Shown here: positions 1 to 64,000 of the stretch, piece after piece | Position numbering within the stretch: position 1 is the stretch's first letter | Layout: every line of letters starts with the position of its first letter | Assembly (NCBI GenBank): GCA_036268455.1 | Contig: DATAUD010000119.1 | Coordinates: 21,155 to 85,154, forward strand | Source: Verrucomicrobiia bacterium | GTDB taxonomy: Bacteria > Verrucomicrobiota > Verrucomicrobiia > Limisphaerales > Palsa-1400 | Reading direction: 5' to 3' | DNA length: 64,000 nucleotides | Notes under the pieces: model-generated | What the model was told of the DNA's origin: nothing | Database searches by the model: none | Seen by the model: only the letters and a program-made list of their open reading frames with translations | Translations under genes and position numbers: made by a program

Positions 1-400
1 CAAATTCAAAATTCGGGTCGGTCAGAAAACGAGGCGCGCTGTCAGACATGAGCACAATGGCGAAGAAGTTTTGCTCGGCGCCTATCTGGAACCCCAGGCT
101 GGCTTCGTTGGCGGCCAGAAATGCGACGGGACTCCACTTGCCAGTCCGCGGGTTTTTGGCAATCGCCACTCCAGAACCGCCTTGGTAGGCGAAGAGAAAG
201 CCGGCCTTGGTGCGGTCCAGCAGGATGATGGCGCGGGCTTTGCGAAGAACGTCGGCGGGAATGCGTTTGCCGGGATCTTGTTGCAATTCTTCAAATTTGG
301 CGGTGAGGGAGAGGACCCTTGCATCCAGATCGGGCTTCTCGAGGGCGATTGCCGGGCCGACGGTCAGCAGCAACACGAAACTGAGGAGGATAGTTCTCAT
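1..400 (-). CDS. SYLF (DUF500/Ysc84-like) domain protein, secreted; 3' end cut by window edge
   Basis: Not in ORF track because there is no stop in the window. Reverse translation from the ATG (complement of 398-400) gives MRTILLSFVLLLTVGPAIALEKPDLDARV...AYQGGSGVAIAKNPRTGKWSPVAFLAANEASLGFQIGAEQNFF. This shows a signal peptide plus a GxG...WSxPxF...GxQxGA pattern that I recognise as SYLF. The frame stays open to position 1. Confidence 0.6.
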   Translation of the reverse strand, partial: MRTILLSFVLLLTVGPAIALEKPDLDARVLSLTAKFEELQQDPGKRIPADVLRKARAIILLDRTKAGFLFAYQGGSGVAIAKNPRTGKWSPVAFLAANEASLGFQIGAEQNFFAIVLMSDSAPRFLTDPNFEF

Positions 401-540
401 ACTTGTTCATCGGGTTGGCGCAATCTGGCGGCGAGCGCGGACGCCATGACGACAAATGAAACGATTAACGACGCCGTGGCGCTCAGCCCGCCGAATAGCA
501 GAAGGAGGTCTTTCATTGCTCCAAATGCGGCAAGTTTCAT
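397..540 (-). CDS. hypothetical 47-aa hydrophobic peptide (MKLAAFGAMKDLLLLFGGLSATASLIVSFVVMASALAARLRQPDEQV)
   Basis: Trimmed from track ORF 397..681. Its TGA overlaps the ATG of the SYLF gene (ATGA at 397-400), which suggests translational coupling. One predicted TM helix, no recognisable family. Confidence 0.3.
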   Translation of the reverse strand: MKLAAFGAMKDLLLLFGGLSATASLIVSFVVMASALAARLRQPDEQV

Positions 541-655
541 GCCCGGCGAAATTCGCCGATTTTCGGGCGAATCTGGGGGTGGCGAAGGGAGCGGATGGAA
601 CTTTGAGAACCAGTCGTGGAACAAAAGCGACCAGTTTTGGCTGTTTTTTCGCTTC

Positions 656-2062
656 TCAGCTCCGGTGCCAGCCGAGTTCATTGAGTTTCTCGCGCATTTT
701 CAATCGGGTGACGCCAAGCCATCGGGCCGCTTTGGCCTGATTGCCCTGGGCCAGTTGTATCGCCTGCTTGAACAGTTCGGGTTCGAGGTCTGCAATCATG
801 CGCGAGAAAGCGTTGTCAATTTCGCCGTTTTGCGCGCGCGCGAGCAATTCAGTGATGTAGGCGGCATGGGTTTGCTGTTTTCCGTCGGCGGGGCGGCGGT
901 TTTTGGCCGTTACCTGCTGGACGTGCTCGAGGCCGATTGGGAAGGGCCGCGCGAGAAGGAGGGCCTGCCGCACCGAGTTTTCCAATTCCCGCACATTGCC
1001 GGGCCATGACTGGTTTTGCAAATAGGCCAGCGCCTCCTGTTGGACGGAAGGGGCCTCGACACCGAGGTCCTTCGCGTAACGCTGGATAAAGTATCTGGCA
1101 AGGTTTGGGATATCCTCCGTCCGCTGGCCGAGGGGAGGCAGTGTAATGGAAACGACGCTCAGACGATAAAAGAGGTCCTCGCGAAACTCGCCTTCCTTAA
1201 TCGCGGTATCGAGGTCGCGATGGGTGGCGGCGAGAACGCGGACGTCCACGGAAATATCCGCTTCGCTGCCGAGGCGTTGGATGCAACCCTCCTGGAGGAC
1301 GCGCAGGAGTTTGCCCTGGGTATTGGCGTTGAGGTCGCCGATCTCATCCAGGAAAAGCGTGCCGCCGCTGGCTTGTTCAAATCTTCCAATGCGTCGGCCC
1401 TGGGCGCCGGTGAACGCTCCGCGCTCGTGGCCAAAGAGTTCGCTCTCGAGCAAAGCGTCGGGGATGGCGGCACAGTTGACAGCGATGAAGGGTTTGTCGG
1501 CGCGGCGGCTGTGCTGGTAGATGGCGCGGGCGATGAGTTCCTTGCCCGTGCCTGTTGCGCCGCGGATCAGCACGGTGGCGGTCGTGGCGGCGACGCGGCC
1601 AATTTCCTTGTAGATCGCCTGCATCGCGCGGCTGTTGCCAATAATGGCGGAGCCGTCCGGCTTTGCCTCGCCCATATCGACCGGTTCGGACATGAGGCGG
1701 CTGCTGGCGACGGCTGTGGCCACCATGTCCAGCAACTCATCGGCCTCGAAAGGTTTGAGCAAATAATCACACGCGCCGAGTTTTGTTGCCTCGATGGCTG
1801 TCTCGGTTGTGCCGTGGGCGGTCATCAAAATGATCGGTTGCTTGGGTTTGGATGCGTGGAGGCGTTCGACAAGTTCCAGGCCGCCCAGTCCCGGCAATCT
1901 TAGATCGGTGACAACGACATCGTGAAATTCTCCCTGGGCGCGCTCCAATCCATCGTCTCCGCGACTGCAGATGGCGACGTCGTAACCTTCGGCGCACAGA
2001 ACTTTTTGCAGCGAGGCGGCGATGCTCGCGTCGTCTTCAATGAGGAGTAGTTTAGGCTTCAT
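656..2062 (-). CDS. sigma-54-dependent response regulator (NtrC/Fis family enhancer-binding protein)
   Basis: ORF 656..2329 trimmed to the ATG at 2062 (MKPKLLLIEDD), which overlaps the upstream kinase stop. REC domain (VVVTDLRLPG), AAA+ sigma-54 interaction domain (GATGTGKE Walker A, GAFTGA loop), C-terminal Fis-type HTH (AARWLGVTRLKMREKL). Confidence 0.9.
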   Translation of the reverse strand: MKPKLLLIEDDASIAASLQKVLCAEGYDVAICSRGDDGLERAQGEFHDVVVTDLRLPGLGGLELVERLHASKPKQPIILMTAHGTTETAIEATKLGACDYLLKPFEADELLDMVATAVASSRLMSEPVDMGEAKPDGSAIIGNSRAMQAIYKEIGRVAATTATVLIRGATGTGKELIARAIYQHSRRADKPFIAVNCAAIPDALLESELFGHERGAFTGAQGRRIGRFEQASGGTLFLDEIGDLNANTQGKLLRVLQEGCIQRLGSEADISVDVRVLAATHRDLDTAIKEGEFREDLFYRLSVVSITLPPLGQRTEDIPNLARYFIQRYAKDLGVEAPSVQQEALAYLQNQSWPGNVRELENSVRQALLLARPFPIGLEHVQQVTAKNRRPADGKQQTHAAYITELLARAQNGEIDNAFSRMIADLEPELFKQAIQLAQGNQAKAARWLGVTRLKMREKLNELGWHRS

Positions 2063-3473
2063 CTTTGGCGATTCGCGGCAACACGATGCTAAAGGTTGTG
2101 CCGCGCCGCAAATCAGTTTGATAACGGAGTTCACCACCATGGTTTTCGATAATGCGGGCGGCGATGGGAAGTCCCAATCCGGTGCCTCCTTCCTTGGTGG
2201 TGAAAAAAGGATCGAAGAGGCGTTTTTTGACTTCGGGCGGGATTCCTTTGCCGTTGTCCACGACCTCGATGACGACCAGTGACGGGCCTCTGCGAGCAGA
2301 CGGAGGTTCGTGGCGAAGGCGCAGTACAATCACACCGTTGCGTTCGATGCTTTCGGCGGAATTATGGATTAGATTGATGAGGACCTGCTTGACTTGTTGG
2401 GGGTCGGCCCGGACCCAGGACTCCTCGGGGATTTCCAATTTCAGCGCGATGGCGTCCTTTTCCAACTGCGGCAGGAGCAAGTCCGCCACCTCGCGCAACA
2501 TGCGCCCCACAGGCACTTCAACCAGTTCGGGATGAGACGGGCGGGCGAATTGAAGGACGTTGCGGACGATCCGTTCCAGGCGTGTGATTTCGCTTGCGAT
2601 GACGGCGGCGTCTTCGTTTTCCGCGAGGGCTGGAGGGAGCGTGTTTTTAAGGCTGAAAAGGCGAAATTTGATGGCGGTGAGCGGATTGCGGATTTCATGC
2701 GCGACGCCCGCGGCGAGAACGCCAAGAGAGGCCAGTTTTTCCTGGCGGGCCACTTCGGCGCGCGTTTCAATCAGTTGATGCCGGAGGGGAGCGATCATGC
2801 CTCGGTAAACGAGCACAACCAGTGCCGCGGCCAGGAGCACGACGATCAGCAAGGAGGTTTGCAGCATTTCCTGGAAACGAGCGAGAGTTCCCTGGGATTT
2901 TCTGAGAAAATCGCCGAATGAGGCGCGTTGATTGTCGATAAATGAATCGCACAGAGCGAGCAGGCGGCGCGACTGGACTTGGACTTTTTCGTAGCTGTTC
3001 TTGAACTCGCGCGCCTGGGTCGATTTGAGCCATCCAAGGGGCTCTTGCAAAACAGGGGCGCTGTCCATCAGATAATCGGCGTACGCGAGCCGGACCTGGC
3101 GAAAGAAATCGGCCTCCACGGGAGTCGCGGCGTTGGTGGCGTTTTGCTCCAGCCATTGCTTGAAATCCCGGGCCTGCTCGCGGAACGCTTCGATGTCGTT
3201 CGTGTCGCCGCGAAGACGGTAGCGGAGGAGTGTCTCGTTTAACCGCTGGATGTCGCCGCGCATGCGAACGCCGAGGTAAAAGTTGTCCGCCTTGAGGCCG
3301 GCAAATTGGCGGCGCAAACTTTTCACCCGCTCCCATGTGGAATGGCTGGCCCAAAGAAGGAGAATTGAACCGACGAAGGCGGTCAAACATAATCCCGCCA
3401 GACGCAGGCGGGCGGCCGGATTTCCGCGGGCGGCACCGGTCAATCCACGTGTGGAATTAAATGTTTCATCCAT
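2052..3473 (-). CDS. sensor histidine kinase (HisKA + HATPase_c) with two-TM periplasmic helical sensor
   Basis: H-box GVAHEIRNPLTAI; N/G boxes LINLIHNSAES, DNGKGIP, GGTGLGLPIA. N-terminal TM, about 150 aa helical region, then a second TM. Overlaps the cognate regulator start. Confidence 0.9.
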   Translation of the reverse strand: MDETFNSTRGLTGAARGNPAARLRLAGLCLTAFVGSILLLWASHSTWERVKSLRRQFAGLKADNFYLGVRMRGDIQRLNETLLRYRLRGDTNDIEAFREQARDFKQWLEQNATNAATPVEADFFRQVRLAYADYLMDSAPVLQEPLGWLKSTQAREFKNSYEKVQVQSRRLLALCDSFIDNQRASFGDFLRKSQGTLARFQEMLQTSLLIVVLLAAALVVLVYRGMIAPLRHQLIETRAEVARQEKLASLGVLAAGVAHEIRNPLTAIKFRLFSLKNTLPPALAENEDAAVIASEITRLERIVRNVLQFARPSHPELVEVPVGRMLREVADLLLPQLEKDAIALKLEIPEESWVRADPQQVKQVLINLIHNSAESIERNGVIVLRLRHEPPSARRGPSLVVIEVVDNGKGIPPEVKKRLFDPFFTTKEGGTGLGLPIAARIIENHGGELRYQTDLRRGTTFSIVLPRIAKDEA

Positions 3474-3496
3474 TTGCGGTCAAGTGTCAGAGTTTG

Positions 3497-3516
3497 GGAA
3501 CAACCCTTAATGTTCC
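3497..3516. promoter_or_regulatory. inverted repeat GGAACA-N8-TGTTCC, candidate enhancer-binding-protein site
   Basis: Perfect 6-bp arms read directly. Lies about 25 bp upstream of the sigma-54-like -24 element in the 95-bp divergent spacer. Confidence 0.25.
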
Positions 3517-3539
3517 GGGAGGATTATTGCTCCATCGCG

Positions 3540-3556
3540 TTGGCACGGCAAACGCT
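3540..3556 (+). promoter_or_regulatory. candidate sigma-54 (-24/-12) promoter TTGGCACGGCAAACGCT
   Basis: TGGCAC-N5-ACGC-T, with GG and GC at canonical spacing. Plus orientation, directly upstream of the CheY/bactofilin operon. The -12 GC is only 13 nt before the ATG at 3569, which implies a near-leaderless transcript. Confidence 0.4.
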
Positions 3557-3568
3557 AATCTACTTTTC

Positions 3569-3988
3569 ATGAAGCAGACGATTCTTGTGGTTGATGATGA
3601 CGCGTCTGTCCTGGAATCCGTGGACAAGGTGCTTAGAGGGGCCGGCTATCAAACGTTGCTGGCGGCGGGAGTGTCCGATGCCATCGTGCAATTTCATGCT
3701 CTTCCAATCGACCTTGTGATGCTCGACATCGGCCTTCCAAATAAGAAGGGCTGGGAGACGTGCAGGCAGGTTTCCGGGGCGCATCCGAACGTTCCGATGA
3801 TCGTCATCGCCGGGCAGGGCGGACCGTTTAGTTCGGCGCTGGCGGCTGGCGCGTCGGCGTTTATGGTGAAACCGCTTGATGCGAACGAAATGCTGAAGAA
3901 GGCGCAGGAACTCCTGGCGCATCCGAGGCAAATCTTGCTGGACCCCGGACAGACGACAACGCATTCCATCCCAAACTTTTCGATTTAA
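3569..3988 (+). CDS. single-domain response regulator (CheY-like receiver)
   Basis: ORF 3461..3988 trimmed to MKQTILVVDDD. Receiver motifs DLVMLDIGLPNKKG and AFMVKPL; no output domain. Confidence 0.85.
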   Translation: MKQTILVVDDDASVLESVDKVLRGAGYQTLLAAGVSDAIVQFHALPIDLVMLDIGLPNKKGWETCRQVSGAHPNVPMIVIAGQGGPFSSALAAGASAFMVKPLDANEMLKKAQELLAHPRQILLDPGQTTTHSIPNFSI

Positions 3989-3990
3989 CC

Positions 3991-4404
3991 ATGAGTGTCA
4001 CAGCGAATACCGGAGCCAGGAACATTCTCAATTCGGACGTCGAGATCAAAGGAAACCTTAAATTTTCCGGGGAATTGAACTTCTCGGGAAAGCTGGACGG
4101 CGAGATTCAATCTGAAGGCGCGCTCCATCTTGGCGACGAAGCGGTCGTCCGGGGCAACATCAATCTTCAATCCGTGATATTGCGCGGCAAGGTGAGCGGG
4201 AATGTATCCGCCAGGGAGCGAATTGAAATCAAGGCAAAGGGGGAGCTGTTCGGCGACATTCGCGCGTCCAAGCTGGTGATTGAGGAAGGGGCGACGTTCG
4301 TGGGCAGGTGCGACGTCAACCCAAACAAAGCCGTGCCGCCGCCGCAAGCCGGAACACCCGCGGCAACGAAACCTTCCGAGCCTGTGATTCCAACGAAAAA
4401 ATGA
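3991..4404 (+). CDS. bactofilin (DUF583 polymer-forming cytoskeletal protein)
   Basis: Typical beta-helix repeats: NILNSDVEIKGNLKFSGELNFSGKLDGEIQSEGALHLGDEAVVRGNI...LFGDIRASKLVIEEGATFVGRCDV. Pro-rich C-terminal tail. Confidence 0.9.
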   Translation: MSVTANTGARNILNSDVEIKGNLKFSGELNFSGKLDGEIQSEGALHLGDEAVVRGNINLQSVILRGKVSGNVSARERIEIKAKGELFGDIRASKLVIEEGATFVGRCDVNPNKAVPPPQAGTPAATKPSEPVIPTKK

Positions 4405-4413
4405 GATACAAAC

Positions 4414-4821
4414 ATGAGCACACCCAACAATGACTCCAAGAACATCCTGAGTTCCGACGTGGAACTCAAAGGCACACTCCGATTTTCCGGCGAATTGACC
4501 TTCGATGGAAAGCTGGAGGGCGATATTCATTCCGAAGGCGCCCTCCACCTGGGGGACAACGCTGTCGTCAAAGGCAACATCACCGCCAATTCCGTGGTGG
4601 TTCGCGGCAAGGTCAACGGCAACGTCACGGCGAAGGAAAAGATCGACATCAAAACGAAGACCGAATTGTTCGGAGACGTGCGCGCCGCCCGGTTGGTGAT
4701 GGAGGAGGGCGTCACGTTTGTGGGCCAGACAGAGGTCAACCCCAACAAAGTTTCGCCCGTAGCGCCGCGGCCCGGCGAACCGGCAAAACCGGTCCTTCCC
4801 GGCAAGCCAGGAGGAATCTGA
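4414..4821 (+). CDS. bactofilin paralog
   Basis: Colinear with the previous gene (NILSSDVELKGTLRFSGELTFDGKLEGDIHSEGALHLGDNAVVKGNI...LFGDVRAARLVMEEGVTFVGQTEV). Confidence 0.9.
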   Translation: MSTPNNDSKNILSSDVELKGTLRFSGELTFDGKLEGDIHSEGALHLGDNAVVKGNITANSVVVRGKVNGNVTAKEKIDIKTKTELFGDVRAARLVMEEGVTFVGQTEVNPNKVSPVAPRPGEPAKPVLPGKPGGI

Positions 4822-4827
4822 TCCCCA

Positions 4828-5523
4828 GTGGCACTCAAGGTGGATACGGTTTTGGTGACCTGCCCCAGTTGCGGTCACAAACAGCCGGAACCGCGCAGTG
4901 CTTATTCCGGCATCTGTAAGAGATGCCGCGGGCATTTTCGCCTTGCCGAAGCGCTGGATACAACGCCCAAGCCACCGCCGCTGGCGTTCGAGCAGAGGCG
5001 CGTGGCCTGTTTCGAATGTGGCGCTGAATTGGAGGTGTCTATCGCGGCCGAATCGACGATGTGCAAGCGGTGCAGCAGCCACGTGGACCTGCGCGATTAT
5101 CAAATCACGCAGGCTATTTCAAAAAGTTTCCGAACGCATGGCCGTTTGGTCATCGAGGAAAAGGGTTATCTCCTCAACACCGAATCTGTCGCGGGCGATG
5201 CTGTCATCAAGGGCCGCCTGATCGGCAAGCTCATGGCGAAGCGAACGCTCGAGATTTATTCCACCGCCCATATCAAAGGGACATTCACGGCGGAGCGGCT
5301 CATTGTCCCGGCGGGCAACCATTTTCGCTGGCCAGAAATCGTTCGGGTCGGAGGCGCGGAGATCGGCGGCGAACTGGCAGCCGAATTGGAAAGTTCAGGC
5401 ATTATCCATCTCAAGTCCACCGCCCGGCTTTTTGGGAATGTCCTGGCGCGTCACCTGATCGTCGAGAGCGGCGCGGTATTGGTCGGCGCGGCGCGAATCG
5501 GCAAGTTGCCTGCCCTCTCTTGA
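4828..5523 (+). CDS. double zinc-ribbon / bactofilin-domain fusion protein
   Basis: GTG start. N-terminus has four CxxC pairs (CPSCG...CKRCRG...CFECG...CKRCSS). The C-terminal half has bactofilin-like repeats (GRLVIEEKGYLLNTESVAGDAVIKGRLIGKLMAKRTLEIYSTAHIKGTFTAERLIV...LFGNVLARHLIVESGAVLVG). Confidence 0.75.
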   Translation: MALKVDTVLVTCPSCGHKQPEPRSAYSGICKRCRGHFRLAEALDTTPKPPPLAFEQRRVACFECGAELEVSIAAESTMCKRCSSHVDLRDYQITQAISKSFRTHGRLVIEEKGYLLNTESVAGDAVIKGRLIGKLMAKRTLEIYSTAHIKGTFTAERLIVPAGNHFRWPEIVRVGGAEIGGELAAELESSGIIHLKSTARLFGNVLARHLIVESGAVLVGAARIGKLPALS

Positions 5524-5643
5524 GGGTATTGACGGGGGAGGGAGTTGGCTGGCATCTTGATACTCAGACGAATGCCGCAATATTTTCGAAAACGAATAAA
5601 TTACGCCGGATGGGCGTCTGATTTAAGGAGCAGCTATCCTTCG

Positions 5644-8600
5644 ATGCACCGGCTTGGAGTCTTATTTCTGACCGTCTTATGTTCGGCGGCGGCGTCCGCT
5701 TTTGGCGCGCCAGTCGTGCCGGCAGCGGGCGTGTCCACGTCTAAAGGCAAGGTGGACTTTGTCCGCGACATTCAGCCGATGATTTCGGGGAAGTGCCTGA
5801 GTTGCCACGGGCCTCGCAAGCAGGAGGGGCATTTGCGATGGGACAACAAAGAAAGCGCGCTGACCGGCGGGGAGCACGGACCTAATATCATTCCAGGCAA
5901 TAGCGGCAAAAGCCGGCTCATCCAATTGGTCACAAGCACCAATGATGATGATATTATGCCGCAAAAGGGGGACCCACTGACGGATGCGCAAGTCAGCGTT
6001 CTCCGGGCGTGGATCGATCAAGGGGCGAATTGGCCAGCGAGTGCGTCTGTGGAAATCGTGGATCCGCGGAAGCATTGGGCTTTCAAGGCTCCGGTGAGGC
6101 CGGCGCCGCCATCGGTCAAGAATAAGAAATGGGTGCGCAATCCGATTGATGACTTCGTTTTGGCGAAGCTTGAGGAGGAGAAGTTATCGCCGTCGCCAGA
6201 GGCGGACCGGGCGACGCTGTTGCGGCGGGTGAGTCTGGACCTGACGGGGTTGCCGCCGACGATTGAGGAGGTGCAGGAATTTGTGAACGACCGTTCGCCG
6301 GACGCTTATAAACGGCAGGTGGAACGGCTTCTGGCATCGCCGCATTACGGGGAATGCTGGGCGCGGCATTGGCTGGATGTGGCGCATTACGCGGATTCGA
6401 ACGGTTACGAAAAGGATTTGACGCGCTCGATTTGGCCGTATCGAGACTGGGTGATTAACGCCTACAACGAGAACATGCCGTTCGATCAGTTTGCGATTGA
6501 TCAATTGGCGGGAGACATGCTGCCGAATGCGACGCCTGAGGAGAAGGCGGCGACGGGATTTCTTCGGAATTCGATGCTGAATGAGGAAGGGGGGATTGAC
6601 CCGGAGCAGTTTAGGATTCAAGGAATTATTGAACGGATGGATGTCCTCGGGAAATCATTTCTCGGTTTGACGATCAATTGCTGCCAGTGCCACAACCACA
6701 AATACGATCCGATTTCGCAGAAGGAGTATTATCAGTTGTTCGCCTTCCTCAATAATGACGATGAGCCGGCAATGGAAATTCCCGACAAGAAAACCGAGGC
6801 GGCGCGCGACGGCATCCGAGACACAATCGCCAAAATGGAAGATGAAATGCTGACAAAAACGCCGGGCATCGCTGGAAAAATGGAGGCGTGGGAGAAAAAA
6901 ATGGCCGGGGTGAAGCGCGATTGGACTGTGCTGGACCCCTCGGCGTTTTATGGCTCGGTGGGAACGAAATTCAACAAGCAGGACGATGGATCGTTGCTGG
7001 CGACCGGGTCGAATCCGCCGTTTTCCGAGTATAGCGTCACGTGCAAAACGAAGCTCAAGGGGATCACGGCTTTTCGATTGGAGGCGCTGCCGGACCCGAA
7101 CCTTCCTTACAACGGGCCGGGCCGCGCGGAGAACGGGAACTTTGTGCTCTCGGAGTTTTCGGTCCAGGCGGGAACCAACAAAGTCGTGTTGACCAATGCC
7201 ACGGCTGATTTTTCGCAGGCTGGGTTTTCCGTCGCGGCCGCGATCGACGGAATAATAACGAACAAAATCGGCTGGGCTGTCGAGGATTTGCCGGGGCGGC
7301 GCAATCGTTATCGTCAGGCGGTATTTGAAACGGTTACACCGGTTGGCGATGGCAACGAGATAACACTGAAGTTCGCGCTGAACCAATCTTATGGCTCTGA
7401 ACATACGATTGGGCGGTTCCGCATTTCGGCGAGCACGGGAGATCGTCCAGTCCAGGCCGACCCGCTCTCGCCGCACGGGCGGGAAATTCTTGCGATAGCG
7501 CGGGCGAACCGGACGGCGGCGCAAGAGCGGGAATTGTTCAATTTTTATCGTGTGAGCGATCCCGAGCTTGCGGAGGCCAACAATAAAATCGACGATGAAC
7601 AAGGGAAATGGCCGACCGCTCCGACGACTTTGGTTTTGCAAGCGCGAGCGGAGCCGCGGGAGACGCACATATTCAAACGCGGCGATTGGCAAAAGCAGGG
7701 AGAGCTGGTTACGCCGGGCGTGCCATCAATTTTGCACCCGTTGCCGCCGGGCCAGCCGCTGAATCGATTGACGCTGGCCAAGTGGCTCGTGGATAAAAAG
7801 AATCCGACGCTGGCGCGGGTCATCGTGAACAGAATCTGGCAGGAATATTTCGGGCGCGGGATTGTTGTGACCTCGGAGGATTTTGGCACGCAAGGAGACA
7901 AACCGACACATCCGAAATTGTTGGATTGGCTGGCGACCGAATTCATGAATTCCAGATGGGACGTCAAACATATCCAACGGCTCATTGCGGAATCCGCGAC
8001 GTATAGGCAATCGTCGGTCATCACGCCGCAGATGTGGGAGCGCGACCAATACAATTCGCTTTTGGCGCGCGGGCCGCGGGTGCGAGTTGACGCGGAAATC
8101 ATACGCGACATTGCGTTGAGCGCGGGGGGATTGCTGGACCTCAAAGTCGGCGGGCCGAGTGTTTATCCGCCCATTCCCGACGGTGTATTGACGCTTGGCT
8201 ACGGAGCGCCGATGGCCTGGAAGACGAAAGCGGATGACCGTTATCGCCGCGGGATGTACACTTTTGCGAAGCGCTCGGTGCCGTATCCTTCATTGCAGGT
8301 GTTTGACGCGCCGACGGGGGAATCGCCTTGCACGCGGCGCATTCGGTCGAACACGCCGTTGCAGGCGTTGACGACGTTGAATGACCCTGTGTACGTCGAG
8401 GCGGCGCAGGCGATGGCGATGCGGGTGTGGAAAAACGGAGGAAAGGACGAGAAGTCGCGGATCAATTACGCGTTCGAGCTTTGCACAGGCCGCCAGCCGG
8501 GGCCGAGCGAAGTCGCAACCATTTCTTCATTGCTCAACGATGAAAGCGATTACTTTGAAAACAGCACGGTCCGCGCGGTAAAAGTAGCCTCGCACGACCC

Positions 8601-8700
8601 GAAAAATCCGCCGGAGGATGTCAACCTGCACAAGGTGGCGGCGTGGACGATGGTTTCGCGTGTGTTGCTGAACATGGACGAGACAATTACAAAGGAGTGA
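5644..8700 (+). CDS. PSCyt1/PSCyt2(DUF1549)/PSD1(DUF1553) domain protein
   Basis: Trimmed to [21 protein letters not shown] (signal peptide). CLSCHG cytochrome-c-like motif, [11 protein letters not shown] (DUF1549), [12 protein letters not shown]-terminal DUF1553-like region. AAGGAG lies upstream of the ATG. Confidence 0.9.
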
Positions 8701-8704
8701 AGTC

Positions 8705-10156
8705 ATGAACCTGAACGAGTATCACAGGGAAGAAGGCAAAAAATTACTGACGCGGCGCTACTTTTTTAAGGAATGCGGCATGGGGCTTGGGGCGCTGGCG
8801 CTGGCGTCTTTGTTGCGCGGGACTGATGCTGGAGCCGCGCCCGCGGTCAATCGGATGGATCCACTAGGGCCGCGTTCGCCGCAATTTGCGCCGAAGGCGA
8901 AACGAGTCATTTATCTTTTCCAGGCGGGCGGCCCGAGCCAGTTGGACATGTTCAATTACCGGCCAGCTCTGGAGAAATACGACGGCCATCCGATCCCCGC
9001 GGAATTTGTAAAGAATCAGCGATACGCATTTATTAAGCCGGACGCGGCGCTGTTCGCGTCGCAATTCAAATTTGCCAAACACGGGCGTTGCGGCACGGTG
9101 CTTTCCGAAGTGCAGCCGCATCTGGCTGAGGTTGTCGATGACATTGCGGTGATCAATTCGATGACGACGGTGGCTTTCAATCATGCGCCGGGACAAATAT
9201 TCATGAACACAGGCGCCACGCAATTCGGACGTCCGAGCATGGGGGCGTGGGTGACATACGGATTGGGCAGCGTGGCACGGGACTTGCCGGGATTTGTGGT
9301 GCTCAGTTCGGCGGGCGGAACCAGTGGCGGAGCCGGGAACTGGGGGGCTGGATTTTTGCCGACGGTGTATCAAGGGGTGCCATTCCGGCGGAGCGGAGAC
9401 CCGATTTTATATCTGGCCAATCCGCCCGGGATAACTCCGCAGATGCAACGGCGGTCGCTCGACGCGCTCAAAGCGTTGAACCAGGAGCGGCTTGACGTGG
9501 TGGGCGACCCGGAGATTTCGACGCGCATCAATTCGTTTGAGATGGCCTACAGGATGCAGACGAGCGCGCCGGAGTTGATGGATATTACGAAGGAATCCAA
9601 AGAGACGCTTGAGATGTACGGGGCGGAGCCGGGGAAGAGTTCCTTTGCCAACAATTGTTTGCTGGCGCGAAGACTCGTGGAGCGCGGGGTGCGGTTTGTG
9701 CAGCTTTTTCATGAGGCGTGGGACCATCACAGCGATGTTACGGGCAACGTCAGGAAAGAGTGCGGTTTGACCGACAAACCGTGCGCGGCGTTGATCAAGG
9801 ACTTGAAGCAGCGCGGATTGTTGGAGGATACTTTGGTGATATGGGGCGGAGAATTTGGCCGGACGCCGATGGTGGAAACAAACAAGGAAGCCGGCCGCAG
9901 CATGGGCCGCGACCATCATCCTCAAGCGTTCACAATGTGGCTGGCGGGCGGGGGGGTTAAACCCGGATTGACCCTTGGCAAAACGGATGAGTTCGGGTTC
10001 AACATCACTGAAGACCCGGTGCCGGTGCACGATCTGCAGGCGACGATTCTCTATTTACTGGGTTTCGATCATACCAAGCTGACTTATCACTTCCAAGGAC
10101 GCGATTTTCGATTGACAGACGTCGAAGGGGAAGTTGTCAAGAAGCTGCTGGCGTAG
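8705..10156 (+). CDS. DUF1501 (sulfatase-fold) protein with Tat signal
   Basis: [19 protein letters not shown] twin-arginine signal; WGGEFGRTP...GRDHHP core motifs. Usual partner of DUF1553 proteins. Confidence 0.9.
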
Positions 10157-10164
10157 GAGCGTGG

Positions 10165-11241
10165 TTATTGCAAGCCGCGGCGAAGAACGCGCAGGAAATT
10201 TTGGTGGGCGAAGTTGAGGGCATCGCTCTCGCTGCCGCCACGTTGGCGGATCAAATCAGGAAATCGGCGGACGTCCGCGATGGTTTCGACGTCGCACGGA
10301 GTTTGTTCGCGGCCGAATCCGCCGTCTAGGTCGGAGCCAAGGCCGACGTGGAGGGAATTTCCCGCGATTTGACAAATATGGTCGATGTGATCGACCGCCT
10401 TTTCGAGGCGCAATTGGCGCGCTTGCGGAGTGGTTTTGCCGCGCACCCAATCGGGAATGAGCATCCAGCCGTCCAACGCAGTGCCAATGACGGCGTCACG
10501 CTCGATCAACGCGCGAATCTGATCGTCGGCAAGCTGGCGTTGATCCGGCGTCAACGCGCGGCAATTGTGATGGCTGGCCCAGATCGGGCCGGAATAGAGT
10601 TTGAGAGCTTCCCAAAAAGATTCATCGGTGAGATGGGTGACGTCCAGGATCATTCCAAGGCGGTCCATTTCCGACAGCAATTCGCGTCCGGGCGGGGTGA
10701 AGCCGCCAGTGCAACCGGTGCCCGGGGCGTAGATGCCATCGCCGTAATGGGCGGGACCAACGGCTCGCAATCCCTGCGCGTGCGCCCGCTCCAGATGTTT
10801 CAGCGTGACGAGCGAATCGGCGCCTTCGAGGCTCAAGATGCAGCCGATGGGACTGGGCTGGCCGGATTTCAAATGCGCGATGTGCCGCTCCAAATCCGGC
10901 TTGCTGGAAACGAGTTTTATTTCGCCGATTTCCTCCATCTCGCGATACCAGGCGAATTGCGCTTGTGTCACCGCCCATGCCTGGGCGGGGGATTGCCAGG
11001 TGTTCAACGGGCTGAAATTATCGGCATGTTTGACTTTCGCGATTTGCGTGACGACGGCCAATCCGATTCCAGCGCGGCGAATTTCTGGAAAACAAACCGT
11101 GCCGCGTCCGCGTCCGGCTTTGTCGTTGAGGGAGGATTCGGCGGCGCGAATTTCGGCGATGGGGCGTGTCAGGTCGCGATTCCATTCGATCGCGTTGAGG
11201 GCGAGATCAAGGTGGGCGTCAATTAAAAAGGGGCCGGTCAT
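10165..11241 (-). CDS. peptidase M19 family membrane-type dipeptidase
   Basis: Trimmed to MTGPFLIDAHLDLALNA; the ATGA overlaps the upstream permease stop. M19-like motifs DAHLDL, HHNCRAL, GSDLDGG. Confidence 0.85.
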   Translation of the reverse strand: MTGPFLIDAHLDLALNAIEWNRDLTRPIAEIRAAESSLNDKAGRGRGTVCFPEIRRAGIGLAVVTQIAKVKHADNFSPLNTWQSPAQAWAVTQAQFAWYREMEEIGEIKLVSSKPDLERHIAHLKSGQPSPIGCILSLEGADSLVTLKHLERAHAQGLRAVGPAHYGDGIYAPGTGCTGGFTPPGRELLSEMDRLGMILDVTHLTDESFWEALKLYSGPIWASHHNCRALTPDQRQLADDQIRALIERDAVIGTALDGWMLIPDWVRGKTTPQARQLRLEKAVDHIDHICQIAGNSLHVGLGSDLDGGFGREQTPCDVETIADVRRFPDLIRQRGGSESDALNFAHQNFLRVLRRGLQ

Positions 11242-12572
11242 ATCAATGCGCTCGCCAGCAGGGCAAGCAGAAGGCCGACGACACCGATAATGGTTTCGCA
11301 GATCGACCAGGTTTTGAAAGTCTCGGGAACCGTCAGATTCAGGCAATCTTTCACGATCCAAAATCCGCCATCGTTCAAGTGCGAAAGGAACAGCGAGCCG
11401 CAACCAATGGCAACGACAACCAGTTCAATATTCGTGCCCGGATGTTGCGCAATGACGGGGACCAGAAGGGCGGACGCGGTGGTGATCGAAACGGTGGCGG
11501 AGCCGGTTGCCACGCGAATAAACGCGGACACAAGCCAACCGTACAGCAATGGGGAGAGATGCGCGGCCGCGGCAACTCCGCCGAGGGCGCCCGCGACGCC
11601 GCTGGTTTGCAGGACGCGCGCAAAACCGCCGCCGCCGCCGACAATCATAATCATCATGCCGACGCCGGCCACGGAGTCTTCGCCGAATTTGAGCAATTGC
11701 TTTGGGGCGAACCCGCAACGAGTGCCGAGCGACCAATGCGCGAAAAGAACGGCGATGAGCAGGGCAACAGTCGGGTTTCCGATGAAGTCGGCGGCGGTGC
11801 GGAACGTTCCATTGGCGGCGACGAGATCGGCGAGAGTCGCCAGAAGCATCAGGGCAACCGGCAGGAGCATTGAAAACATTGTCAAACCAAAGTGAGGCCA
11901 CCGGGCGCCGGGGTGAAGCGGCGGCAGCGCGGCGTGGGATGCGTTAAGGCCAAGGCGCTTGCTGGCGATCCGCGCAAAAACGGGGCCGGCCACGGCGGCG
12001 GTGGGAATGCCTATCAAAAAGCCCCAGAGCATGACCTTGCCGGTGTTCGCGTGCAGGGCGTTGATGGCCATGACGGGTCCCGGATGGGGCGGCATGACGC
12101 CGTGCATCACCGACAAAAAGGAGAGAAGCGGGAGCGCGAGATGAAGGAACGGCCGTTTGGTTTCGCGTGTCAATGTATGAAGGATCGGGGTGAGAATGAT
12201 CAGGCCGACCGCGAACCAGGTCGTTAAGCCAACAACCAGGGCGATTGCCACGATGCACCACCCGATGCGGCGCGGCCCAAAAAATTTTGCGAATTGTTTG
12301 GCAAGAACCTCCGCGCCTCGCGATTCGGCGAGCAGTTTTCCCAGCATCGTTCCCAGGCAAATGACAGCGGCGGTGCCGCCAAGCGTTGCGCCGAGGCCGT
12401 CTTGGAACGCGCGGGCGATATCGAGCATCGGCTTTCCGGCGCCGCCCCCGACGATGAGGGCGGCGATCATCAGCGCCAGGAACGCGTTGAGCCGCGCCAA
12501 AGTCACCAGCCCGACCAGCACGCCAATTCCCGCCAGTGCCAGGGTGATGAGCGACCAATCCGAAGACATCAT
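11238..12572 (-). CDS. GntP-family permease (gluconate/DsdX-type H+ symporter)
   Basis: 444 aa polytopic protein with N-terminus MMSSDWSLITLALAGIGVLVGLVTLARLNAFLALMIAALIVGG, typical of GntP. ATGA overlaps at both ends. Confidence 0.85.
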   Translation of the reverse strand: MMSSDWSLITLALAGIGVLVGLVTLARLNAFLALMIAALIVGGGAGKPMLDIARAFQDGLGATLGGTAAVICLGTMLGKLLAESRGAEVLAKQFAKFFGPRRIGWCIVAIALVVGLTTWFAVGLIILTPILHTLTRETKRPFLHLALPLLSFLSVMHGVMPPHPGPVMAINALHANTGKVMLWGFLIGIPTAAVAGPVFARIASKRLGLNASHAALPPLHPGARWPHFGLTMFSMLLPVALMLLATLADLVAANGTFRTAADFIGNPTVALLIAVLFAHWSLGTRCGFAPKQLLKFGEDSVAGVGMMIMIVGGGGGFARVLQTSGVAGALGGVAAAAHLSPLLYGWLVSAFIRVATGSATVSITTASALLVPVIAQHPGTNIELVVVAIGCGSLFLSHLNDGGFWIVKDCLNLTVPETFKTWSICETIIGVVGLLLALLASALI

Positions 12573-13672
12573 ACGGTGAGTTTCCGGGCGCGCGCCTCAA
12601 TGCGGCTGGAACCGGTGATCTTGCCGTGCTCAACAAGGACCGCCTCGGCATGGAGGGCCAGCGTGGGACAAATATGCCACGGCACGCCCAGCAATTCATC
12701 GCCGACCTTGAAACGGGCGGCGGACGGGCTTTCGACGACGAGGTGTTCTTCGCTGTGCGTGGGGAATTGGGCGTCCGGCAAATCGGGAAAAACAACGCGC
12801 GGATGGGGCATTTCGGAGGCGACGGCTTTGTGGCCAAGATCAAGACAGAGAAAATTGCCGCCGGGCTTGCTGACGACGCGTGTCAATAGCACGGCGGCGT
12901 TGTGAAAATCGAGGTCGGGCAACTTGATTGCGGAAGAGGCGTCCCACAGCACCGTCGTTCCCGGGCTGCACTCGACATTGCGCCGCGCCGCGTGCATGGG
13001 GAAGGTTGGACTGCCGCCCGCAACAATGCGCGGGACGGGCAGGCCGGCGGCCAGTAATTGATCGCGCAATGCAAACACGGGAGCGAAGGCTTCCGCGCAC
13101 GCGGCGGCGCGAATCGCGGGGTCGGTTTGGCTTAAATGGCCGTCGTACGCGTGCAATCCACCGGGAACAAGAGGGGGCGAGGCGGCCAGTTGGCGGTAAA
13201 GGGCGAACGCCGCGGGTCCGGGTGGAATTCCAGTGCGATGCTGGCCGACATCGAGGTCGAGCAAAACTTCAAGGCGTGTTCCGGCGGCCGTCATCGCGCG
13301 GAGAACGGAGGAGTCATCGACGATGGTCGAGAATTTGGCGCGCGGAAATTTTTCCTGAAGGGCGAGCAGACGCCGGAGGTTTGGCCCGACGAGTTGGTAC
13401 GCAACGAGAAGATCGGGCGCGCCGGCTTGCGCGCACATTTCGGCTTCGGCGATGGTGGCGCATTTAAAGCGTGTGACGCCGAGGGCGATCTGGCGTTGAA
13501 CCAGCCAGCCGAGTTTGTGGGTTTTGACATGTGGACGAAGACGGACCGGATCGCCGGCGATTTCCAGCATTTGGGCGAGGTTGCGCTGGATTGGCTCCAG
13601 GCCCAACAATAGAGCGGGCGAAGGGAGATCCGACAGATCGACACCCCTCGCCCATGCGATATCCAGCGTCAT
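12569..13672 (-). CDS. PLP-dependent D-TA family enzyme (alanine-racemase-fold D-threonine aldolase / DSD1-type D-serine dehydratase-like)
   Basis: RPHVKTHK PLP-lysine motif and a C-terminal HxCP (WHICPT) metal site. Start taken at MTLDIAW (13672); alternative ATG at 13720. Confidence 0.75.
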   Translation of the reverse strand: MTLDIAWARGVDLSDLPSPALLLGLEPIQRNLAQMLEIAGDPVRLRPHVKTHKLGWLVQRQIALGVTRFKCATIAEAEMCAQAGAPDLLVAYQLVGPNLRRLLALQEKFPRAKFSTIVDDSSVLRAMTAAGTRLEVLLDLDVGQHRTGIPPGPAAFALYRQLAASPPLVPGGLHAYDGHLSQTDPAIRAAACAEAFAPVFALRDQLLAAGLPVPRIVAGGSPTFPMHAARRNVECSPGTTVLWDASSAIKLPDLDFHNAAVLLTRVVSKPGGNFLCLDLGHKAVASEMPHPRVVFPDLPDAQFPTHSEEHLVVESPSAARFKVGDELLGVPWHICPTLALHAEAVLVEHGKITGSSRIEARARKLTV

Positions 13673-13750
13673 TGCGGCGATGTTACGCGCCGCTGGCGGA
13701 GGATTCAAGCAACGAGTCAAGGACCCGTTGAATGACTCAGCGCCAATTGC

Positions 13751-14218
13751 CTAGGGACTTGGATTTTGCAGACGGAAAAATACATTTCCAGTCGGTGGCG
13801 TGATGGTAACGCTGTTGGAGCCGCCAGCGGTGGTCACGGTGCCGCCGTTTAATGTCCACGCGTTCGTGTTGGACAAATTGACGCTCTGTTGCAGGTTATA
13901 AGTCCCCGTATCCGCCCAAGAGATGATGACGCTGTTCCCGGAGCGGGTGATGGTCAACTCGGGAGTCCCAGGGGTCTGGACCACCTGGATCATGCTCCAG
14001 AAACCGCCTGTAACGGAATATTGTCCTCCGGTCATGGCGCCACTGGCATCGGACTGGCCGATGGTGCCGCTAACGGAGTATTGGCCGTTGCTGCTGACGC
14101 CGCCTCCGCCTGCGATTTTGTACCAGTTAATGGAGTAGCTTTGGGCACTCGCCGACAGGGCCATGCCAAGGACCGCCACCAATCCGATGGCGAGTGAATT
14201 TAGTTTTTTTGTGTTCAT
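13751..14218 (-). CDS. secreted hypothetical protein (GGGxxSxGxYxxxGTIGQ / GGFW motif protein)
   Basis: Signal peptide MNTKKLNSLAIGLVAVLGMALSASA. Repeated GQYSVSGTIGQ / GGQYSVTGGFW motifs, then a beta-rich C-terminal domain. Start overlaps the upstream stop (TAATG). Confidence 0.6.
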   Translation of the reverse strand: MNTKKLNSLAIGLVAVLGMALSASAQSYSINWYKIAGGGGVSSNGQYSVSGTIGQSDASGAMTGGQYSVTGGFWSMIQVVQTPGTPELTITRSGNSVIISWADTGTYNLQQSVNLSNTNAWTLNGGTVTTAGGSNSVTITPPTGNVFFRLQNPSP

Positions 14219-15042
14219 TATTGACCTTTGGTTTTTTGTGAGAGGAGTTGTTCCAATTTGTCGAGGCGTTGCTTGAGTTGGTCCACCTCGGCGGCTTTTG
14301 CCTTGAGTTGCGCGATTTCCGCGTCCTTTTCATCAAGCTTTTCGTTCAAACCCTGAATTGCGGCGAGCGCGACGCCGGTTTCATCCACCACGGAAATGTG
14401 TTTGCTATCGCCGCCGTTTAAACCGAACGCGGCCTCGAAATCCTGCGCCACCGGACCGATGTGTTTTTTATCGGCCTTGTCGTCTTTGTAATTCCATTCC
14501 GTCACAGGCATTGCGGCGACTTTGGCCAATACTGTCTGGTGATCCAGCACGGTGAAACTCTGCTTGGCATTGCGGTCACTGGTCAAGTTAAAAGCCTTGG
14601 CGTAAATAGAGCCGTCATTGGTGATCTGGACGACAAAATTGTCGGCATTGCCAAAGGAAGCGATGAGGCCGTTGTTTTGCCCGGGTGTCACGTTGGCCTG
14701 AGCCAGGTCCGAATAGCTTCCGACGCCATTGGAACGCACGCCAATTTGCAGCCAGTAATTTGTGCCATCCCAGATGCCGTAACCGAAATCGGGACTTACG
14801 ATGAACAGGCCATTGGTTACGGGAACCGCGTTCGATGTGACGGTTGGGCCCGACTGGGTGGCGCCGAAGGGATCGGTGAACAATTTGAGCTGGAAATCAT
14901 AAAGCCCATTAACCGCGGCGCCGCCGTTCTCAAGGTCGCCTTGATAACTAAAAGCCGTGCCTTGCGCGGAGGCAATGGAAAGTTGACAGGAGAATGCCAA
15001 TGAAGACAACACGGCGAACCAATGGTAGAGTTTGGTTTTCAT
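14218..15042 (-). CDS. secreted tail-fibre-domain protein with C-terminal peptidase S74 intramolecular chaperone domain
   Basis: Signal peptide. The C-terminus (TSDRNAKQSFTVLDHQTVLAKVAAMPVTEWNYKDD...HIGPVAQDFEAAFGL...ISVVDETGVALAAIQGLNEKL + coiled coil) matches the endosialidase/tail-spike chaperone (S-D-x-x-x-K dyad). Confidence 0.8.
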   Translation of the reverse strand: MKTKLYHWFAVLSSLAFSCQLSIASAQGTAFSYQGDLENGGAAVNGLYDFQLKLFTDPFGATQSGPTVTSNAVPVTNGLFIVSPDFGYGIWDGTNYWLQIGVRSNGVGSYSDLAQANVTPGQNNGLIASFGNADNFVVQITNDGSIYAKAFNLTSDRNAKQSFTVLDHQTVLAKVAAMPVTEWNYKDDKADKKHIGPVAQDFEAAFGLNGGDSKHISVVDETGVALAAIQGLNEKLDEKDAEIAQLKAKAAEVDQLKQRLDKLEQLLSQKTKGQ

Positions 15043-15266
15043 AGTGCTGTCAAACGGCTTCTGTCAGTCAAAAGTGACCGTAAGCATTTAGTTTTTTGAA
15101 CTTGAGCGACTGCCCGGAAAACCCGGGCAATTTGATTATAATCAATTTAATCAAATCGGTGTTTTTTCGCAAGCAAAAAGTCAACAAAGCAATGGATATA
15201 AGCCGCACTAATCGTTTACAACAGCCTGCAATAAATCCGGGCTGTTTGCACGCTCTATTTGACGGT

Positions 15267-16943
15267 TTACCATGCGAGCGCTTTGCCGCCGGCCCGCGGA
15301 TCGGCGGCTCCGAGAAAGCCACCTCCGTCTAGCGCAAGACCCACGGCTTGAGCCACCGCGATGGCCGGCATGATCCGGACGATGTGGCCCCGCTTTTTCA
15401 AATCTTCGATAAGCGCGGGATTCATCGCTCTTTCCACGTTCAATTCGTCCGGCCTCCATTGGTGATGAAATCTCGGCTGGTCGATGGCGGTTTGCGCATC
15501 CATTCCCAAATCCAGGACGTTCAGAATGATATTGAGAGTCGCGGTAATGATCGTCGGGCCACCCGCTGCGCCGACGGAAAGAATCGGTTTCCCGTCCTTC
15601 AAGACAATCGCCGGAGTCATGCTGGAAAGCGGCCGTTTGCCGGGCGCGATGGCGTTGGCTTCGCCGCCAATCAGGCCAAAATAATTGGCGGCGCCCGGTT
15701 GCGCGGAGAAGTCGTCCATTTCATTGTTGAGCACAACGCCAGTTCCGGGAATGACGACCTTGGATCCGAAATGCGTATTGACAGTTTGGGTCAGCGCCAC
15801 CCAATTTCCTTCGTCGTCGGCTGCGCTGAGGTGTGTCGTGTGCCTGGAAAACGGCTCCTCATCGGCGGGTGTTCCGTGTGAAGGCACGGGAACAACATGC
15901 GCCGTGTCGATTTTCTCCGCGAGCGTCTGAGCGTAGCCCTTGCTGATCAGGCCGCGGGGCACTTTTGTGAAATCAGGATCGCCGAGCCAATAGGCGCGGT
16001 CGGCGAACGCGAACTTCATTGCTTCGGCTTCGATGTGGACGCGATCGAACGCGCTCAAGTGCATGTCGGAAAACCGAGGCGCTCCGAGAATGTTCAGCAT
16101 TTCCAACAGATGCACTCCGCCGGAACTCGGCGGGGGAAATGAAATCACTGTGCAGCCGTGGTAATCGGTCGAAATCGGCGGGCGAAGAACGGCGCGGTAT
16201 CCCCTCAAATCGGCGGCAGTCATCAGACCGTGATTTGCCGTCATCCACGTCTCAACCGACTTCGCGAACGTCCCGCCATAAAACCAAGCCGGACCTGTCT
16301 CCGCGATGGCGCGGTAAGTGCGCGCCAGGTCCGGCTGCCGAAGGATTTCCCCTTTACGATACGGCGCGCCACCTGCTTTGAGAAAAACCGAGGCCGTTGC
16401 GGGGAACCGGGCCAAATCACTTTCGCTGTCGCGAAGGGCGGCGGCATAATGTTTGTCAATAGGAAATCCGGTTTCGGCAATTCGCGCGGCCGCGAGCAGA
16501 TGTTCCTTGAGGGTGAGTTTTCCCGCGGATTGGAGGGCAAGATCGTAAGCGGCCAATGCGCCGGGGGTGCCGCTGGCGAGAGCGCCGAGCTGGCTTAGGC
16601 TCGGATCGGGTTTTCCATCGCGCAAAAACATGTCGCGCGACGCCGCGGCGGGGGCGGTTTCGCGGCCATCGATGCAGAGCACTTCCCCGTTGGAACGGCG
16701 AATCAAAATAAAACAGCCGCCGCCGATTCCGGAATTGTATCCGTTGACGACGCCGAGTGTTAACGCCGCCGCGACGGCCGCATCGACGGCATTGCCGCCT
16801 TTGCGCATCGCGTCGATTCCGGCCCGGCTGGCGATTTCATCGACGGTCGCCACAGCGCCGTGGGTCCCGATGGCGGATTGAGAGCGGGCCGCCGGCCCCG
16901 CAAAAGCAACCAAAACCGCCAGGATCAGGAGGATCGGGCGCAT
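15267..16943 (-). CDS. ggt: gamma-glutamyltransferase
   Basis: Trimmed to MRPILLILAVLVAFAGPAARS (signal peptide). Autoprocessing Thr motif HTTHLSAADDEGN and a GGP.II motif. Confidence 0.9.
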   Translation of the reverse strand: MRPILLILAVLVAFAGPAARSQSAIGTHGAVATVDEIASRAGIDAMRKGGNAVDAAVAAALTLGVVNGYNSGIGGGCFILIRRSNGEVLCIDGRETAPAAASRDMFLRDGKPDPSLSQLGALASGTPGALAAYDLALQSAGKLTLKEHLLAAARIAETGFPIDKHYAAALRDSESDLARFPATASVFLKAGGAPYRKGEILRQPDLARTYRAIAETGPAWFYGGTFAKSVETWMTANHGLMTAADLRGYRAVLRPPISTDYHGCTVISFPPPSSGGVHLLEMLNILGAPRFSDMHLSAFDRVHIEAEAMKFAFADRAYWLGDPDFTKVPRGLISKGYAQTLAEKIDTAHVVPVPSHGTPADEEPFSRHTTHLSAADDEGNWVALTQTVNTHFGSKVVIPGTGVVLNNEMDDFSAQPGAANYFGLIGGEANAIAPGKRPLSSMTPAIVLKDGKPILSVGAAGGPTIITATLNIILNVLDLGMDAQTAIDQPRFHHQWRPDELNVERAMNPALIEDLKKRGHIVRIMPAIAVAQAVGLALDGGGFLGAADPRAGGKALAW

Positions 16944-16950
16944 GGCAAAA

Positions 16951-18513
16951 TCACGCGGGCCGGTCTTTGCGCGGGAACAGCGGGAAAATCTGGCCAATCC
17001 GATGCCCGGGGGCAATTGCTGGGGCGGGCTTGGTAAAATCGGTATTGACACTTTGGAATCCAAGCTGCCGCTGGAGTTTTTCCGACGCGCCGGGAATCAC
17101 CGGCCAGAGAAGGACGCCCAGAGTTCGGCAGACTTCCGCCAATGTGTAAAGTATATTATTCAAATCGTCGGCGCGGGCCGGGTCTTTGGCAATCTTGAAC
17201 GGGCTTGTCTGGTCGATGTATTGGTTGGCGCGCGTGATCAGCGCGCCCGTCCGTTGCAGCGCTTCTTGCAGCGAGTTGGAGCGATACGCGGCGATCGTTG
17301 TGGTCCACGCCTCAGCCATTTCGGCGGCCAATTGATGAGTTCCCGATGGAACAACGCCGTCATGGTATCTGCCAATCATCGAAAGCGAACGATTGACAAG
17401 GTTGCCGAGGCCGTTGGCCAATTCGGATTGGTAGCGCGAGCGAAAACCGGCGTCGGTCCAATTGCCGTCGGGGCCGATATCCAGTTCGCGGACCAAATAG
17501 TAACGGAAGGCGTCCAGCCCCCATTCGTCGATGACCGCCACCGGATCGACGACATTGCCAGTGCTTTTGCTCAACTTTTGTCCCTCTTTTTGCCACCAGC
17601 CGTGGACGAGGATTTGTTTGGGCAGAGTCAGGCCCATTGCCTTGAGCATGATCGGCCAATACACCGCGTGGAACTTCAAAATGTCCTTCCCGATCATGTG
17701 GATATCGGCGGGCCACAGAGCAGGCGCGTTGGGGCCGGGCGAGACAGAAAGAGCCTTGCCGATCACCGGATCGCCATGCGCGCAGGGGATGCTGATATAA
17801 TTGACAAGTGCGTCGAACCAAACCCAAGTAACGTAACTTGGATCGAACGGCAGCGGTATTCCCCAATGCAGGCGCGCAGCGGGCCGGCTGATGCAAAGGT
17901 CCTCCAATTTCTCATTTTTTATGAAGCCAAGGACTTCGTTGCGGCGGTATTCGGGCGTGATGAAATCCGGGTTCGATTCAATATAACCGATGAGCCAATC
18001 CTGCTGTTCGCCCAACTTGAAATAATAATTCTCCTCCTCCAATTCGATGACTTTGCCGTAAGACGGATCAAACGTCCCGTTCGGCAGCCGCTCCTTTTCT
18101 GTCAAAAATGTTTCCGCGCCGAGGGAATAAAAGCCCTTGTGGCCGGCGCGGTAAAATTGGCCGTCCGCGTGCAGTTTGGAAAGGATCGCTTGCACGACTT
18201 CCTTGTGGCGGGCTTGCGTGGTGCGGACAAAATCATTGTTGGACAGGCCGAGTTTCGCAACGAATTCGTTCCATCCCACCGCCAGATCATCGCAATAAGC
18301 CTGCGGGCTTTTTCCCTCGGCGATGGCGGCCTGCTGGACTTTTTGGCCGTGCTCATCAAGACCGGTGAGAAAAAAAACCTCCTCGCCCATCGCGCGCCGG
18401 GCGCGGGCAATGACATCAGACAGAACTTTCTCATAGGCATGCCCCAAATGGGGCGCGCCGTTGGCGTAGTCGATGGCGGTGGTTATGTAGAAGCGTTTGC
18501 TCATCGGCGGCAT
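16951..18513 (-). CDS. metG: methionine--tRNA ligase
   Basis: Trimmed to MPPMSKRFYITTAIDYANGAPHLGHAYE (HLGH class I motif) with the KLSKS motif. The long upstream extension in the track ORF is non-homologous. Confidence 0.9.
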   Translation of the reverse strand: MPPMSKRFYITTAIDYANGAPHLGHAYEKVLSDVIARARRAMGEEVFFLTGLDEHGQKVQQAAIAEGKSPQAYCDDLAVGWNEFVAKLGLSNNDFVRTTQARHKEVVQAILSKLHADGQFYRAGHKGFYSLGAETFLTEKERLPNGTFDPSYGKVIELEEENYYFKLGEQQDWLIGYIESNPDFITPEYRRNEVLGFIKNEKLEDLCISRPAARLHWGIPLPFDPSYVTWVWFDALVNYISIPCAHGDPVIGKALSVSPGPNAPALWPADIHMIGKDILKFHAVYWPIMLKAMGLTLPKQILVHGWWQKEGQKLSKSTGNVVDPVAVIDEWGLDAFRYYLVRELDIGPDGNWTDAGFRSRYQSELANGLGNLVNRSLSMIGRYHDGVVPSGTHQLAAEMAEAWTTTIAAYRSNSLQEALQRTGALITRANQYIDQTSPFKIAKDPARADDLNNILYTLAEVCRTLGVLLWPVIPGASEKLQRQLGFQSVNTDFTKPAPAIAPGHRIGQIFPLFPRKDRPA

Positions 18514-18603
18514 AGTGGCGGTCTCGCGGCAAAAATCCAAGTTCCAATCGGGGAATGAATTTGCGGTTTGCGGGGGTTGAGGCGGCGCGTATATCGTCGC
18601 GGC

Positions 18604-19467
18604 ATGACGAAGCATCGGATTGGAGTGATCGGCGGCAGTGGGCTCTATCACATTGAAGGGTTCACCCGCCAGAAATGGGTCAAGATGAAAACGCCGTTCG
18701 GGGCGCCTTCTGACGATTTTATGACCGGCGAACTGGGCGGACGGGAAGTGGTTTTTCTTCCCCGGCACGGTCGCGGCCACCGCGTTCTTCCCAGCGAATT
18801 GAACCATCGCGCCAACATTTACGGTATGAAAAAACTGGGCGTCGATTGGATCGTCAGCGTCAGCGCGGTAGGTTCGTTGCAGAAAAAATACAAGCCGTGC
18901 GACATCGTTCTGCCCGATCAATTCCTCGACCGCACGAAACGGTCATTTGAGCACACATTTTTTGGGCGCGGGATTGTGGCGCACATCGCGTTTGCGGATC
19001 CGATTTGCCCGGAACTTCGGCAGCTATTATTCCAAACCGCAAAAGCCGAAGGCGCGCGCGTCCACAACGGCGGGACGTATGTGAACATGGAGGGACCGGC
19101 ATTCAGCACGCGGGCGGAATCGCTGACCAATCACCGATTGGGCTACGACGTCATCGGCATGACGAACCTGGGCGAGGCAAAGTGCGCGCGCGAAGCGGAG
19201 ATCGCTTACACGACGATGGCGATGATCACGGATTACGATTGCTGGAAAGTCGATGAGGCGCACGTCACGGTTGAAATGGTCGTGGCGAATTTGACGAAGA
19301 ACGCCGGGCAGGCCAAGGCGATCATCGCGCGGGTGATTCCGCAAATTCCGGCGGAGCCGAACTGGCCTTGTCACGACGCGCTAAAGAACGCGATCATGAC
19401 CGAGAAAAAATTATGGCCGGCGAAAACGAAAGCGCAGTTGAAGCCTTTGATGGAAAAGTATCTTTAA
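18604..19467 (+). CDS. mtnP: S-methyl-5'-thioadenosine phosphorylase
   Basis: Trimmed to MTKHRIGVIGGSGLY; PRHGRGH and MTNLGEAKCAREAEI motifs of MTAP/PNP family. Confidence 0.9.
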   Translation: MTKHRIGVIGGSGLYHIEGFTRQKWVKMKTPFGAPSDDFMTGELGGREVVFLPRHGRGHRVLPSELNHRANIYGMKKLGVDWIVSVSAVGSLQKKYKPCDIVLPDQFLDRTKRSFEHTFFGRGIVAHIAFADPICPELRQLLFQTAKAEGARVHNGGTYVNMEGPAFSTRAESLTNHRLGYDVIGMTNLGEAKCAREAEIAYTTMAMITDYDCWKVDEAHVTVEMVVANLTKNAGQAKAIIARVIPQIPAEPNWPCHDALKNAIMTEKKLWPAKTKAQLKPLMEKYL

Positions 19468-19472
19468 GCGGG

Positions 19473-21593
19473 TCACCGCGAAAGCTCGTTCCATAGAAAC
19501 GTGTAGGCGAGCGTTTCCATGAAGGCGGATTGTTTGTTGTTCGCCGCCGCGCCATGGCCGCCCTCGATGTTTTCGTAGTATAACACTTCGTGGCCCAACT
19601 CTCTCAATCGCTCAGCCATTTTGCGCGCGTGGCCGGGATGCACCCGGTCGTCGCGCGTGGAGGTGGTGATGAGGATGGGCGGATATTTCTGGTCCGCATG
19701 AATGTTTTGATACGGCGAATATTTTTTGATGTACGCCCAATCTTCGGGAACGTCGGGGTTGCCGTATTCATCCATCCAACTTGCGCCGGCCAGCAGTTTA
19801 TTATAGCGGCGCATATCCAGCAATGGCGAGCCGCAATGCACCGCGCCAAAAAGGTCCGGCCGTTCCGTGAGCATCACGCCCATGAGCAAACCGCCGTTGG
19901 AACGGCCTTCGATTCCAAGATGCCGCGGCGAAGTGACTCCGCGGGCGATCAAGTCCTCCGCCACGGCGATAAAGTCGTCATAGGCGCGCTGGCGGTTTTG
20001 TTTGCGCGCGGCTTCGTGCCATTTGGGGCCGAATTCTCCGCCACCGCGAATGTTCGCCAGAACATAAACGCCCCCGCGTTCCAGCCACGCCGCGCCAATG
20101 ACCGGATTGTAGTTGGGCAACATCGGAATCTCGAAGCCACCGTAGCCGTTCAACAACGTGACGTTGCCGCCATCCAATCGAAGTCCCTTGCGCCCGACCT
20201 GGAAGTAAGGCACGCGCGTTCCGTCGCGGGACTTTGCGTCAAATTGCTGAATCTCGAGGCCATCCGTGTTGAAAAACGCGGGAAGGGCCTTGATTTTTTC
20301 CGTTTCCGATTTGCCCGCGACGCCCAGATACAAACTGGACGGAGTCAGAAAATCCGCGAGCCGCATGAAATAATCATCCGATTCATTCGGGTCGATGCCG
20401 TCAATGCTGACCGTCCCAAAAGGCGGCGCGGACATAGGCGCGGTGTCCCACTGGCCGTGAGTGAAGCGCAGCAGATACGGCCGGCTGTGAACATTGTCCA
20501 GCGCTGTCAATACCAGATAATGTTTGGTGTCCGCGATGGACGCCAGCGACGCCCGTTCGGTGGGTTGAAATAAGACCGACAATGCGCGACCGCCTCGCAG
20601 ATAGTCGTCCATATTGGCGGCCAAAAGCGCTCCGGCGGGAAAAGTTTTGCCGTTGACGGTCCAATCGCTTCGTAATCGCAGGAGCAGGAAACGCCCGAAA
20701 GTATCAACAATTGCGTCGGACGGTTTTTCAATTCGCACCCACTTATCGCCTCGGCGGATGAGCGTTTCACCACTGAAAAATGTGACGTCGCGATGAATCA
20801 ATTCATAGACGTTCCCATGATCGTGTTCGACGGATACGCCAAGGCCAACGTCGGCCGGCTCGCCTTCAAAAATTGCGGCAGCCTGGCTCAATGGAGTGCC
20901 ACGGCGCCATTCCTTGAGGACGCGTGGGTAGCCCGAACTGGTCAGCGAGCCGGGACCAAAATCCGTTCCGATATATAAGGTGTCGCGATTGCGCCACGCG
21001 ACATCCATTTTGGCCTCCGGCGCGGTGAACCCGTCCGGCACGAATTGCCGGTGTGTCAAATCGAATTCGCGAAGGACCGAGGCATCCGCTCCGCCGCGTG
21101 ACAGTTCGATCAGGCAGCGGTCGTAACTCGGTTCAAGCGCCGTATAGCCGTGCCAGACCCAGTTTTCCTTTTCCTGGGACGCCAGTTGATCGAGGTCGAG
21201 GACGGTGTCCCAGGCGGGATTTGGTTTTTTATATTCCGCCAAAGTCGTGCGGCGCCACAGGCCGCGAACATTTTTGTCGTCGCGCCAGAAATTGTAATAG
21301 AACTTCCCGAGCTTGGCGACGAGCGGAATCCTTTCATGCGAATTCAAAATGCTTAACAGGCGCTCGTCCAAAGCGGAAAACCCCGGCAATGATTCCAATT
21401 TTGCGGTGCTGGCGGCGTTTTGTTCGCGGACCCACGCCAGGGCCTTGTCGCCGGTGACCTTCTCGAGCCATAAATTCGGGTCGTCATTTGTGGCGCTCAT
21501 ATCGTTTGTCCCGAAGGCGCAATGAAAGGAGAGGAGAAAGCCGGCAATAAATCCGCAAAAAAGGCCGGGACGACTTTTGAATGGACAATGCAC
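19473..21593 (-). CDS. prolyl oligopeptidase family (S9A) serine peptidase, secreted
   Basis: Signal peptide; N-terminal beta-propeller region; catalytic GRSNGGLLMG; C-terminal D...GGHGAA. Confidence 0.85.
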   Translation of the reverse strand: MHCPFKSRPGLFCGFIAGFLLSFHCAFGTNDMSATNDDPNLWLEKVTGDKALAWVREQNAASTAKLESLPGFSALDERLLSILNSHERIPLVAKLGKFYYNFWRDDKNVRGLWRRTTLAEYKKPNPAWDTVLDLDQLASQEKENWVWHGYTALEPSYDRCLIELSRGGADASVLREFDLTHRQFVPDGFTAPEAKMDVAWRNRDTLYIGTDFGPGSLTSSGYPRVLKEWRRGTPLSQAAAIFEGEPADVGLGVSVEHDHGNVYELIHRDVTFFSGETLIRRGDKWVRIEKPSDAIVDTFGRFLLLRLRSDWTVNGKTFPAGALLAANMDDYLRGGRALSVLFQPTERASLASIADTKHYLVLTALDNVHSRPYLLRFTHGQWDTAPMSAPPFGTVSIDGIDPNESDDYFMRLADFLTPSSLYLGVAGKSETEKIKALPAFFNTDGLEIQQFDAKSRDGTRVPYFQVGRKGLRLDGGNVTLLNGYGGFEIPMLPNYNPVIGAAWLERGGVYVLANIRGGGEFGPKWHEAARKQNRQRAYDDFIAVAEDLIARGVTSPRHLGIEGRSNGGLLMGVMLTERPDLFGAVHCGSPLLDMRRYNKLLAGASWMDEYGNPDVPEDWAYIKKYSPYQNIHADQKYPPILITTSTRDDRVHPGHARKMAERLRELGHEVLYYENIEGGHGAAANNKQSAFMETLAYTFLWNELSR

Positions 21594-21622
21594 ATGTGGA
21601 GTCTAACCTACGAGTCAACTCT

Positions 21623-23065
21623 ATGAAAACAACAATGGATCGCCGCCGTTTTATTAAAAAATCTGTCATGGCCGCGGGTGCTGCTTCCGCCGCCCGTTAC
21701 CTCGCGTTTCCCAGCATCCTTTCCGCCCGCGAACCGAGCGACGTGCTCAATGTCGTGCAAATAGGCTGCGGCGGCCGGGGAGGCAACCATCTAAGCGCCG
21801 TCGTCGTGGATCAGCGCCAGAGGCTTGTGGCGATGGTGGATCCTGATGACAGGCAGATCGCTGGAAAACGTAAAGAGTTGCGGGACAAAAACGGCATCGA
21901 CACCTCGAAGGTCCAAACGTTCTCCGATTATCGGGTTATGTTTGACAAACTCGGGAACCAATTTGACGCGGTATTTATCGCCGCGCCGAATCACCACCAC
22001 GCTCCCGCTTCGATGCTGGCGATGGAGGCCGGCAAGCATGTTTATTGCGAGAAACCGTTGACCCACGATATTTCCGAAGCGCGCAAATTGCGCGAAGCGA
22101 GTCTTCGATACAACAAGGTAGCCACGCAAATGGGGAACCAGGGCCATTGCGGCGGAGGTTATCGGCGGTTGTGTGAATTTATTTGGGGCGGGGTCATCGG
22201 CAACGTCACGGAAACCCATAGCTGGACCGACCGCGCCAACGGCGGAATTGGGCCGCGTCCTCCAACACTCCCTGTCCCTCCAGGCATGCACTGGGATTCG
22301 TGGATAGGTCCGGCTCCGTACCGCGATTACCATTCCGATCTGCACCCGCACGAATGGCACGGCTGGTATGATTTTGGCAACGGTTCCCTCGGCAACATGG
22401 GCTGCCACGTTTTGGAAGGCGTCTTTTGGGCGCTCAAGGCCGACCACCCGACCAGCTTGCAAATGGAATATGTTCGCGGCGGAACTGATGAACGTTATCC
22501 TCTTGGAAGCCGTATCCGCTGGGACATCCCCGCGCGCGGCGACATGCCGCCTCTAAAAGCTTACTGGTATGAAGGCCTGAACGCGACGACCGAAGACAAG
22601 GCAAGCGGCTCGAATCACGCGGCGCGAGGCAGCGCGCGAAATCTTCCGCCGCTCATCGCGGAACTGAAGAAGAAATATCCTGACGAGGAATTGGATCGCG
22701 GCGATAGCGGAAGTTTGTACGTTGGTGATAAAGGCATCATTTTCACGAGGACGTACGGCGAGAAGATGCACATTCTTCCCGAGGAGAAAATGAATGAGAT
22801 CAAGCAGCCGCCGATGTCATTGCCGAGGCCGAATCCGAACCCGTTCACTAACTTCGTCGAAACTATCCGGGCCGGCCGCACCGACACTGCGACTCCGTTC
22901 GAGTATGGCGCGCGTTTGACCGAGTTCGTCCTGCTGGGCAATTTGGCGCAGCACGCGGGCAAGGACAATCTTGTCCAATGGGACGGCGAGAACATGAAGG
23001 TCACCAACATTCCGGAACTCAATCAATGGATTAAGCGCGAAGACCGAAAAGGATGGACTGTTTAA
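21623..23065 (+). CDS. Gfo/Idh/MocA family oxidoreductase with Tat signal
   Basis: Trimmed to MKTTMDRRRFIKKSVMAAGAASAA. Rossmann motif VVQIGCGGRGGNH and EKPLTH motif. Confidence 0.85.
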   Translation: MKTTMDRRRFIKKSVMAAGAASAARYLAFPSILSAREPSDVLNVVQIGCGGRGGNHLSAVVVDQRQRLVAMVDPDDRQIAGKRKELRDKNGIDTSKVQTFSDYRVMFDKLGNQFDAVFIAAPNHHHAPASMLAMEAGKHVYCEKPLTHDISEARKLREASLRYNKVATQMGNQGHCGGGYRRLCEFIWGGVIGNVTETHSWTDRANGGIGPRPPTLPVPPGMHWDSWIGPAPYRDYHSDLHPHEWHGWYDFGNGSLGNMGCHVLEGVFWALKADHPTSLQMEYVRGGTDERYPLGSRIRWDIPARGDMPPLKAYWYEGLNATTEDKASGSNHAARGSARNLPPLIAELKKKYPDEELDRGDSGSLYVGDKGIIFTRTYGEKMHILPEEKMNEIKQPPMSLPRPNPNPFTNFVETIRAGRTDTATPFEYGARLTEFVLLGNLAQHAGKDNLVQWDGENMKVTNIPELNQWIKREDRKGWTV

Positions 23066-23081
23066 GGTCTTTAGTCCGGGA

Positions 23082-25133
23082 CTATTGGTTTCGTTTAAGC
23101 GTGATTTTGTGGTCGGTTCCGTCAGCTTGGAGCGAGACATCGCGCTGCACTTGATAGCCTTCGGCTTCAAACCAAAAGAGGAGCGGTCCTTCTGGCGAGG
23201 AATCCCATTCGAAGTGTCCGTTGGAATCCGTCCGTGTTGTCCAATCAAAAGCGCGGAGACCCTGGTCGTCCCAATCTGTTTGCGCGATCGCGTTGGAAAT
23301 CGGATTGCCGGCTTCATCCACCATCCGGCCGCGAAAGAGTTTGCCGGGTGACAGTGTGAAATTGGCGAAATTTGTAACGCCATCGAGTTTCATGGTATTT
23401 GTTTGAGGCGCAAAACCGTCGGCCTGCACCGCCAATTCCAAATGCGGCGCCCCTTCTCCAACCAGGCCCCGAATGACTGACTGGCCGGCGGCATTTGTTT
23501 CAACTGGCGGTGACGTTAACGATTGAAAATTTCCCCGCACTCCGGCGAGTTGGAATGCGCCATTTTTGTCCGTTTTCGCTGATTGACGTTGGGAAGGATC
23601 ACCATCCACGATTTTAATGCTCGCCTTGGCAATCGGACGATCCCGCAAATCCGTGATGTGCCCGGCAACCGTCATACCACGCTTGATCACGAGCACCAGA
23701 TTGGTCAAATCAACTTTGTTTACTGGAACCACGGGAAGCGCCGCGGCATAGCCTCGCTTTTTCAGGATGAAACGGATTTCGTTCGTATAATCCCTGGGAA
23801 GGTAGCTGCAACTCCAGCTTCCATCGTCGTGATTGGTCACTGGGCAAAGCTGAAAATCCACGTTCTCCTTGTTCCTGGCTTTTCGCCCCCCATTTTCAAT
23901 CATAACGATACCCGGATTTTGTATCATGATTTTCACGCCGGCGACCGGCGCGCCTTGCTCATCCACCACCCAACCGCCTGCCGTCATCGCCGGATCCAGT
24001 TTCATGGTGTAATCAGCCGGCATCATGTCATCAAATCCCACCACCTTCGGAACATGTCGCTCTGCGACGACAAACACGTTTCCCAACCGTTTGGCCGGGT
24101 CATCAGGGGCTGGAATGGCGCCGACCCCTCGATTATCGGTTACCACGTAATGACCTTCGCCCTGTCCGCCCACCCCGAAGTAAGCAACGTGAATCTCGGT
24201 ATGAGACAGCCCTTTGCCTGTTTCGGAGTCCAAGACGTGAAACAGCATCTTCACTGTTTTTGCTGTTGCCGCACCAGCCGCATCGAAACGCGCGGTATCG
24301 AACTTTTTCTGATTTGGGATTTTAGGCGTATTGACAGCCGGGGCCGGCTGCGGATTCGCCTCTCTAACTGTAGAAGCCGGGCCGCTGGGCGACCGAGTCA
24401 GATAAATGATGCCTGCGGTAATTAACGCCACGACTGCCGCGCCCGCGGCAAGTTTGAAATTGGAAACCCGCGGAAACGCACCGAGTCCATATGCACCGGC
24501 GGCGGCCGGCAATTTCATCGAGGCCAATCGGGAAACCAGTTGAGTTGGAGCGGCCTCGACTGAATGTTCGGAGAGGATTATTCCCAACATCGCCGCCGTG
24601 CAGGCTGTGCCGCAGGCACCCAATTGCGTCCGCAGCTTGTCCATCGCGCGGCTCACCCGCATCTTGGCGGCGTCCTCGCTGATGCCGACGGCAGCGCCGA
24701 CATCGCGCATGGATTTCCCCGCGAAGATTCGGAGCAGGAGCGCCTGACGGTCTTCATCGGTGAGTTGATTTAGCGCCTCATCCAGGTTTGGAGCCAGCTC
24801 CTCCCAGACGGCATTTTCATGTGTGGCGGGTTCCATAACGATGCTCTGTCGCTCACGATTGCGCCGGCGTGTTTCAGACCGCCACATATCGACAGTCACG
24901 TTAAGAGTTGTCCGATGGAGCCATGCGGCCAAGTGGGCGGAACTTGCAACTTTTGGCGGCGCCTTGGCGAACCGGATGAAGACGATTTGCATTACGTCCT
25001 CGGCCAGCGAGCCGTTGGCGAGGCGGCGTTTGGCCACCGAATAAACCAACCCGGCGTATCGACGCACCAATTCCGCGAAAGCCTCCTCCGATCGCCGTTT
25101 CCTGAATATCTGCAATAACTCGTATTCACTCAT
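23082..25133 (-). CDS. ECF sigma factor fused to TM segment and periplasmic CarboxypepD_reg-like repeats
   Basis: Trimmed to MSEYELLQIFRKRRSEEAFAELVRRYAGLVYSVAKRRL (sigma-70 region 2). Region 4 (LRIFAGKSMRDVGAAVGISEDAAKMRVSRA), one TM (AAGAAVVALITAGIIYL), then three beta-sandwich repeats (e.g. GMTVAGHITDLRDRPIAKASIKIV...TDKNGAFQL). Confidence 0.75.
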   Translation of the reverse strand: MSEYELLQIFRKRRSEEAFAELVRRYAGLVYSVAKRRLANGSLAEDVMQIVFIRFAKAPPKVASSAHLAAWLHRTTLNVTVDMWRSETRRRNRERQSIVMEPATHENAVWEELAPNLDEALNQLTDEDRQALLLRIFAGKSMRDVGAAVGISEDAAKMRVSRAMDKLRTQLGACGTACTAAMLGIILSEHSVEAAPTQLVSRLASMKLPAAAGAYGLGAFPRVSNFKLAAGAAVVALITAGIIYLTRSPSGPASTVREANPQPAPAVNTPKIPNQKKFDTARFDAAGAATAKTVKMLFHVLDSETGKGLSHTEIHVAYFGVGGQGEGHYVVTDNRGVGAIPAPDDPAKRLGNVFVVAERHVPKVVGFDDMMPADYTMKLDPAMTAGGWVVDEQGAPVAGVKIMIQNPGIVMIENGGRKARNKENVDFQLCPVTNHDDGSWSCSYLPRDYTNEIRFILKKRGYAAALPVVPVNKVDLTNLVLVIKRGMTVAGHITDLRDRPIAKASIKIVDGDPSQRQSAKTDKNGAFQLAGVRGNFQSLTSPPVETNAAGQSVIRGLVGEGAPHLELAVQADGFAPQTNTMKLDGVTNFANFTLSPGKLFRGRMVDEAGNPISNAIAQTDWDDQGLRAFDWTTRTDSNGHFEWDSSPEGPLLFWFEAEGYQVQRDVSLQADGTDHKITLKRNQ

Positions 25134-25200
25134 CTCTACCCAGTAATCGTCACCGTTTCCGAAAGGTAACAGAAAACCTGGCGCGCATACGGATGGAATT

Positions 25201-27075
25201 TCAGTTTGCCGTCTGAAAGCGTGATTCAAAACCGCCATGAAGACCTGACGTTTCGGCAATGTGCATTTGAATCATTGTATGCCGCGGGAAACCGTCTTCG
25301 CCGGGCGTGAAAGTCAGGGCATCATGTTTCGCCGACCACGAATACGTGCCCGCAATAGACGGGGCCGTCGAGAAGGCGGCTTCTACACTTGCCGTGTTCA
25401 TCGGTTCGCTGAACTGAATCACAAGCGGCGACGTTGCTCCGATGTCGCGCGAATCGTAGGCGGGCGACACGCTTACCACCACCGGGTCCAATGGCAACAT
25501 TTGGGAGTTTGCGATAAATATTTTGACAGACGTTCCGGGCACCGTAATCGCCGGCGTTTTTGGGCCATCCAGGACCACCGCAGTTTCTCCCGGATCAAGC
25601 AAGTTCATCAGCCGCGTTCCTGGCGGATAAATTGTCGGGCAGCCGGGCAGTGTTCGGCTTGAGCCAGCCGTGTTGAGCGCCACCAAAATCTCCTGCTCCC
25701 GCAGCCGCCGCGCGTAGGCGAACAGCCCCGGCCCCTTCGCGTCGCTCCACAGGATGGATTGGTCGCCCGCCCGCAATGCAGGATAGAGGCGCCGGAAATT
25801 GTTCAGTTCGGCAACAAGCTGGAACAGCGGATGCGTCATGTTGAAATTGTCGCCGCGAGACGGCCCCCATTCGAATTGGCCCGCGAACATATCTTCGCGA
25901 TCGTACGGGTCGCGCCCGCCGTCAAAGGCCTGCTCCGTTCCGTAATACAAACACGGAATTCCGCGCGCTGTGTAGAGAAAAGCTAGCGCCACGGCGAGCC
26001 GATTTGTATTGTCGCGAGCGCACTCCGCGCTCAGAAAGCGCGGCTGGTCGTGATTGTCCAGGAAAGCAACCAGGCGCGATTGCGTGGACAAATCGTAATT
26101 GGTCGAAATGGCGGCGTAACAGTCCGCAAGGAGTTTCGTGTTGCCTTCGGCTCGGGCGAAGACGGAAGTCGTTTTGAAAAAAAGCGGGTAGTCGAGGACG
26201 GAATCCAATTTGGATTGTCCAGTGTAAGAACCGCATTTGGCGTCGGAAGCGTTTAACACCTCGCCAAACATGAAAAAGTCTGGCTTGCCGTGCGCGGCGG
26301 CGAACGCGTGAATCGCGGGGCACCACGTTTGCCAGAAACCCATTTCAACGTGGGGCACCGTATCAATGCGGAATCCGTCGAATCCCGCTTGCTCAATCCA
26401 ATACTCGTAAATCTTCGTCATCTCTGCGCGCACATAAGGCGTTTCGGTTCGGAAATCGTCCAGGCCGGATAATTCGCCGAGTTCCCGCTGAGTGTTGTCG
26501 TTGTAATTCTGGATGACGCCGTTGTTGTGAAAAAGACTTGTGAGGGAAGGATGGGCGGCGTTGAGATCGAAGGGCGGGGGATATCGGCGGAAAGAATGGC
26601 GGTATCGCAGGGTGTAACCATCCGGGGGATATTTGAATTTCGGGTAGTCGGGATCGGTGCTGTCAATCAAATCACCGCCGTGGTTCACGACGACATCGTC
26701 AATGACCTGGATGCCGCGGGCATGGGCGGCGCGGACCATGTGTTGCAAATCGGCGACGGTGCCCCAGTGCGGGTCCACTTTGTAAAAATCACGGCCGGCG
26801 TAGCCATGAAATTCCCCGCGCGCGTTTAATACGACGGGAGAAATCCAGATGGCGGTTACGCCCAGGGCTTTGATGTAATCGAGCTTTTCTTCAATTCCTC
26901 GGAAATCACCCCCGTGGACTGAGGTTCCGCGATGTCCGGCAGGGTCGTAGTTCCCATCGGCGTTGTTGTTGGCTGGGTCTCCGTCGTAAAAGCGGTCGGT
27001 GATGATTTGGTAAATGCTTTGGGCATTGGTTTGGAATTGGAAAAAAACCAGTGCAATGACTACCCAGATAACCAT
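25201..27075 (-). CDS. alpha-amylase family (GH13) glycoside hydrolase with C-terminal Ig-like domain
   Basis: YQIITDRFYDGD, GVTAIWISPV, VVNHGG, GFDGFRIDTVPHV, FGEV, FLDNHDQPRF (GH13 conserved regions I-IV). SbsA-Ig-like C-terminus. Confidence 0.85.
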   Translation of the reverse strand: MVIWVVIALVFFQFQTNAQSIYQIITDRFYDGDPANNNADGNYDPAGHRGTSVHGGDFRGIEEKLDYIKALGVTAIWISPVVLNARGEFHGYAGRDFYKVDPHWGTVADLQHMVRAAHARGIQVIDDVVVNHGGDLIDSTDPDYPKFKYPPDGYTLRYRHSFRRYPPPFDLNAAHPSLTSLFHNNGVIQNYNDNTQRELGELSGLDDFRTETPYVRAEMTKIYEYWIEQAGFDGFRIDTVPHVEMGFWQTWCPAIHAFAAAHGKPDFFMFGEVLNASDAKCGSYTGQSKLDSVLDYPLFFKTTSVFARAEGNTKLLADCYAAISTNYDLSTQSRLVAFLDNHDQPRFLSAECARDNTNRLAVALAFLYTARGIPCLYYGTEQAFDGGRDPYDREDMFAGQFEWGPSRGDNFNMTHPLFQLVAELNNFRRLYPALRAGDQSILWSDAKGPGLFAYARRLREQEILVALNTAGSSRTLPGCPTIYPPGTRLMNLLDPGETAVVLDGPKTPAITVPGTSVKIFIANSQMLPLDPVVVSVSPAYDSRDIGATSPLVIQFSEPMNTASVEAAFSTAPSIAGTYSWSAKHDALTFTPGEDGFPRHTMIQMHIAETSGLHGGFESRFQTAN

Positions 27076-27083
27076 TAAATCCA

Positions 27084-27101
27084 GAATTTTCCGGAAAATT
27101 C
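27084..27101. promoter_or_regulatory. 18-bp perfect palindrome GAATTTTCCGGAAAATTC
   Basis: Read directly. Lies 9-26 nt upstream of the GH13 start (27075, minus) and about 120 bp upstream of the sigma-54-like promoter at 27220 (plus). Confidence 0.3.
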
Positions 27102-27219
27102 CCGAAAAGTCTCGTTTTTTCCCGTCTTTTTGCGATTATAATATCTGAACAGGACTCACATCAGTGTCCCAAAATTAGCCAATGGAATGACGACGCCGTC
27201 TTTTTCACGCAGGTGCCCT

Positions 27220-27235
27220 TGGCATCCTGGTTGCT
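27220..27235 (+). promoter_or_regulatory. candidate sigma-54 promoter TGGCATCCTGGTTGCT
   Basis: TGGCAT-N5-TTGCT with a single deviation from TGGCAC-N5-TTGCW. Intergenic, correct orientation, 45 nt upstream of the acyltransferase start. Confidence 0.45.
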
Positions 27236-27278
27236 GCGAAAGTGGTGTGAGGAATTTTTATTTTGAACCCGAGTCTGT

Positions 27279-28388
27279 TTGAAATCGTTGATACCCAGTT
27301 TGAATGGTTTGAGGGCGATTAGCATTTTGCTCGTGATATCGTGTCACGCAAACATCTGCTATCAATTCGTCGGCTCCAAATCCCCGCTTTCACTCTGCGC
27401 GGACGGGCGTTTTGGGGTGGGGGTTTTCTTCGTGATTTCGGGATTTCTCATCACGACGCTCTTGTTGAGGGAGGAGGAAGAAAACGGGCGGATATCCATC
27501 AAGAAGTTTTATCTCAGAAGAGCGTTCAGAATTCTGCCGGCCTATTACGCGGTACTTTTGGCGTATGCCGTTTTGCAATGGGCGTCGGTCTTGCGGATCA
27601 GCCTCGCTTCATGGATGACCGCGCTCACTTATACGAGCGTTTTTTACCCGGGCGGATGGGAAACCGCCCACTTTTGGTCGCTTTCAACGGAGGAAATATT
27701 TTACCTGGCGTGGCCGTTTATCTTTGTCATGTCACCAAAGTTCCGAAAGTCCTTTTCAATTTTAGTGGTGGCCTATTACCTGGTCTTAAGATTGGCGCAG
27801 GCAATTTTTCCCGCGATTGAAATGGGATCGCTCGCGGGAGATGCCATCATGTGGGGGTGCATTTTTGCCCTCTGGCATGAGGAAATACTCGGGGCGCTGA
27901 CTCGCGCGATTAATCGGTGCCGGGCCTTGGCATGTCTGCCTTTTTTGATGATTTTCCTGCTGAAACTCGCCGGCAATATCCAAAGCAACAGCCTCGCGTT
28001 CAGGATTGTCAATGGAGCGATGGGCACGACGGTTGGAACGGTTGCGGATGTTTGCATCGGCCTGATCATTTTATTTTCCATCCATTTCACGCATAATTTC
28101 TGGTTCGCCTTTTTGAATTTCAAATGGGTCAGCCGGGTCGGAATACTTTCCTACAGTTTGTATCTCTGGCAGGAACTTTTCTTTGTCCCAAGTCTTGGAA
28201 TATTGTCGGTTTTTCCAATTAATTTCTTGTGCATGTTCATCGTCGCGGCTCTTTCGTATTGGCTGATTGAAAAGCCTTTCTTGCGCTTTAGGCCAGGCGC
28301 GGAACCCAGGCGCCAGCTAACTCCTGTCGTTGGCAATAATTCCATCCGGCTGGGAAGTGCCCGGCTGCCTGTGGATCTTCTTGGATGA
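27279..28388 (+). CDS. acyltransferase family 3 (OafA/YrhL-like) membrane protein
   Basis: TTG start. LNGLRAISILLVISCH, FFVISGFLIT and RRAFRILPAYY motifs; about 10 TM helices. Visibly lower GC than its neighbours (not computed). Confidence 0.8.
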   Translation: MKSLIPSLNGLRAISILLVISCHANICYQFVGSKSPLSLCADGRFGVGVFFVISGFLITTLLLREEEENGRISIKKFYLRRAFRILPAYYAVLLAYAVLQWASVLRISLASWMTALTYTSVFYPGGWETAHFWSLSTEEIFYLAWPFIFVMSPKFRKSFSILVVAYYLVLRLAQAIFPAIEMGSLAGDAIMWGCIFALWHEEILGALTRAINRCRALACLPFLMIFLLKLAGNIQSNSLAFRIVNGAMGTTVGTVADVCIGLIILFSIHFTHNFWFAFLNFKWVSRVGILSYSLYLWQELFFVPSLGILSVFPINFLCMFIVAALSYWLIEKPFLRFRPGAEPRRQLTPVVGNNSIRLGSARLPVDLLG

Positions 28389-28646
28389 TGTGGCGGCTTG
28401 CCTTGCTGCTGACTATTCCTCCATCATTTTTTACGGTTTGAAGCGTCCCTTTGCAAAGCCTGTTGAATGACTTCCGGAGATATATAAAAACTGGTGTGGG
28501 CAAGCCGGGAAAATGCCTCTGAAAGCAATGTGTGCCGCGGTATTGCAGGATCAGTTTTTGGCTCGCCCTCATCCTCGGAACTCTTCTCCCCCAGAAGAAG
28601 GAAAAGTGGACGCGCTGGCCGAATTTTGGGTCGCATTAGCTTCGCC

Positions 28647-28670
28647 AAAAGCCCCCAAATTTTCAAGGGC
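28647..28670 (-). terminator. weak hairpin + U-run downstream of ndh
   Basis: Minus sense: GCCCU-loop-GGGGC followed by UUUU (plus-strand AAAA at 28647-50). Short stem. Confidence 0.3.
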
Positions 28671-28678
28671 CGCTTTCG

Positions 28679-29947
28679 TTATTGGGCGTTTTCCTTCCCG
28701 CCCACCACAATCCGCGCCCCGCGTTTGTACGTGATGTACGAGTAGAACCATTGGAACAGAACTGAGAGCTTGTTGCGGAACCCGACCAGAAAAATCAAAT
28801 GAACCATCAGCCACGCCATCCACGCCAAAAAACCCGAAAAATGCAGCTTGCCAACCTCTGCGACGGCTGCCGAACGCCCAATCGTCGCCATGGTCCCCTT
28901 ATCAAAATATTTAAAAGGCGGCCTTTTCGCGTTTGCCGGGGAAGCCAGTTGCGCTTCGATAATTCGCGCGGTATGCCGGGCCATCTGCATCGCGGCGGGC
29001 GACACTCCCGGGACCGGTTTCCCATTCGATCCCAGAACCAGCGCCATGTCGCCAATCGCAAAAACTTCCGGATGCCCCGGGAGGCTGAGATCCGAATTCA
29101 CCTTGACTCGCCCGGCGCGATCCAGCTCAACGCCCAGCTTTTTGGTCAGCGGATTTGCCGCGACCCCCGCCGTCCAGAAAATATTCTCGGCGCGAATGAT
29201 TTCGCCATTGTCAAATTCCACCCGGTCCCGGCCAAGGTTTTTGACAAGGGTATTGAGCCGAACGCGAACGCCCAATGCCTCCAACTGCTCTTGCGCGCTG
29301 GCCGACAAATCCGGCGCCAGATGCGGGAGAATCGCGCTTCCCCCTTCGACGAGTACGATGTGCGCCTTGGCCGAGTCGATATGCCGAAAATCCGAGCGCA
29401 GAACCTTGCGTGTCAATTCAGCAAACGCGCCCGCCAGTTCCACGCCGGTCGGACCCGCGCCCACGATAAGGACGGTCATCAGACGTTCCTGTTCTTCCGG
29501 CGACCGTTCCGCCTCGGCCTTCTCGAAAGCCAGGAGCACGCGCGCGCGAATCCGGAGGGCATCCTCCAATGATTTCAACCCCGGGGCGAACGACTCCCAT
29601 TCTGGATGACCGAAATAGCTGGTGCATCCTCCAAGGGCGAGCACCAGAAAATCGTAACTCAACTCGCCACCCGCAAGGACAACTTTTTTCTCGGCCAGTT
29701 TAAAATCCGCGACGGATTCCATGAGCACCGAGACATTTTGTTTGCGCGACAAGATGGATCGAATCGGCTGGGCAATATCGGGCGCCGAAAGGCCCGCCGT
29801 TGCGACCTGATAGAGCAGGGGTTGGAAAAGATGATGATTCGTGCGATCCACCAGGGTGATTCGAGCCGCTGGGTGACGAAACCTCTCGCAAAATTCCAGC
29901 CCGCCGAACCCCGCGCCCAAAACCACGATATGCGCTCCAGAAGCCAT
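28679..29947 (-). CDS. ndh: type II NADH:quinone oxidoreductase (NDH-2)
   Basis: HIVVLGAGFGGL and LIVGAGPTGVELAG dinucleotide-binding motifs; C-terminal amphipathic membrane anchor. Confidence 0.9.
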   Translation of the reverse strand: MASGAHIVVLGAGFGGLEFCERFRHPAARITLVDRTNHHLFQPLLYQVATAGLSAPDIAQPIRSILSRKQNVSVLMESVADFKLAEKKVVLAGGELSYDFLVLALGGCTSYFGHPEWESFAPGLKSLEDALRIRARVLLAFEKAEAERSPEEQERLMTVLIVGAGPTGVELAGAFAELTRKVLRSDFRHIDSAKAHIVLVEGGSAILPHLAPDLSASAQEQLEALGVRVRLNTLVKNLGRDRVEFDNGEIIRAENIFWTAGVAANPLTKKLGVELDRAGRVKVNSDLSLPGHPEVFAIGDMALVLGSNGKPVPGVSPAAMQMARHTARIIEAQLASPANAKRPPFKYFDKGTMATIGRSAAVAEVGKLHFSGFLAWMAWLMVHLIFLVGFRNKLSVLFQWFYSYITYKRGARIVVGGKENAQ

Positions 29948-30096
29948 CGTGCAACATCGCCCCTTGACCGTTCCGGTGTCAACCGCGAGGCAAAGTTAGG
30001 TGGGTGATTGGGCCTGTACGAGAAGCCGGGGCAATCTCAAATATCCTTGCCATTGGTCCAATTTTAGCAATAGGCTATTTGCAGTTAAAATTGGAT

Positions 30097-30172
30097 GGGG
30101 TCGTAGCTCAGTTGGTAGAGCGTCTCGTTCGCAATGAGAAGGTCAGGGGTTCGACTCCCCTCGGCTCCACCA
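30097..30172 (+). tRNA. tRNA-Ala (anticodon CGC)
   Basis: Hand-folded cloverleaf. Acceptor GGGGTCG/CGGCTCC with the G3:U70 alanine identity pair, D-arm GCTC-AGTTGGTA-GAGC, anticodon loop TTCGCAA, T-arm AGGGG-TTCGACT-CCCCT, encoded CCA. Confidence 0.9.
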
Positions 30173-30187
30173 TTCCATCCTTATTTT

Positions 30188-30227
30188 GGCGCCACTTTTG
30201 GTGCCGCTTATTTGTGTCGATAAGCGG
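30188..30227 (+). terminator. two tandem hairpins downstream of tRNA-Ala
   Basis: GGCGCCA-CTTT-TGGTGCC (30188-30205) and CCGCTTAT-N8-ATAAGCGG (30204-30227), followed by TGTTTG. Confidence 0.35.
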
Positions 30228-30252
30228 TGTTTGACGCTCTCGGACCGGATGC

Positions 30253-32220
30253 TCATTTAAAACTGATTACTGTCAGGGAATCCGCAGGGAACGTATAAGT
30301 TGCGCGGCCTTCGTGAAAATCATCCCGCCATTGCGTAAGCATGGGCTTTACGAATTGAGGATTGGCCGCGGTATTCCGGGCGTCCAATGCCCCGGAGAGA
30401 GTCTCCACTCTGGCCGCATACCGGCGCGGGATAAAGCTTTCGAGGTGAATGGCGGCAGTGACGGGTTGATCATTAAAGTTGACAACTTGCAGAACCAAAA
30501 TCTTGTTGTCTTCACTGCGCGTCGCGGCGACATCCAGAGCGGCTCCGTCGTTTTCGACTTGGCTCTTGACGAGGATTGGCTGGCGGTTTCTGGAGAGCAT
30601 TTGCGTCACATATCCGGGCGGCTGGAGCCACACTTGGGAGGGGTTCAGGAACAACAGCCCCTGGTCCCAGCCATTGTCGTTCTGGCCGTCGGGTTGCAGG
30701 CAGTTGGCCGAGGTGGCAATGGGAAGTCTTCCGTCGCGTTCGACGGTGTTTATCGCGGCGGCGTTGGCCAGAGCGCGCCGTTGGGAATGGTTCCCGGCGT
30801 TGAATTCAAAAATAACGACGTGATGTTTTGCGCCGTTGGAAAGCTTGTCGAGAGCATCGATGTAACTCAGCGTGCCACCGAAATCAGGCCGCGGGCCGTC
30901 TGTGCCGACATGAACGTCGAACCACACCTCACGGTTATGCTGTCTGGCCAATTGGAGAATTTTTTGATGCGCGGCGAGAGTGGTTATGCGGCTGTCAGCT
31001 CCCGAAAAATTGAACGGGTCTTGAATTGGATGGTGGTACGAAAAATCGCCCACCACAAGAACGATGAAAGGGTCCCTGGCCCAGATGGACTCGGCGATGG
31101 GCTTGAATTTCCACCAATAATTCTCATTGACCGTCTCTTCATTCCCAAGTTCGAGATATTTTAAATGATACGGCGCGGGATGACCGTTTTCGGCCCGCTT
31201 ATGTCCCCAAATGGTGTCCGTGGAACCATTGGCATAATCGATGAAGTCGGCCATATCCTGCGGAGTTTCGTTTACATTGATATCCGGCACCGCAACGAAT
31301 CCCGCCGCCTGGCAAAAACTCAGAAACTCGAATATCCCCCAGCCATCGGACGAGTGCGGACGCCACGTGCCCGCATAAGGAGGCCGAAACGCTCGCGGAC
31401 CAATCATATTCTTCCATCGATACTCCGAGGCATTCACCATGCTGCCGCCGTAACGCAGGACGGTGATGCCCTGGTTGACAAGCCCGCGCGCCACATCCTT
31501 GCGAACAGGCAGATTCTTGAAGCGGCCCCACGGCCCCGGTTGAAGTAAAACGTAGCCGATCGTGATTGTTCCCGGTTGCTTGAGCTTGATGGCAAAACGC
31601 CCGGCTTTGTCCATGGCATTGGGCGTGAGAGTGAAATCGATTCGCTTCCAATCGCCCTTATCGAGATAGCAACGCTTTTCGGCGTAGAGAGACGCCCCAT
31701 CGTGGCTTTCAAGCGCAACAAACACATCGATGGGTAATGTCGCGCGCGCCCAAATATAACCTTCGTAGGTTTTATGTTTGACAAAATTCATGCCCCAACG
31801 ATTGAGGCTCTCGTTTTCAATCCCGAGTTCCCCGGTTCCGGTGTCAAAGGTGATCCGCTGGCTTTGATGGCCCGCAAACGGACTTTGCTCATCCAGCGAG
31901 AATTGTCCTTTCGCCGTTCCACGTCGAAGATCTCGCCACATTCCGCTCACGCCGTCAGACCAGTTGTTCGGGAGATTTTGGGAAGGCGGGAGTGCGGCCT
32001 CGGCGAAACTCTCCCCATTGATCATCTGGCTATCGATGCCGCCATAGACCTCATGGTTCACATCCTCAAGGCACGCTCCCGTCAATAATGGAGAGAGGCG
32101 GTGTTGAGGTTCGTCGGCATGGACGGTAATGGTGGCTTGTTGGGCCCAACCTGGCAGCGGCAGAAAACTAAGAATTGCCAGCGCCGTAATTGTCCGATTC
32201 GACTTCTTGAGCACGGCCAA
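30253..32220 (-). CDS. secreted clan GH-A glycoside hydrolase, GH51-like (alpha-L-arabinofuranosidase family)
   Basis: Signal peptide. N-terminal LTGACLEDVNHEVYGGIDSQMINGESFAE resembles GH51 N-terminal regions; YLELGNEE acid/base motif. Family assignment by memory only. Confidence 0.65.
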   Translation of the reverse strand: MAVLKKSNRTITALAILSFLPLPGWAQQATITVHADEPQHRLSPLLTGACLEDVNHEVYGGIDSQMINGESFAEAALPPSQNLPNNWSDGVSGMWRDLRRGTAKGQFSLDEQSPFAGHQSQRITFDTGTGELGIENESLNRWGMNFVKHKTYEGYIWARATLPIDVFVALESHDGASLYAEKRCYLDKGDWKRIDFTLTPNAMDKAGRFAIKLKQPGTITIGYVLLQPGPWGRFKNLPVRKDVARGLVNQGITVLRYGGSMVNASEYRWKNMIGPRAFRPPYAGTWRPHSSDGWGIFEFLSFCQAAGFVAVPDINVNETPQDMADFIDYANGSTDTIWGHKRAENGHPAPYHLKYLELGNEETVNENYWWKFKPIAESIWARDPFIVLVVGDFSYHHPIQDPFNFSGADSRITTLAAHQKILQLARQHNREVWFDVHVGTDGPRPDFGGTLSYIDALDKLSNGAKHHVVIFEFNAGNHSQRRALANAAAINTVERDGRLPIATSANCLQPDGQNDNGWDQGLLFLNPSQVWLQPPGYVTQMLSRNRQPILVKSQVENDGAALDVAATRSEDNKILVLQVVNFNDQPVTAAIHLESFIPRRYAARVETLSGALDARNTAANPQFVKPMLTQWRDDFHEGRATYTFPADSLTVISFK

Positions 32221-32302
32221 AAGTTGCCAGAGATGACTTTATCCGCAAGCAGTTCCATAGAACGCCGAAGGATTTTGCGGTGGCTGTCGTGTTTCTGTAT
32301 GA

Positions 32303-33085
32303 ATGAACACGAACCGTATCCGCCAGCTTATAAAGAAACCTATTAGTCTTGCCGTTTGCCTGTTTGCATTGACGCTTACGCCGGTCGTCGCCCAGCAGTC
32401 CGTTATCAGTTATCAATGGCATGGTGTGAACGGGAATGCGCCCGCGACCAATTTAACCCGATTCAATCTCGACTTTCCTGGCGGCGGCCCAAAGGACCTG
32501 GTAGCCGCAATCGAAAAAGCAACCGGCAAACCGTTGAACGCGATCATTTCCGAGGAGGACAGCGCCGTGAGTCTGCCGCCTCTAAAAATGAATAACGTGA
32601 ATGTCGCGCAATTGTTTCAAGCATTGGAAGCCGCCAGCATTAAAACGGTAGCCATGTCTATGGGCAATAACACTTGGTCGCAGTATGGGGTTAATTATGG
32701 TTTCAGAATCGCGCCGGATCAAACTCCAACGGACGATTCAATTTGGTATTTTCATTCTGAAAAGCCGGTGCGGCCGCCGTCCACCAAGGTTTGCAGGTTC
32801 TATTCACTGGAGCCTTACCTGATACGGGGGTTTACGGTGGACGACATCACGACGGCGATTCAGACGGGGTGGAAAATGTCGGGCGAAACATCGCCGCCGG
32901 CGCTGGAGTATCACAAGGAAACAAAGCTGTTGATTGCTTTCGGCGACCCGAAGGAGCTGGATACCATCCAGCAAGTGCTTGACACGCTTCCGAAAACATT
33001 TTTCCACAACAAGAAAAACCCGCCGGAGGATGCCTCGGAATCGCCGGGGTCTCCCACCGCGCCAGCCGAAAAGCCTGGAAAATGA
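32303..33085 (+). CDS. secreted hypothetical protein
   Basis: Signal peptide (PISLAVCLFALTLTPVVAQQ). The FNLDFPGGGPKDLVAAIEKATGKPLNAII...LKMNNVNVAQLFQALE segment resembles secretin-N/STN-like modules. Pro-rich tail. Confidence 0.55.
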   Translation: MNTNRIRQLIKKPISLAVCLFALTLTPVVAQQSVISYQWHGVNGNAPATNLTRFNLDFPGGGPKDLVAAIEKATGKPLNAIISEEDSAVSLPPLKMNNVNVAQLFQALEAASIKTVAMSMGNNTWSQYGVNYGFRIAPDQTPTDDSIWYFHSEKPVRPPSTKVCRFYSLEPYLIRGFTVDDITTAIQTGWKMSGETSPPALEYHKETKLLIAFGDPKELDTIQQVLDTLPKTFFHNKKNPPEDASESPGSPTAPAEKPGK

Positions 33086-33095
33086 ATTTGCGCTC

Positions 33096-33737
33096 GTGGC
33101 TAAATGGGTTTGCTTGCACGAAGACGCTCAACCTTCCGGGCCGTCTGCTTCGTCAGGAGAGCGGAGCTTGCGCCAAACGCCGGACGTTTCGGCGCTGACC
33201 CGCGGGATGTCGAAAGGCGACGAAATGGCCTACCGCATTTTTTACGACGCTTATTTTGACCGGCTGCTGCGCTATCTGCTCGTGGTGACCGCAGGCGAAG
33301 AGGAGGCCGCGCGCGAGGCCTTGCAACTCGCCCTCGTCCGCGTCACTAGACACATTAAAGTCTTCGAGGCGGAGGAGAAATTCTGGAGTTGGCTCACCGT
33401 TCTTGCGCGTAGCGCTCTGACGGACGAAAGGCGCAAGCGAGGCCGGTATTTCGCTTTTTTAAGGAGATTCGCGTCGCATTCGGAACTCGAAGGTATAATT
33501 AAATATGACGGGGAAGCGGACGAAACGCTGGGCGCGTTATTGAAAGCCAAACTGGCATTGCTGCCGGACGATGAAAAGCAATTGATCGAGCAGAAATACA
33601 CCGCGCGCCGGAGCGTGCGGGAAATTGCGGAGGAATGCCAAACGACGGAAAAGGCAGTGGAATCCAAATTGTCCCGCATCCGCCGCAAACTGAAGGACGC
33701 CGTCCTGATGGAATTGAAAAATGAACAACCGCGCTGA
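33096..33737 (+). CDS. ECF (sigma-70 family) RNA polymerase sigma factor
   Basis: Region 2 (KGDEMAYRIFYDAYFDRLLRYLLVVTAGEEEAAREALQLALVRV) and region 4 (YTARRSVREIAEECQTTEKAVESKLSRIRRKL). Start uncertain: GTG 33096, TTG 33114, or the first ATG at 33207, which would truncate region 2. Confidence 0.75.
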   Translation: MAKWVCLHEDAQPSGPSASSGERSLRQTPDVSALTRGMSKGDEMAYRIFYDAYFDRLLRYLLVVTAGEEEAAREALQLALVRVTRHIKVFEAEEKFWSWLTVLARSALTDERRKRGRYFAFLRRFASHSELEGIIKYDGEADETLGALLKAKLALLPDDEKQLIEQKYTARRSVREIAEECQTTEKAVESKLSRIRRKLKDAVLMELKNEQPR

Positions 33738-34227
33738 CGAAGATGATTTGCTCGCCGCCATGCTTGCGGAAGGTTCCCCCCCGGATTTTCGAGCCGCGTT
33801 GCTGGGCCAGACGTTGAGATCGGCGCGACGGCGCCGACGTGTGCGGCAGGCGCGGCGAGTCGGGGGCGTCCTGATCGCGTTGCTTTTGACGGCGATTGTT
33901 GTCAAACATAAGTTGTCGAAGCCATCCGTTATTTTGCCCCTGGTGGCGAAACAGGAAGCGCCGGTGAATTACAACCTCGTTCGCACTCAACCGCTGTCCG
34001 CAAACGAGGTGACGACGACCCGGCCATTTTCCGGCATGCAGTTGTTGTCGTCGGTTTCTGCCGTAGCTGAAGTGGCTACTGCTAACGGCGGATATCGCCA
34101 GATCGATGACCACGAGCTTCTGGCTTTGCTTTCGGGCCGGCCGGCGGTTTTGATCCGGACCGGCCCGCACTCCGAAGAACTGGTTTTCGCCAGTCCGGAA
34201 GATCGAAAATCAGTGCTTGCAAATTGA
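33721..34227 (+). CDS. putative anti-sigma factor (single-pass membrane protein)
   Basis: Overlaps the sigma gene by 17 nt. Cytoplasmic N-terminus, Arg-rich stop-transfer + TM (RRRRRVRQARRVGGVLIALLLTAIVV), short periplasmic tail. Confidence 0.55.
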   Translation: MNNRADEDDLLAAMLAEGSPPDFRAALLGQTLRSARRRRRVRQARRVGGVLIALLLTAIVVKHKLSKPSVILPLVAKQEAPVNYNLVRTQPLSANEVTTTRPFSGMQLLSSVSAVAEVATANGGYRQIDDHELLALLSGRPAVLIRTGPHSEELVFASPEDRKSVLAN

Positions 34228-34267
34228 CCTTGCGGGCTTGGCGCATCCAAAAACACGCTTTGACGTT

Positions 34268-34813
34268 ATGAAACCTCCGGAACGAATCGCACTTCACAAG
34301 GGCAAATTTCTGGCGCTCATAAAAGAGGGCCATTGGGAATACGCTGAACGCGTTAATGCCAGCGGCGCCGTGATTATTGTTGCGGTCACCGGCGAACGGA
34401 AGCTTTTGCTGGTCGAACAATATCGCATTCCGATTCACGCGCGGGCAATTGAAATGCCGGCGGGAATCATCGGCGACGAACCTGGCGGCTCCGGCGAAAG
34501 TATCGCGGCCGCAACCAAACGCGAACTTCTTGAAGAGACCGGTTATTCCGCTGAAGTCGTCGAAATCCTCACTACAGGGCCGTCTTCAGCGGGACTGGCT
34601 TCCGAGTTGATCACATTGGTGATGGCTTCGGGTTTGAAACGGGTCCATGCGGGCGGCGGAATCGCGAGCGAAAATATCACGGTGCACGAAGTTCCTTTGG
34701 GGGATGTTCAACAATGGCTGGCCGCAAAAGAAAGGCAAGGTTTGATGGTCGAGCCGAAGGTTTATGCGGGACTCTATTTTCTATTGAAGGAAAATCAAGC
34801 TGCGGGACCGTAA
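34268..34813 (+). CDS. NUDIX hydrolase (ADP-ribose pyrophosphatase-like)
   Basis: Trimmed to MKPPERIALHKGKFL. Nudix box GIIGDEPGGSGESIAAATKRELLEETG. Confidence 0.85.
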   Translation: MKPPERIALHKGKFLALIKEGHWEYAERVNASGAVIIVAVTGERKLLLVEQYRIPIHARAIEMPAGIIGDEPGGSGESIAAATKRELLEETGYSAEVVEILTTGPSSAGLASELITLVMASGLKRVHAGGGIASENITVHEVPLGDVQQWLAAKERQGLMVEPKVYAGLYFLLKENQAAGP

Positions 34814-34826
34814 AACCCTTAAACCC

Positions 34827-36110
34827 CTAGAGCGACGGCGGCTGGTTCGTAAGCGAGATTTCGCCGCGCAGCATTTTCGTTCCGGCGCCAACCAGTTTGA
34901 GATAAAAATCGCTGGGCAGCCCGTCGTAAGTCACGAACTTCGACGCTTGACCCACTGGAACGTCATTGCTGCATTTGAAAATCGCCGTACCCTCATCCAT
35001 TTCATCGAACATCGCCACATAGAGCATCGACGCGCCGGCGCGAGTATCTCCGTAGAATTGCGACCAGAGAAATTCTCCGTGCCGCCGGGGAATCTGGTCC
35101 AGCGTTCCGCCTTTAAGATTGTGCCAGCTAAAGCCGGGGAAAATGACCGGCAGATAGTCGATCTGCCGCTGGCGGCACCAGGCGAGGTCTCCCGCAAGAA
35201 TGGTTTCCGCGTATGCGGCGGCGCTGCGGGGATTTGTGTAGCGCCCGACGGTCCAGGGACTGACGATGTCGGCGATTTTGATAATATCGAGAAGCGCTGG
35301 ATCACTGACAGAATCCGCTGTCAGCTCGCGCCAATGCGTCGGAATGCCCACCATGACAGAGCAACCATCGGCCTTGAGAAATTCAACCAATTGCCGGCAC
35401 TCCGCCAGGGTGTATGCGCGGTGGTCATTGAACCCGATCCCCCAAACGCTGACGACAGGTTTGCCGTGATGATGGAGATAAGCGGGGTCCTGCGTGATTT
35501 GCCACTTCTGCCGAAGCGTCCGCCAATCTTCCATCACCTCGTTAATCCTGCCCGCGCCCAATCCACTCAGATCGTACATCACAGCATAGACGCGCCCAAA
35601 TTGATTGGCTCCTTCGCGGCAGTTGGCGAGCATGGTGTCGCAATGTCTCAACGATTCGGGCGAACGTAAGCTGGCGATAAAACGCTGCACGAAAACGCCG
35701 TCGATGCCGTAGTTGCGCATCCATTTAAAATGCCGCAAGACAGTCGTTTTGTTAAACGAACTGAACACTTTGGCCGGTTGGCCATTGGTTAGATTTATGT
35801 CGGTGGCAAAGAGTTCGCCGGGTCCCAATTCGGAAACATCGGGCCAAAGATCAACCGTGATGGCGCCGTCCGCCGGCGCGCCAGGACGGCGTGTCCAGTG
35901 CCGCCAACCGCGCGAGGCGTTGCCGTCGCCCGCCGCCCCGAACCACCCTTGGTAGCCGCACATTACCTTGCCCGTAAGTGTGCTGGCATCGATGCCCGTC
36001 ACCGTTGGGCCGTGGTAAGGAGACGCTGTCGCGGGAATGCTTTCATCAGCCCACGAAATGTGAATTGGCAAAAGAGCGGCGAAAGCAAGGGAGACAAATG
36101 TGCGCAACAT
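34827..36110 (-). CDS. secreted putative glycoside hydrolase (TIM-barrel, GYQGWF-motif family)
   Basis: Start placed at MLRTFVSLAFAALLPIHISWA (signal peptide; alternative ATG at 36149). MCGYQGWFGAAGDG...WPDVSE...GIDGVFVQRF pattern recalled from PVC/Bacteroidetes proteins annotated as xylosidase/arabinosidase. Family not verified. Confidence 0.6.
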   Translation of the reverse strand: MLRTFVSLAFAALLPIHISWADESIPATASPYHGPTVTGIDASTLTGKVMCGYQGWFGAAGDGNASRGWRHWTRRPGAPADGAITVDLWPDVSELGPGELFATDINLTNGQPAKVFSSFNKTTVLRHFKWMRNYGIDGVFVQRFIASLRSPESLRHCDTMLANCREGANQFGRVYAVMYDLSGLGAGRINEVMEDWRTLRQKWQITQDPAYLHHHGKPVVSVWGIGFNDHRAYTLAECRQLVEFLKADGCSVMVGIPTHWRELTADSVSDPALLDIIKIADIVSPWTVGRYTNPRSAAAYAETILAGDLAWCRQRQIDYLPVIFPGFSWHNLKGGTLDQIPRRHGEFLWSQFYGDTRAGASMLYVAMFDEMDEGTAIFKCSNDVPVGQASKFVTYDGLPSDFYLKLVGAGTKMLRGEISLTNQPPSL

Positions 36111-36147
36111 CGGTCGAAGAGTTTGCCAACAAGCGCAACTTTGTGAC

Positions 36148-36166
36148 ATCCCCTAAAACGGGGAGT
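36148..36166 (-). repeat. CCCC-loop-GGGGAU hairpin motif, copy 1 (sense ACUCCCCGUUUUAGGGGAU)
   Basis: Read directly. Lies 37 nt upstream of the ATG at 36110. Confidence 0.6.
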
Positions 36167-36195
36167 CCGCAAAGCCTTGTGATTGTTCGCGCAAA

Positions 36196-37992
36196 ATGAT
36201 AGAGAAAATCGTGCCCAAACGGACATTCATTGCGAGCGCCCTGATTTTTTCCCTCTGTATGGGCGCTTCTTTGGCGGCGGACGAAGGACCCGATTCGCAG
36301 GCGTCCAGCGCGTTGGTAATTCAATCAGTGGTTGTCCAAGGCCAAACGCTCCCGTCGAATTCCCGCAAAGAATTGAACCTTGGAGAATCGCCGGAAAATG
36401 TCTCGTTCAATTTTTGCGCCCTTCCAGCCGGGCGCCTGCCGATGCGGCTGCGGTACAAATTGGAGGGCTACGACACCGCTTGGCACGAAGGCGCGGCGGA
36501 GATGTATCTCGGAGTCCGCTTTTCGGATGAAGCAGGAGATCAGGTGGCGTTCAAGGAGTTTAAAGTGGAAGGCGACAGCACGGGCTGGACTGGCACGCTG
36601 GAAGGTTCCACGCTCACGCATCGGCGGGAAGTGATGGTCGTCCCTCCACGCGCCACGCAATGGCAGGTGATCATTTCCTCCGCCGGCCCGCCCTCTACGG
36701 TCGGCATCTACGTCGTGGCCGATCTGGTGGTATCCAAACTGGGCGCGAACGGCCAGGGCGCTGAGGTGTTGATGCGTGATCCCATCAATGGCGCGTGGGA
36801 CGACAATCATGAGCCGCGGGGATGGATACGCGATGGTCTTCGTCCGCGAATGGCGAAGATCGTTGAACTGGGCCGCGACCCAAAAGCAAAGGCCTTTGCC
36901 ATTTTGGACGACGACCCGCTGGGTCATGCGGAGTGGCGGAATATCAAAGGAAGCGTGCCGCCGGTCGTGGCCGGAGAGAGTCTTCTGCTGGAATGGAATG
37001 AGGTGTTCAGCATGGGCCTTGGGGACATGCAATCCGCCACCTATGACAAATTGCCGCCGGGCAAATATCGATTTATCGTCGAGGAAAGCGGTCCGCTTGG
37101 CGGACCCGCCAGGGCTGAAGTGTCGTTGGCGGTGGTGGTTCCGGTGCCGTTTTGGCAGATGCCGTGGTTCTGGGCCACAATGGGGGCGGCCATTGTGGCC
37201 GCGATAACGATGGGCGTCCGCTATTTGGCGTGGCGCAAAATGCAGCGCACGATGCTGCGTCTTCGGCAGCAGGGCGCCCTGGAACGAGAGCGTCTGCGCA
37301 TCGCCCAGGATATTCATGACGACCTTGGTGCGCGCGTAACGCAAATCTCGCTGGTTAGCGCCATGGCGCAGGGCGACCTGGCATTTCCGGAAAAGGCGCG
37401 GGCGGAATTCGACCGGATTTCGCGGATGTCTCGCGAGCTGGTTTCGGCGTTGTATGAAACCGTCTGGGCGGTCAATCCGGAGAACGACAATCTGGACTCG
37501 ATGGGAACTTATCTCTGCCAGAAAATCAACGAACTCTGCACCCAGGCCCAATTGCGGTGCCGCCTGCACATTGGCGATTTGCCGCAGAACATTCAGATTT
37601 CCAGCCAGACCCGCCATAATATCAGCATGGCCGTCAAGGAGGCCGTTCACAATGTCATCAAGCACGCCTGCGCGTCTCTGGTAACAGTGAACGTGACCTT
37701 TTCCGACATGTTGCTGACGGTATCCATCCAGGACGATGGCTGCGGCTTCGACGCGGGAACGCCGCCCGGCAACGGTCTGGTCAATATGAAACGGCGCCTT
37801 GAAAGCATAGGCGGCATGTGCGTTATCGAGAGTTCTCTTGGGCGAGGCGCAAACGTACGGATGCGGCTGGTCGTTAAGTCGTTGGAGGAGAACGCTCGCA
37901 CGGAACCAAATTCACAAACCCCGGGCGCGCCGCCGGAACCGCCGCCAGGGGAACCGCTGTCAAATTATGAAAAAATCAGTAGTCGTGGTTGA
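36196..37992 (+). CDS. sensor histidine kinase (HisKA_3/NarL-type) with Y_Y_Y-like periplasmic sensor
   Basis: Signal/TM. LRYKLEGYDTAW and ATYDKLPPGKYRFIVEE...PFWQMPWFW (Y_Y_Y halves + TM); H-box RLRIAQDIHDDLGARV; HATPase N/G boxes. Confidence 0.85.
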   Translation: MIEKIVPKRTFIASALIFSLCMGASLAADEGPDSQASSALVIQSVVVQGQTLPSNSRKELNLGESPENVSFNFCALPAGRLPMRLRYKLEGYDTAWHEGAAEMYLGVRFSDEAGDQVAFKEFKVEGDSTGWTGTLEGSTLTHRREVMVVPPRATQWQVIISSAGPPSTVGIYVVADLVVSKLGANGQGAEVLMRDPINGAWDDNHEPRGWIRDGLRPRMAKIVELGRDPKAKAFAILDDDPLGHAEWRNIKGSVPPVVAGESLLLEWNEVFSMGLGDMQSATYDKLPPGKYRFIVEESGPLGGPARAEVSLAVVVPVPFWQMPWFWATMGAAIVAAITMGVRYLAWRKMQRTMLRLRQQGALERERLRIAQDIHDDLGARVTQISLVSAMAQGDLAFPEKARAEFDRISRMSRELVSALYETVWAVNPENDNLDSMGTYLCQKINELCTQAQLRCRLHIGDLPQNIQISSQTRHNISMAVKEAVHNVIKHACASLVTVNVTFSDMLLTVSIQDDGCGFDAGTPPGNGLVNMKRRLESIGGMCVIESSLGRGANVRMRLVVKSLEENARTEPNSQTPGAPPEPPPGEPLSNYEKISSRG

Positions 37993-38599
37993 AGATGATC
38001 CGGGGTTGCGGGAGCAATTGGTGGAGATACTGCGCACCGCGCCGGATATCAAGTGCCTGGCGGCCTTCGGCTCCGGCGAGGAAGCCCTGAAAAAAATCCC
38101 GGCGTTAAACCCGGACGTGGTCCTCATGGATATCCGGCTGCCGGGGATGTCCGGCATTCAGTGCGTCGCCGAACTCAAGAAACTGAACGCCGGGCAGCAG
38201 ATCATCATGGTGACGGTCTATGAAGACACCGAGCGGATTTTCAAGGCGTTAAAGGCGGGAGCAAGCGGTTATCTTGTCAAATCCAGTCCGCCCTCCCAGT
38301 TGCTGGATTCAGTGCGCGATGTTTTTGCGGGAGGCGCCTCGATGTCCAGCCAGATAGCGCGAAAAGTGGTCCAGCATTTTCACCTTCTGGGTCCTGCTCC
38401 TTTGGAAGCGCAAAACTTGTCCCCCCGCGAACACCAGGTGCTGGGTTTGCTGGCCGCCGGGTTTATTTACAAAGAGATCGGAGATCAACTGGACATCGGC
38501 GTCGAAACGGTGCGAACTTACGTGAAAAACATTTGTCAGAAAATGCACGTTCGCAACAGGTTGGAAGCTGTCGCCAAACACCGTTTTGAAGCGCAGTGA
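37967..38599 (+). CDS. NarL/LuxR-family response regulator
   Basis: Trimmed to [16 protein letters not shown]; overlaps the kinase end by 26 nt. REC domain + LuxR HTH ([39 protein letters not shown]). Confidence 0.9.
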
Positions 38600-38621
38600 T
38601 CCTCGGCGTTCGTCCAAATGC

Positions 38622-38640
38622 CTCCCCGTTTTCGGGGATA
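38622..38640 (+). repeat. hairpin motif copy 2 (CUCCCCGUUUUCGGGGAUA)
   Basis: 22 nt after the response-regulator stop and 51 nt before the pseudopilin ATG. Confidence 0.6.
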
Positions 38641-38690
38641 CCGGAGAATTCTGTTTCGATGCGACATTAGCGCCATACCATGTCCTAATT

Positions 38691-39491
38691 ATGCGAAAAA
38701 ATCAAGAAACACACGACCAAGCCTTCACGCTCATTGAACTGCTCGTAGTCATTGCCATCATCGCCATTCTTGCCGCGATGCTTCTGCCGGCGTTGGCCCG
38801 GGCCAAAGAGGAGGCAAATCAGACTAAGTGCCGCAACAATATAAAGCAACTGGGGCTTGGCCTTCAAATGTACCTGGGTGACTTCAGGGACACTTACCCC
38901 GGTTGCGCCTCGCGCGGTGACGGATTTGAACCTAACGACTGGATTTATTGGCGAGCCGGTGCGGACACGGTCAATTACAACGGCGTTCTGGAAACAGTCG
39001 ATAAAAGCCCTGTAGTCGCGGACCTGGGCACCAAAACTTCGACCAATATCTTTCGCTGCCCGGACGACATCAACAACCGTGACCGCCTCGCCGTGGCGGG
39101 AAACCCAATATATTGGTACAGCTACAGCATGCTCGGCCTCGGATTGGACGCCAACAACAACAATCTCGGCCTGACCAGCCTCTCGGAATCGGCGGGAGTG
39201 GGAACAGTGACATATTCTTTCAAGAGCACTGCGGTGCGCCGTCCCAGTTACACCATCGCTTTCGCGGAGGAAGTAACTCTGCCGAAACAACCGGGAAGCG
39301 ACCTGCCCCCCAACGATCCCGATGACACCGGAGCGACAATGCTGGATGACGGGCGATATGAACCGCCAGGCGACACGCTAACGACCCGCCACGTCGGCAA
39401 TTGCAATCTCGGCTTTGCTGATGGGCACGCCTCCATCGCGAACTGGAAGTGGGGCACCAACAGCTTGTACATCAGCCCGACCACGCCATAA
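38691..39491 (+). CDS. prepilin-type N-terminal cleavage/methylation protein, H-X9-DG family pseudopilin
   Basis: Trimmed to [36 protein letters not shown]-terminal [13 protein letters not shown] (H-X9-DG). Confidence 0.85.
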
Positions 39492-39501
39492 AAAGAAAAG
39501 C

Positions 39502-39528
39502 GGCGCCGGGGAATCATCCACCGGCGCC
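39502..39528. terminator. GC-rich hairpin between convergent genes (GGCGCCGG-N11-CCGGCGCC)
   Basis: 8-bp perfect stem. The A-rich run at 39490-39500 gives a U-tract for the minus-strand giant gene. Confidence 0.55.
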
Positions 39529-39561
39529 ACACAACACCACTTTTCCACCTCCCTGTTCCGC

Positions 39562-42500
39562 CTACTGCATCAGGAGGGTGAAGAATTCCTGAGTATCGTC
39601 CTCGGTTGTGGCAATGGACACGTCGAACTTGCCGCTTCCATCAAAGGTATTGGTCGATACGGGCACCCAACCGGTCGGCCCCGCCGCCAGATTAGTGCTC
39701 TCCAGCAAGACAAACGGCTCGTTGGCAACTCCGTTCGTGCCGGAAATCATCAGCGTCGTGCCGGACAAACTGACGCCCGTAATCTTGGGCGAAGCCGGGA
39801 CAGGCGCTCCCACAATCGAGATCGTCCCATTCACAGCCAAGTTGTTCAGATTCCACGCCAGGCCAAAACCGGGGTAACCAGGGCGGGAGGGACTGACATT
39901 TGCGAATGCGCCGCTGTACCCGGCTGGCGCGCTGAACAATTGGAAACTGTCGCCCGTCGCGAGAGATCCCGACAAATTTGTCAAGACTAATGTTCCGCCA
40001 TAAGCCAGGCTGCCGGACACCGCCAGGCGATCACTAGTGTGGTTGCTCTTGTTGAGTTTCATTATCGTCGTTCCGTTGAGCGTGTTCGCTCCGTTGGTGC
40101 CGGTGACGGTGAGAGTGCCCACGGTGGACGCGCTTCCGGGACTCACCGTGGAGCCGCTGACCGACTCCACCAATCCCGTCACGACGCCAAACCCGCTCAA
40201 TGTTTGTCCGGGCAGCAACGTCAGAACCATGTTGGTGTTCCCGGTCGTGTCCGTATCGCCGCTCAAGTCCAGGCTTGAGTTTGTCGAGGCAAGATTGATG
40301 TTGCCCTGATTGGAAATGGAGCCAACGCTCACCAGTGCGAGTGTCCCACTGTCGATGATCGTGTCACCAGTATAAGTGTTCGTTCCCCACAAAACCAGCG
40401 TGCCGGTATTTGTCACCGCTAATGATCCATATCCGGACACAGATCCCATTGCAACGGTATCGGTAAGGACAAGCGAACTGCCCGGCGCGACGTTAAATGC
40501 GCAAATATCGTTGGTGCCGAGCACGACGCCGTTGGTCTCAGTTGTCAGCATGGAAATGGTGTTACTCGCGCTATTCGCCAATGTGCCGCCGTTAAAAGCA
40601 ATGGAGAAGATTTCCTGGCTCGTCCCGGCCAGATCGAATAAACCATCGTTCACCGTCAAGGGCGCGAGCGAGCTGTTGTCAAACTGGCTCGAGCCAAAAC
40701 CGCCGCAAACGGCCGTGGCATTCGTATTCACCACCATGCCGGAATACCCAACCGCATAGGCTGTGCTTACGGTTTTAGCCAAAACAATCGTTCCGACGTT
40801 GTCGATAATCGTGAGACCGTTATTTGCCGTCATTCCCCCAATGACCCAGGTCCCGTTGCCCGCCTTGGCAATTGTTTTGCCCAGGCCGTCGATCTCGCCA
40901 TCCGTCTCCAGTGTGTTGTTATTGACCGTCAGAGTCAGGGTGCCGCCGGAAACGATGCCCAACCCGATCTCGCCCGCGCCGAGGTTCAAATCCGCGGAGC
41001 CGATGAAAGTGAAATTGCCGTTCCAATTCATTTGGACCGGCTGCATGGTGATCGCCGCTCCGCTCGTATTGTCGATGAAAGTTCCGTTATCGATATCGAA
41101 TATGCCTGCGCCGGGAGCAGCGCCATTGGGATCGTTCAGATTAAGTTGGCCGGCGGCGAGATTCATTCCACCGCCAAAGGAATTTCCCACGGCGAGCGTC
41201 AGCGCTCCATTGCCCAGCTTTGTCAGGCTGTAATTGTTGCCGTTGTCCTGGATTGGACCGCCCGCGATAAGGGTGTTGGAATTGACAGTCAAATTGACAT
41301 TCTGGCCCAATGTCACAGCGCCGACGCCGAGGTTCAGGTTGGTTTGGGAACCGGCATAGGTAAAGTTGGCCCACGCTTCAGGAATTGGCGTAAGCAGTGT
41401 CAGCGCGCTTCCGCTGGTGTTATCAATCACGGCGTTATTGGTCAGGGTAAGTGTGCCCGTGCCGACCGCGGAAGTGGTGCTTCCGTCACCGCCGTTGTTG
41501 ATGTTCAACTGACTGCCATTGACCGTGGTGCCGCCAGTGTATGTGTTGGCGTTGGCCAGCGTTAATGCGGCGCTGCTCCCGGCACCGGTGCCAACGGTCA
41601 CGCCGGTCGCGCCGGCGATGCTGCCGGAGCCGGAAATAATGTAACTCGTGTGCAGCGCGTCATCCAAAATGCTTAACGGCTGGACCGTCGTGTTCAAAGT
41701 TATCGTGATAGGCGAAGTCCCGTTTGTTTCGTCAGCCAAAACAACCGCCTCGCCGTCCGAATACGCAACAGAACTGCTGCCGCCGAGGGTCCAATTTTCA
41801 GTCGTAAAATCCCATGGTCCGTTTCCCGCTTTCCACGTCAAGACGCTGGGAGTCCCGCTCGATACCACCAGGTAAATGATCTTATGGGTGGTGTCATTGG
41901 AAATGGAACCCGCCAAACCCGAGCTTTGAGGCACCGTCAGCGTAACGGAACTCGGCACTGTGCCAGAGAGCGCCGCGTATTGGATCAACGGATAAACGCC
42001 AGTCGGGAGAGCGCCCGCCTCCACGGTGAAATTGGGCTGGACGTTGAAGGCAAGAGCGCCGTTGACCTGGATCGGAGCCACTTCCGTGCTGGGCAGGTTG
42101 ACGCCAAAGTTGAAATCGGCTGTCGGCGTGCCGGTGTCATAAGTCAATCCGCTTACAGTCCAGAAATCTCCCGCGCTGGTAACCTGGGTCGAATCGATCG
42201 CTGGACCTTCCACCGTGACTGTTCCATTGGTGGAAGGAAAGGCCTCCGAGACGGTGAAGGTTCCATTGCTGACAACAATCGGCCCGGAGAAACTGTTGGA
42301 CCCGCTTAAGGTCAGCACGCCGCCTCCGGCTGCCGTCAATCCGCCTGGCCCGCTCAAATTGCCGGATAATGTAATGTTGTGCGGCGTGGCATTTGTATCG
42401 GCCGTCAGAAACGTGACGCTTCCGTTGGTCGTTCCCAAAACCATGGGCATGGAAGACGCCCAATTCGCCGTTGCGGCAATCACTCCGCCATTGAGTGAAA

Positions 42501-43704
42501 TGCGCGCGTTGGTAAAGCTGCTCGCGCCGATGTAAATGCCGCCCGCGTCCAAATAAACGGTGCCGCCGGTGATGTTGAGTTGCGCGATGGTGGCCGCATT
42601 GAATGTTCCGCCCGCTCCTCCAAACTCAATCCCGGAAGCAGCCACCTCGCCGCCTGAAATATTTACAATTCCCGAGGCCGTCGCGCTATAAGACATGCTC
42701 GGACCGTCCAGCAGGGTAATCGGACGCAGAGTCGAGAGGCTGAAACCCGGGAAGCCTAATGATCCGGTGCCGACGCTCAAAACGCCGCCGGGAAAAACGT
42801 TCAGGGTCGCCTGGCTGCTGGAATCCGGGATAAGGCGCACGTAACCCCCCGCCGGTTCGCCGGCGTAGGTGTAGATGGTGCCGCCGTTCTGGATATTCAC
42901 AATGCCTGGATTGCCGCGGGAAATCTGAAGGGAATTATTGATCGAGTTTGCCGTGGTGCCGCTGTTGTTCTCGGTAATTATTCCGCCGCCGCTGACGTTG
43001 ACCGTGGCCGCGCTATTTCGGCCGACATCAGCTCGGCTTGCCGCCTCAAAGAGAGCGTTTGAAAATACGTTGATCGTAACGCCATTGATGTCCCACGTTC
43101 CATTGTCGGTAAAAGCGCCGACGTTGTTGCTGATGTTTATAGTGCTGGTGGCCGCGGTGTTGCCGTTCCAGTTTGGACTTCCGCCGCCCTGGCTGAATCC
43201 TCCCGTCATTGTCAGCACGCTGTTTGCCCCGACAACGATGTTCGCCCCGCTTCCGGCGGATTTAACCGGCGCGTCCATCTCCAGTGACATCCCCGCTCCG
43301 ACACTCAAGCCGGTGCCGCTGCTAACGGTGTAGTCAAGAGTCCCGGGGCCAACGACATCGTAAGCGCCGGGCGGATTAAACGTATATGTCGTCGCGGTCA
43401 CCGTCGTATCCACAGTCAACACGTAATTCCCCGGCGCGCCGCTGCCGGCGCCAATGACAGCCGCGCTGCCGTCGGTCCAACTGGTGGCTGCCGTGCCATC
43501 CCACCAATCGCCCGGGTTGTGCCATGTTCCGGAGCCGTCTGATGGGCCTGAACCGCCGTTCGCGTCCCAGGTCAACGTTGTTTGTCCCCGGGAGGCCAGA
43601 GCGGAGATTATAATAATAGCCAGCGCCGCCAGAAAACGCGCGCCGGAGGATTGAAGTTTTGAGAGGTGTTTCATTGTCATACGGTGAGTTGTAAGTTGCT
43701 TCAT
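39562..43704 (-). CDS. giant secreted autotransporter-associated beta-strand repeat (PATR) protein
   Basis: About 1380 aa with many G-x-L-T/V-L-x-G-x-N-T/S-Y/F-T/S-G repeats (e.g. GTLVLWGTNTYTGDTIIDSGTLAL). Signal peptide MKHLSKLQSSGARFLAALAIIIISALA. Start could be 43794, 43704 or 43674. Confidence 0.85.
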   Translation of the reverse strand: MKQLTTHRMTMKHLSKLQSSGARFLAALAIIIISALASRGQTTLTWDANGGSGPSDGSGTWHNPGDWWDGTAATSWTDGSAAVIGAGSGAPGNYVLTVDTTVTATTYTFNPPGAYDVVGPGTLDYTVSSGTGLSVGAGMSLEMDAPVKSAGSGANIVVGANSVLTMTGGFSQGGGSPNWNGNTAATSTINISNNVGAFTDNGTWDINGVTINVFSNALFEAASRADVGRNSAATVNVSGGGIITENNSGTTANSINNSLQISRGNPGIVNIQNGGTIYTYAGEPAGGYVRLIPDSSSQATLNVFPGGVLSVGTGSLGFPGFSLSTLRPITLLDGPSMSYSATASGIVNISGGEVAASGIEFGGAGGTFNAATIAQLNITGGTVYLDAGGIYIGASSFTNARISLNGGVIAATANWASSMPMVLGTTNGSVTFLTADTNATPHNITLSGNLSGPGGLTAAGGGVLTLSGSNSFSGPIVVSNGTFTVSEAFPSTNGTVTVEGPAIDSTQVTSAGDFWTVSGLTYDTGTPTADFNFGVNLPSTEVAPIQVNGALAFNVQPNFTVEAGALPTGVYPLIQYAALSGTVPSSVTLTVPQSSGLAGSISNDTTHKIIYLVVSSGTPSVLTWKAGNGPWDFTTENWTLGGSSSVAYSDGEAVVLADETNGTSPITITLNTTVQPLSILDDALHTSYIISGSGSIAGATGVTVGTGAGSSAALTLANANTYTGGTTVNGSQLNINNGGDGSTTSAVGTGTLTLTNNAVIDNTSGSALTLLTPIPEAWANFTYAGSQTNLNLGVGAVTLGQNVNLTVNSNTLIAGGPIQDNGNNYSLTKLGNGALTLAVGNSFGGGMNLAAGQLNLNDPNGAAPGAGIFDIDNGTFIDNTSGAAITMQPVQMNWNGNFTFIGSADLNLGAGEIGLGIVSGGTLTLTVNNNTLETDGEIDGLGKTIAKAGNGTWVIGGMTANNGLTIIDNVGTIVLAKTVSTAYAVGYSGMVVNTNATAVCGGFGSSQFDNSSLAPLTVNDGLFDLAGTSQEIFSIAFNGGTLANSASNTISMLTTETNGVVLGTNDICAFNVAPGSSLVLTDTVAMGSVSGYGSLAVTNTGTLVLWGTNTYTGDTIIDSGTLALVSVGSISNQGNINLASTNSSLDLSGDTDTTGNTNMVLTLLPGQTLSGFGVVTGLVESVSGSTVSPGSASTVGTLTVTGTNGANTLNGTTIMKLNKSNHTSDRLAVSGSLAYGGTLVLTNLSGSLATGDSFQLFSAPAGYSGAFANVSPSRPGYPGFGLAWNLNNLAVNGTISIVGAPVPASPKITGVSLSGTTLMISGTNGVANEPFVLLESTNLAAGPTGWVPVSTNTFDGSGKFDVSIATTEDDTQEFFTLLMQ

Positions 43705-43828
43705 CTTGTTTTTTGTGCCAGCACCCCGGGTGGGAATCCTGGCAATCGGATGCGCAAAATGCGCGGGACATGCGGTAGAGCGGCCAATGGACATGGCCGC
43801 ACTTTATTTTTTTGGAATCGCCAGCGGT

Positions 43829-43847
43829 ATCCCCTAAAGCGGGGAGG
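43829..43847 (-). repeat. hairpin motif copy 3 (sense CCUCCCCGCUUUAGGGGAUA)
   Basis: 12 nt after the oxidoreductase stop and 34 nt before the ATG at 43794. Nearly identical to copy 2 through GGGGAUACCG. Confidence 0.6.
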
Positions 43848-43859
43848 CGGAAGTTTTCG

Positions 43860-45206
43860 TCAGACGGACCAGGGTGACCGGTAGTCGCGCGTGAGCCAAC
43901 TGGGATCGCCGGTGCCGTGAGTAAATTTGAACCTCGCCGGATCCCACCTGAGATGCGCGTGGTGGTAATAACTCTGATTGACTAGATGGCAGCAAATCGC
44001 CGAGCGCGCCCCGATCTGTTCGTTTGTGATTGGTTTCTTGCGGCTCTTCACGCACGCCAGAAAATCCGAGATATGCTGCTTGCTCTTGTAAAGTTTGATC
44101 GGCGCATTCGTCAGATAAAGATTTTCCGCCTTCCGCACTTCCGCCCCGCAGCTTGTATCTGACTTCTCGCCCTTTTTCTTCGACTCGTCCGAGAAATCCG
44201 CGATGGTTTTGCCTTTGACGATCAGCACGAATTTCCCGCGATTGACCCGCACCTCGCCGTCCGTGCCATAAAAGATAACGCCGAATCCATCCTTCTGTTC
44301 CACGACAATCCCGTTGGCATAGACTAGTTTCGCGCCGCGTTTTGCGTTCGGGTCCGCGGGCGGAATGACCTCCACCGGCCCACTGTCGTCCATGCCCAGT
44401 CCCCATTGCGCAATGTCAAGATGATGCGCGCCCCAATCGCCCACGCCGCCGCTGCCATATTCCTTGTAATCGCGCCAGGCCGGAAACCCTTCATGGATGC
44501 CGCGCGGCGACAACACGGCGCTGTAACCGCGAAACGGACCCGGTCCGCACCACATATTCCAATCCAACCCTGGCTCCATCGAATCCTCTTTCAGGTCGCA
44601 GGGCCGTCCCGGGTCGCCAAAACTGCATTCAACCCTCTGAATCGTGCCAATTACTCCATTGCGCACCAATTCGCACGCCACTCGAAATTCGGCCATCGAC
44701 CGTTGCATTGAGCCGGTCTGCAAGACGCGCTTATGTTTGTTCACCGTCTTCATCACCGTGACGGCCTCGTGGATATTGTGTGTCAGCGGCTTCTCGCAGT
44801 ACACGTCCTTGCCGGATCGCAACGCGGCCAGCGTGGTAATCGCATGCCAGTGGTCCGGCGTGGCAATGCAAACCGCGTGAATATCCGTCCGCGCGACCAG
44901 TTCCCGAAAATCGTCGTAAGCGGCGCAGTCGCTGTTCTTGTAAAATTTGTCCACCTTTTGTTTCGCGTCAGTGCGTCGCGTGGTATCGACATCGCAAACT
45001 GCCACGACGCGCGTTTGCTGCCAGAGAAAATTGCTCAAGAGGCCGCGGGATTGCGTCCCCATGCCGATGAACCCCATCGTGAGGCGTTCGCCGGGTGCGT
45101 CATCCGCCCCTCGAACCAACGATGGAAGGATAAACGGCGCGCCCGCGGCGAGAACAGAGGCGGCTCCGAGGAATTTTCGACGACTGATTTGATGGGTCCT
45201 TTTCAT
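43860..45206 (-). CDS. Gfo/Idh/MocA family oxidoreductase with Tat signal
   Basis: Trimmed to MKRTHQISRRKFLGAASVLAAGAPF. Rossmann GFIGMGTQSRG; EKPLTH motif. Confidence 0.85.
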   Translation of the reverse strand: MKRTHQISRRKFLGAASVLAAGAPFILPSLVRGADDAPGERLTMGFIGMGTQSRGLLSNFLWQQTRVVAVCDVDTTRRTDAKQKVDKFYKNSDCAAYDDFRELVARTDIHAVCIATPDHWHAITTLAALRSGKDVYCEKPLTHNIHEAVTVMKTVNKHKRVLQTGSMQRSMAEFRVACELVRNGVIGTIQRVECSFGDPGRPCDLKEDSMEPGLDWNMWCGPGPFRGYSAVLSPRGIHEGFPAWRDYKEYGSGGVGDWGAHHLDIAQWGLGMDDSGPVEVIPPADPNAKRGAKLVYANGIVVEQKDGFGVIFYGTDGEVRVNRGKFVLIVKGKTIADFSDESKKKGEKSDTSCGAEVRKAENLYLTNAPIKLYKSKQHISDFLACVKSRKKPITNEQIGARSAICCHLVNQSYYHHAHLRWDPARFKFTHGTGDPSWLTRDYRSPWSV

Positions 45207-45245
45207 GAATTGCGCCCATCGTAGCTTTTTCACGGCCAAACCGCC

Positions 45246-45263
45246 ATCCCCAAAAACGGGGAT
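45246..45263 (-). repeat. hairpin motif copy 4 (sense AUCCCCGUUUUUGGGGAU)
   Basis: 8 nt after the ECF sigma stop and 39 nt before the ATG at 45206. Confidence 0.6.
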
Positions 45264-45271
45264 GCTTTTCC

Positions 45272-46426
45272 TCAAAGGCCTGTCTTCATAAAACGGCGAA
45301 GCATATTTCCAATCACAACGATCGTCGCCGCGAGGAAACAACCCGCCGTAATCAGTACCGCAGGCGTCGATAAATGCGGCGGATTTTGAAGGTTGGCCTG
45401 AATCTGCAATAACATCTGCGTGAGCATAAAAATCGCCCCAAAGAGCGCCATCCACAGAAAGCGATGGAACACATACTCCGCCGTTTCGCCGATTCGTTCC
45501 GGCGCCAGCCAATAATCCCGGTTGGGGATATTAAACGTGTGCTTGCTGATCGACCCAAAGCGCACGGAATAACCAATTCCGACGAAAAACAACGGAAAGC
45601 CGACACCCACCAACAACCAAATCAGCGCGGAATGAGACTGGGTCATCCAATAATCCGGGTTCCCCGCGAGATTGAAATGCGTGGCGACGATTTTTTGCGA
45701 GAGAAACGCGTTCGCCACGATGACACCCAACGTGGTTGTTTTCAGCCAAGTCGCCAAAACCGGCCCTCCGCTCGCCGCGACGCCTTTGCTCAACGCCGCC
45801 GCCGTAATGGCCTTCGCCAGCGCCGCCGGCGCGGCCTGGACTGAATTGGCCGTCAGCGCCCCATCGATTGCGTCCGTCGTCGAACTCACCCCATGTTCGA
45901 CAAAAAATTGCCGCAGCTTTTCCAGCGCCCGGTGCAAGCGCGTCGTCGCCGCTCCTTCGCTTCCTCCCAAAGCCACGCCAACTTCGCGCATGCTCTTCCC
46001 GTAGAAAAACCGCAGGACCACGGCGTGCCGGTCGATTTCATTCAAACTCTCCATCGCCGCATCGAGCAGCGGCTCGATTTGCGTCCAGACATCCGATTCA
46101 TTTTGGTTTGTGATAGTTTGCAACTGGGCCTCCTCTTCTCGCCGCGCCCGGCGAATTTCTCCTCTAATGGTCGTGAGCGCGGTCAGGCGCGCGGTTTGAT
46201 ACAGCCAGCCTTCGAGGATGACATTCTTTCCCAACTGACTCGCTTTCCTTGCCAGCAGCACAAAAACCGCCTGTGTGATTTCCTCCGCTTGATGCGTATT
46301 GCCCGTATGCCTGAGCGCCGCGGAATAGACCTTATTGAGATGTCGCGAAACCAGCTCGGCAAAAGCTTCCTCCGAGGCGTTACCGCCGTACTCGCGCAAC
46401 AGAGCATTGTCATCCAATTCCAGCAT
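45272..46426 (-). CDS. ECF sigma factor fused to a C-terminal multi-pass membrane domain
   Basis: Region 2 (EEAFAELVSRHLNKVYSAALRHTGNTHQAEEITQAVFVLLARK) and region 4 (LRFFYGKSMREVGVALGGSEGAATTRLHRALEKL), followed by about 200 aa with 4-5 hydrophobic helices. Confidence 0.8.
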   Translation of the reverse strand: MLELDDNALLREYGGNASEEAFAELVSRHLNKVYSAALRHTGNTHQAEEITQAVFVLLARKASQLGKNVILEGWLYQTARLTALTTIRGEIRRARREEEAQLQTITNQNESDVWTQIEPLLDAAMESLNEIDRHAVVLRFFYGKSMREVGVALGGSEGAATTRLHRALEKLRQFFVEHGVSSTTDAIDGALTANSVQAAPAALAKAITAAALSKGVAASGGPVLATWLKTTTLGVIVANAFLSQKIVATHFNLAGNPDYWMTQSHSALIWLLVGVGFPLFFVGIGYSVRFGSISKHTFNIPNRDYWLAPERIGETAEYVFHRFLWMALFGAIFMLTQMLLQIQANLQNPPHLSTPAVLITAGCFLAATIVVIGNMLRRFMKTGL

Positions 46427-46479
46427 CTATAAGTAAATGCCGCCAACCGGCAAAACCTTACAGAAAAGATGGATGAAGA

Positions 46480-47835
46480 TCACGCTGCCTCAAATTCCGG
46501 CGCCTTCTTGTTCCGATCCTGCGCCAGCAGTGCGTCGCGGGTCATCAGCCGGAATATGTCGGGGATCGCGTTGATTTCCGCCGGTATTTCCGCCTGATTG
46601 GTGCAAAGCGTGGCGTAACTGTGCTTGTCCGTGGGATGGTAGCCGTGCATCCCTTGAATCGGCTTTGCTCCCATATCGCTCGGAACAATCAGCACTCCCT
46701 CTTTGACGAGGAAAATTAATTCACCAAAATACCTGTCCTCGAAAAACGCTCCAAGCGATGTCAATTCGGCATCGCCGACAATGCGGCCCGCTGGCACTGC
46801 GGATAAGCAGTCCGTCACAAGTTGCCGGGCGCGGTCGTTGAAAAACCAAAATCGCGCCATGGTCGAGTCGTACACCACCGCATAGTCCGCACCAAAACGC
46901 AGTGGCAGCGCCTTCACCAGCGATCGTAAATCCAGCACTTCATCGCAATTCGCCATACCGTGATCGCTGAACACATAAAGGCGGACTTCGGAGTAATGCT
47001 CATTAGCGGCGGCCAGCAATTCATCGATCCACTTTTCGTAAAGCCGCAGTTTTGGGCCGATTTCCGGCGAGCGATTCCCAACGTAGTGGAGCAGCCCGTC
47101 CAGCCCCGGCCAATATTGAAACGCAAAATCAATCCGTTCCGCCCGAATATCCGCACTCAGCGCGGCCATGCTTGCGGTTTCGTTCAAGGCCGGATCGCTG
47201 ACGTGATACGGAATCTGGCGCTCCTCAAGGAAATCAAAAATGTTTGGCCCCCTGTTCATTCCGCCGGGCTTCAGCGGGCTTTTTTGCTCCGAGAACGTGA
47301 AAAGCGAGATGTGCTCGAACGGGATGTTGTAAAGATCAAAGTAGCCCCTGAAATTGAGGTGGCGTTTGACAAGCCGGGAAAGAAAGCGCCGGAAAATCCG
47401 CCGCCGGGTAATCGCGGACGGCAGCCACCGAAACGGGCGAAGCGATTTGAACGGCGAGTTTTGCGGGTCGTACACGAAATAGTTCCAGTTGCGATGCTCC
47501 ACGGGCCAGCGTCCCGAAAGAATGGAAGGCACACAGGCGGAACTGTAACCAAAGACGGAAGTCAACCGCTTGCGATTCGGCGCGCGCGCCGCCATGAACG
47601 GGTCCCTCTTGATGATTTCCCACCCGCACGCGTCGATGAACACGAATAGCGGCAGGATCGCTTTCACTTCCGAAATTCCCCCGCCTTTGGCTGGCGTGAC
47701 GGCTTCGGGGCAGGCCGCCTTTTGGCCAAATGGCTGATCCGAATCGAACGTGTATAAGCATCCCGCCTGCTCCAAACCACAAAAAGGGGAATGTTCCGCC
47801 GGAATTTGCGCGTTCTGGGCAAAACCGCCCCCCAT
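46480..47835 (-). CDS. alkaline-phosphatase superfamily protein (type I phosphodiesterase/nucleotide pyrophosphatase-like)
   Basis: LFVFIDACGWEI...FGYSSACVPSILSGRWPVEH...VFSDHGM motifs (metal ligands D, S/T nucleophile, DHG). Start uncertain: ATG 47835 or an internal GTG. Confidence 0.7.
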   Translation of the reverse strand: MGGGFAQNAQIPAEHSPFCGLEQAGCLYTFDSDQPFGQKAACPEAVTPAKGGGISEVKAILPLFVFIDACGWEIIKRDPFMAARAPNRKRLTSVFGYSSACVPSILSGRWPVEHRNWNYFVYDPQNSPFKSLRPFRWLPSAITRRRIFRRFLSRLVKRHLNFRGYFDLYNIPFEHISLFTFSEQKSPLKPGGMNRGPNIFDFLEERQIPYHVSDPALNETASMAALSADIRAERIDFAFQYWPGLDGLLHYVGNRSPEIGPKLRLYEKWIDELLAAANEHYSEVRLYVFSDHGMANCDEVLDLRSLVKALPLRFGADYAVVYDSTMARFWFFNDRARQLVTDCLSAVPAGRIVGDAELTSLGAFFEDRYFGELIFLVKEGVLIVPSDMGAKPIQGMHGYHPTDKHSYATLCTNQAEIPAEINAIPDIFRLMTRDALLAQDRNKKAPEFEAA

Positions 47836-47863
47836 GATTCGCAGTCCATTTGCTTCATCATCG

Positions 47864-48385
47864 TCATGAGCACATCCTTTTGTCCAATTGCCCCAAATCA
47901 GCCCCGCCATTCCAATCCCATTGGCCTCGCGGCGTGGATTCCAACCGCGAAAAAAATTGCATTCGCCCCAGCTTCGCCGCCTTCGCCAGATACGTCTTTG
48001 CCGCGTCGCCATCCGCCGCTCCCAGCCGCGGGCCGGCCAACAACGCGACCAACGCCATTGGCCCAAGTCCGTAAGAACGCACGACGCGAATCCATTGTTT
48101 TACTTCTGGCGGCAGTTGGCCATTCTGGCATGCAACGATGATGATATTCGCGTTTGACGCCTCTGCGGCGGCGATGGATTGCAACCGCGGAACGCTGAGG
48201 GATTTAAAGCTGGCCAAATCTGTCTCAAGTTTCCAATCAACGCCCAGGTTCTCAGCCAGGACATCGCACGTTTCCTTGGCGCGCTTTCCAGCGGCCATAT
48301 CTTCGTAGGCAATGAAGATTCGCAACGCGAGATTGACGTCGGGAATGGAAGAATCAAAGAACGTGGTGTTTGACGTATAATGCAT
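47864..48385 (-). CDS. hypothetical protein (alpha/beta, flavodoxin/TIR-like strand pattern)
   Basis: ORF of 173 aa in an operon-like position. RIFIAYED...NIIIVACQNG alternating strand/helix pattern. No family recognised. Confidence 0.5.
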   Translation of the reverse strand: MHYTSNTTFFDSSIPDVNLALRIFIAYEDMAAGKRAKETCDVLAENLGVDWKLETDLASFKSLSVPRLQSIAAAEASNANIIIVACQNGQLPPEVKQWIRVVRSYGLGPMALVALLAGPRLGAADGDAAKTYLAKAAKLGRMQFFSRLESTPRGQWDWNGGADLGQLDKRMCS

Positions 48386-48455
48386 ACGTTACTGATTACG
48401 GCAAATACGCTTTCGCAGAAATGGGGTGTGCGCCCCGAATTTTGCGGGGAATATT

Positions 48456-48483
48456 TTAGAGACGGTCTTTTAGAGACGGTCTT
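48456..48483. repeat. perfect 14-bp tandem duplication TTAGAGACGGTCTT x2
   Basis: Read directly (48456-69 and 48470-83). The distal copy supplies the pqiB stop codon. Confidence 0.9.
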
Positions 48484-49394
48484 GCGCCCGGCGGCGGCGC
48501 GACGGCGGGAGCCTGTGCGGGCAGATTCAGCAGTATCGATGGCGCCCAAGTTTTCCATTCGTCCTTCGATTTTTCGCTCAAATCAAAGACCGCTCCGTTG
48601 GTGACAGCCTCCCCCGGATTAGGAGGAGTCGCAAAGGCAATTCCGCCGCCCAGCAACGATTGGGCCGATTCGGCGCTGATCTCCGCCCCTTTGAACAAGC
48701 CGAAATGCACGTCCACCCCGCCGGCGTTCCAAAATACGGAATTCGCCCGCACCAAAGGGGCGTACTCCTCGCGGACCCGTGCCCGAATCATCACTGCATG
48801 GCCGTCGAACGCCAGTTGGTAGCCGGTGACTTCGCCCACCTGAATGCCACGATAAAAAACGGGCGAAGTTTGCTGCATCGAGTTAAGGGAACTGGAGCGA
48901 ACGGTGATGTTCAAAGCTCGCGGCAGCACCTCCAACGGCTTGTTCTCCGCGCCCATAAAAACGTTGGTAGGCGCGCCGTGGCCGGGTTGAACGTCGATAT
49001 AAACCCCGGATACAATCGTTTGCAAACCGCTGATCATTCCCACTTTAACTTCAGGACGCACGATCCAGAATACGGAACCGTCGCGAGCAATATCTTTGGC
49101 CGCGCTGGAAAGGCGCGTTTGGACCATTACAGATTTTAAATTCGAGGCCAGTTTCAGCGACTTCACCTCGCCAATCTGGGAACCCAGATATTCGATCTGT
49201 GTGTTCCCGGCCTGCACGCCATCCACGTTGTGAAAGTAAATCGTGATGAGCGGCCCCGACGCGACGTAGTCACGGTAAATGAACCAAAGACAAAGCGCCG
49301 CCGCCCCGATTGGCACCAGCCAGAGCAGCCATGCGGGCCGGGCTTTTTTAATGACGGCTTTGGGCACGCCTTTATCGGCAACCAGCCTATTCAT
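48456..49394 (-). CDS. pqiB: PqiB/MlaD-family (MCE domain) protein
   Basis: N-terminal TM (AWLLWLVPIGAAALCLWFIY) then two MCE-like domains (ITIYFHNVDGVQAGNTQIEYLGSQIGEV; ITVRSSSLNSMQQTSPVFYRGIQVGEV). Overlaps pqiA by 8 nt. Confidence 0.8.
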   Translation of the reverse strand: MNRLVADKGVPKAVIKKARPAWLLWLVPIGAAALCLWFIYRDYVASGPLITIYFHNVDGVQAGNTQIEYLGSQIGEVKSLKLASNLKSVMVQTRLSSAAKDIARDGSVFWIVRPEVKVGMISGLQTIVSGVYIDVQPGHGAPTNVFMGAENKPLEVLPRALNITVRSSSLNSMQQTSPVFYRGIQVGEVTGYQLAFDGHAVMIRARVREEYAPLVRANSVFWNAGGVDVHFGLFKGAEISAESAQSLLGGGIAFATPPNPGEAVTNGAVFDLSEKSKDEWKTWAPSILLNLPAQAPAVAPPPGARPSLKDRL

Positions 49395-50073
49395 ATCGTT
49401 TTTTGTCCTCGGGAGAATCCCACAGCAACCTCGAATCGAAGCTTAACGTCGCCAGCAATGTCAGAGCCACCACGGCGGCAAACGAGAATACGCCCCGGCC
49501 GGGATGTATCGTCGCCACCTCGCCCATTTCCACCACCGAAACGCAGATGGCCAGCAGAAAAACCTCCAGCATATTCCAAGGGTCAATCACATAAGTGATC
49601 TTGTGCATCCAGGTGCGGGCCTTTTTCCATCGCGGCCATTCAATCGTCAGTGAGAGAAACAGAAGGCAGATGATTTTTAGCGCCGGTGAGAGAATGCTCG
49701 TGCAGAATACCAGGCACCCGATGAAATATTGGCGCGCCGTAAACAAGCCCTTAATGCCTTGGAAAATCGTGGTTTGCGAGTGTAGCCCGTGATATTGCAC
49801 GGTCACAATCGGATACAGATTTGCGGGAAAATAAAGAATCAGCGCGGCGAGTGAAAATGTGAGCGTTCGCAGCCGCGAATTCGGCTGGCGATGAAACAGC
49901 TTGAATTTGCAGCGGGCGCAGCAGGCTATTGATCCTTTCGGGATTTCTCCCACCTCTTGAACAAGTCCGCATGTTTGGCACGCGGTCAATGTGTGCGCTG
50001 TCGTTCCCCTAACATCTCTCTCCACCCCTCTATTTTTCACCTTTTCTACGGGTGTGACAATGGGTGCTGACAC
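49387..50073 (-). CDS. pqiA: PqiA-family integral membrane protein (single module)
   Basis: GTG start. CQTCG...CCARCKFKL zinc-ribbon-like N-terminus followed by TM helices (LTFSLAALILYFPANLYPIVTV), as in paraquat-inducible protein A. Confidence 0.75.
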   Translation of the reverse strand: MSAPIVTPVEKVKNRGVERDVRGTTAHTLTACQTCGLVQEVGEIPKGSIACCARCKFKLFHRQPNSRLRTLTFSLAALILYFPANLYPIVTVQYHGLHSQTTIFQGIKGLFTARQYFIGCLVFCTSILSPALKIICLLFLSLTIEWPRWKKARTWMHKITYVIDPWNMLEVFLLAICVSVVEMGEVATIHPGRGVFSFAAVVALTLLATLSFDSRLLWDSPEDKKRYE

Positions 50074-50140
50074 TACCGTCCTATTAAGGTCTTCACCTAC
50101 TTAGCGCGATTCGCCTCGTGCCTTAGATTTTGACGAGTAA

Positions 50141-52396
50141 ATGCCGCACGACTCGAACAACTCACATTCCATTGGTCGCGGTGAGGCGTTGACGACCCAG
50201 TCGGGACGCCTCCAACGGGCGTGGCATGCCGCGCGCGGTTTCGCGCTTCGCCAGCCCAACGGCCAATTTGTTGAAACCATCGTTGTGGTCTGGCTGACCC
50301 TCTCCGTCGCCAGCGTCGTCCTGGCAAGCGCCACGTGGATTCAATTCTCGGGAAAATTAAATACCGCCACACAGACAGTCGCCATCCGAATCAAATTAGA
50401 GGCGATCTATAATCTTCTTCTTCAAGCCGACAGCAGCCAGGGTGCCTATGTCATTACCGGCGACAAGCAATTCCTCAAATCATTGGACTCGAGTTCCAAA
50501 AGTTTGCCGCCCCTTTTTGAGCAACTTGCCGTGCTGGCGCAGAACGATCCCGTGTTGCTCAAGCGCGTCATGGACTTGCACGGCCAGGCCGAGGTGAGTC
50601 TCAATTACCAGCACCGTGTCGTCGCCGCCCGCCAGGAGCAAGGGCAAGCCGCAGCCGCCGCACTGGTCGCCACCGGCGAAGGCCAGAGCATGATGGAAGC
50701 CATTCGCAAGGACACCGATGAAATTGCCAACGAGCGGGCCGACCACCTCGTTTCCGACCAGGACGGAAGCGCCCGCTATCAACTGAAGCGCGCCAGCTTG
50801 ACTGGCCTTACCGCCGGCATCCTCGGAATCGGCGCCGGAGTTCTGGCTTTTGCGCTCTCACGGTTGACCGTTAAACATCAGGAGCGCGAGCGTGAATTGA
50901 TCGAAGCCCGCCTCCAGGCGGAGCGGCGCAGCCAGGAAAAGACCGCTTTCCTCGCCAACATGAGCCATGAAATCCGCACGCCGATGAATGCCATTCTCGG
51001 GTTCAGCGAACTTTTGGAGGAGGATTTGCGCGCGTCCAAACACCGCACCTATTTGCAATCCATCCGGCGCAGCGCCTCCTCGCTCCTTCAACTCATCAAC
51101 GACATGCTCGACATGTCGAAAATCGAGGCTGGCGTCCTCGAATTGCGGCCTGAACCGACCGATCCGCGTGAAATTTGCAATTTCATCCAAAGCGTCTTTT
51201 CCGAGACCGCCGCAAAAAAGGGTTTGTGGATGTCCTGCAAAATTGCTGGCGATCTGCCGCATGCTCTCTTGCTCGATCGGATTCGTTTGCGCCAGATTTT
51301 GGTGAACCTTGTGGGGAATGCCGTCAAGTTTACCGATCACGGCGGGATCGAGACTCGCATGAGTTGGGAAAAACAAACGGATGGCGGCCGAGTCACGCTC
51401 GTCATCGAAGTCGAGGACACCGGCGTCGGCATTCCGTTGGACCGCCTGGAAGCGATCTTCAAGCCGTTTGTCCAGGCAGGCGCGCATCGCGAAAAGGAGA
51501 ACCAGGGGGCGGGGCTTGGACTTTCGATTGTCAAACGCCTGACCGAAATAATGGCGGGCACCGTCACAGCCAGCAGCATGCCGGGGCGCGGTTCGATCTT
51601 TCACTTGCGGTTTCCCGATGTCCCGGTTTCGGCGCGCCTGCCTTTGACCGAGTTGGCCAAAGACCGGGTGGCGACGGATTTCAATGCCCTTCGCCCCTCA
51701 AGATTGTTGGCTGTCGATGACAATGAGACCAATCGCCAGCTTCTTGGCGCAATGTTTGCGGGTTCGCATCATCGGCTCTTCCTCGCCTCTGGCGGACGGG
51801 AAGCTGTGGAAAAGGCCCGCCAACTCCGGCCCGATATTATCTTGCTGGATATTCGGATGCCAGACATCGACGGCTGCGAAGTGCTCGATACGTTGCGAAA
51901 GATTCAAGGGCTTGAGGTGACGCCAGTCATTGCGATCACCGCTTCGGGTTTGATTTCCGAGGAAAACGCGATGAAGGCGCACTTCAGCGGTTATGTCCGG
52001 AAGCCCTTTACCCGCCAGGATATTTTTGACCAACTGGCGCAATTCCTTCCGTCGCAAGTCACCAAAGAATCCGCCCCCGCGCCAGCCATTGCAGACACCC
52101 GCAACGCTTCGGCCTCCGCCGTTCCTCGCGAGGTTCTTGTGGAAGTGCAACGGCTGATGGACGCCGAGTGGCCGTCCGTGCGGGACAGCGTGGCCATCAA
52201 TGAAAGCAAAGCCTTTGCGTCCAAACTTGATGTGCTCGGCCGGCGTTGGAGTTGCGAACCGCTGATTTCCTACGCGCGAATCCTTCGGAGCCACGCGGAA
52301 AGTTACGCGGTGGTCGATCTTGAGAATACGTTAATGGATTTTTCCAATGTGTCTCGGGAACTGCATCGCCAAGCCTCGGACTATGCAATCAAATGA
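50141..52396 (+). CDS. CHASE3-domain hybrid sensor histidine kinase/response regulator
   Basis: TM, CHASE3 (LLLQADSSQGAYVITGDKQFLKSL...), TM, HisKA (ANMSHEIRTPMNAILGFSELL), HATPase_c, REC (RLLAVDDNETN...DIILLDIRMPDIDG), plus about 110 aa of helical C-terminal extension. Confidence 0.9.
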   Translation: MPHDSNNSHSIGRGEALTTQSGRLQRAWHAARGFALRQPNGQFVETIVVVWLTLSVASVVLASATWIQFSGKLNTATQTVAIRIKLEAIYNLLLQADSSQGAYVITGDKQFLKSLDSSSKSLPPLFEQLAVLAQNDPVLLKRVMDLHGQAEVSLNYQHRVVAARQEQGQAAAAALVATGEGQSMMEAIRKDTDEIANERADHLVSDQDGSARYQLKRASLTGLTAGILGIGAGVLAFALSRLTVKHQERERELIEARLQAERRSQEKTAFLANMSHEIRTPMNAILGFSELLEEDLRASKHRTYLQSIRRSASSLLQLINDMLDMSKIEAGVLELRPEPTDPREICNFIQSVFSETAAKKGLWMSCKIAGDLPHALLLDRIRLRQILVNLVGNAVKFTDHGGIETRMSWEKQTDGGRVTLVIEVEDTGVGIPLDRLEAIFKPFVQAGAHREKENQGAGLGLSIVKRLTEIMAGTVTASSMPGRGSIFHLRFPDVPVSARLPLTELAKDRVATDFNALRPSRLLAVDDNETNRQLLGAMFAGSHHRLFLASGGREAVEKARQLRPDIILLDIRMPDIDGCEVLDTLRKIQGLEVTPVIAITASGLISEENAMKAHFSGYVRKPFTRQDIFDQLAQFLPSQVTKESAPAPAIADTRNASASAVPREVLVEVQRLMDAEWPSVRDSVAINESKAFASKLDVLGRRWSCEPLISYARILRSHAESYAVVDLENTLMDFSNVSRELHRQASDYAIK

Positions 52397-54177
52397 ATGC
52401 TTTATTGCAAAATATGGAGCCGTCGGCGCTGGACCTTCTCAAGGATCGGCGCATTCTCGTCGTGGACGATCAATGGACTAACATTCAGGTGGTGGGCGCG
52501 TTGCTCGGGGACCTGGGTGTGGAAATCATTCCGGCGCTCAACGGCCAGGAGGCCCTGGACCGGGCTTCCGCCTGCTCCCCGGATCTGGTCCTCCTTGACC
52601 TCATCATGCCCGGCATGGATGGTTGCGAGGTTTGCCGCCGTCTTTCCGAGACTGGGCAAGGCCGCGAAATTCCAATCATTTTTCTCTCCGCGGCGGATGA
52701 TAAGGACTTGGTCGTCCGCGCATTGACCGCCGGCGGCGTCGATTACATCACCAAACCGTTCAACTCGGCGGAATTGCTTTCCCGCGTTCGGACTCAACTT
52801 GCCCTGAAGTCAGCCCGTGATGATTTAAAGCAATTGGCTGAGGAAAAGGACGAACTTCTCGGGATGTTGACGCACGATTTGAAGAGCCTCCTCGGCGGAA
52901 TCAATTTGAGCGCTGGATTGGCGCAAGACCGCCTTGCGACGGTGAACAATCTTTCTGCCGCAAAATTGGCGGAGGAAATCGCCGACGGCAGCGCGCGCCT
53001 TCTCTCCTTTGTAAAACAATTCCTCGCCACCGCTGCCACAGACCACGCGATCCCCGCCGACTCCCATCGGGCCTCCCCAGTCGGACGCGTCCTCGTCACG
53101 GATGACCAGCCGGAAAACATCCAGTTGGTCGGCGCCATTTTGGGCCGCCTGGGTCACGAAATCATTCCGGCGACGGACGGTGCTACAGCCGTCAAACGAA
53201 TGGAGTTAAAAACGCCGGACCTGGTCCTTCTGGACCTTCTGATGCCGCGCATTGACGGCTTCGAAACGTGCCGCCGCCTCCGCTCCAAACCCGAAGGCAA
53301 AGAAGTTCCAATCATTTTCCTTTCCTCCGCGGGCGACAAGGATTTCATAGTTCGGGGCTTGCAGGCGGGGGCAGTGGATTATGTCACCAAACCGTTTCAC
53401 CAAGCCGAATTGGTGCTCAGAGTGCAAACCCAATTGGCCTTGAAGTTTACCCGCGACCGTTTGGCGCAACTGGCCTCAGACCGCGAACACTTGCTCGGCC
53501 TGCTGGCGGACGATTTCAAGAAACAACTGGAAAAAACGCTCGATCAAGCCCGCTCTTTAGAACATCGGACACAAGGATGCCCCGACGAACGCGCGGCCCA
53601 ATTGGCGGTGAATATCGCCCGTTCCGCGGAGCAACTGGTGGAGTTTGTGACGGGCTTTCTCAACGCAGCAGGCGAAAAGCCGGCGTTGCGACGGGTTCCG
53701 TTGAGTTTTTCCAACGCGGTGAAAGGGACAGTCAAACGCTATCTCGAATCAGCGCGGGAAAAGGACGTGCGCCTCGTTCTCGAACCGCCGCCACCGTCAG
53801 AAAACGACCTGGTGCTGGCGGACGAAACGGCGGTCAATCGAGTCCTGGATAATCTTGTCTCCAACGCGCTTAAATTTTCGCCTCGAAAAACAACCGTCCG
53901 GCTTTCCGTCCAATCCAGCGGCCGCCAAGTCCAATGCCGGATCGCCGACCAGGGCCCTGGTTTTACACCGGAGGATAAGACACGCATGTTTCGCCGGTTC
54001 GGGCGTCTTTCCGCCCGTCCCACAGGCGGCGAGCCTTCCACCGGCCTCGGCCTCAGCATAGTCCGAAAATTGACCCGGGCGATGGATGGCGAGATTACCT
54101 GCCAATCCGTTCCTGGCGAGGGCGCCGTTTTTACCGTCGGCCTGCCCCGCCTTCCCGGTCAACTCACCCAAAGCTGA
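52393..54177 (+). CDS. REC-DHp-REC-DHp(degenerate)-HATPase_c signalling protein
   Basis: ATGA overlap with the upstream gene. Two receiver domains (ILVVDDQ...DLVLLDLIMPGMDG; VLVTDDQ...DLVLLDLLMPRIDG). Each is followed by a DHp-like helix (LGMLTHDLKS versus LGLLADDFKK), and a single C-terminal ATPase (NLVSNALKFSP...DQGPGF...GLGLSIV). Confidence 0.85.
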   Translation: MNALLQNMEPSALDLLKDRRILVVDDQWTNIQVVGALLGDLGVEIIPALNGQEALDRASACSPDLVLLDLIMPGMDGCEVCRRLSETGQGREIPIIFLSAADDKDLVVRALTAGGVDYITKPFNSAELLSRVRTQLALKSARDDLKQLAEEKDELLGMLTHDLKSLLGGINLSAGLAQDRLATVNNLSAAKLAEEIADGSARLLSFVKQFLATAATDHAIPADSHRASPVGRVLVTDDQPENIQLVGAILGRLGHEIIPATDGATAVKRMELKTPDLVLLDLLMPRIDGFETCRRLRSKPEGKEVPIIFLSSAGDKDFIVRGLQAGAVDYVTKPFHQAELVLRVQTQLALKFTRDRLAQLASDREHLLGLLADDFKKQLEKTLDQARSLEHRTQGCPDERAAQLAVNIARSAEQLVEFVTGFLNAAGEKPALRRVPLSFSNAVKGTVKRYLESAREKDVRLVLEPPPPSENDLVLADETAVNRVLDNLVSNALKFSPRKTTVRLSVQSSGRQVQCRIADQGPGFTPEDKTRMFRRFGRLSARPTGGEPSTGLGLSIVRKLTRAMDGEITCQSVPGEGAVFTVGLPRLPGQLTQS

Positions 54178-54178
54178 C

Positions 54179-55540
54179 ATGGACTTCCTCATCATAGATG
54201 ATGATAAAACGTTCCGTGATGCGACGCGATTGGTCGTGGAAGGGGCTGGCCATTACGCTGAAGGGGCGGCTTCGGGCGATGAAGGTCTCGCCCTCTTGAA
54301 ACAGGAAAAATTCGAGGCCGTTCTCCTGGATGTTCACCTCAACGGTGAGAACGGACTGGAAGTGCTGCCGCGAATTCAGGAACAGAATCCTGGCTTGCCC
54401 GTCGTGCTCTTCACTGCCGAGGGCAACGTCAAGACTGCCGTTGAAGCCATGCGGCTGGGCGCGGTTGATTTCCTGGAAAAACCCTTTCAACGGGAGCATT
54501 TTCTGGCCGTTCTGGCGCGATTGCAACGGCTTCGCCAGATGGGCCAGAAAATCGAGCGTCTGGAGCGCGAAGTCACAGAATCCAAGACGAATTCTCTGGA
54601 ACCCGTCTTCAATTTCAACACTCCCGCCATGCGGGACGCGATGGATGTGCTCATGCGCGCCGCCAAAACTCCCGCTTCCATTCTCATTTTGGGCGAGAGC
54701 GGCACCGGCAAGAGCGTCGCCGCCCGCGCCATTCATCAGAACAGTCACCTGGCGGACAAGCCATTCGTCACCGTCAGTTGCCCGAGCCTTTCAAAAGAAT
54801 TGCTGGAGAGCGAGCTTTTCGGCCACGTCCGCGGCGCATTCACGGGAGCCGTCAAGGATCATTGGGGCAAAGTCAGGGTGGCCCACGGTGGCACGCTTTT
54901 CCTCGATGAAATCGGCGATCTGCCGATGGAGATTCAACCCAAGCTCCTCCGCCTCCTCCAGGAACGCGAATACGAGCGCCTAGGCGACAACTCTGTCCAT
55001 ACCGCCAACGTCCGCGTCATCGCCGCCACCAATCGCAACCTCAAGGAGCGCGTCGCCGCCGGCGTCTTTCGCGAAGACCTCTTTTTCCGTCTCAACGTCA
55101 TCACCGTCGAAGTGCCTCCCCTGCGATTGCGCCCCGACGATCTTGGTCCTCTTGCCGAACATTTCCTCCGGCATTTCGCGCAGCAATGCGGACGCAAGCT
55201 GGACGGCTTTTCTCCCGAGGCCATGGCGTGCATCCGGCGTCATCCGTGGCCCGGCAATCTCCGGGAACTTTGCAACGCCATCGAACGCGCCGTCATCCTG
55301 GCGGGCGGCGAAATGATCCTACCTCAGGATTTGCCCGCTGATTTGAGCCATCCCGATTCCGGCAATGGCAGCCAGACCGACGACTTAAAGGCGGGATCGT
55401 TAGTTTCGTTGGAAAAGCTGGAAGAGGTTCACATTCGGCGTGTCCTGGAGCGCACCGCCCGGTTGACCGAAGCCTCCGAGATTTTGGGCATCGATCAGGC
55501 GACATTATACCGAAAACGCAAAAAAATCGGCTTGGAATAG
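54179..55540 (+). CDS. sigma-54-dependent response regulator (NtrC family enhancer-binding protein)
   Basis: Trimmed to [12 protein letters not shown], 1 nt after the upstream stop. REC, AAA+ ([14 protein letters not shown]), Fis-type HTH ([20 protein letters not shown]). Confidence 0.9.
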
Positions 55541-55641
55541 CCATCCATCACAGCAGACCGATTTCGCGCTCAATGATGAGAATATTCAATTAAATGCTTC
55601 TTCAACTACGAAAAACATACTTCAAATAGACAATTTCCGGC

Positions 55642-56796
55642 TCACGCATCAAGCAAGTCACCGACTGATTGAAGCGCCGGCAGTCGGTCGCAGATGACTT
55701 TCAATGTCACCAATATCGGCATCGCCAGCAATCCTCCCATAATTCCCCAAAGCCACGCAAAAAACATCAGCGCCACGAAAATGACAACCGGGTTCAGCCG
55801 AAATCGATACCCCAGCAGAAATGGAGTAACAAGGTCCGCTTCCAACACGTGCCAGCAAAGATAAATCCCCCCCGGCAGCAACCCGCGCAATACCGTGTCA
55901 AAGGAAAGAAGCCCCGCAACAGACACCACGATAATCCCGGCAATCGGTCCGAAATACGGTATATAATTAACCACACCCGCCAGGACCCCCCACATCGTGG
56001 CATTGGGCATTCCCGCCAGATGTAAAGTAAATCCCACGCACACTCCAAGGCAGGTGTTGATAATGCTGACAGCAAAAAGATAACGGGAAATGTTCTGCTG
56101 GATCTGATGCGTCATCTCGACCGCTTCCTTTTTGTCACCCTTTGGTTGCAGTACACGAACCAGCCTCGGCGTGAAGCGATCTCCCGTGGCGAGCAGCAGA
56201 AACAATAACACACCCGTTTCGATGACACCGGTGAACAACGCGCCGGTCCATGTGAAGACCGTCCCCGCGATGGCGCCTCCGGCGGGAATCGGCGCGGCGG
56301 CAGGCTCGGGGGGTTTTCCCGTGGTTTTGTTGTCCACGTTTTGCACGGCGGCCATGAGCCGGGAAACAGGGCGGAAGAAACGCTGATATTTCTCCCGCAA
56401 TCGCGGCAAGGATTCCGGCGCCGTTCGCAACCAATCACTGACGGGTCGGCCAAGGTTGACCAATCCCCAACCCAGCCCGGCGACAAGGATTCCCATGAGT
56501 ATGGCGGCGGAAATCGGGGCCGGAATCCGATGCGCCCTCAGCCAGGTCATCGGGGGATACAACGCCATCGAGGCAACCCACGCGAGCAATACCGGCAGCA
56601 CTACCGATGAGGCGCAGTAGAACAAAAGAAGAAACCCCGCGCAAGTGATGATCAATCGCGTGGCGTACGAGAGCATTGCATCTGGTTTGCGGTCTGCTTT
56701 CGTATGCGACGCTTGCGAGTGGCGACGCGCGGAATGCCCATCCTCTTTTTCGATAATTGGGTGAGTCGGCGGGTCTGGCATCGTTTTGATAGCCAT
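55642..56796 (-). CDS. AI-2E family transporter (PerM/UPF0118)
   Basis: Trimmed to MAIKTMPDPP; the TAATG overlaps the upstream small gene. About 8 TM helices; the C-terminal GGLLAMPILVTLKVI pattern is typical of PF01594. Confidence 0.8.
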   Translation of the reverse strand: MAIKTMPDPPTHPIIEKEDGHSARRHSQASHTKADRKPDAMLSYATRLIITCAGFLLLFYCASSVVLPVLLAWVASMALYPPMTWLRAHRIPAPISAAILMGILVAGLGWGLVNLGRPVSDWLRTAPESLPRLREKYQRFFRPVSRLMAAVQNVDNKTTGKPPEPAAAPIPAGGAIAGTVFTWTGALFTGVIETGVLLFLLLATGDRFTPRLVRVLQPKGDKKEAVEMTHQIQQNISRYLFAVSIINTCLGVCVGFTLHLAGMPNATMWGVLAGVVNYIPYFGPIAGIIVVSVAGLLSFDTVLRGLLPGGIYLCWHVLEADLVTPFLLGYRFRLNPVVIFVALMFFAWLWGIMGGLLAMPILVTLKVICDRLPALQSVGDLLDA

Positions 56797-56942
56797 TATA
56801 CGCGTCTCCCCTGGATTAAACGAATCAATATCAGCACGATCGCCACGACCAGGAGAATGTAAATAAATCCGCCCAGCGTATAAGAGGAGACAATCCCCAA
56901 CAGCCACGCAATGATTAGGACTAGCGCGATCGTGTAAAGCAT
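56796..56942 (-). CDS. lmo0937-family small membrane protein (48 aa)
   Basis: MLYTIALVLIIAWLLGIVSSYTLGGFIYILLVVAIVLILIRLIQGRRV matches the conserved lmo0937/DUF5670-type two-helix peptide as I recall it. Confidence 0.7.
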   Translation of the reverse strand: MLYTIALVLIIAWLLGIVSSYTLGGFIYILLVVAIVLILIRLIQGRRV

Positions 56943-56957
56943 TCGTCGTTTTCTTTT

Positions 56958-56973
56958 AGCTTGTTGTGTGCCG
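56958..56973 (-). promoter_or_regulatory. weaker sigma-54-like promoter (minus sense CGGCACACAACAAGCT)
   Basis: GG and GC at canonical spacing. The -12 GC lies 16 nt before the ATG at 56942 (near-leaderless). Confidence 0.3.
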
Positions 56974-57004
56974 CGCGATCTCCAACCAAAATGGACGCGG
57001 GGGC

Positions 57005-57050
57005 TTGCAATTTGCAAATGTGGCGCTTTCCGCCGCCTTGCGGTTTGCAA
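57005..57050. promoter_or_regulatory. TTGCAA(A) repeat cluster / imperfect palindrome centred near 57028 (candidate shared UAS)
   Basis: TTGCAA at 57005-10, 57012-17 and 57045-50. TTGCAAA (57012-18) and TTTGCAA (57044-50) form an inverted repeat around the GGCG-CTTTC-CGCC hairpin. Confidence 0.35.
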
Positions 57051-57081
57051 CCGAATGCGAGGTATGCCCGCGATGCGCGAG

Positions 57082-57097
57082 TGGCACGGTGTGTGCA
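57082..57097 (+). promoter_or_regulatory. candidate sigma-54 promoter TGGCACGGTGTGTGCA
   Basis: TGGCAC-N5-GTGCA, one mismatch to consensus. Intergenic, correct orientation, 72 nt upstream of the DUF3185 start. Confidence 0.5.
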
Positions 57098-57167
57098 GGA
57101 GTTTTCCTTTTGGGTGGCGGCTCTTTCGGTTTCCTGGCTGGCATCCAAACTAAAAGAAAGGATCGCT

Positions 57168-57383
57168 GTGAAAAGAGGAATTGGATTAGCTTTGTTGGCC
57201 GCGGGCATCGCATTGACTGTGTATGGAATCAATGCTTCAAATTCGGTGGGATCTGATTTTTCCCGAATGTTCTCGGGTTCGCCGACGAATAAGACCATTT
57301 ATTTGCTGGTGGGTGGGATTGCCGCGATAGTGTGCGGCGCCGTGCTCAGTCTGACCAGCCGCTCTGGCCCACGCAGTTCTTAA
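57168..57383 (+). CDS. DUF3185-family small membrane protein (71 aa)
   Basis: GTG start preceded by AAAGGA. VKRGIGLALLAAGIALTVYGINASNSVGSDFSRMFSGSPTNKTIYLLVGGIAAIVCGAVLSL matches the two-TM DUF3185 pattern. The track ORF 56961..57383 is over-extended. Confidence 0.65.
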   Translation: MKRGIGLALLAAGIALTVYGINASNSVGSDFSRMFSGSPTNKTIYLLVGGIAAIVCGAVLSLTSRSGPRSS

Positions 57384-57396
57384 AACTTAAAACTCC

Positions 57397-57426
57397 GAAG
57401 GAACGGACACGGATGTCCGCTCCTTC
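57397..57426. terminator. bidirectional hairpin terminator between convergent genes
   Basis: GAAGGAACGGACA-CGGA-TGTCCGCTCCTTC (12 of 13 bp paired), flanked by an A/T-rich run upstream and CTTCTCTCTGTT downstream. Confidence 0.5.
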
Positions 57427-57441
57427 CTTCTCTCTGTTCAA

Positions 57442-58362
57442 CTACTTAATGTTTTGCGGCACGTTTGTGCTGTTGTAGGGCAAGGTGGAAAGACCATTGC
57501 TGGCCGTCGGTGGATTGCCGGGATGGGTTGTGTTGTAGGCCGGGTTATTGTTCGCGGGATTATTGTTGGCCGGATTGTTGTTGGAGGTGTTGTTGTTGAT
57601 GGCGCCAGGTTGAGAGGAGGTTGTGGTGCCGCCATTCGCGCGGTTTATGGCCCCAGGTTGGGAAGAAGAAACAGAAGCCCCTGAATTCACAGCGCCAGCG
57701 GCGCTTCCTGGTTGAGACGATTGGGATTGAGCGGGCGCTACGGGCTGAGATGGCGCGGTAGGTTGCGACTGCGCCCGTGGCTGGGTCGGCTGTGTCGTGG
57801 CGGGCGCGGCCGGCGCGGCTCCCGTCACAGCACCGCCAACGGGCGCGAGCAAAGCAAGCGCATTATGACTCAGCAATTCTGAATGACGTCCAATTGTCGC
57901 TCCCGGCGCTGCCGGTGTGGGAGCGCGCTGGCGTGGAGGATTTCCCGTCGAGGGAACGCCCACTGTTGCTCCCGGCGTTCTGGGCGTGATTTGGCCTGGG
58001 ACAGCCGGGAGGCCCTGGCCCGGCGGAATCGCGGAGGGAACGCCCCCCGGGTTCGCCGCCGGTGGGATGGCGCCTGGATTGACTACGGCCGGGCCGCCTG
58101 GATTGACTGGAGTACTCCCCCCCGGATTTATAGGTGTTCTGCCTGCCGGGTTCACTGGGGTTTTGCCTCCGGGCGCGGGCGTTGCTGCGCCTGGCGTGAC
58201 TCCATTCGGCGGATTTACAACCGCCGGTCCACGCGGCTGTGGCGGCAGCGGGATCGCCCGCTGAACGGGCGGAGGCGTTACCGGGTTTACTTGGGCCTCG
58301 CCCACGACGCTTATAGCCGCGCCTAAAGCCATTAGCAGGGTGGTCAGGTTTTTAATTTTCAT
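57442..58362 (-). CDS. secreted low-complexity Pro/Gly/Asn/Gln-rich protein
   Basis: Trimmed to MKIKNLTTLLMALGAAISVVGEA with an AAGGAG RBS. PxNPGG repeats, SSQPGAIN repeats, NNNPA x3. Confidence 0.6.
   Translation of the reverse strand: MKIKNLTTLLMALGAAISVVGEAQVNPVTPPPVQRAIPLPPQPRGPAVVNPPNGVTPGAATPAPGGKTPVNPAGRTPINPGGSTPVNPGGPAVVNPGAIPPAANPGGVPSAIPPGQGLPAVPGQITPRTPGATVGVPSTGNPPRQRAPTPAAPGATIGRHSELLSHNALALLAPVGGAVTGAAPAAPATTQPTQPRAQSQPTAPSQPVAPAQSQSSQPGSAAGAVNSGASVSSSQPGAINRANGGTTTSSQPGAINNNTSNNNPANNNPANNNPAYNTTHPGNPPTASNGLSTLPYNSTNVPQNIK
57538..57597. repeat. four tandem 15-nt units (coding NNNPA-type repeat)
   Basis: ggccgggttattgtt / cgcgggattattgtt / ggccggattgttgtt / ggaggtgttgttgtt, read directly. 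Confidence 0.8.
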
Positions 58363-58530
58363 ATAAATCTCCTTAATTATCTCAGCATCAGCAATGCCGC
58401 GCCCCTCGGCGGGGTTGGACCATGTTTCAGATGCAAAATGCAAATTGCCGCCCACCTCTAGTGCATGTTGCAACGGCCCGGTGGGACGCAAACTCCGCGA
58501 TTCATGCTTAAAGCGGGGAATCGCGGCCCT

Positions 58531-58546
58531 TGGCATGGGGCTAGCT
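58531..58546 (+). promoter_or_regulatory. candidate sigma-54 promoter TGGCATGGGGCTAGCT
   Basis: TGGCAT-N5-TAGCT, with GG/GC at canonical spacing. Intergenic, correct orientation, 77 nt upstream of the OMP gene. ATGCAAA x2 (58431-44) and TTGCAA (58468-73) lie upstream. Confidence 0.45.
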
Positions 58547-58621
58547 AAAACCGCGCTTGGTTCGACGCCCTTCCATTGTGGGACGAGGGAGCGAACAAAA
58601 CGCTGACTTGACAACAAAATT

Positions 58622-59197
58622 ATGAAGACATGGCAAAAACTGACTGTAATGGGACTCATTGCTTTAATGGGATCGTCCACTTCGATCCAGGCTCAAACCG
58701 CGACCGCAACCACCCCTCCGCCCAATAATCAACCCAGTCCTCAAGATACAGATCTTCTCTACCACGCCCAGGAGTGGTCGGTTGACCTTTTTGGAATTGG
58801 CACCGTGGGCGAGCATACGCTCGAGCATTTTACTGATCACAATATCCGGCATGATGGGCGTTTGGGATTGGGAGTAGGCGCAAACTACTTTCCCTTCCGT
58901 TATTTTGGCTTCGGAGTGGATGCTTATTCGGAGGGTACCGGTGGTTGGGTAGTCCAGGACGTCTCGGGAAGTTTGATTGGCCGGCTGCCTATCGGCAATT
59001 CTCCATTTGCGCCTTACGCTTTCGCGGGCGGCGGTCGCCAATTTGAAGGCTGGCGCCAGTGGGAGGGCCATTTGGGCGTGGGGTTGGAAATCCGTTTTGT
59101 TCAGCACGTCAGCTTTTTCCTGGATGCCCGGTACGTGTTAACGCAGAATAGTCCCAATTATGGCCTTGGCCGCGCTGGATTTCGCTTCAGCTTCTAG
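58622..59197 (+). CDS. small outer-membrane beta-barrel protein (OmpW/OmpA-barrel-like)
   Basis: Signal peptide MKTWQKLTVMGLIALMGSSTSIQA; alternating amphipathic strands; C-terminal GLGRAGFRFSF with terminal Phe. Confidence 0.7.
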   Translation: MKTWQKLTVMGLIALMGSSTSIQAQTATATTPPPNNQPSPQDTDLLYHAQEWSVDLFGIGTVGEHTLEHFTDHNIRHDGRLGLGVGANYFPFRYFGFGVDAYSEGTGGWVVQDVSGSLIGRLPIGNSPFAPYAFAGGGRQFEGWRQWEGHLGVGLEIRFVQHVSFFLDARYVLTQNSPNYGLGRAGFRFSF

Positions 59198-59289
59198 CGG
59201 AGGGAGCGGCGGCTTCGGGGGGGGGTATTCGCCCTATTGTCGCGAGCCGCCGCGATGAATAAGTTTTTGTCCGCTTGAAATTGTAAACT

Positions 59290-59295
59290 TAAAAT
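59290..59295 (+). promoter_or_regulatory. possible sigma-70-type promoter (TTGTCC-N17-TAAAAT)
   Basis: -35 at 59267-72 and -10 at 59290-95, 16 nt before the yciE-like ATG. Hexamers only moderately good. Confidence 0.25.
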
Positions 59296-59311
59296 ATAAC
59301 CCGAAAAGATT

Positions 59312-59839
59312 ATGAGCAAATTACGCGAAACGTTTCTTGAAGAGGCCGCGGACATCTATGATGCGGAGAAGCAATTGATAAGAGCGCTGCCAAAAATGGC
59401 CAAAGCCGCCGAACACCCTGAACTTAAGGAAGCTTTCGAATCGCACCTGTCTGAAACAGAGGAGCACGTGCGAAGGCTGGAACGGATCTTCGAGATTTTC
59501 GGACACAAAGCCAGGGCGAAAAAATGCAAGGCGATGCAGGGTTTGGTCGCCGAGGGTGAAGAACGCATTTCCGATGAAGCCGGTGACGCCGCCCTGATTT
59601 GCGCCGCGCAAAAAGTCGAACATTACGAGATTGCCGGTTACGGCTGTCTCCGCACATGGGCGTCGCTCCTTGATGAAGAGGAGGCCGCCGATCTCCTTCA
59701 GGAAACATTTGATGAGGAGAACGCCGCCGATGAACATTTAACCTCACTCGCGGTCCAAATGATCAATTCGGCCGAGAATGAGGCTGAGGGCGAGGACGAA
59801 ATGGAGGAAGCGACCGCGCACAAACGCGGAGCGCACTAA
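59312..59839 (+). CDS. ferritin-like DUF892/YciE family protein
   Basis: LEEAADIYDAEKQLIRALPKMAKAAEHPELKEAFESHLSETEEHVRRLERIF...AAQKVEHYEIAGYG is the characteristic YciE pattern. Confidence 0.85.
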   Translation: MSKLRETFLEEAADIYDAEKQLIRALPKMAKAAEHPELKEAFESHLSETEEHVRRLERIFEIFGHKARAKKCKAMQGLVAEGEERISDEAGDAALICAAQKVEHYEIAGYGCLRTWASLLDEEEAADLLQETFDEENAADEHLTSLAVQMINSAENEAEGEDEMEEATAHKRGAH

Positions 59840-59863
59840 GGGAACGTCCTGGGGAAAGCAGGA

Positions 59864-59895
59864 GCAGCGTCAATATACTTGACGCTGCTTTTTTT
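59864..59895 (+). terminator. rho-independent terminator
   Basis: GCAGCGTCAA-TATAC-TTGACGCTGC (10-bp perfect stem) followed by T7. Confidence 0.75.
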
Positions 59896-59902
59896 CGCCA
59901 AG

Positions 59903-61198
59903 TCAATGCCCCGACTGAGTCTGTCCGCGCGGCTTCGCCGCAGCGGCGGCGGCCGCCGCAAAATCTATTCGCCCCCAGCCGTAGTACTCATTCCAAGGGC
60001 GCTGGCCTAATTGTACTGACGTCCGCTTCAAAATATCAATCGCATCGTCCGGACCAAGCGCGGGGTTGATGCTGAAGAGCACCGCAACCACGCCGCAAAA
60101 TAACGGGGACGAATAACTGGCGCCGCTGCCGTAGGCGTACCCTCCGCCGGTCGCTGTGGAATAAATTTTGTAGCCCGGCGCGGCGAAATCAACGTGCGGG
60201 CCGAAATGAGATTGCAGGTTGTCCGCCGCGTCCGTCATGGAAATGCAGTAAACATCCGGCTGGTTGGTCCAATTGAGGCGGCCTTTGCCATCCCCGGCGG
60301 GCATCGCAAGGATGCCCCTGGCTTTGGTCTTCAAATACCGGCCCGCGGCTTCCAGCGTCGCTGTATTGGCGCCAGTCCAACTGATGTTCACCACACGCGC
60401 GCCATGATCGGCGGCCCAGACTGTCGCGTTGTACATTTCGCTGATCGCCCCGTTGATGGAGATGGGAAGGATCGCGCAATTTCCGGCGCCGGCCACTCCT
60501 TTGCCGTTGTTGATGACGGCCGCGGCCATGCCGGCGCACATCGTGGCGTGCCAGTTGCCGGGGCCGGGCTTGATGGGAGCATTGGCGACAATGTCCCAAC
60601 CAGGGACGGTGTTTGCGGCAAGGTCCGGATGATCGGTTTGAAACGGTTTGTCCACGATGGCGATGCGGACGGAGGGACGGCCCAAACCGTAATCCCATGC
60701 GCGATAACTTCCAATGACCTTATGGTGCCACTGATTGGTGATCTGCGGATCGTCCGGCACAAATTGCGGGCTTTCAAAAATATCCAGTTCGGCGAATTCG
60801 ACATCGGAACGGTGTTCCAGTTCCCGCACGGCCTCGCTCTCCCGCATTGCTTCGACGCGCAGGGCGTCCACATGCTTCCGACCTCGAAATTTCACAAGAA
60901 CGCATTCGGGATTGAACAATTCGATTTCGTGATCGCCGGGATTTTGCGCGCGGCCAAAGTAACCGGTTTGAAAATGGATGTGGGCGAGTGTGTTGGCTTC
61001 CGGCAAGGGGATTGCCTTCGCGGGCAAATCCGACGCGCTCAGTTCGTCTAACAAAACCAAGTCGGGAATGAGGCGTCCGGGGATTTCGCGGGGCGGATTT
61101 TGGTCCCGCAATTGCGTCGGGAGATTCTCCGGGTGCGACGCAAAACGAACCGCCAAGCCCAAGGCCAGCATCAAGGCCAATCCTGGAAGCCATTTCAC
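59903..61198 (-). CDS. secreted S8 family serine peptidase (subtilase) with I9-like propeptide
   Basis: Signal peptide. Catalytic D (IAIVDKPFQTDHPDL), H (NWHATMCAGMAAA), S (GSGASYSSPLFCG). Confidence 0.85.
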   Translation of the reverse strand: MKWLPGLALMLALGLAVRFASHPENLPTQLRDQNPPREIPGRLIPDLVLLDELSASDLPAKAIPLPEANTLAHIHFQTGYFGRAQNPGDHEIELFNPECVLVKFRGRKHVDALRVEAMRESEAVRELEHRSDVEFAELDIFESPQFVPDDPQITNQWHHKVIGSYRAWDYGLGRPSVRIAIVDKPFQTDHPDLAANTVPGWDIVANAPIKPGPGNWHATMCAGMAAAVINNGKGVAGAGNCAILPISINGAISEMYNATVWAADHGARVVNISWTGANTATLEAAGRYLKTKARGILAMPAGDGKGRLNWTNQPDVYCISMTDAADNLQSHFGPHVDFAAPGYKIYSTATGGGYAYGSGASYSSPLFCGVVAVLFSINPALGPDDAIDILKRTSVQLGQRPWNEYYGWGRIDFAAAAAAAAKPRGQTQSGH

Positions 61199-61230
61199 GG
61201 TATATAATCTGACTGGCCGAAAGCCGGTTC

Positions 61231-61611
61231 CTACAAGGTAAACACTTTAGCCGCGAGCGCGATGCCTTGAGCCATTGCGCCCACCACCTGGTTGGCCAAG
61301 GCAATCTTATGTATCCAACCGTTCACTTGCACCTGGACGGAGTCCAGCTTGGTATTGACTGCGTCCACGTCCGCTTTCAGGGCGACATATTGCGGCGTCG
61401 CCGATTCTATTTCGCCCGCCTCCAACGTGGTGAGTATGTCAAAAATCGCCTGCGAAAGACCGTTAAAGGCGTCCTTGGCGTCAATAGTCGTCGCGGCCCA
61501 ATAGGCGTCGTCCAACAAGTCGTGGAGTTGCTCCAGGCCGTCTATGTAATCCTTGAGGGCTTGGGGGTCGAGCGGTGCGGATGTTGGGGTTGGAGGCGCG
61601 GGGTCTGGCAT
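61231..61611 (-). CDS. hypothetical all-helical protein (126 aa) with Pro-rich N-terminus and hydrophobic C-terminal tail
   Basis: ORF with coding-like composition, 8 nt downstream of the preceding gene and 32 nt upstream of the subtilase. No family recognised. Confidence 0.5.
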   Translation of the reverse strand: MPDPAPPTPTSAPLDPQALKDYIDGLEQLHDLLDDAYWAATTIDAKDAFNGLSQAIFDILTTLEAGEIESATPQYVALKADVDAVNTKLDSVQVQVNGWIHKIALANQVVGAMAQGIALAAKVFTL

Positions 61612-61619
61612 AATAAGCG

Positions 61620-62528
61620 TCAGTTATTAGTTCCTAGTGAGCTATAATATTTGCTGATTCTTTGTGCTTGATCGCGGAAGTCGTCAATCAGTTCACTGGC
61701 TTTGACCTTGTCTTTGGTAAAGACGTCGTCCAGCGAGGCGTGCGCGACAGCGAGATTGCTCACAGCCGACCGCAGCGATAATATTGTCGAGTCAGCTTTG
61801 TCAACCGAAACCGTCAAGTCCTCCAGGTTTTTTAGCTCTTCGCGTCTTTCCGGCGGGCTGAGGCGCGGCCAGCTATGAATCAAAGCATCGTCATCATTCT
61901 GCCGCGTTTGTTTATACTCGGCCCTTAACTGGCCGTGGATTCTTTGCAGATCGCTCGATAACAGACTGCAGATGTCATCGACCGGCTTTCTCATCGCAAT
62001 AATGGTCTTTTTGGCCTCTTTGGATTCCTTTCGCTCTATGATCCAATCCGCCACGGTATTCAATGCCGTCGTGAAAATATCGATCTCCTGCGGCGTGACC
62101 TTTTCGCTCGTGAGAAGAGACGCCGTCACCAGGTTTGTATCCAACTTCTGCATGGCGCTGGCAAACTTGTCGGTTGCCTGGTCGAGATTCGACTCGGAAG
62201 GGTTCCCGCACAACACTGAAAGCTTTGCCGCGTACAATTTCAGCACATCCAGCACGTCCAGTCTGGCCTTGATGGCGTCCGCCGACAGAAACGGCTGAAT
62301 GTCCGCCGGATTAAACGCCTCAATATTGGTTTGCAATGCGATCGCGCTGATCTGTTCCTCAAAATAACCGGCTTGAACCGCATCGAATGCTCCAGCGGCG
62401 CTCGTGGCGGTTACCGCCACCGCGTCCGCAAATTTTTGCACGTCAGGCGCGGGATTCGGCGACACGCACCCGAGTAATAGACAGGCTCCGATTATCGGCG
62501 CGAGACGCGCGTAATATCTATTGTCCAT
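61620..62528 (-). CDS. hypothetical helical lipoprotein (302 aa)
   Basis: Lipobox LLLGC (MDNRYYARLAPIIGACLLLGCVSP). Predicted all-alpha/coiled-coil. Lower GC than its surroundings (by eye). Confidence 0.6.
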   Translation of the reverse strand: MDNRYYARLAPIIGACLLLGCVSPNPAPDVQKFADAVAVTATSAAGAFDAVQAGYFEEQISAIALQTNIEAFNPADIQPFLSADAIKARLDVLDVLKLYAAKLSVLCGNPSESNLDQATDKFASAMQKLDTNLVTASLLTSEKVTPQEIDIFTTALNTVADWIIERKESKEAKKTIIAMRKPVDDICSLLSSDLQRIHGQLRAEYKQTRQNDDDALIHSWPRLSPPERREELKNLEDLTVSVDKADSTILSLRSAVSNLAVAHASLDDVFTKDKVKASELIDDFRDQAQRISKYYSSLGTNN

Positions 62529-62753
62529 GGTTAATTTGCGGCAGAGTTTTTTTACATCGGAACGCTACCCTAAAGCATCGGGTCGTCAAGCGAATTTGCG
62601 GGCGCTTGCGAATTTGACATTATAATGTTAAAAATCGCTTTCATTCGATAATCTTCTTGCAAATGGATTTGCCGGGCGATAAAACCGAATCAAAAGCGCG
62701 AAAGCGAAACCATAGCGTCCCCACATGAACTGAATATCTGAAAGGAATCATTT

Positions 62754-64000
62754 ATGCCTTCAAAAAAACCCGTAGTCCCGCTCCCCGGCAGTGAGCGCGC
62801 ATTGCGTTCCGGCTCAAAACTTATTGGGCCGGCCAATCCAAAAGATCAGGTCGAAGTGACGGTCCGGCTGCGATCGCGCAATAAAATGCCCGTTTCCGCC
62901 GACAAAATAGGAGCGTTGCCCCCGCTCAAACGAAAATATCTTAGCCGCGAGGCATTCGCCACTTCCTTCGGAGCGACCCCGGCGGACATTACCCTGGTCA
63001 AGGCGTTTGCGAAAAAGAGCAAGCTCGCCGTTGTGTCTGTCAATCCCGAGCAACGCAATGTCATTCTATCCGGCTCCGTCAAGGCGCTTAGTGATGCGTT
63101 CCAGGTCAAGTTGATGGAGTATGAAGACGCGCTGGGAAAATACCGCGGGCGCATCGGACGAATCCACTTGCCGGCCCAATTGGTTCCGATCGTGGAAGGA
63201 GTGTTTGGCCTGGACAATCGCCGCATGGCCCGCCCCCACATCGTCACGAAAGAGCGGGCAGGCGCGCCCGCGGCCAGTCACGGAACCACTTTCACCGCTT
63301 TGCAGGTTGCCCAGCTTTATGATTTTCCGGCTGGCCTCGATGGCAGCGGCGAATGTATCGGAATTCTCGAATTTGGCGGCGGCTACACTCAAGCGGACCT
63401 TGCAAAATATTTCGGACAACTCGGATTGGCGGTTCCCTCCATTACCAGCGTCGCTGTTGATGGCGTCAAAAACAGTCCCGGCGATCCCGACGCCGACCCC
63501 GAAGTGGCGCTCGATATTGAAGTGGCCGGCGCAATCGCGCCCGGCGCGAAGATCGTCGTTTACTTCGCGCCCTTTACTGAAAAAGGCTGGGTGGATGTCT
63601 TGACGACAGCGATTCATGACAGCAAGAACAAGCCTTCGGTCATTTCCATCAGTTGGGGTTTTGCGGAAGGAGAACCTGTGCAAGGGTTCGAATGGACCCC
63701 GCAAGCGGTGAAGGCCGTGAACCAGGCGTTACAGGCCGCCGCGGCAATGGGGGTCACAGTGTGTGTTGCCTCCGGCGACAACGGCTCCAGCGATGGAATC
63801 AATGATGGCCTTGCCCATGTCGATTTCCCGGCGTCCAGCCCATACACGCTTGGATGCGGCGGCACAAAATTGACGGCTGCCAATAACAAGATTCACAGCG
63901 AAGTGGTCTGGAATGAACAAGGCTCCGGCGGTGGTGGCGGCGTTAGCGCCATGAACCCGCTGCCAAGCTGGCAGACCGGCATCGTCCCCGAGTCCGTCAA
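62754..64000 (+). CDS. S53 family peptidase (sedolisin/kumamolisin-like) with pro-kumamolisin activation domain; 3' end cut by window edge
   Basis: Not in ORF track. ATG at 62754 with the frame open to 64000: MPSKKPVVPLPGSERALRSGSKLIGPANPKDQVEVTVRLR...QVAQLYDFPAGLDGSGECIGILEFGGGY...PEVALDIEVAGAIAPGAKIVVYFAP...SISWG...ASGDNGS...GGGGGVSAMNPLPSWQ. Confidence 0.85.
   Translation, partial: MPSKKPVVPLPGSERALRSGSKLIGPANPKDQVEVTVRLRSRNKMPVSADKIGALPPLKRKYLSREAFATSFGATPADITLVKAFAKKSKLAVVSVNPEQRNVILSGSVKALSDAFQVKLMEYEDALGKYRGRIGRIHLPAQLVPIVEGVFGLDNRRMARPHIVTKERAGAPAASHGTTFTALQVAQLYDFPAGLDGSGECIGILEFGGGYTQADLAKYFGQLGLAVPSITSVAVDGVKNSPGDPDADPEVALDIEVAGAIAPGAKIVVYFAPFTEKGWVDVLTTAIHDSKNKPSVISISWGFAEGEPVQGFEWTPQAVKAVNQALQAAAAMGVTVCVASGDNGSSDGINDGLAHVDFPASSPYTLGCGGTKLTAANNKIHSEVVWNEQGSGGGGGVSAMNPLPSWQTGIVPESV

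Follow-up and report, generated by a model that had tools for sequence, protein, structure and literature searches.

The locus considered here raises the question of whether bactofilin genes can come under the command of a two-component system. In a window of 64 kb (the whole stretch of verrucomicrobial DNA that was analyzed), the genes of a sensor kinase and an NtrC-type activator are separated by a spacer of 95 bp (3474-3568) from divergent genes for a single-domain receiver, two bactofilins (Bac1 and Bac2) and a zinc-ribbon bactofilin (ZnBac), and this spacer contains a motif of sigma-54 type. To which gene does the promoter belong, and does it drive the bactofilins?

Layout of the Locus and Gene Identities

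All six gene calls made in an earlier sequence-only reading, together with their domains, were confirmed (table 1). The activator shows a receiver domain followed by Sigma54_activat (E 8e-73), AAA_lid_14 and HTH_8 in Pfam searches, with GAFTGA found by motif search, and its orthologs in L081-L083 are 86-90% identical. The kinase gene, which overlaps the activator start by 11 nt, encodes a helical sensor domain of approximately 160 residues between two transmembrane segments predicted by eye, followed by HisKA and HATPase_c; Pfam returns a weak match to KinB_sensor. It belongs to a large family of orthologs in Verrucomicrobiae with 60-80% identity over the full length. On the plus strand, the gaps between receiver and Bac1, Bac1 and Bac2, and Bac2 and ZnBac measure 2, 9 and 6 nt, respectively. 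ZnBac has more than 2000 homologs and carries eight invariant Cys residues arranged in CxxC pairs. No rpoN gene is present in the 64-kb window. (Of note, a Ysc84-family gene is the usual neighbour of the two-component system in relatives, according to Pfam, which we mention as context only.) The hairpin following the last bactofilin gene, ACGCCggatGGGCGT, was reported by the scan on the minus strand only; the sole plus-strand terminator candidate is weak and lies inside the receiver gene (3845-3858).

Table 1. Features of the locus, with positions in the window
Feature	Position	Strand	Remarks
Ysc84-family gene, 3' part	2..376	-	Downstream of activator; tblastx 78% identity to Ysc84 gene of L164/L167
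NtrC-type sigma-54 enhancer-binding response regulator	656..2062	-	REC + AAA+ with GAFTGA + Fis-type HTH; Pfam
Sensor histidine kinase	2052..3473	-	HisKA + HATPase_c; Pfam
Four 6-bp palindromes (CGGCCG, CCGCGG, ACCGGT, CACGTG)	3413..3451		Exact 11-bp period; candidate enhancer
Partly conserved dyad-like block AGAGTT-N7-AACCCT	3489..3507		About 70 nt upstream of predicted start
Inverted repeat GGAACA-N8-TGTTCC	3497..3516		Present
Putative sigma-70-type kinase-activator promoter	3523..3551	-	-35 TTGCCG (3551-3546), 17-nt spacer, -10 AATAAT (3528-3523)
Sigma-54 -24/-12 element TGGCACGGCAAACGCT	3541..3556	+	GG 3542-3543, GC 3554-3555, 10 nt between
Single-domain receiver, CheY/DivK-like	3569..3988	+	Receiver domain only; Pfam
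Bactofilin 1 (Bac1)	3991..4404	+	PF04519, E 1e-27
Bactofilin 2 (Bac2)	4414..4821	+	PF04519, E 3e-27
Double zinc-ribbon + bactofilin protein (ZnBac)	4828..5523	+	Bactofilin domain E 3e-15; Pfam
Short GC-rich hairpin ACGCCggatGGGCGT	5603..5617		After last bactofilin gene; weak candidate operon end

The Sigma-54 Element

The GG/GC motif noticed in the sequence-only reading is present with canonical spacing, its -12 region reading CGCT (CGCTAA) versus the canonical TTGC. The motif alone is unremarkable, since TGGCAC-N7-GCW has two matches in the window versus 1.25 expected; both are intergenic, point at a gene and lie no more than 2.5 kb from a gene for a GAFTGA activator. Comparative conservation, rather than the window-wide count, is decisive. 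In the alignment of eight independent close spacers (window, L164=L167, L081, L082, L083, L165=L166, L171 and L172), TGGCACGGCAAACGCT is the sole fully invariant block, and its GCT lies 12-13 nt from the ATG, those 12-13 nt varying in sequence. Among distant orthologous modules, in which the kinase is 35-50% and the activator 59-73% identical, 31/40 loci have TGGCA[CT]-N7-GC directed toward the receiver gene, versus approximately one expected from an empirical background of 0.057 matches per kb per strand. The positions left free in this search agree with sigma-54 rules: G follows TGGCAC in 25/30 cases, T follows GC in 27/30 and the spacer is near-random. The distant loci also show tandem dyads typical of activator sites 60-130 nt upstream. 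The element is thus kept in relatives (8/8 close spacers and 31/40 distant loci), and these comparisons support the view that TGGCACGGCAAACGCT behaves as a genuine sigma-54 promoter adjoining its likely activator, on which, as on sigma-54, its activity would depend.

The short distance to the receiver gene, which the earlier reading had also remarked upon, is a conserved property that is seen again in other lineages. In the window, 13 nt separate the C of the -12 GC from the A of the ATG (3569), so that the predicted start (3567-3569) falls at the ATG or no more than 2 nt from it and the receiver mRNA would be essentially leaderless.

Distribution of the Signalling Module and of Bactofilin Genes

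The receiver gene faces the kinase and activator genes in the absence of bactofilins in L081, L082, L083, L165/166, L171, L172, a P0133 contig and all distant loci. The module is devoid of bactofilins in 8/9 of the close contexts and in all distant loci whose kinase match is full-length, a distribution that contradicts the previous attribution of an 'own' sigma-54 promoter to the bactofilin operon. The TGGCACGGCAAACGCT promoter belongs instead to the receiver gene of a conserved and widespread verrucomicrobial module.

The bactofilin genes have a different distribution. The zinc-ribbon bactofilin family was sampled by 80 species representatives: 78 possess a pair of bactofilin and ZnBac, 76 have it at a different site from the module, and in none of the 80 does the pair have a two-component system as neighbour. 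The synteny that the sequence-only reading had itself proposed to look for is confined to the window and one sister lineage, the full layout, in which 2-15 nt separate the receiver gene from a bactofilin trio that lacks a separate promoter, being otherwise found in L164/L167 only. Two canonical bactofilins occur in the closest relatives only. Other species have just one, which partners ZnBac and is nearer to Bac2; Bac2 is its ortholog, and Bac1 a lineage-specific duplicate.

In its free-standing form, the bactofilin pair usually lies behind a sigma-70-like TTGAC promoter: TTGAC is found within -150 to -10 in 57/77 loci (11/75 and 15/78 in controls) and a combined -35/-10 pattern in 32/77, versus none in controls. 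The window has no sigma-70-like site that we could find on the plus strand between 3380 and 5557.

Derived Loci and Decay of the Receiver

Three further lineages, L001, L002 and L169, derive from the window layout after loss of kinase and activator. They retain the spacer along with the opening codons of the kinase gene, and their bactofilins are intact. The receiver is truncated in L001 and L169 and has lost its acid pocket in L002 (DDD to NEN). All nine TGGCAC/GCT positions are kept in L001 and L002 despite changed spacer bases; in L169, CC replaces the -12 GC, and its bactofilins must have other means of expression.

These loci bear on the alternative that survives best, which we regard as possible but rather unlikely: the sigma-54 promoter would serve the receiver gene only, with the trio neutrally rearranged behind it and mainly transcribed from an unrecognised promoter in the 3' half of that gene, bactofilin levels being largely independent of the signal. 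The situation in L169 is consistent with this, as is the linkage of receiver and bactofilins in just two lineages; moreover, verrucomicrobial sigma-70 promoters deviate from the Escherichia coli consensus and our strict scan missed most of them, so that it could miss an internal one. Against it, the receiver gene lacks the TTGAC that precedes most free-standing operons, its gap to Bac1 is minimal, no terminator-like hairpin with a T-tract is found at the 3988/3991 junction, and the -24/-12 positions persist in L001 and L002, where the receiver is destroyed or degenerate.

In lineages that have lost kinase and activator, the receiver degenerates but the bactofilins do not, which speaks for a protein that works with the kinase and not for a modulator of bactofilins, the role previously suggested. 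We therefore find it improbable that the receiver is a CheY-like effector binding bactofilins and modulating their polymerisation, with the four genes as one functional unit. Such an effector would fit the tight packing of the receiver gene against Bac1 in the window and L164/L167, and also the divergence of the window receiver: an alignment that includes its orthologs as well as E. coli CheY shows the acid pocket DD, phospho-acceptor Asp and Lys to be present, but the equivalent of CheY Thr87 is Ala in this receiver only, so that its signalling role may already be altered. However, orthologous receivers (55-56% identity) occupy the same divergent position without any bactofilin in at least seven contexts, and the bactofilin pair occurs without the receiver in 76/80 species.

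Other Elements of the Spacer

The inverted repeat described earlier does exist but is at chance level, since perfect 6-bp repeats whose loops do not exceed 20 nt occur in 25-33% of random or shuffled 95-mers, and the orthologous spacers in the alignment of eight lack it. The palindrome array, within the first kinase codons and about 90-130 nt upstream of the -24 element, is the sole such array in 64 kb (none in 30 shuffles) and is not conserved in orthologs. The dyad-like block, which has the counterpart GGGCTT-N6-AAGCCC in L164 (alignment of eight spacers), may be a site for the activator or may belong to the leader of the kinase mRNA; no consensus RNA fold was found. No binding site for the activator could be assigned in the window: such candidates as there are lie at chance level or lack conservation.

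On the kinase strand, the -35 hexamer is the reverse complement of CGGCAA in the sigma-54 spacer and is kept, with the 17-nt spacing and a [GAC]ATA[AG]T hexamer, in the eight independent spacers, which suggests a sigma-70-type promoter for the kinase-activator operon; no sigma-54 motif faces that operon. This overlap, and the invariance of the spacer bases GGCAA in close relatives, could suggest that the 16-mer TGGCACGGCAAACGCT is not a sigma-54 promoter and is kept only as the kinase -35 region or as the operator of another regulator, but we deem this very improbable, because distant orthologs keep the TGGCA[CT]-N7-GCT spacing and its orientation to the receiver with a free spacer and a kinase-start distance of 60-300 nt, L001 and L002 keep TGGCAC and GCT without a kinase, and the element, like the window's second match, adjoins a GAFTGA activator gene.

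Comparison with Known Systems

The closest architectural parallel is offered by ZraS/ZraR and zraP of E. coli and Salmonella, in which divergent sigma-54 promoters are present and ZraP is a repressor, feeding back on its system (PMC4987338). Both loci have a kinase and NtrC-type activator facing a divergent small accessory gene, and the DNA between them holds the sigma-54 promoter of that gene. However, ZraP is a periplasmic chaperone whereas the accessory gene here encodes a cytoplasmic receiver, a sigma-70-like site is predicted before the kinase operon instead of a sigma-54 motif, structural cytoskeletal genes would ride on the accessory transcript, and the window proteins score under the ZraR and ZraS cut-offs.

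The NtrB/NtrC-glnAp2 paradigm shares the REC-AAA+(GAFTGA)-HTH activator, the GG-N10-GC promoter and, in the distant orthologs, upstream dyad enhancers. The window activator, for which ntrC is the top NCBIfam match, scores 488.6 bits and does not reach the NtrC equivalog cut-off of 558.6. Unlike NtrB, the kinase is bound to the membrane and has a sensor of periplasmic type, and no nitrogen genes lie nearby; unlike in glnAp2, the -12 element is CGCTAA and the promoter abuts the start codon.

Tandem bactofilin paralogs, presumably co-polymerising scaffolds, are found in other bacteria too. Caulobacter has the paralog pair BacA/BacB. In Myxococcus xanthus, the three bactofilins BacN-BacO-BacP are described with the adaptor PadC (bioRxiv 10.1101/2020.06.17.156356). 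Differently from both, the third bactofilin here has a double zinc ribbon at its N-terminus (our literature search found no paper combining 'bactofilin' and 'zinc ribbon'), the genes have neither a ParA/ParB/PadC nor a LytM partner next to them, and expression is apparently enhancer-dependent. The statement that bactofilins are generally constitutive is overstated, given that the bactofilin genes of the Bacillus subtilis yhbDEF operon depend on a dedicated regulator gene of the same operon, BacR (YhbD), with a suggested link to cell-envelope stress (PMC13649987); BacR is a DUF4004 DNA-binding protein titrated by bactofilins, in a system without two-component system, sigma-54 or receiver. Another NtrC-family response regulator, NtrX of Rhodobacter sphaeroides, is associated with a bactofilin-containing transcription unit: the direct-target table lists ChIP-seq binding upstream of MepM/NlpD-bactofilin genes (RSP_2974-2975), with an expression change that was not significant (0.06) and no sigma-54 dependence shown there (PMC7240162). 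Those genes lie away from the two-component system, unlike in the window.

A Model of Promoter Capture

We consider it reasonably probable that promoter capture has placed the bactofilins under the adjacent activator. The spacer would be the back-to-back promoter region of a conserved three-gene signalling module, its minus strand giving basal amounts of membrane sensor kinase and activator and its plus strand requiring the phosphorylated activator. The receiver, the only consistent product of the sigma-54 promoter in most relatives, would most likely be a second phospho-acceptor of the kinase, acting in feedback or as a phosphate sink. In the window's lineage, the Bac1-Bac2-ZnBac operon would have been transplanted behind the receiver stop codon and lost its TTGAC-type sigma-70 promoter in the move; transcription of the trio thus most likely starts at the sigma-54 promoter and reads through the receiver gene, and the three polymer-forming proteins would be made only while the kinase signals. 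Weighing against this model are the noncanonical -12 region, the absence of rpoN from the 64 kb, the elusive activator site, the mutated -12 GC of L169 and the altered Thr87 position of the window receiver. Of the signal-gated module originally envisaged, the promoter is to be reassigned to the receiver module, but signal dependence stands as plausible, because there is no space in which the bactofilin genes of this lineage could have a separate promoter. A signal probably turns on, in this lineage, bactofilin genes that are normally of housekeeping type. Since the layout is present in only two known lineages, it may nevertheless represent a recent, selectively neutral rearrangement.

Genes of the Locus

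The six genes of the locus, the sigma-54-type element and the GGAACA-N8-TGTTCC inverted repeat were all confirmed at the places that the sequence-only reading had assigned to them. The NtrC-type activator contains the full domain set of its family, namely receiver, AAA+ sigma-54 interaction and Fis-type HTH domains, and scores below the NCBIfam equivalog cut-offs of ntrC (488.6 vs. 558.6), AtoC (399.8 vs. 714) and ZraR (383.9 vs. 760). On this profile evidence it is classified as an NtrC-family enhancer-binding response regulator, but not as NtrC (NR-I) proper, AtoC or ZraR. The sensor domain of the kinase has a single Pfam match, a weak one to KinB_sensor. On the opposite strand, the receiver gene is followed by two canonical bactofilins (Bac1 and Bac2) and a zinc-ribbon bactofilin (ZnBac), with successive intergenic gaps of 2, 9 and 6 nt; the three bactofilins score 96.7, 95.0 and 56.9 bits with PF04519, against a Pfam gathering cut-off of 27.9.

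In alignment, the receiver keeps the equivalents of CheY D12/D13, D57 and K109. Its residue ~81, equivalent to CheY T87, is Ala (IVIAGQ), the same position being Thr in 6/6 aligned orthologs and in CheY; a Thr or Ser of this type couples phosphorylation to output in CheY-like receivers. Downstream of the bactofilin genes (5545-10156) lie a PSCyt1/PSCyt2/PSD1 (DUF1549/DUF1553) protein and a DUF1501 protein, a pair characteristic of Planctomycetes and Verrucomicrobia, in agreement with the taxonomic assignment. A second sigma-54 system occupies 50141-57383, and the region of the third sigma-54-like site is probably a divergent intergenic one.

Features of the locus and of other sigma-54-related regions in the window
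Feature	Position	Strand	Remarks
NtrC-type activator	656-2062	-	REC PF00072, Sigma54_activat PF00158 (244 bits), AAA lid PF25601, HTH_8 PF02954; GAFTGA present
Sensor kinase	2052-3473	-	HisKA/HATPase_c
Palindrome array CGGCCG, CCGCGG, ACCGGT, CACGTG	3413-3451		Exact 11-bp period, in first kinase codons; candidate activator site
Partly conserved dyad	3489-3507		Candidate activator site
Receiver-only protein, 139 aa	3569-3988	+	PF00072 as sole domain
Bac1, canonical bactofilin	3991-4404	+	PF04519
Bac2, canonical bactofilin	4414-4821	+	PF04519
ZnBac	4828-5523	+	PF04519 plus eight invariant Cys in four CxxC pairs
Hybrid kinase	50141-52396
REC-REC-kinase	52393-54177
Second GAFTGA activator	~54176-55540
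PerM/AI-2E-like permease	55642-56907	-	Family read from translation by eye
Second element TGGCACGGTGTGTGCA	57082-57097		~70 nt before gene of small two-TM protein (GTG 57168 to 57383)
Third sigma-54-like site TGGCATGGGGCTAGCTAAAA	58531-58550		GCTAAA flavour shared; ~90 nt upstream of signal-peptide protein gene 58622-59197

A Conserved Sigma-54-Type Element Facing the Receiver Gene

The element TGGCACGGCAAACGCT lies on the plus strand at 3541-3556, within the 95-bp spacer between the kinase and receiver genes (3474-3568), with GG at 3542-3543, GC at 3554-3555 and 10 nt between the doublets; 13 nt separate the C of GC from the receiver ATG. Compared with the extended consensus TGGCACG-N4-TTGCW, it matches TGGCACG in full, and on the -12 side (ACGCT) it agrees at GC and W and departs at TT. 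Across the window the pattern TGGCAC-N7-GCW has 2 matches vs. 1.25 expected, and hence the motif by itself proves nothing; both matches are intergenic, are co-oriented with the gene that follows and have the gene of a GAFTGA activator no more than 2.5 kb away, the one adjoining TGGCACGGCAAACGCT (656-2062) being its likely cognate activator. A search for the RpoN-box gave no match within the 64 kb window.

Comparative data argue strongly for function. In eight independent close spacers, that of the window included, the sole invariant block consists of the 16-17 nt of TGGCACGGCAAACGCT(A), followed at 12 nt from GCT (13 in L082) by the receiver ATG, with intervening bases that differ in every lineage. 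Among distant orthologous loci, 31/40 have TGGCA[CT]-N7-GC directed toward the receiver gene, where the background of this pattern (0.057 per kb per strand, from 2.1 Mb of related DNA) leads to an expectation of ~1 match. The positions left free by the search follow sigma-54 rules too, G occurring after TGGCAC in 25/30 and T after GC in 27/30, then AA, and the four positions in the middle of the spacer are nearly uninformative; the family-wide form of the element is TGGCAC-G-N5-(C)GCTAA. The sigma-54-type promoter proposed in the sequence-only reading is supported by this invariance and recurrence, and we conclude that TGGCACGGCAAACGCT is very probably such a promoter.

From its geometry, the receiver transcript is predicted to start at or next to the ATG, producing a near-leaderless mRNA. 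The short GCT-ATG distance is also found outside the close clade (11 nt in L106 and L115, 12 nt in L129), and other lineages have leaders of 57-290 nt. Four long-leader loci (L095, L099, L103 and L117) share a conserved segment, ggctcacgcccgcgaaccggccacaggg, in the ~45 nt that precede the receiver ATG. Among the papers listed by our literature search, none appeared to describe start-codon-abutting or leaderless sigma-54 transcripts as a class.

On the minus strand of the spacer, a promoter scan identified TTGCCG-17-AATAAT, a putative sigma-70-type promoter that we infer to drive the kinase-activator operon; 8/8 close spacers retain this -35 at a 17-nt spacing from a [GAC]ATA[AG]T hexamer. Its TTGCCG is the reverse complement of CGGCAA in the sigma-54 spacer, and this double use would explain why the spacer is frozen in the close clade. 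In two loci without the kinase, L001 and L002, the spacer has changed to AGAAA and GGAAA, as would follow from the loss of the kinase and of the need for its -35. The pattern TGGCA[CT]-N7-GC occurs on the plus strand of the spacer, with no match on the minus strand.

Candidate Activator Sites

The perfect repeat GGAACA-N8-TGTTCC at 3497-3516, pointed out in the sequence-only reading, was rejected as the activator site, since 25-33% of shuffled or random 95-mers hold a comparable inverted repeat and it is not conserved in orthologous spacers. Within the 64 kb the palindrome array in the first kinase codons has no counterpart, and 30 shuffles gave 0; the array is not preserved in orthologs. In distant loci (L087, L089, L099, L103, L106, L114, L115, L144 and others), tandem dyads such as GGTAAG-N3-GTTACC, GCAAAG-N3-CTTTGC and TGGTCAG-N3-CTGACCA precede the sigma-54 motif by 60-130 nt, falling within the first kinase codons where the spacer is short. 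These dyads look like enhancer sites of this activator family and are candidate binding sites. An RNA fold in the spacer or the kinase leader was discarded, as RNAalifold on eight sequences of these regions gave no consensus pairs and an Rfam search of the first 10 kb (1-10000, E up to 0.1) no match.

The Kinase Module and the Bactofilin Operon in Related Genomes

The kinase belongs to a large family of full-length orthologs with 60-80% identity. Nine context look-ups gave a recurrent picture (in L081, L082, L083, L165/166, L171, L172 and the P0133 contig): a receiver gene of 121-173 aa, divergent from the kinase and activator genes over ~90 bp, hereafter the REC<->HK-EBP module. The module is usually flanked by a 77-aa ORF and a zinc alcohol dehydrogenase at one end, and by Ysc84 or trehalose genes at the other. 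Orthologs at greater distance (kinase identity 35-50%, activator 59-73%) mostly have the divergent receiver and never a bactofilin; a metagenome scan with the kinase alignment, for which kinase-core peptides were chosen, returned distant orthologs only and so informs on deep conservation, not on additional close loci. The layout of the window, with the receiver followed by both bactofilins and ZnBac, is repeated only in L164 (GCA_036500985.1, contig DASYBE010000356.1), the spacer of which is identical to that of L167. In L165 a canonical TGGCATGGAACTTGCG at 9121-9136, between the activator gene and a trehalose-6-phosphate synthase/phosphatase gene, is a hint of a regulon tied to osmotic conditions or desiccation. 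The motif upstream of trehalose genes is absent in L082, L083 and L164; being present in L165 only, it led us to drop a trehalose or Ysc84 regulon.

On the bactofilin side, ZnBac has >2000 homologous matches, and an alignment of its homologs led to loci of 80 species representatives, each of which sequence context places among Verrucomicrobiota MAGs. The synteny of two-component system and bactofilins, which the sequence-only reading had proposed to look for in related genomes, was absent in 80/80, with no kinase and activator beside the bactofilins in any of them. A core of one bactofilin plus ZnBac is found by tblastn in 78/80 loci, two canonical bactofilins only in L001-L004; in other species the one bactofilin present is consistently nearer Bac2. 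While a strict E. coli-type sigma-70 scan of 78 bactofilin operons proved too strict, with almost no matches, a TTGAC-based test with controls worked: TTGAC is present at -150 to -10 in 57/77 bactofilin loci vs. 11/75 and 15/78 control regions, and a combined -35/-10 pattern in 32/77 vs. 0 in controls. Free-standing bactofilin pairs thus usually have a sigma-70-like promoter upstream.

Two further patterns were seen upstream of these operons. A near-perfect palindrome, CCTAGGAAATTCCTAGG, which precedes the TTGAC -35 by ~20-40 nt in L005-L016, L030, L042 and L054, suggests a dedicated DNA-binding regulator of bactofilin-ZnBac operons. Independent sigma-54-like motifs (TGGCACGGTTTCTGCC or TGGCACAnCAAAAGCTAAA) lie 130-270 nt upstream of the bactofilin start of free-standing operons in L022, L046, L050, L055, L058, L069 and L078, which with L001 makes 8/78 loci vs. 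1.76 expected (Poisson p 5e-4). The same seven loci share an inverted repeat, CTGCAA...TTGCAG(G/A)ATGC, and L046 has an NtrC-like gene convergent with ZnBac.

The Bac1-Bac2-ZnBac trio occurs in three contexts. It is free-standing between UbiE-type methyltransferase and LRR/FtsY genes, behind a TTGAAC-N17/18-TAATAT-like promoter, in L003, L004, L168 and L170 (context A), and fused behind the receiver gene in the window and L164/L167 (context B). Context C (L001, L002 and L169) is a derivative of B: of the kinase gene ~36 initial codons are left beside the spacer, and HEAT-repeat genes stand in place of the lost kinase and activator. The three bactofilin genes are intact in context C, and the receiver is a truncated remnant in L001 and L169 or, in L002 (2161-2571), has its acid pocket changed from DDD to NEN. 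L001 and L002 keep 9/9 TGGCAC/GCT positions; in L169 GC has become CC. As evidence for continued selection on the promoter once kinase and activator were lost, these loci point both ways. The receiver, which the sequence-only reading called a CheY-like modulator, is thus better regarded as a component of the kinase pathway, because it decays with kinase loss, and not as a bactofilin accessory, because 76/80 species have the bactofilins without it. As a whole, the interpretation given in the sequence-only reading is partly supported.

Proposed Mechanism and Comparison with Known Systems

In the mechanism that we propose, the kinase would phosphorylate the activator, which would then open the sigma-54 promoter; transcription would begin at or beside the receiver ATG and, in the window lineage, would continue through Bac1, Bac2 and ZnBac. 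Control of the bactofilins by the activator in this lineage is probable. The main rival, which we consider less likely, is transcription of the bactofilins from an unrecognised internal promoter; TTGAC does not occur in the receiver gene of the window, and the plus strand as far as 5557 has no sigma-70-like site.

Under activator control, promoter capture may have released a three-paralog scaffold, including ZnBac with its double zinc ribbon, from housekeeping transcription by a sigma-70 promoter and placed it under an enhancer-dependent sigma-54 promoter firing at the start codon. The polymer would then be built only on a signal from the periplasm-sensing kinase, via a leaderless polycistronic transcript, with the -24/-12 element doubling as the -35 of the divergent kinase promoter. 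This combined scenario is tentative.

The window receiver resembles the accessory gene of the ZraSR/zraP system (PMC4987338), in that it lies under a predicted sigma-54 promoter and is transcribed away from the two-component system to which it belongs. Unlike ZraSR/zraP, which has sigma-54 promoters in both directions, the window spacer has a match to the sigma-54 pattern on the plus strand only and a sigma-70-like site on the minus strand; the lack of a sigma-54 site facing the kinase operon, together with scores under the equivalog cut-offs, places the locus outside that type. In Bacillus subtilis, BacR is a known example of a dedicated regulator of bactofilin genes (PMC13649987), and in Rhodobacter an NtrX ChIP peak lies at a bactofilin operon (PMC7240162). 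Our literature search found no paper linking bactofilins to sigma-54 control and none on zinc-ribbon bactofilins.

Bactofilins have been studied almost wholly as structural scaffolds, and the timing of their production is little explored. The practical weight of the locus is limited, since all carriers are uncultured soil or peat MAGs and only two lineages have the linkage. It nevertheless constitutes a natural, phylogenetically datable experiment, since the bactofilin operon that most relatives have downstream of a sigma-70-type promoter is found here behind an all-or-none promoter of the sigma-54 type, and sister lineages supply intermediate states of decay. If transcript data confirm it, a single rearrangement can make a cytoskeletal module conditional, sigma-54 promoters abutting the start codon would form a recurrent class, and the widespread, uncharacterised REC<->HK-EBP module of Verrucomicrobiota would gain a defined promoter and candidate enhancers.

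Follow-up and report, generated by a model that had tools for sequence, protein, structure and literature searches.

Paired palindromes between outward-facing sigma-54 promoters in a soil Verrucomicrobia contig: a putative shared control region and its candidate stress-protein regulon

The question raised by the 225-bp divergent spacer at 56943-57167 of a soil Verrucomicrobia contig, here analysed as part of a stretch of 64,000 nucleotides (the window), is whether the two sigma-54 promoters that face outwards from it are served by one pair of palindromic activator sites at its centre, and by which protein those sites would be bound. An earlier note on this DNA had proposed that both promoters are fired from a shared UAS by one activator, that encoded at 54179-55540. 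When the sequence from 56700 to 57400 was re-read every string and coordinate that had been quoted was found, and the identities that had been given to the genes, DUF5670/lmo0937, AI-2E transporter, DUF3185 and sigma-54 activator, are agreed upon by both Pfam and NCBIfam. The features are collected in Table 1.

Table 1. Genes, predicted promoters and predicted activator sites around the divergent spacer and the second module (window coordinates)
Feature	Position	Strand	Sequence	Remarks
HK1, CHASE3 hybrid histidine kinase gene	50141-52396	+		Gene 1 of conserved HK1-HK2-EBP cassette
HK2, REC-REC-histidine kinase gene	52393-54177	+		Gene 2 of HK1-HK2-EBP cassette
NtrC-family response regulator gene (REC, Sigma54_activat AAA+, HTH_8), proposed activator/EBP	54179-55540	+		
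AI-2E family transporter gene	55642-56796	-		Start overlaps DUF5670 stop (TAATG)
DUF5670/lmo0937-family membrane protein gene	56796-56942	-		ATG at 56942; Pfam and NCBIfam
Predicted weaker -24/-12 promoter	56973-56958	-	CGGCACACAACAAGCT	Reverse complement of 56958-56973; towards DUF5670(lmo0937)/AI-2E
Predicted UAS site 1	57005-57017	none	TTGCAATTTGCAA	Perfect TTGCA-N3-TGCAA palindrome, centre 57011
Predicted UAS site 2	57038-57050	none	TTGCGGTTTGCAA	9/10 match, centre 57044
Predicted strong -24/-12 promoter	57082-57097	+	TGGCACGGTGTGTGCA	Towards DUF3185
DUF3185 small membrane protein gene	57168-57383	+		GTG start; Pfam E = 6e-20; 97% identical in L001
Predicted -24/-12 promoter, second module	58384-58399	-	CGGCATTGCTGATGCT	Towards Pro-rich secreted protein gene (ATG 58362)
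Second predicted UAS pair	58431-58473		ATGCAAAATGCAA (58431-43) and GTGCATGTTGCAA (58461-73)	30 bp apart
Predicted -24/-12 promoter, second module	58531-58546	+	TGGCATGGGGCTAGCT	Towards OMP beta-barrel gene (58622-59197) and DUF892 (59312-59839)

The cassette of two kinases and the proposed activator (HK1-HK2-EBP) lies upstream of the 56958-57097 unit, is convergent with the AI-2E gene and is driven by neither promoter. The gap between it and PqiA measures only 67 bp and contains no UAS. The spacer itself is best read as non-coding, since insertions and deletions between the window and its relative L001 within 57098-57167 would break any reading frame. ORFs that cross the spacer were rejected as genes on the same ground, with the 140-aa ORF at 56961-57383 (+) further discounted because the Pfam DUF3185 match begins at the GTG at 57168, and the JGI-called antisense ORF of 125 aa at 56921-57298 (-) was set aside as it is truncated in L001. 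A simple consensus scan of the spacer gave no sigma-70-like promoter, and Rfam gave no match in 55500-60000.

The hexamer TTGCAA occurs in the spacer at 57005-10, 57012-17 and 57045-50, and had been described as a central inverted repeat, TTGCAAA...TTTGCAA, set around a small hairpin. There is indeed a real element here, the unit of which is a 13-bp palindrome, TTGCA-N3-TGCAA, present twice, and not the longer inverted repeat; the hexamer at 57045-50 is the right half of the second 13-mer. The centres of the palindromes are separated by 33 bp, and the -24 GG nearer to each of them is exactly 39 bp away. The hairpin sequence, GGCG-CTTTC-CGCC at 57022-57034, fares less well as a part of this element: the spacer between the palindromes folds at -8.8 kcal/mol in the window, but the hairpin is absent from L001, and the corresponding spacers of the 31 pairs described below are variable and mostly unfolded. 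It is probably incidental to a GC-rich spacer.

The abundance of these sequences in the window is instructive. TTGCAA is not enriched (29 found against 29.8 expected), nor are loose matches to the sigma-54 consensus (37 against 35), whereas there are two palindrome pairs, at 57005/57038 and 58431/58461, against ~0.05 in dinucleotide shuffles. What rises above chance is evidently the palindrome pair, in its context, and not the hexamer or loose promoter matches.

The two promoters differ in strength. All GG-N10-GC sites were scored with weights that are our own approximation of the published consensus, and on this scale the plus promoter, which has one mismatch to TGGCAC-N5-TTGCW, scores 21 and is one of only two such sites among the ~128,000 positions of the 64-kb window. 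The minus promoter has the correct GG/GC spacing with three mismatches (C1, A12 and A13) and a poor match at -12 (AAGCT). As many as 60 window sites, about one per 2 kb, reach its score of 18, and by score alone it is within chance. No RpoN box was seen in the 64-kb window. Transcription from the plus promoter would start at ~57108 and give DUF3185 a leader of ~60 nt. From the minus promoter it would start at ~56947, which would leave DUF5670 near-leaderless with a leader of ~5 nt, a reading that follows from the usual -12 to +1 spacing alone; L001 and L002 keep the gap of 14-15 nt between this promoter and the ATG. A leader of ~5 nt is too short for a Shine-Dalgarno sequence.

Conservation gives another view of the same elements. 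L001 and L002, in which the activator is 92% and 87% identical respectively, are syntenic with the window and were aligned with it. UAS site 1 is identical at 13/13 positions in L001 and 11/13 in L002, and UAS site 2 at 13/13 in L001, so that both 13-mers are unchanged in L001 across a between-palindrome spacer that is identical at only 11/20. The plus promoter retains 13/16 positions in L001, with the changes falling at non-consensus positions or being C to T at position 6, and its counterpart there, TGGCATGGCCTGTGCA, lies 40 bp from the UAS. Overall the four elements are 81-100% identical between the window and L001, against 42-55% for the three gaps that intervene (14/31, 11/20 and 13/31). 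The minus promoter 16-mer is identical at 15/16 positions in L001 and likewise in L002, where its flanks are identical at 3/15 and 13/31; the weaker promoter, which had been put forward as a sigma-54 element in the earlier note, is therefore supported by its conservation in both relatives.

A search with the activator protein recovered 46 orthologous loci of 58-92% identity, nearly all of them from Verrucomicrobiia metagenome-assembled genomes, and the gene order HK1-HK2-activator is the same in nearly all. The window itself corresponds to JGI contig Ga0376689_0000109. Within the 549 kb made up of the window and these loci there are 31 palindrome-pair clusters, compared with 0-2 (mean 0.3) in 20 dinucleotide shuffles, an enrichment of ~100-fold that has to be read with the motif having been defined on part of the data later counted and with orthologous loci being non-independent points. 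In 29 of the 31 the two palindromes are spaced by 30-33 bp. An outward-facing -24/-12 site (score >=18, within 160 bp) is found on 44/62 pair flanks, against 3/62 with an inward-facing site and a background of 0.07 per flank, and 16 pairs are two-sided with an outward promoter on both flanks. Therefore, back-to-back sigma-54 promoters around one enhancer appear to be the rule in this clade.

The distances from the centre of the proximal UAS to the -24 element are also far from random, clustering at 39, 50, 61, 72, 83 and 94 bp. This is a periodicity of ~11 bp with a resultant R of 0.67, a value matched by 0/5000 random sets, although orthologous promoters are again not independent points, and helical phasing of this kind is what a face-of-helix requirement would predict. 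At least one pair lies within 6 kb of the orthologous activator in 18/46 loci, with 28/46 having no local pair, and in the 64-kb window the only two pairs are both located downstream of the activator gene, at no more than 3 kb from it. Taken with the outward promoters and the two-sided pairs, the phasing and the 18/46 linkage support, through comparative genomics, the proposal that the single activator at 54179-55540 may fire both promoters from a shared UAS.

The second pair in the window is part of a module of similar form at 58384-58546, the conservation of which extends to L001 and, in part, to L003. The pair itself is conserved in L001, at 11958/11988. On the minus strand the CGGCATTGCTGATGCT promoter is 39 bp from the proximal UAS centre, as is its counterpart in L001, CGGCATTAGTGATGCT, whilst on the plus strand the counterparts of TGGCATGGGGCTAGCT are TGGCATGAGGTTAGCT in L001 and TGGCATGACGTTAGCT in L003. 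The predicted start from the former is ~58373, with a leader of ~11 nt that begins at AAGGAG, and from the latter ~58557, with a leader of ~65 nt.

The protein thought to act at these sites has a GAFTGA motif at 54833 and matches Sigma54_activat with an E value of 7.5e-66; its closest solved relatives are NtrC4 and NtrC1 of Aquifex. It was rejected as an orthologue of a named regulator as it falls below every NCBIfam equivalog cutoff, scoring 395 for AtoC (cutoff 714), 372 for NtrC (559) and 341 for ZraR (760). A second activator gene is present in the window at 656-2329 (-), with GAFTGA near 1420, and whilst the C-terminal HTH of the first is near-invariant across the loci examined, that of the second differs. 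When metagenomes were scanned for perfect pairs the hits were a mixture drawn from many phyla, with a sigma-54 promoter at 34/122; these pairs adjoin other activators of 35-44% identity and drive unrelated genes, among them those for NifX/NifB-like small proteins, an HTH protein in gut contigs, and KdpF. The TTGCA-N3-TGCAA motif class thus appears to be common to other activators, and as the same pairs adjoin unrelated activators in other phyla the motif alone cannot name the protein. The metagenome scan was discarded as a route to a wider regulon since it enlarged the regulon little.

For the regulon, ORFs anchored to promoters were clustered across the loci and the representatives scanned against Pfam; greedy longest-ORF gene calling was dropped because it missed both the activator and the small genes. 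The targets that recur are CsbD, DUF883/YqjD, YqjE-like, Dps, DUF5670, DUF3185, DUF1328, entericidin and DUF892. On one side of the pair a canonical CGGCAC-N5-TTGCA promoter stands ahead of CsbD in 11 loci, in an operon that sometimes runs on to DUF3185. On the other side a promoter of the form YGGCAY-N5-NNGCT stands ahead of one of two gene sets, either DUF883 (ElaB/YqjD-like) with a YqjE-like Phage_holin_3_6 protein and a third small protein, or a Dps-type ferritin with DUF5670. In at least 10 loci the operon behind this promoter reads on into HK1-HK2-activator, which implies that the cassette is there under putative positive autoregulation. Further targets are DUF1328, an entericidin-like lipoprotein, an AI-2E transporter, an OMP beta-barrel protein and DUF892.

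The YGGCAY-N5-NNGCT class is found upstream of operons containing DUF5670 in L004, L023, L027, L030, L039, L041 and L045, and both DUF3185 and DUF5670 are downstream of pair-linked promoters in other gene arrangements as well. Because they are found behind such promoters in other loci, the two genes that flank the spacer are likely to be regulon members elsewhere, and the region in the window appears to belong to a regulon of small stress-type proteins that spans the clade, and would be one of two such modules in the window. It may be, although this is a tentative suggestion, that in soil and freshwater Verrucomicrobiia (Limisphaerales-like) a general-stress set is run by sigma-54 and not by a dedicated stress sigma factor. 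The set would comprise CsbD, ElaB/YqjD-YqjE, Dps, YciE/F-type DUF892, entericidin, DUF1328, lmo0937/DUF5670 and DUF3185, and would be governed by one autoregulated cassette of CHASE3 kinase, REC-REC kinase and NtrC-type activator, acting at compact, phased, bidirectional enhancers centred as near as -63. In the open-access literature text no paper was found on a sigma-54-driven CsbD/DUF883 regulon or on a verrucomicrobial stress regulon or system.

For the spacer itself the likely reading is that it is a bidirectional sigma-54 control region in which both promoters are served by the 54179-55540 activator at the shared palindromes. Two dimers of this response regulator would bind at 57011 and 57044, and as these centres are three helical turns apart the dimers would sit on one face of the DNA. 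The regulator would be phosphorylated through a relay formed by the upstream CHASE3 hybrid kinase and the REC-REC kinase, and the phosphorylated dimers would then assemble into an active AAA+ ring. From sites at about -63 and -96 relative to each promoter, the ring could contact the sigma-54 holoenzyme in the closed complex at either one, with ATP hydrolysis giving the open complex, and the outputs would be DUF3185 from 57082-57097 (+) and DUF5670 with the AI-2E transporter from 56973-56958 (-). The assembly of the ring and ATP-driven opening follow the established behaviour of NtrC-family activators, whilst the binding protein, the order of the phosphorelay, the start sites and the inducing signal are what we infer for this locus.

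A more restricted view would be that only the plus promoter, towards DUF3185, works, with the minus GG-N10-GC being non-functional and DUF5670/AI-2E transcribed from an unrecognised housekeeping-type promoter. The weak -12 (AAGCT), a score of 18 that is shared with 60 window sites and the unusual leader of ~5 nt would all fit with this, and verrucomicrobial housekeeping promoters may evade a simple consensus scan. It is nonetheless unlikely, as the minus 16-mer is 15/16 identical in both L001 and L002 with L002 flanks of 3/15 and 13/31, and the YGGCAY-N5-NNGCT class is found ahead of operons with DUF5670 at no fewer than 7 other loci. The exact symmetry of 39 bp on either side, with 39 bp found again at 58399 and in L001, and the bias of 44 to 3 for outward over inward promoters also count against it. 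That the TTGCAA hexamers are a chance cluster around a GC-rich hairpin, which itself acts as an RNA/DNA structural element, could draw on the lack of enrichment of the hexamer in the window and on the folding of the spacer between the palindromes at -8.8 kcal/mol. This reading is already contradicted and is highly improbable: L001 lacks the hairpin, the 31 spacers are for the most part unfolded, the 13-mers are conserved where the spacer between them is 11/20 identical, the palindrome pair is enriched ~100-fold and Rfam has no match.

It might also be argued that the promoters and palindromes are real but that a different regulator binds them, either a repressor or an enhancer-binding paralogue encoded elsewhere in the genome. 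In other phyla, activators that are unrelated (35-44% identity) do have pairs of TTGCA-N3-TGCAA beside them, there is a second activator gene in the window, at 656-2329, the local pair is absent at 28/46 orthologous loci and the window cassette is downstream of neither promoter. The recognition helix of the second activator is different, however, and its gene lies at a distance of 55 kb, and the metagenome pairs too adjoin an activator gene. With 31 pairs at no more than 6 kb from the orthologous activator, where 0.3 would be expected, a promoter that reads straight into HK1-HK2-EBP in at least 10 genomes, and both window pairs within 3 kb of the activator gene with none elsewhere in 64 kb, another regulator seems a rather unlikely occupant of the palindromes.

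Divergent sigma-54 promoters with a shared UAS are a known, textbook architecture and the mechanism proposed is unsurprising; the novelty lies in the motif, in the activator and in the stress-gene regulon. A precedent for the paired sites is NtrC at glnAp2, where an oligomer that activates the sigma-54 holoenzyme is nucleated at paired dyad sites, three helical turns from one another on one face of the DNA, and where the half-sites are TGCACC-N5-GGTGCA. The window likewise has paired dyads, here spaced 30-33 bp, but its half-sites differ, its activator scores 372 against the NtrC cutoff of 559, and its sites are much nearer to the promoter (-63 and -96) and would serve two promoters. In terms of layout there is a close likeness to ZraR (HydG) of E. 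coli and Salmonella, one regulator that acts on the divergent zraP and zraSR sigma-54 promoters, and it is also known that FhlA regulates both hyc and hyp (PMC4987338). As with ZraR, the proposal here is of an NtrC-family regulator that serves a divergent pair of sigma-54 promoters within one intergenic region, the targets in both cases include an envelope or stress protein, and relatives of the window put the regulator's own two-component operon among its targets. Outward promoters flanking common predicted activator sites, the zraP/zraSR type of layout, are found at both 56958-57097 and 58384-58546. The window departs from zraSR in that its regulator operon is under neither promoter, whereas in at least 10 relatives one of the promoters does read into that operon, and from the ZraR system in that its activator is not an orthologue, its motif is TTGCA-N3-TGCAA, its sensors are a CHASE3 hybrid kinase and a REC-REC kinase, and the regulon of its clade would consist of many small stress-type proteins at several loci. 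Comparative genomics of the sigma-54 regulons of Desulfovibrio vulgaris has similarly described divergent sigma-54 operons with one predicted activator motif (the type III secretion genes of DVUA0100), although the phylum, activator, motif and target functions are all different and the text of that paper contains neither the string TTGCA nor TGCAA.

In content the putative regulon overlaps with the general stress regulons controlled by RpoS, SigB or EcfG, with CsbD, DUF883 (ElaB/YqjD), YqjE-like, Dps, DUF892 (YciE/F), entericidin, DUF1328 and lmo0937 held in common. The CsbD, DUF883, YqjE-like, Dps, DUF892, entericidin and DUF1328 families are members of the RpoS or SigB regulons. In Listeria, lmo0937 responds to inhibition of SigB (PMC3225968). 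What differs is the control, which is proposed to be by sigma-54 with an ATP-dependent activator and a phosphorelay, with no replacement of the sigma factor or partner-switching cascade.

For a largely uncultured phylum with hardly any characterised transcription factors, the 13-bp motif, the pairing rule and the promoter geometry together provide a regulatory code that can be tested, and they tie an uncharacterised activator/kinase cassette to stress proteins of unknown function (DUF3185, DUF5670, DUF1328, DUF892 and CsbD). If the proposal is true, an activator-gated sigma-54 route would be added to the general-stress programmes of bacteria, and the spacers would offer natural cases of bidirectional enhancer action over a range as short as -63. 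A UAS centre 39 bp upstream of the -24 element is a short distance for looping, and sites at -63 and -96 are unusually close to the promoter, with no space for a separate bending-protein site.

Back-to-back arrangement of sigma-54 promoters around paired activator sites is found a second time in the window, at 58384-58546, where a further pair of the 13-bp palindrome TTGCA-N3-TGCAA (the predicted upstream activating sequence, UAS) is present, and this module is kept in the orthologous locus L001. Its minus-strand promoter is directed toward the gene for a proline-rich secreted protein (57442-58362), and its plus-strand promoter toward an OMP beta-barrel gene (58622-59197) and DUF892 (59312-59839).

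Across all UAS-promoter pairs of L009-L045, the distance from the centre of the proximal UAS to the -24 element falls into classes of 39, 50, 61, 72, 83 and 94 bp, the compact class (39-41 bp) being seen in the window, L001 and L041. As these classes are about 11 bp apart, they point to a strict face-of-helix rule.

The paired palindromes do not accompany every strong -24/-12 match in the window, with none near the match at 3541-3556. This site lies 13 nt upstream of a response-regulator gene whose ATG is at 3570, and it adjoins a second GAFTGA activator (656-2329, minus strand) and a kinase-like ORF; it is a further predicted promoter of the very short-leader sigma-54 type. Five sites in the window score at least 20 against the weighted approximation of the sigma-54 consensus, including that upstream of ORF 27279-28388; another top-scoring site, at 9273, is intragenic.

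Predicted sigma-54 promoter and UAS features in the window
Feature	Position	Strand	Setting
UAS pair	58431/58461		58384-58546 module
Promoter CGGCATTGCTGATGCT		minus	58384-58546 module; UAS distance 39 bp
Promoter TGGCATGGGGCTAGCT		plus	58384-58546 module
Strong -24/-12 match TGGCACGGCAAACGCT	3541-3556	plus
-24/-12 match TGGCATCCTGGTTGCT	27220-27235		43 nt 5' of ORF 27279-28388

The DUF3185 gene beside the first spacer is missing from the public JGI gene calls, which in its place have a 125-aa antisense ORF spanning the spacer (56921-57298, minus strand; 5743-6120 in L171). This ORF looks spurious, because it has no Pfam match and is truncated in L001.

Seven related loci (L002, L004, L016, L019, L023, L030, L045) are syntenic with the verrucomicrobial kinase-activator cassette despite bin labels of other taxa, and it is likely that these contigs were mis-binned or wrongly labelled; Baltobacteraceae, Acidiferrales, Bifidobacteriaceae and Methylomirabilota are the labels found among them. 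Within L040 (1199-2503) DUF5670 and then the AI-2E transporter lie upstream of the first kinase gene, HK1, and in L024 (2182-2426) only two short AI-2E fragments remain between DUF5670 and HK1, which look like a decayed copy.

Perfect TTGCA-N3-TGCAA pairs with sigma-54 promoters are also found in other phyla, adjoining different activators (L053, L058, L063, L082, L108, L116, L142; L076, L080, L123, L141, L143, L155; L064, L097). The genes that they drive encode NifX/NifB-like small proteins, an HTH protein (on gut-metagenome contigs) and KdpF. The motif class seems to be common to activators of a broader subfamily, whose recognition helix is of the TLYRK type.
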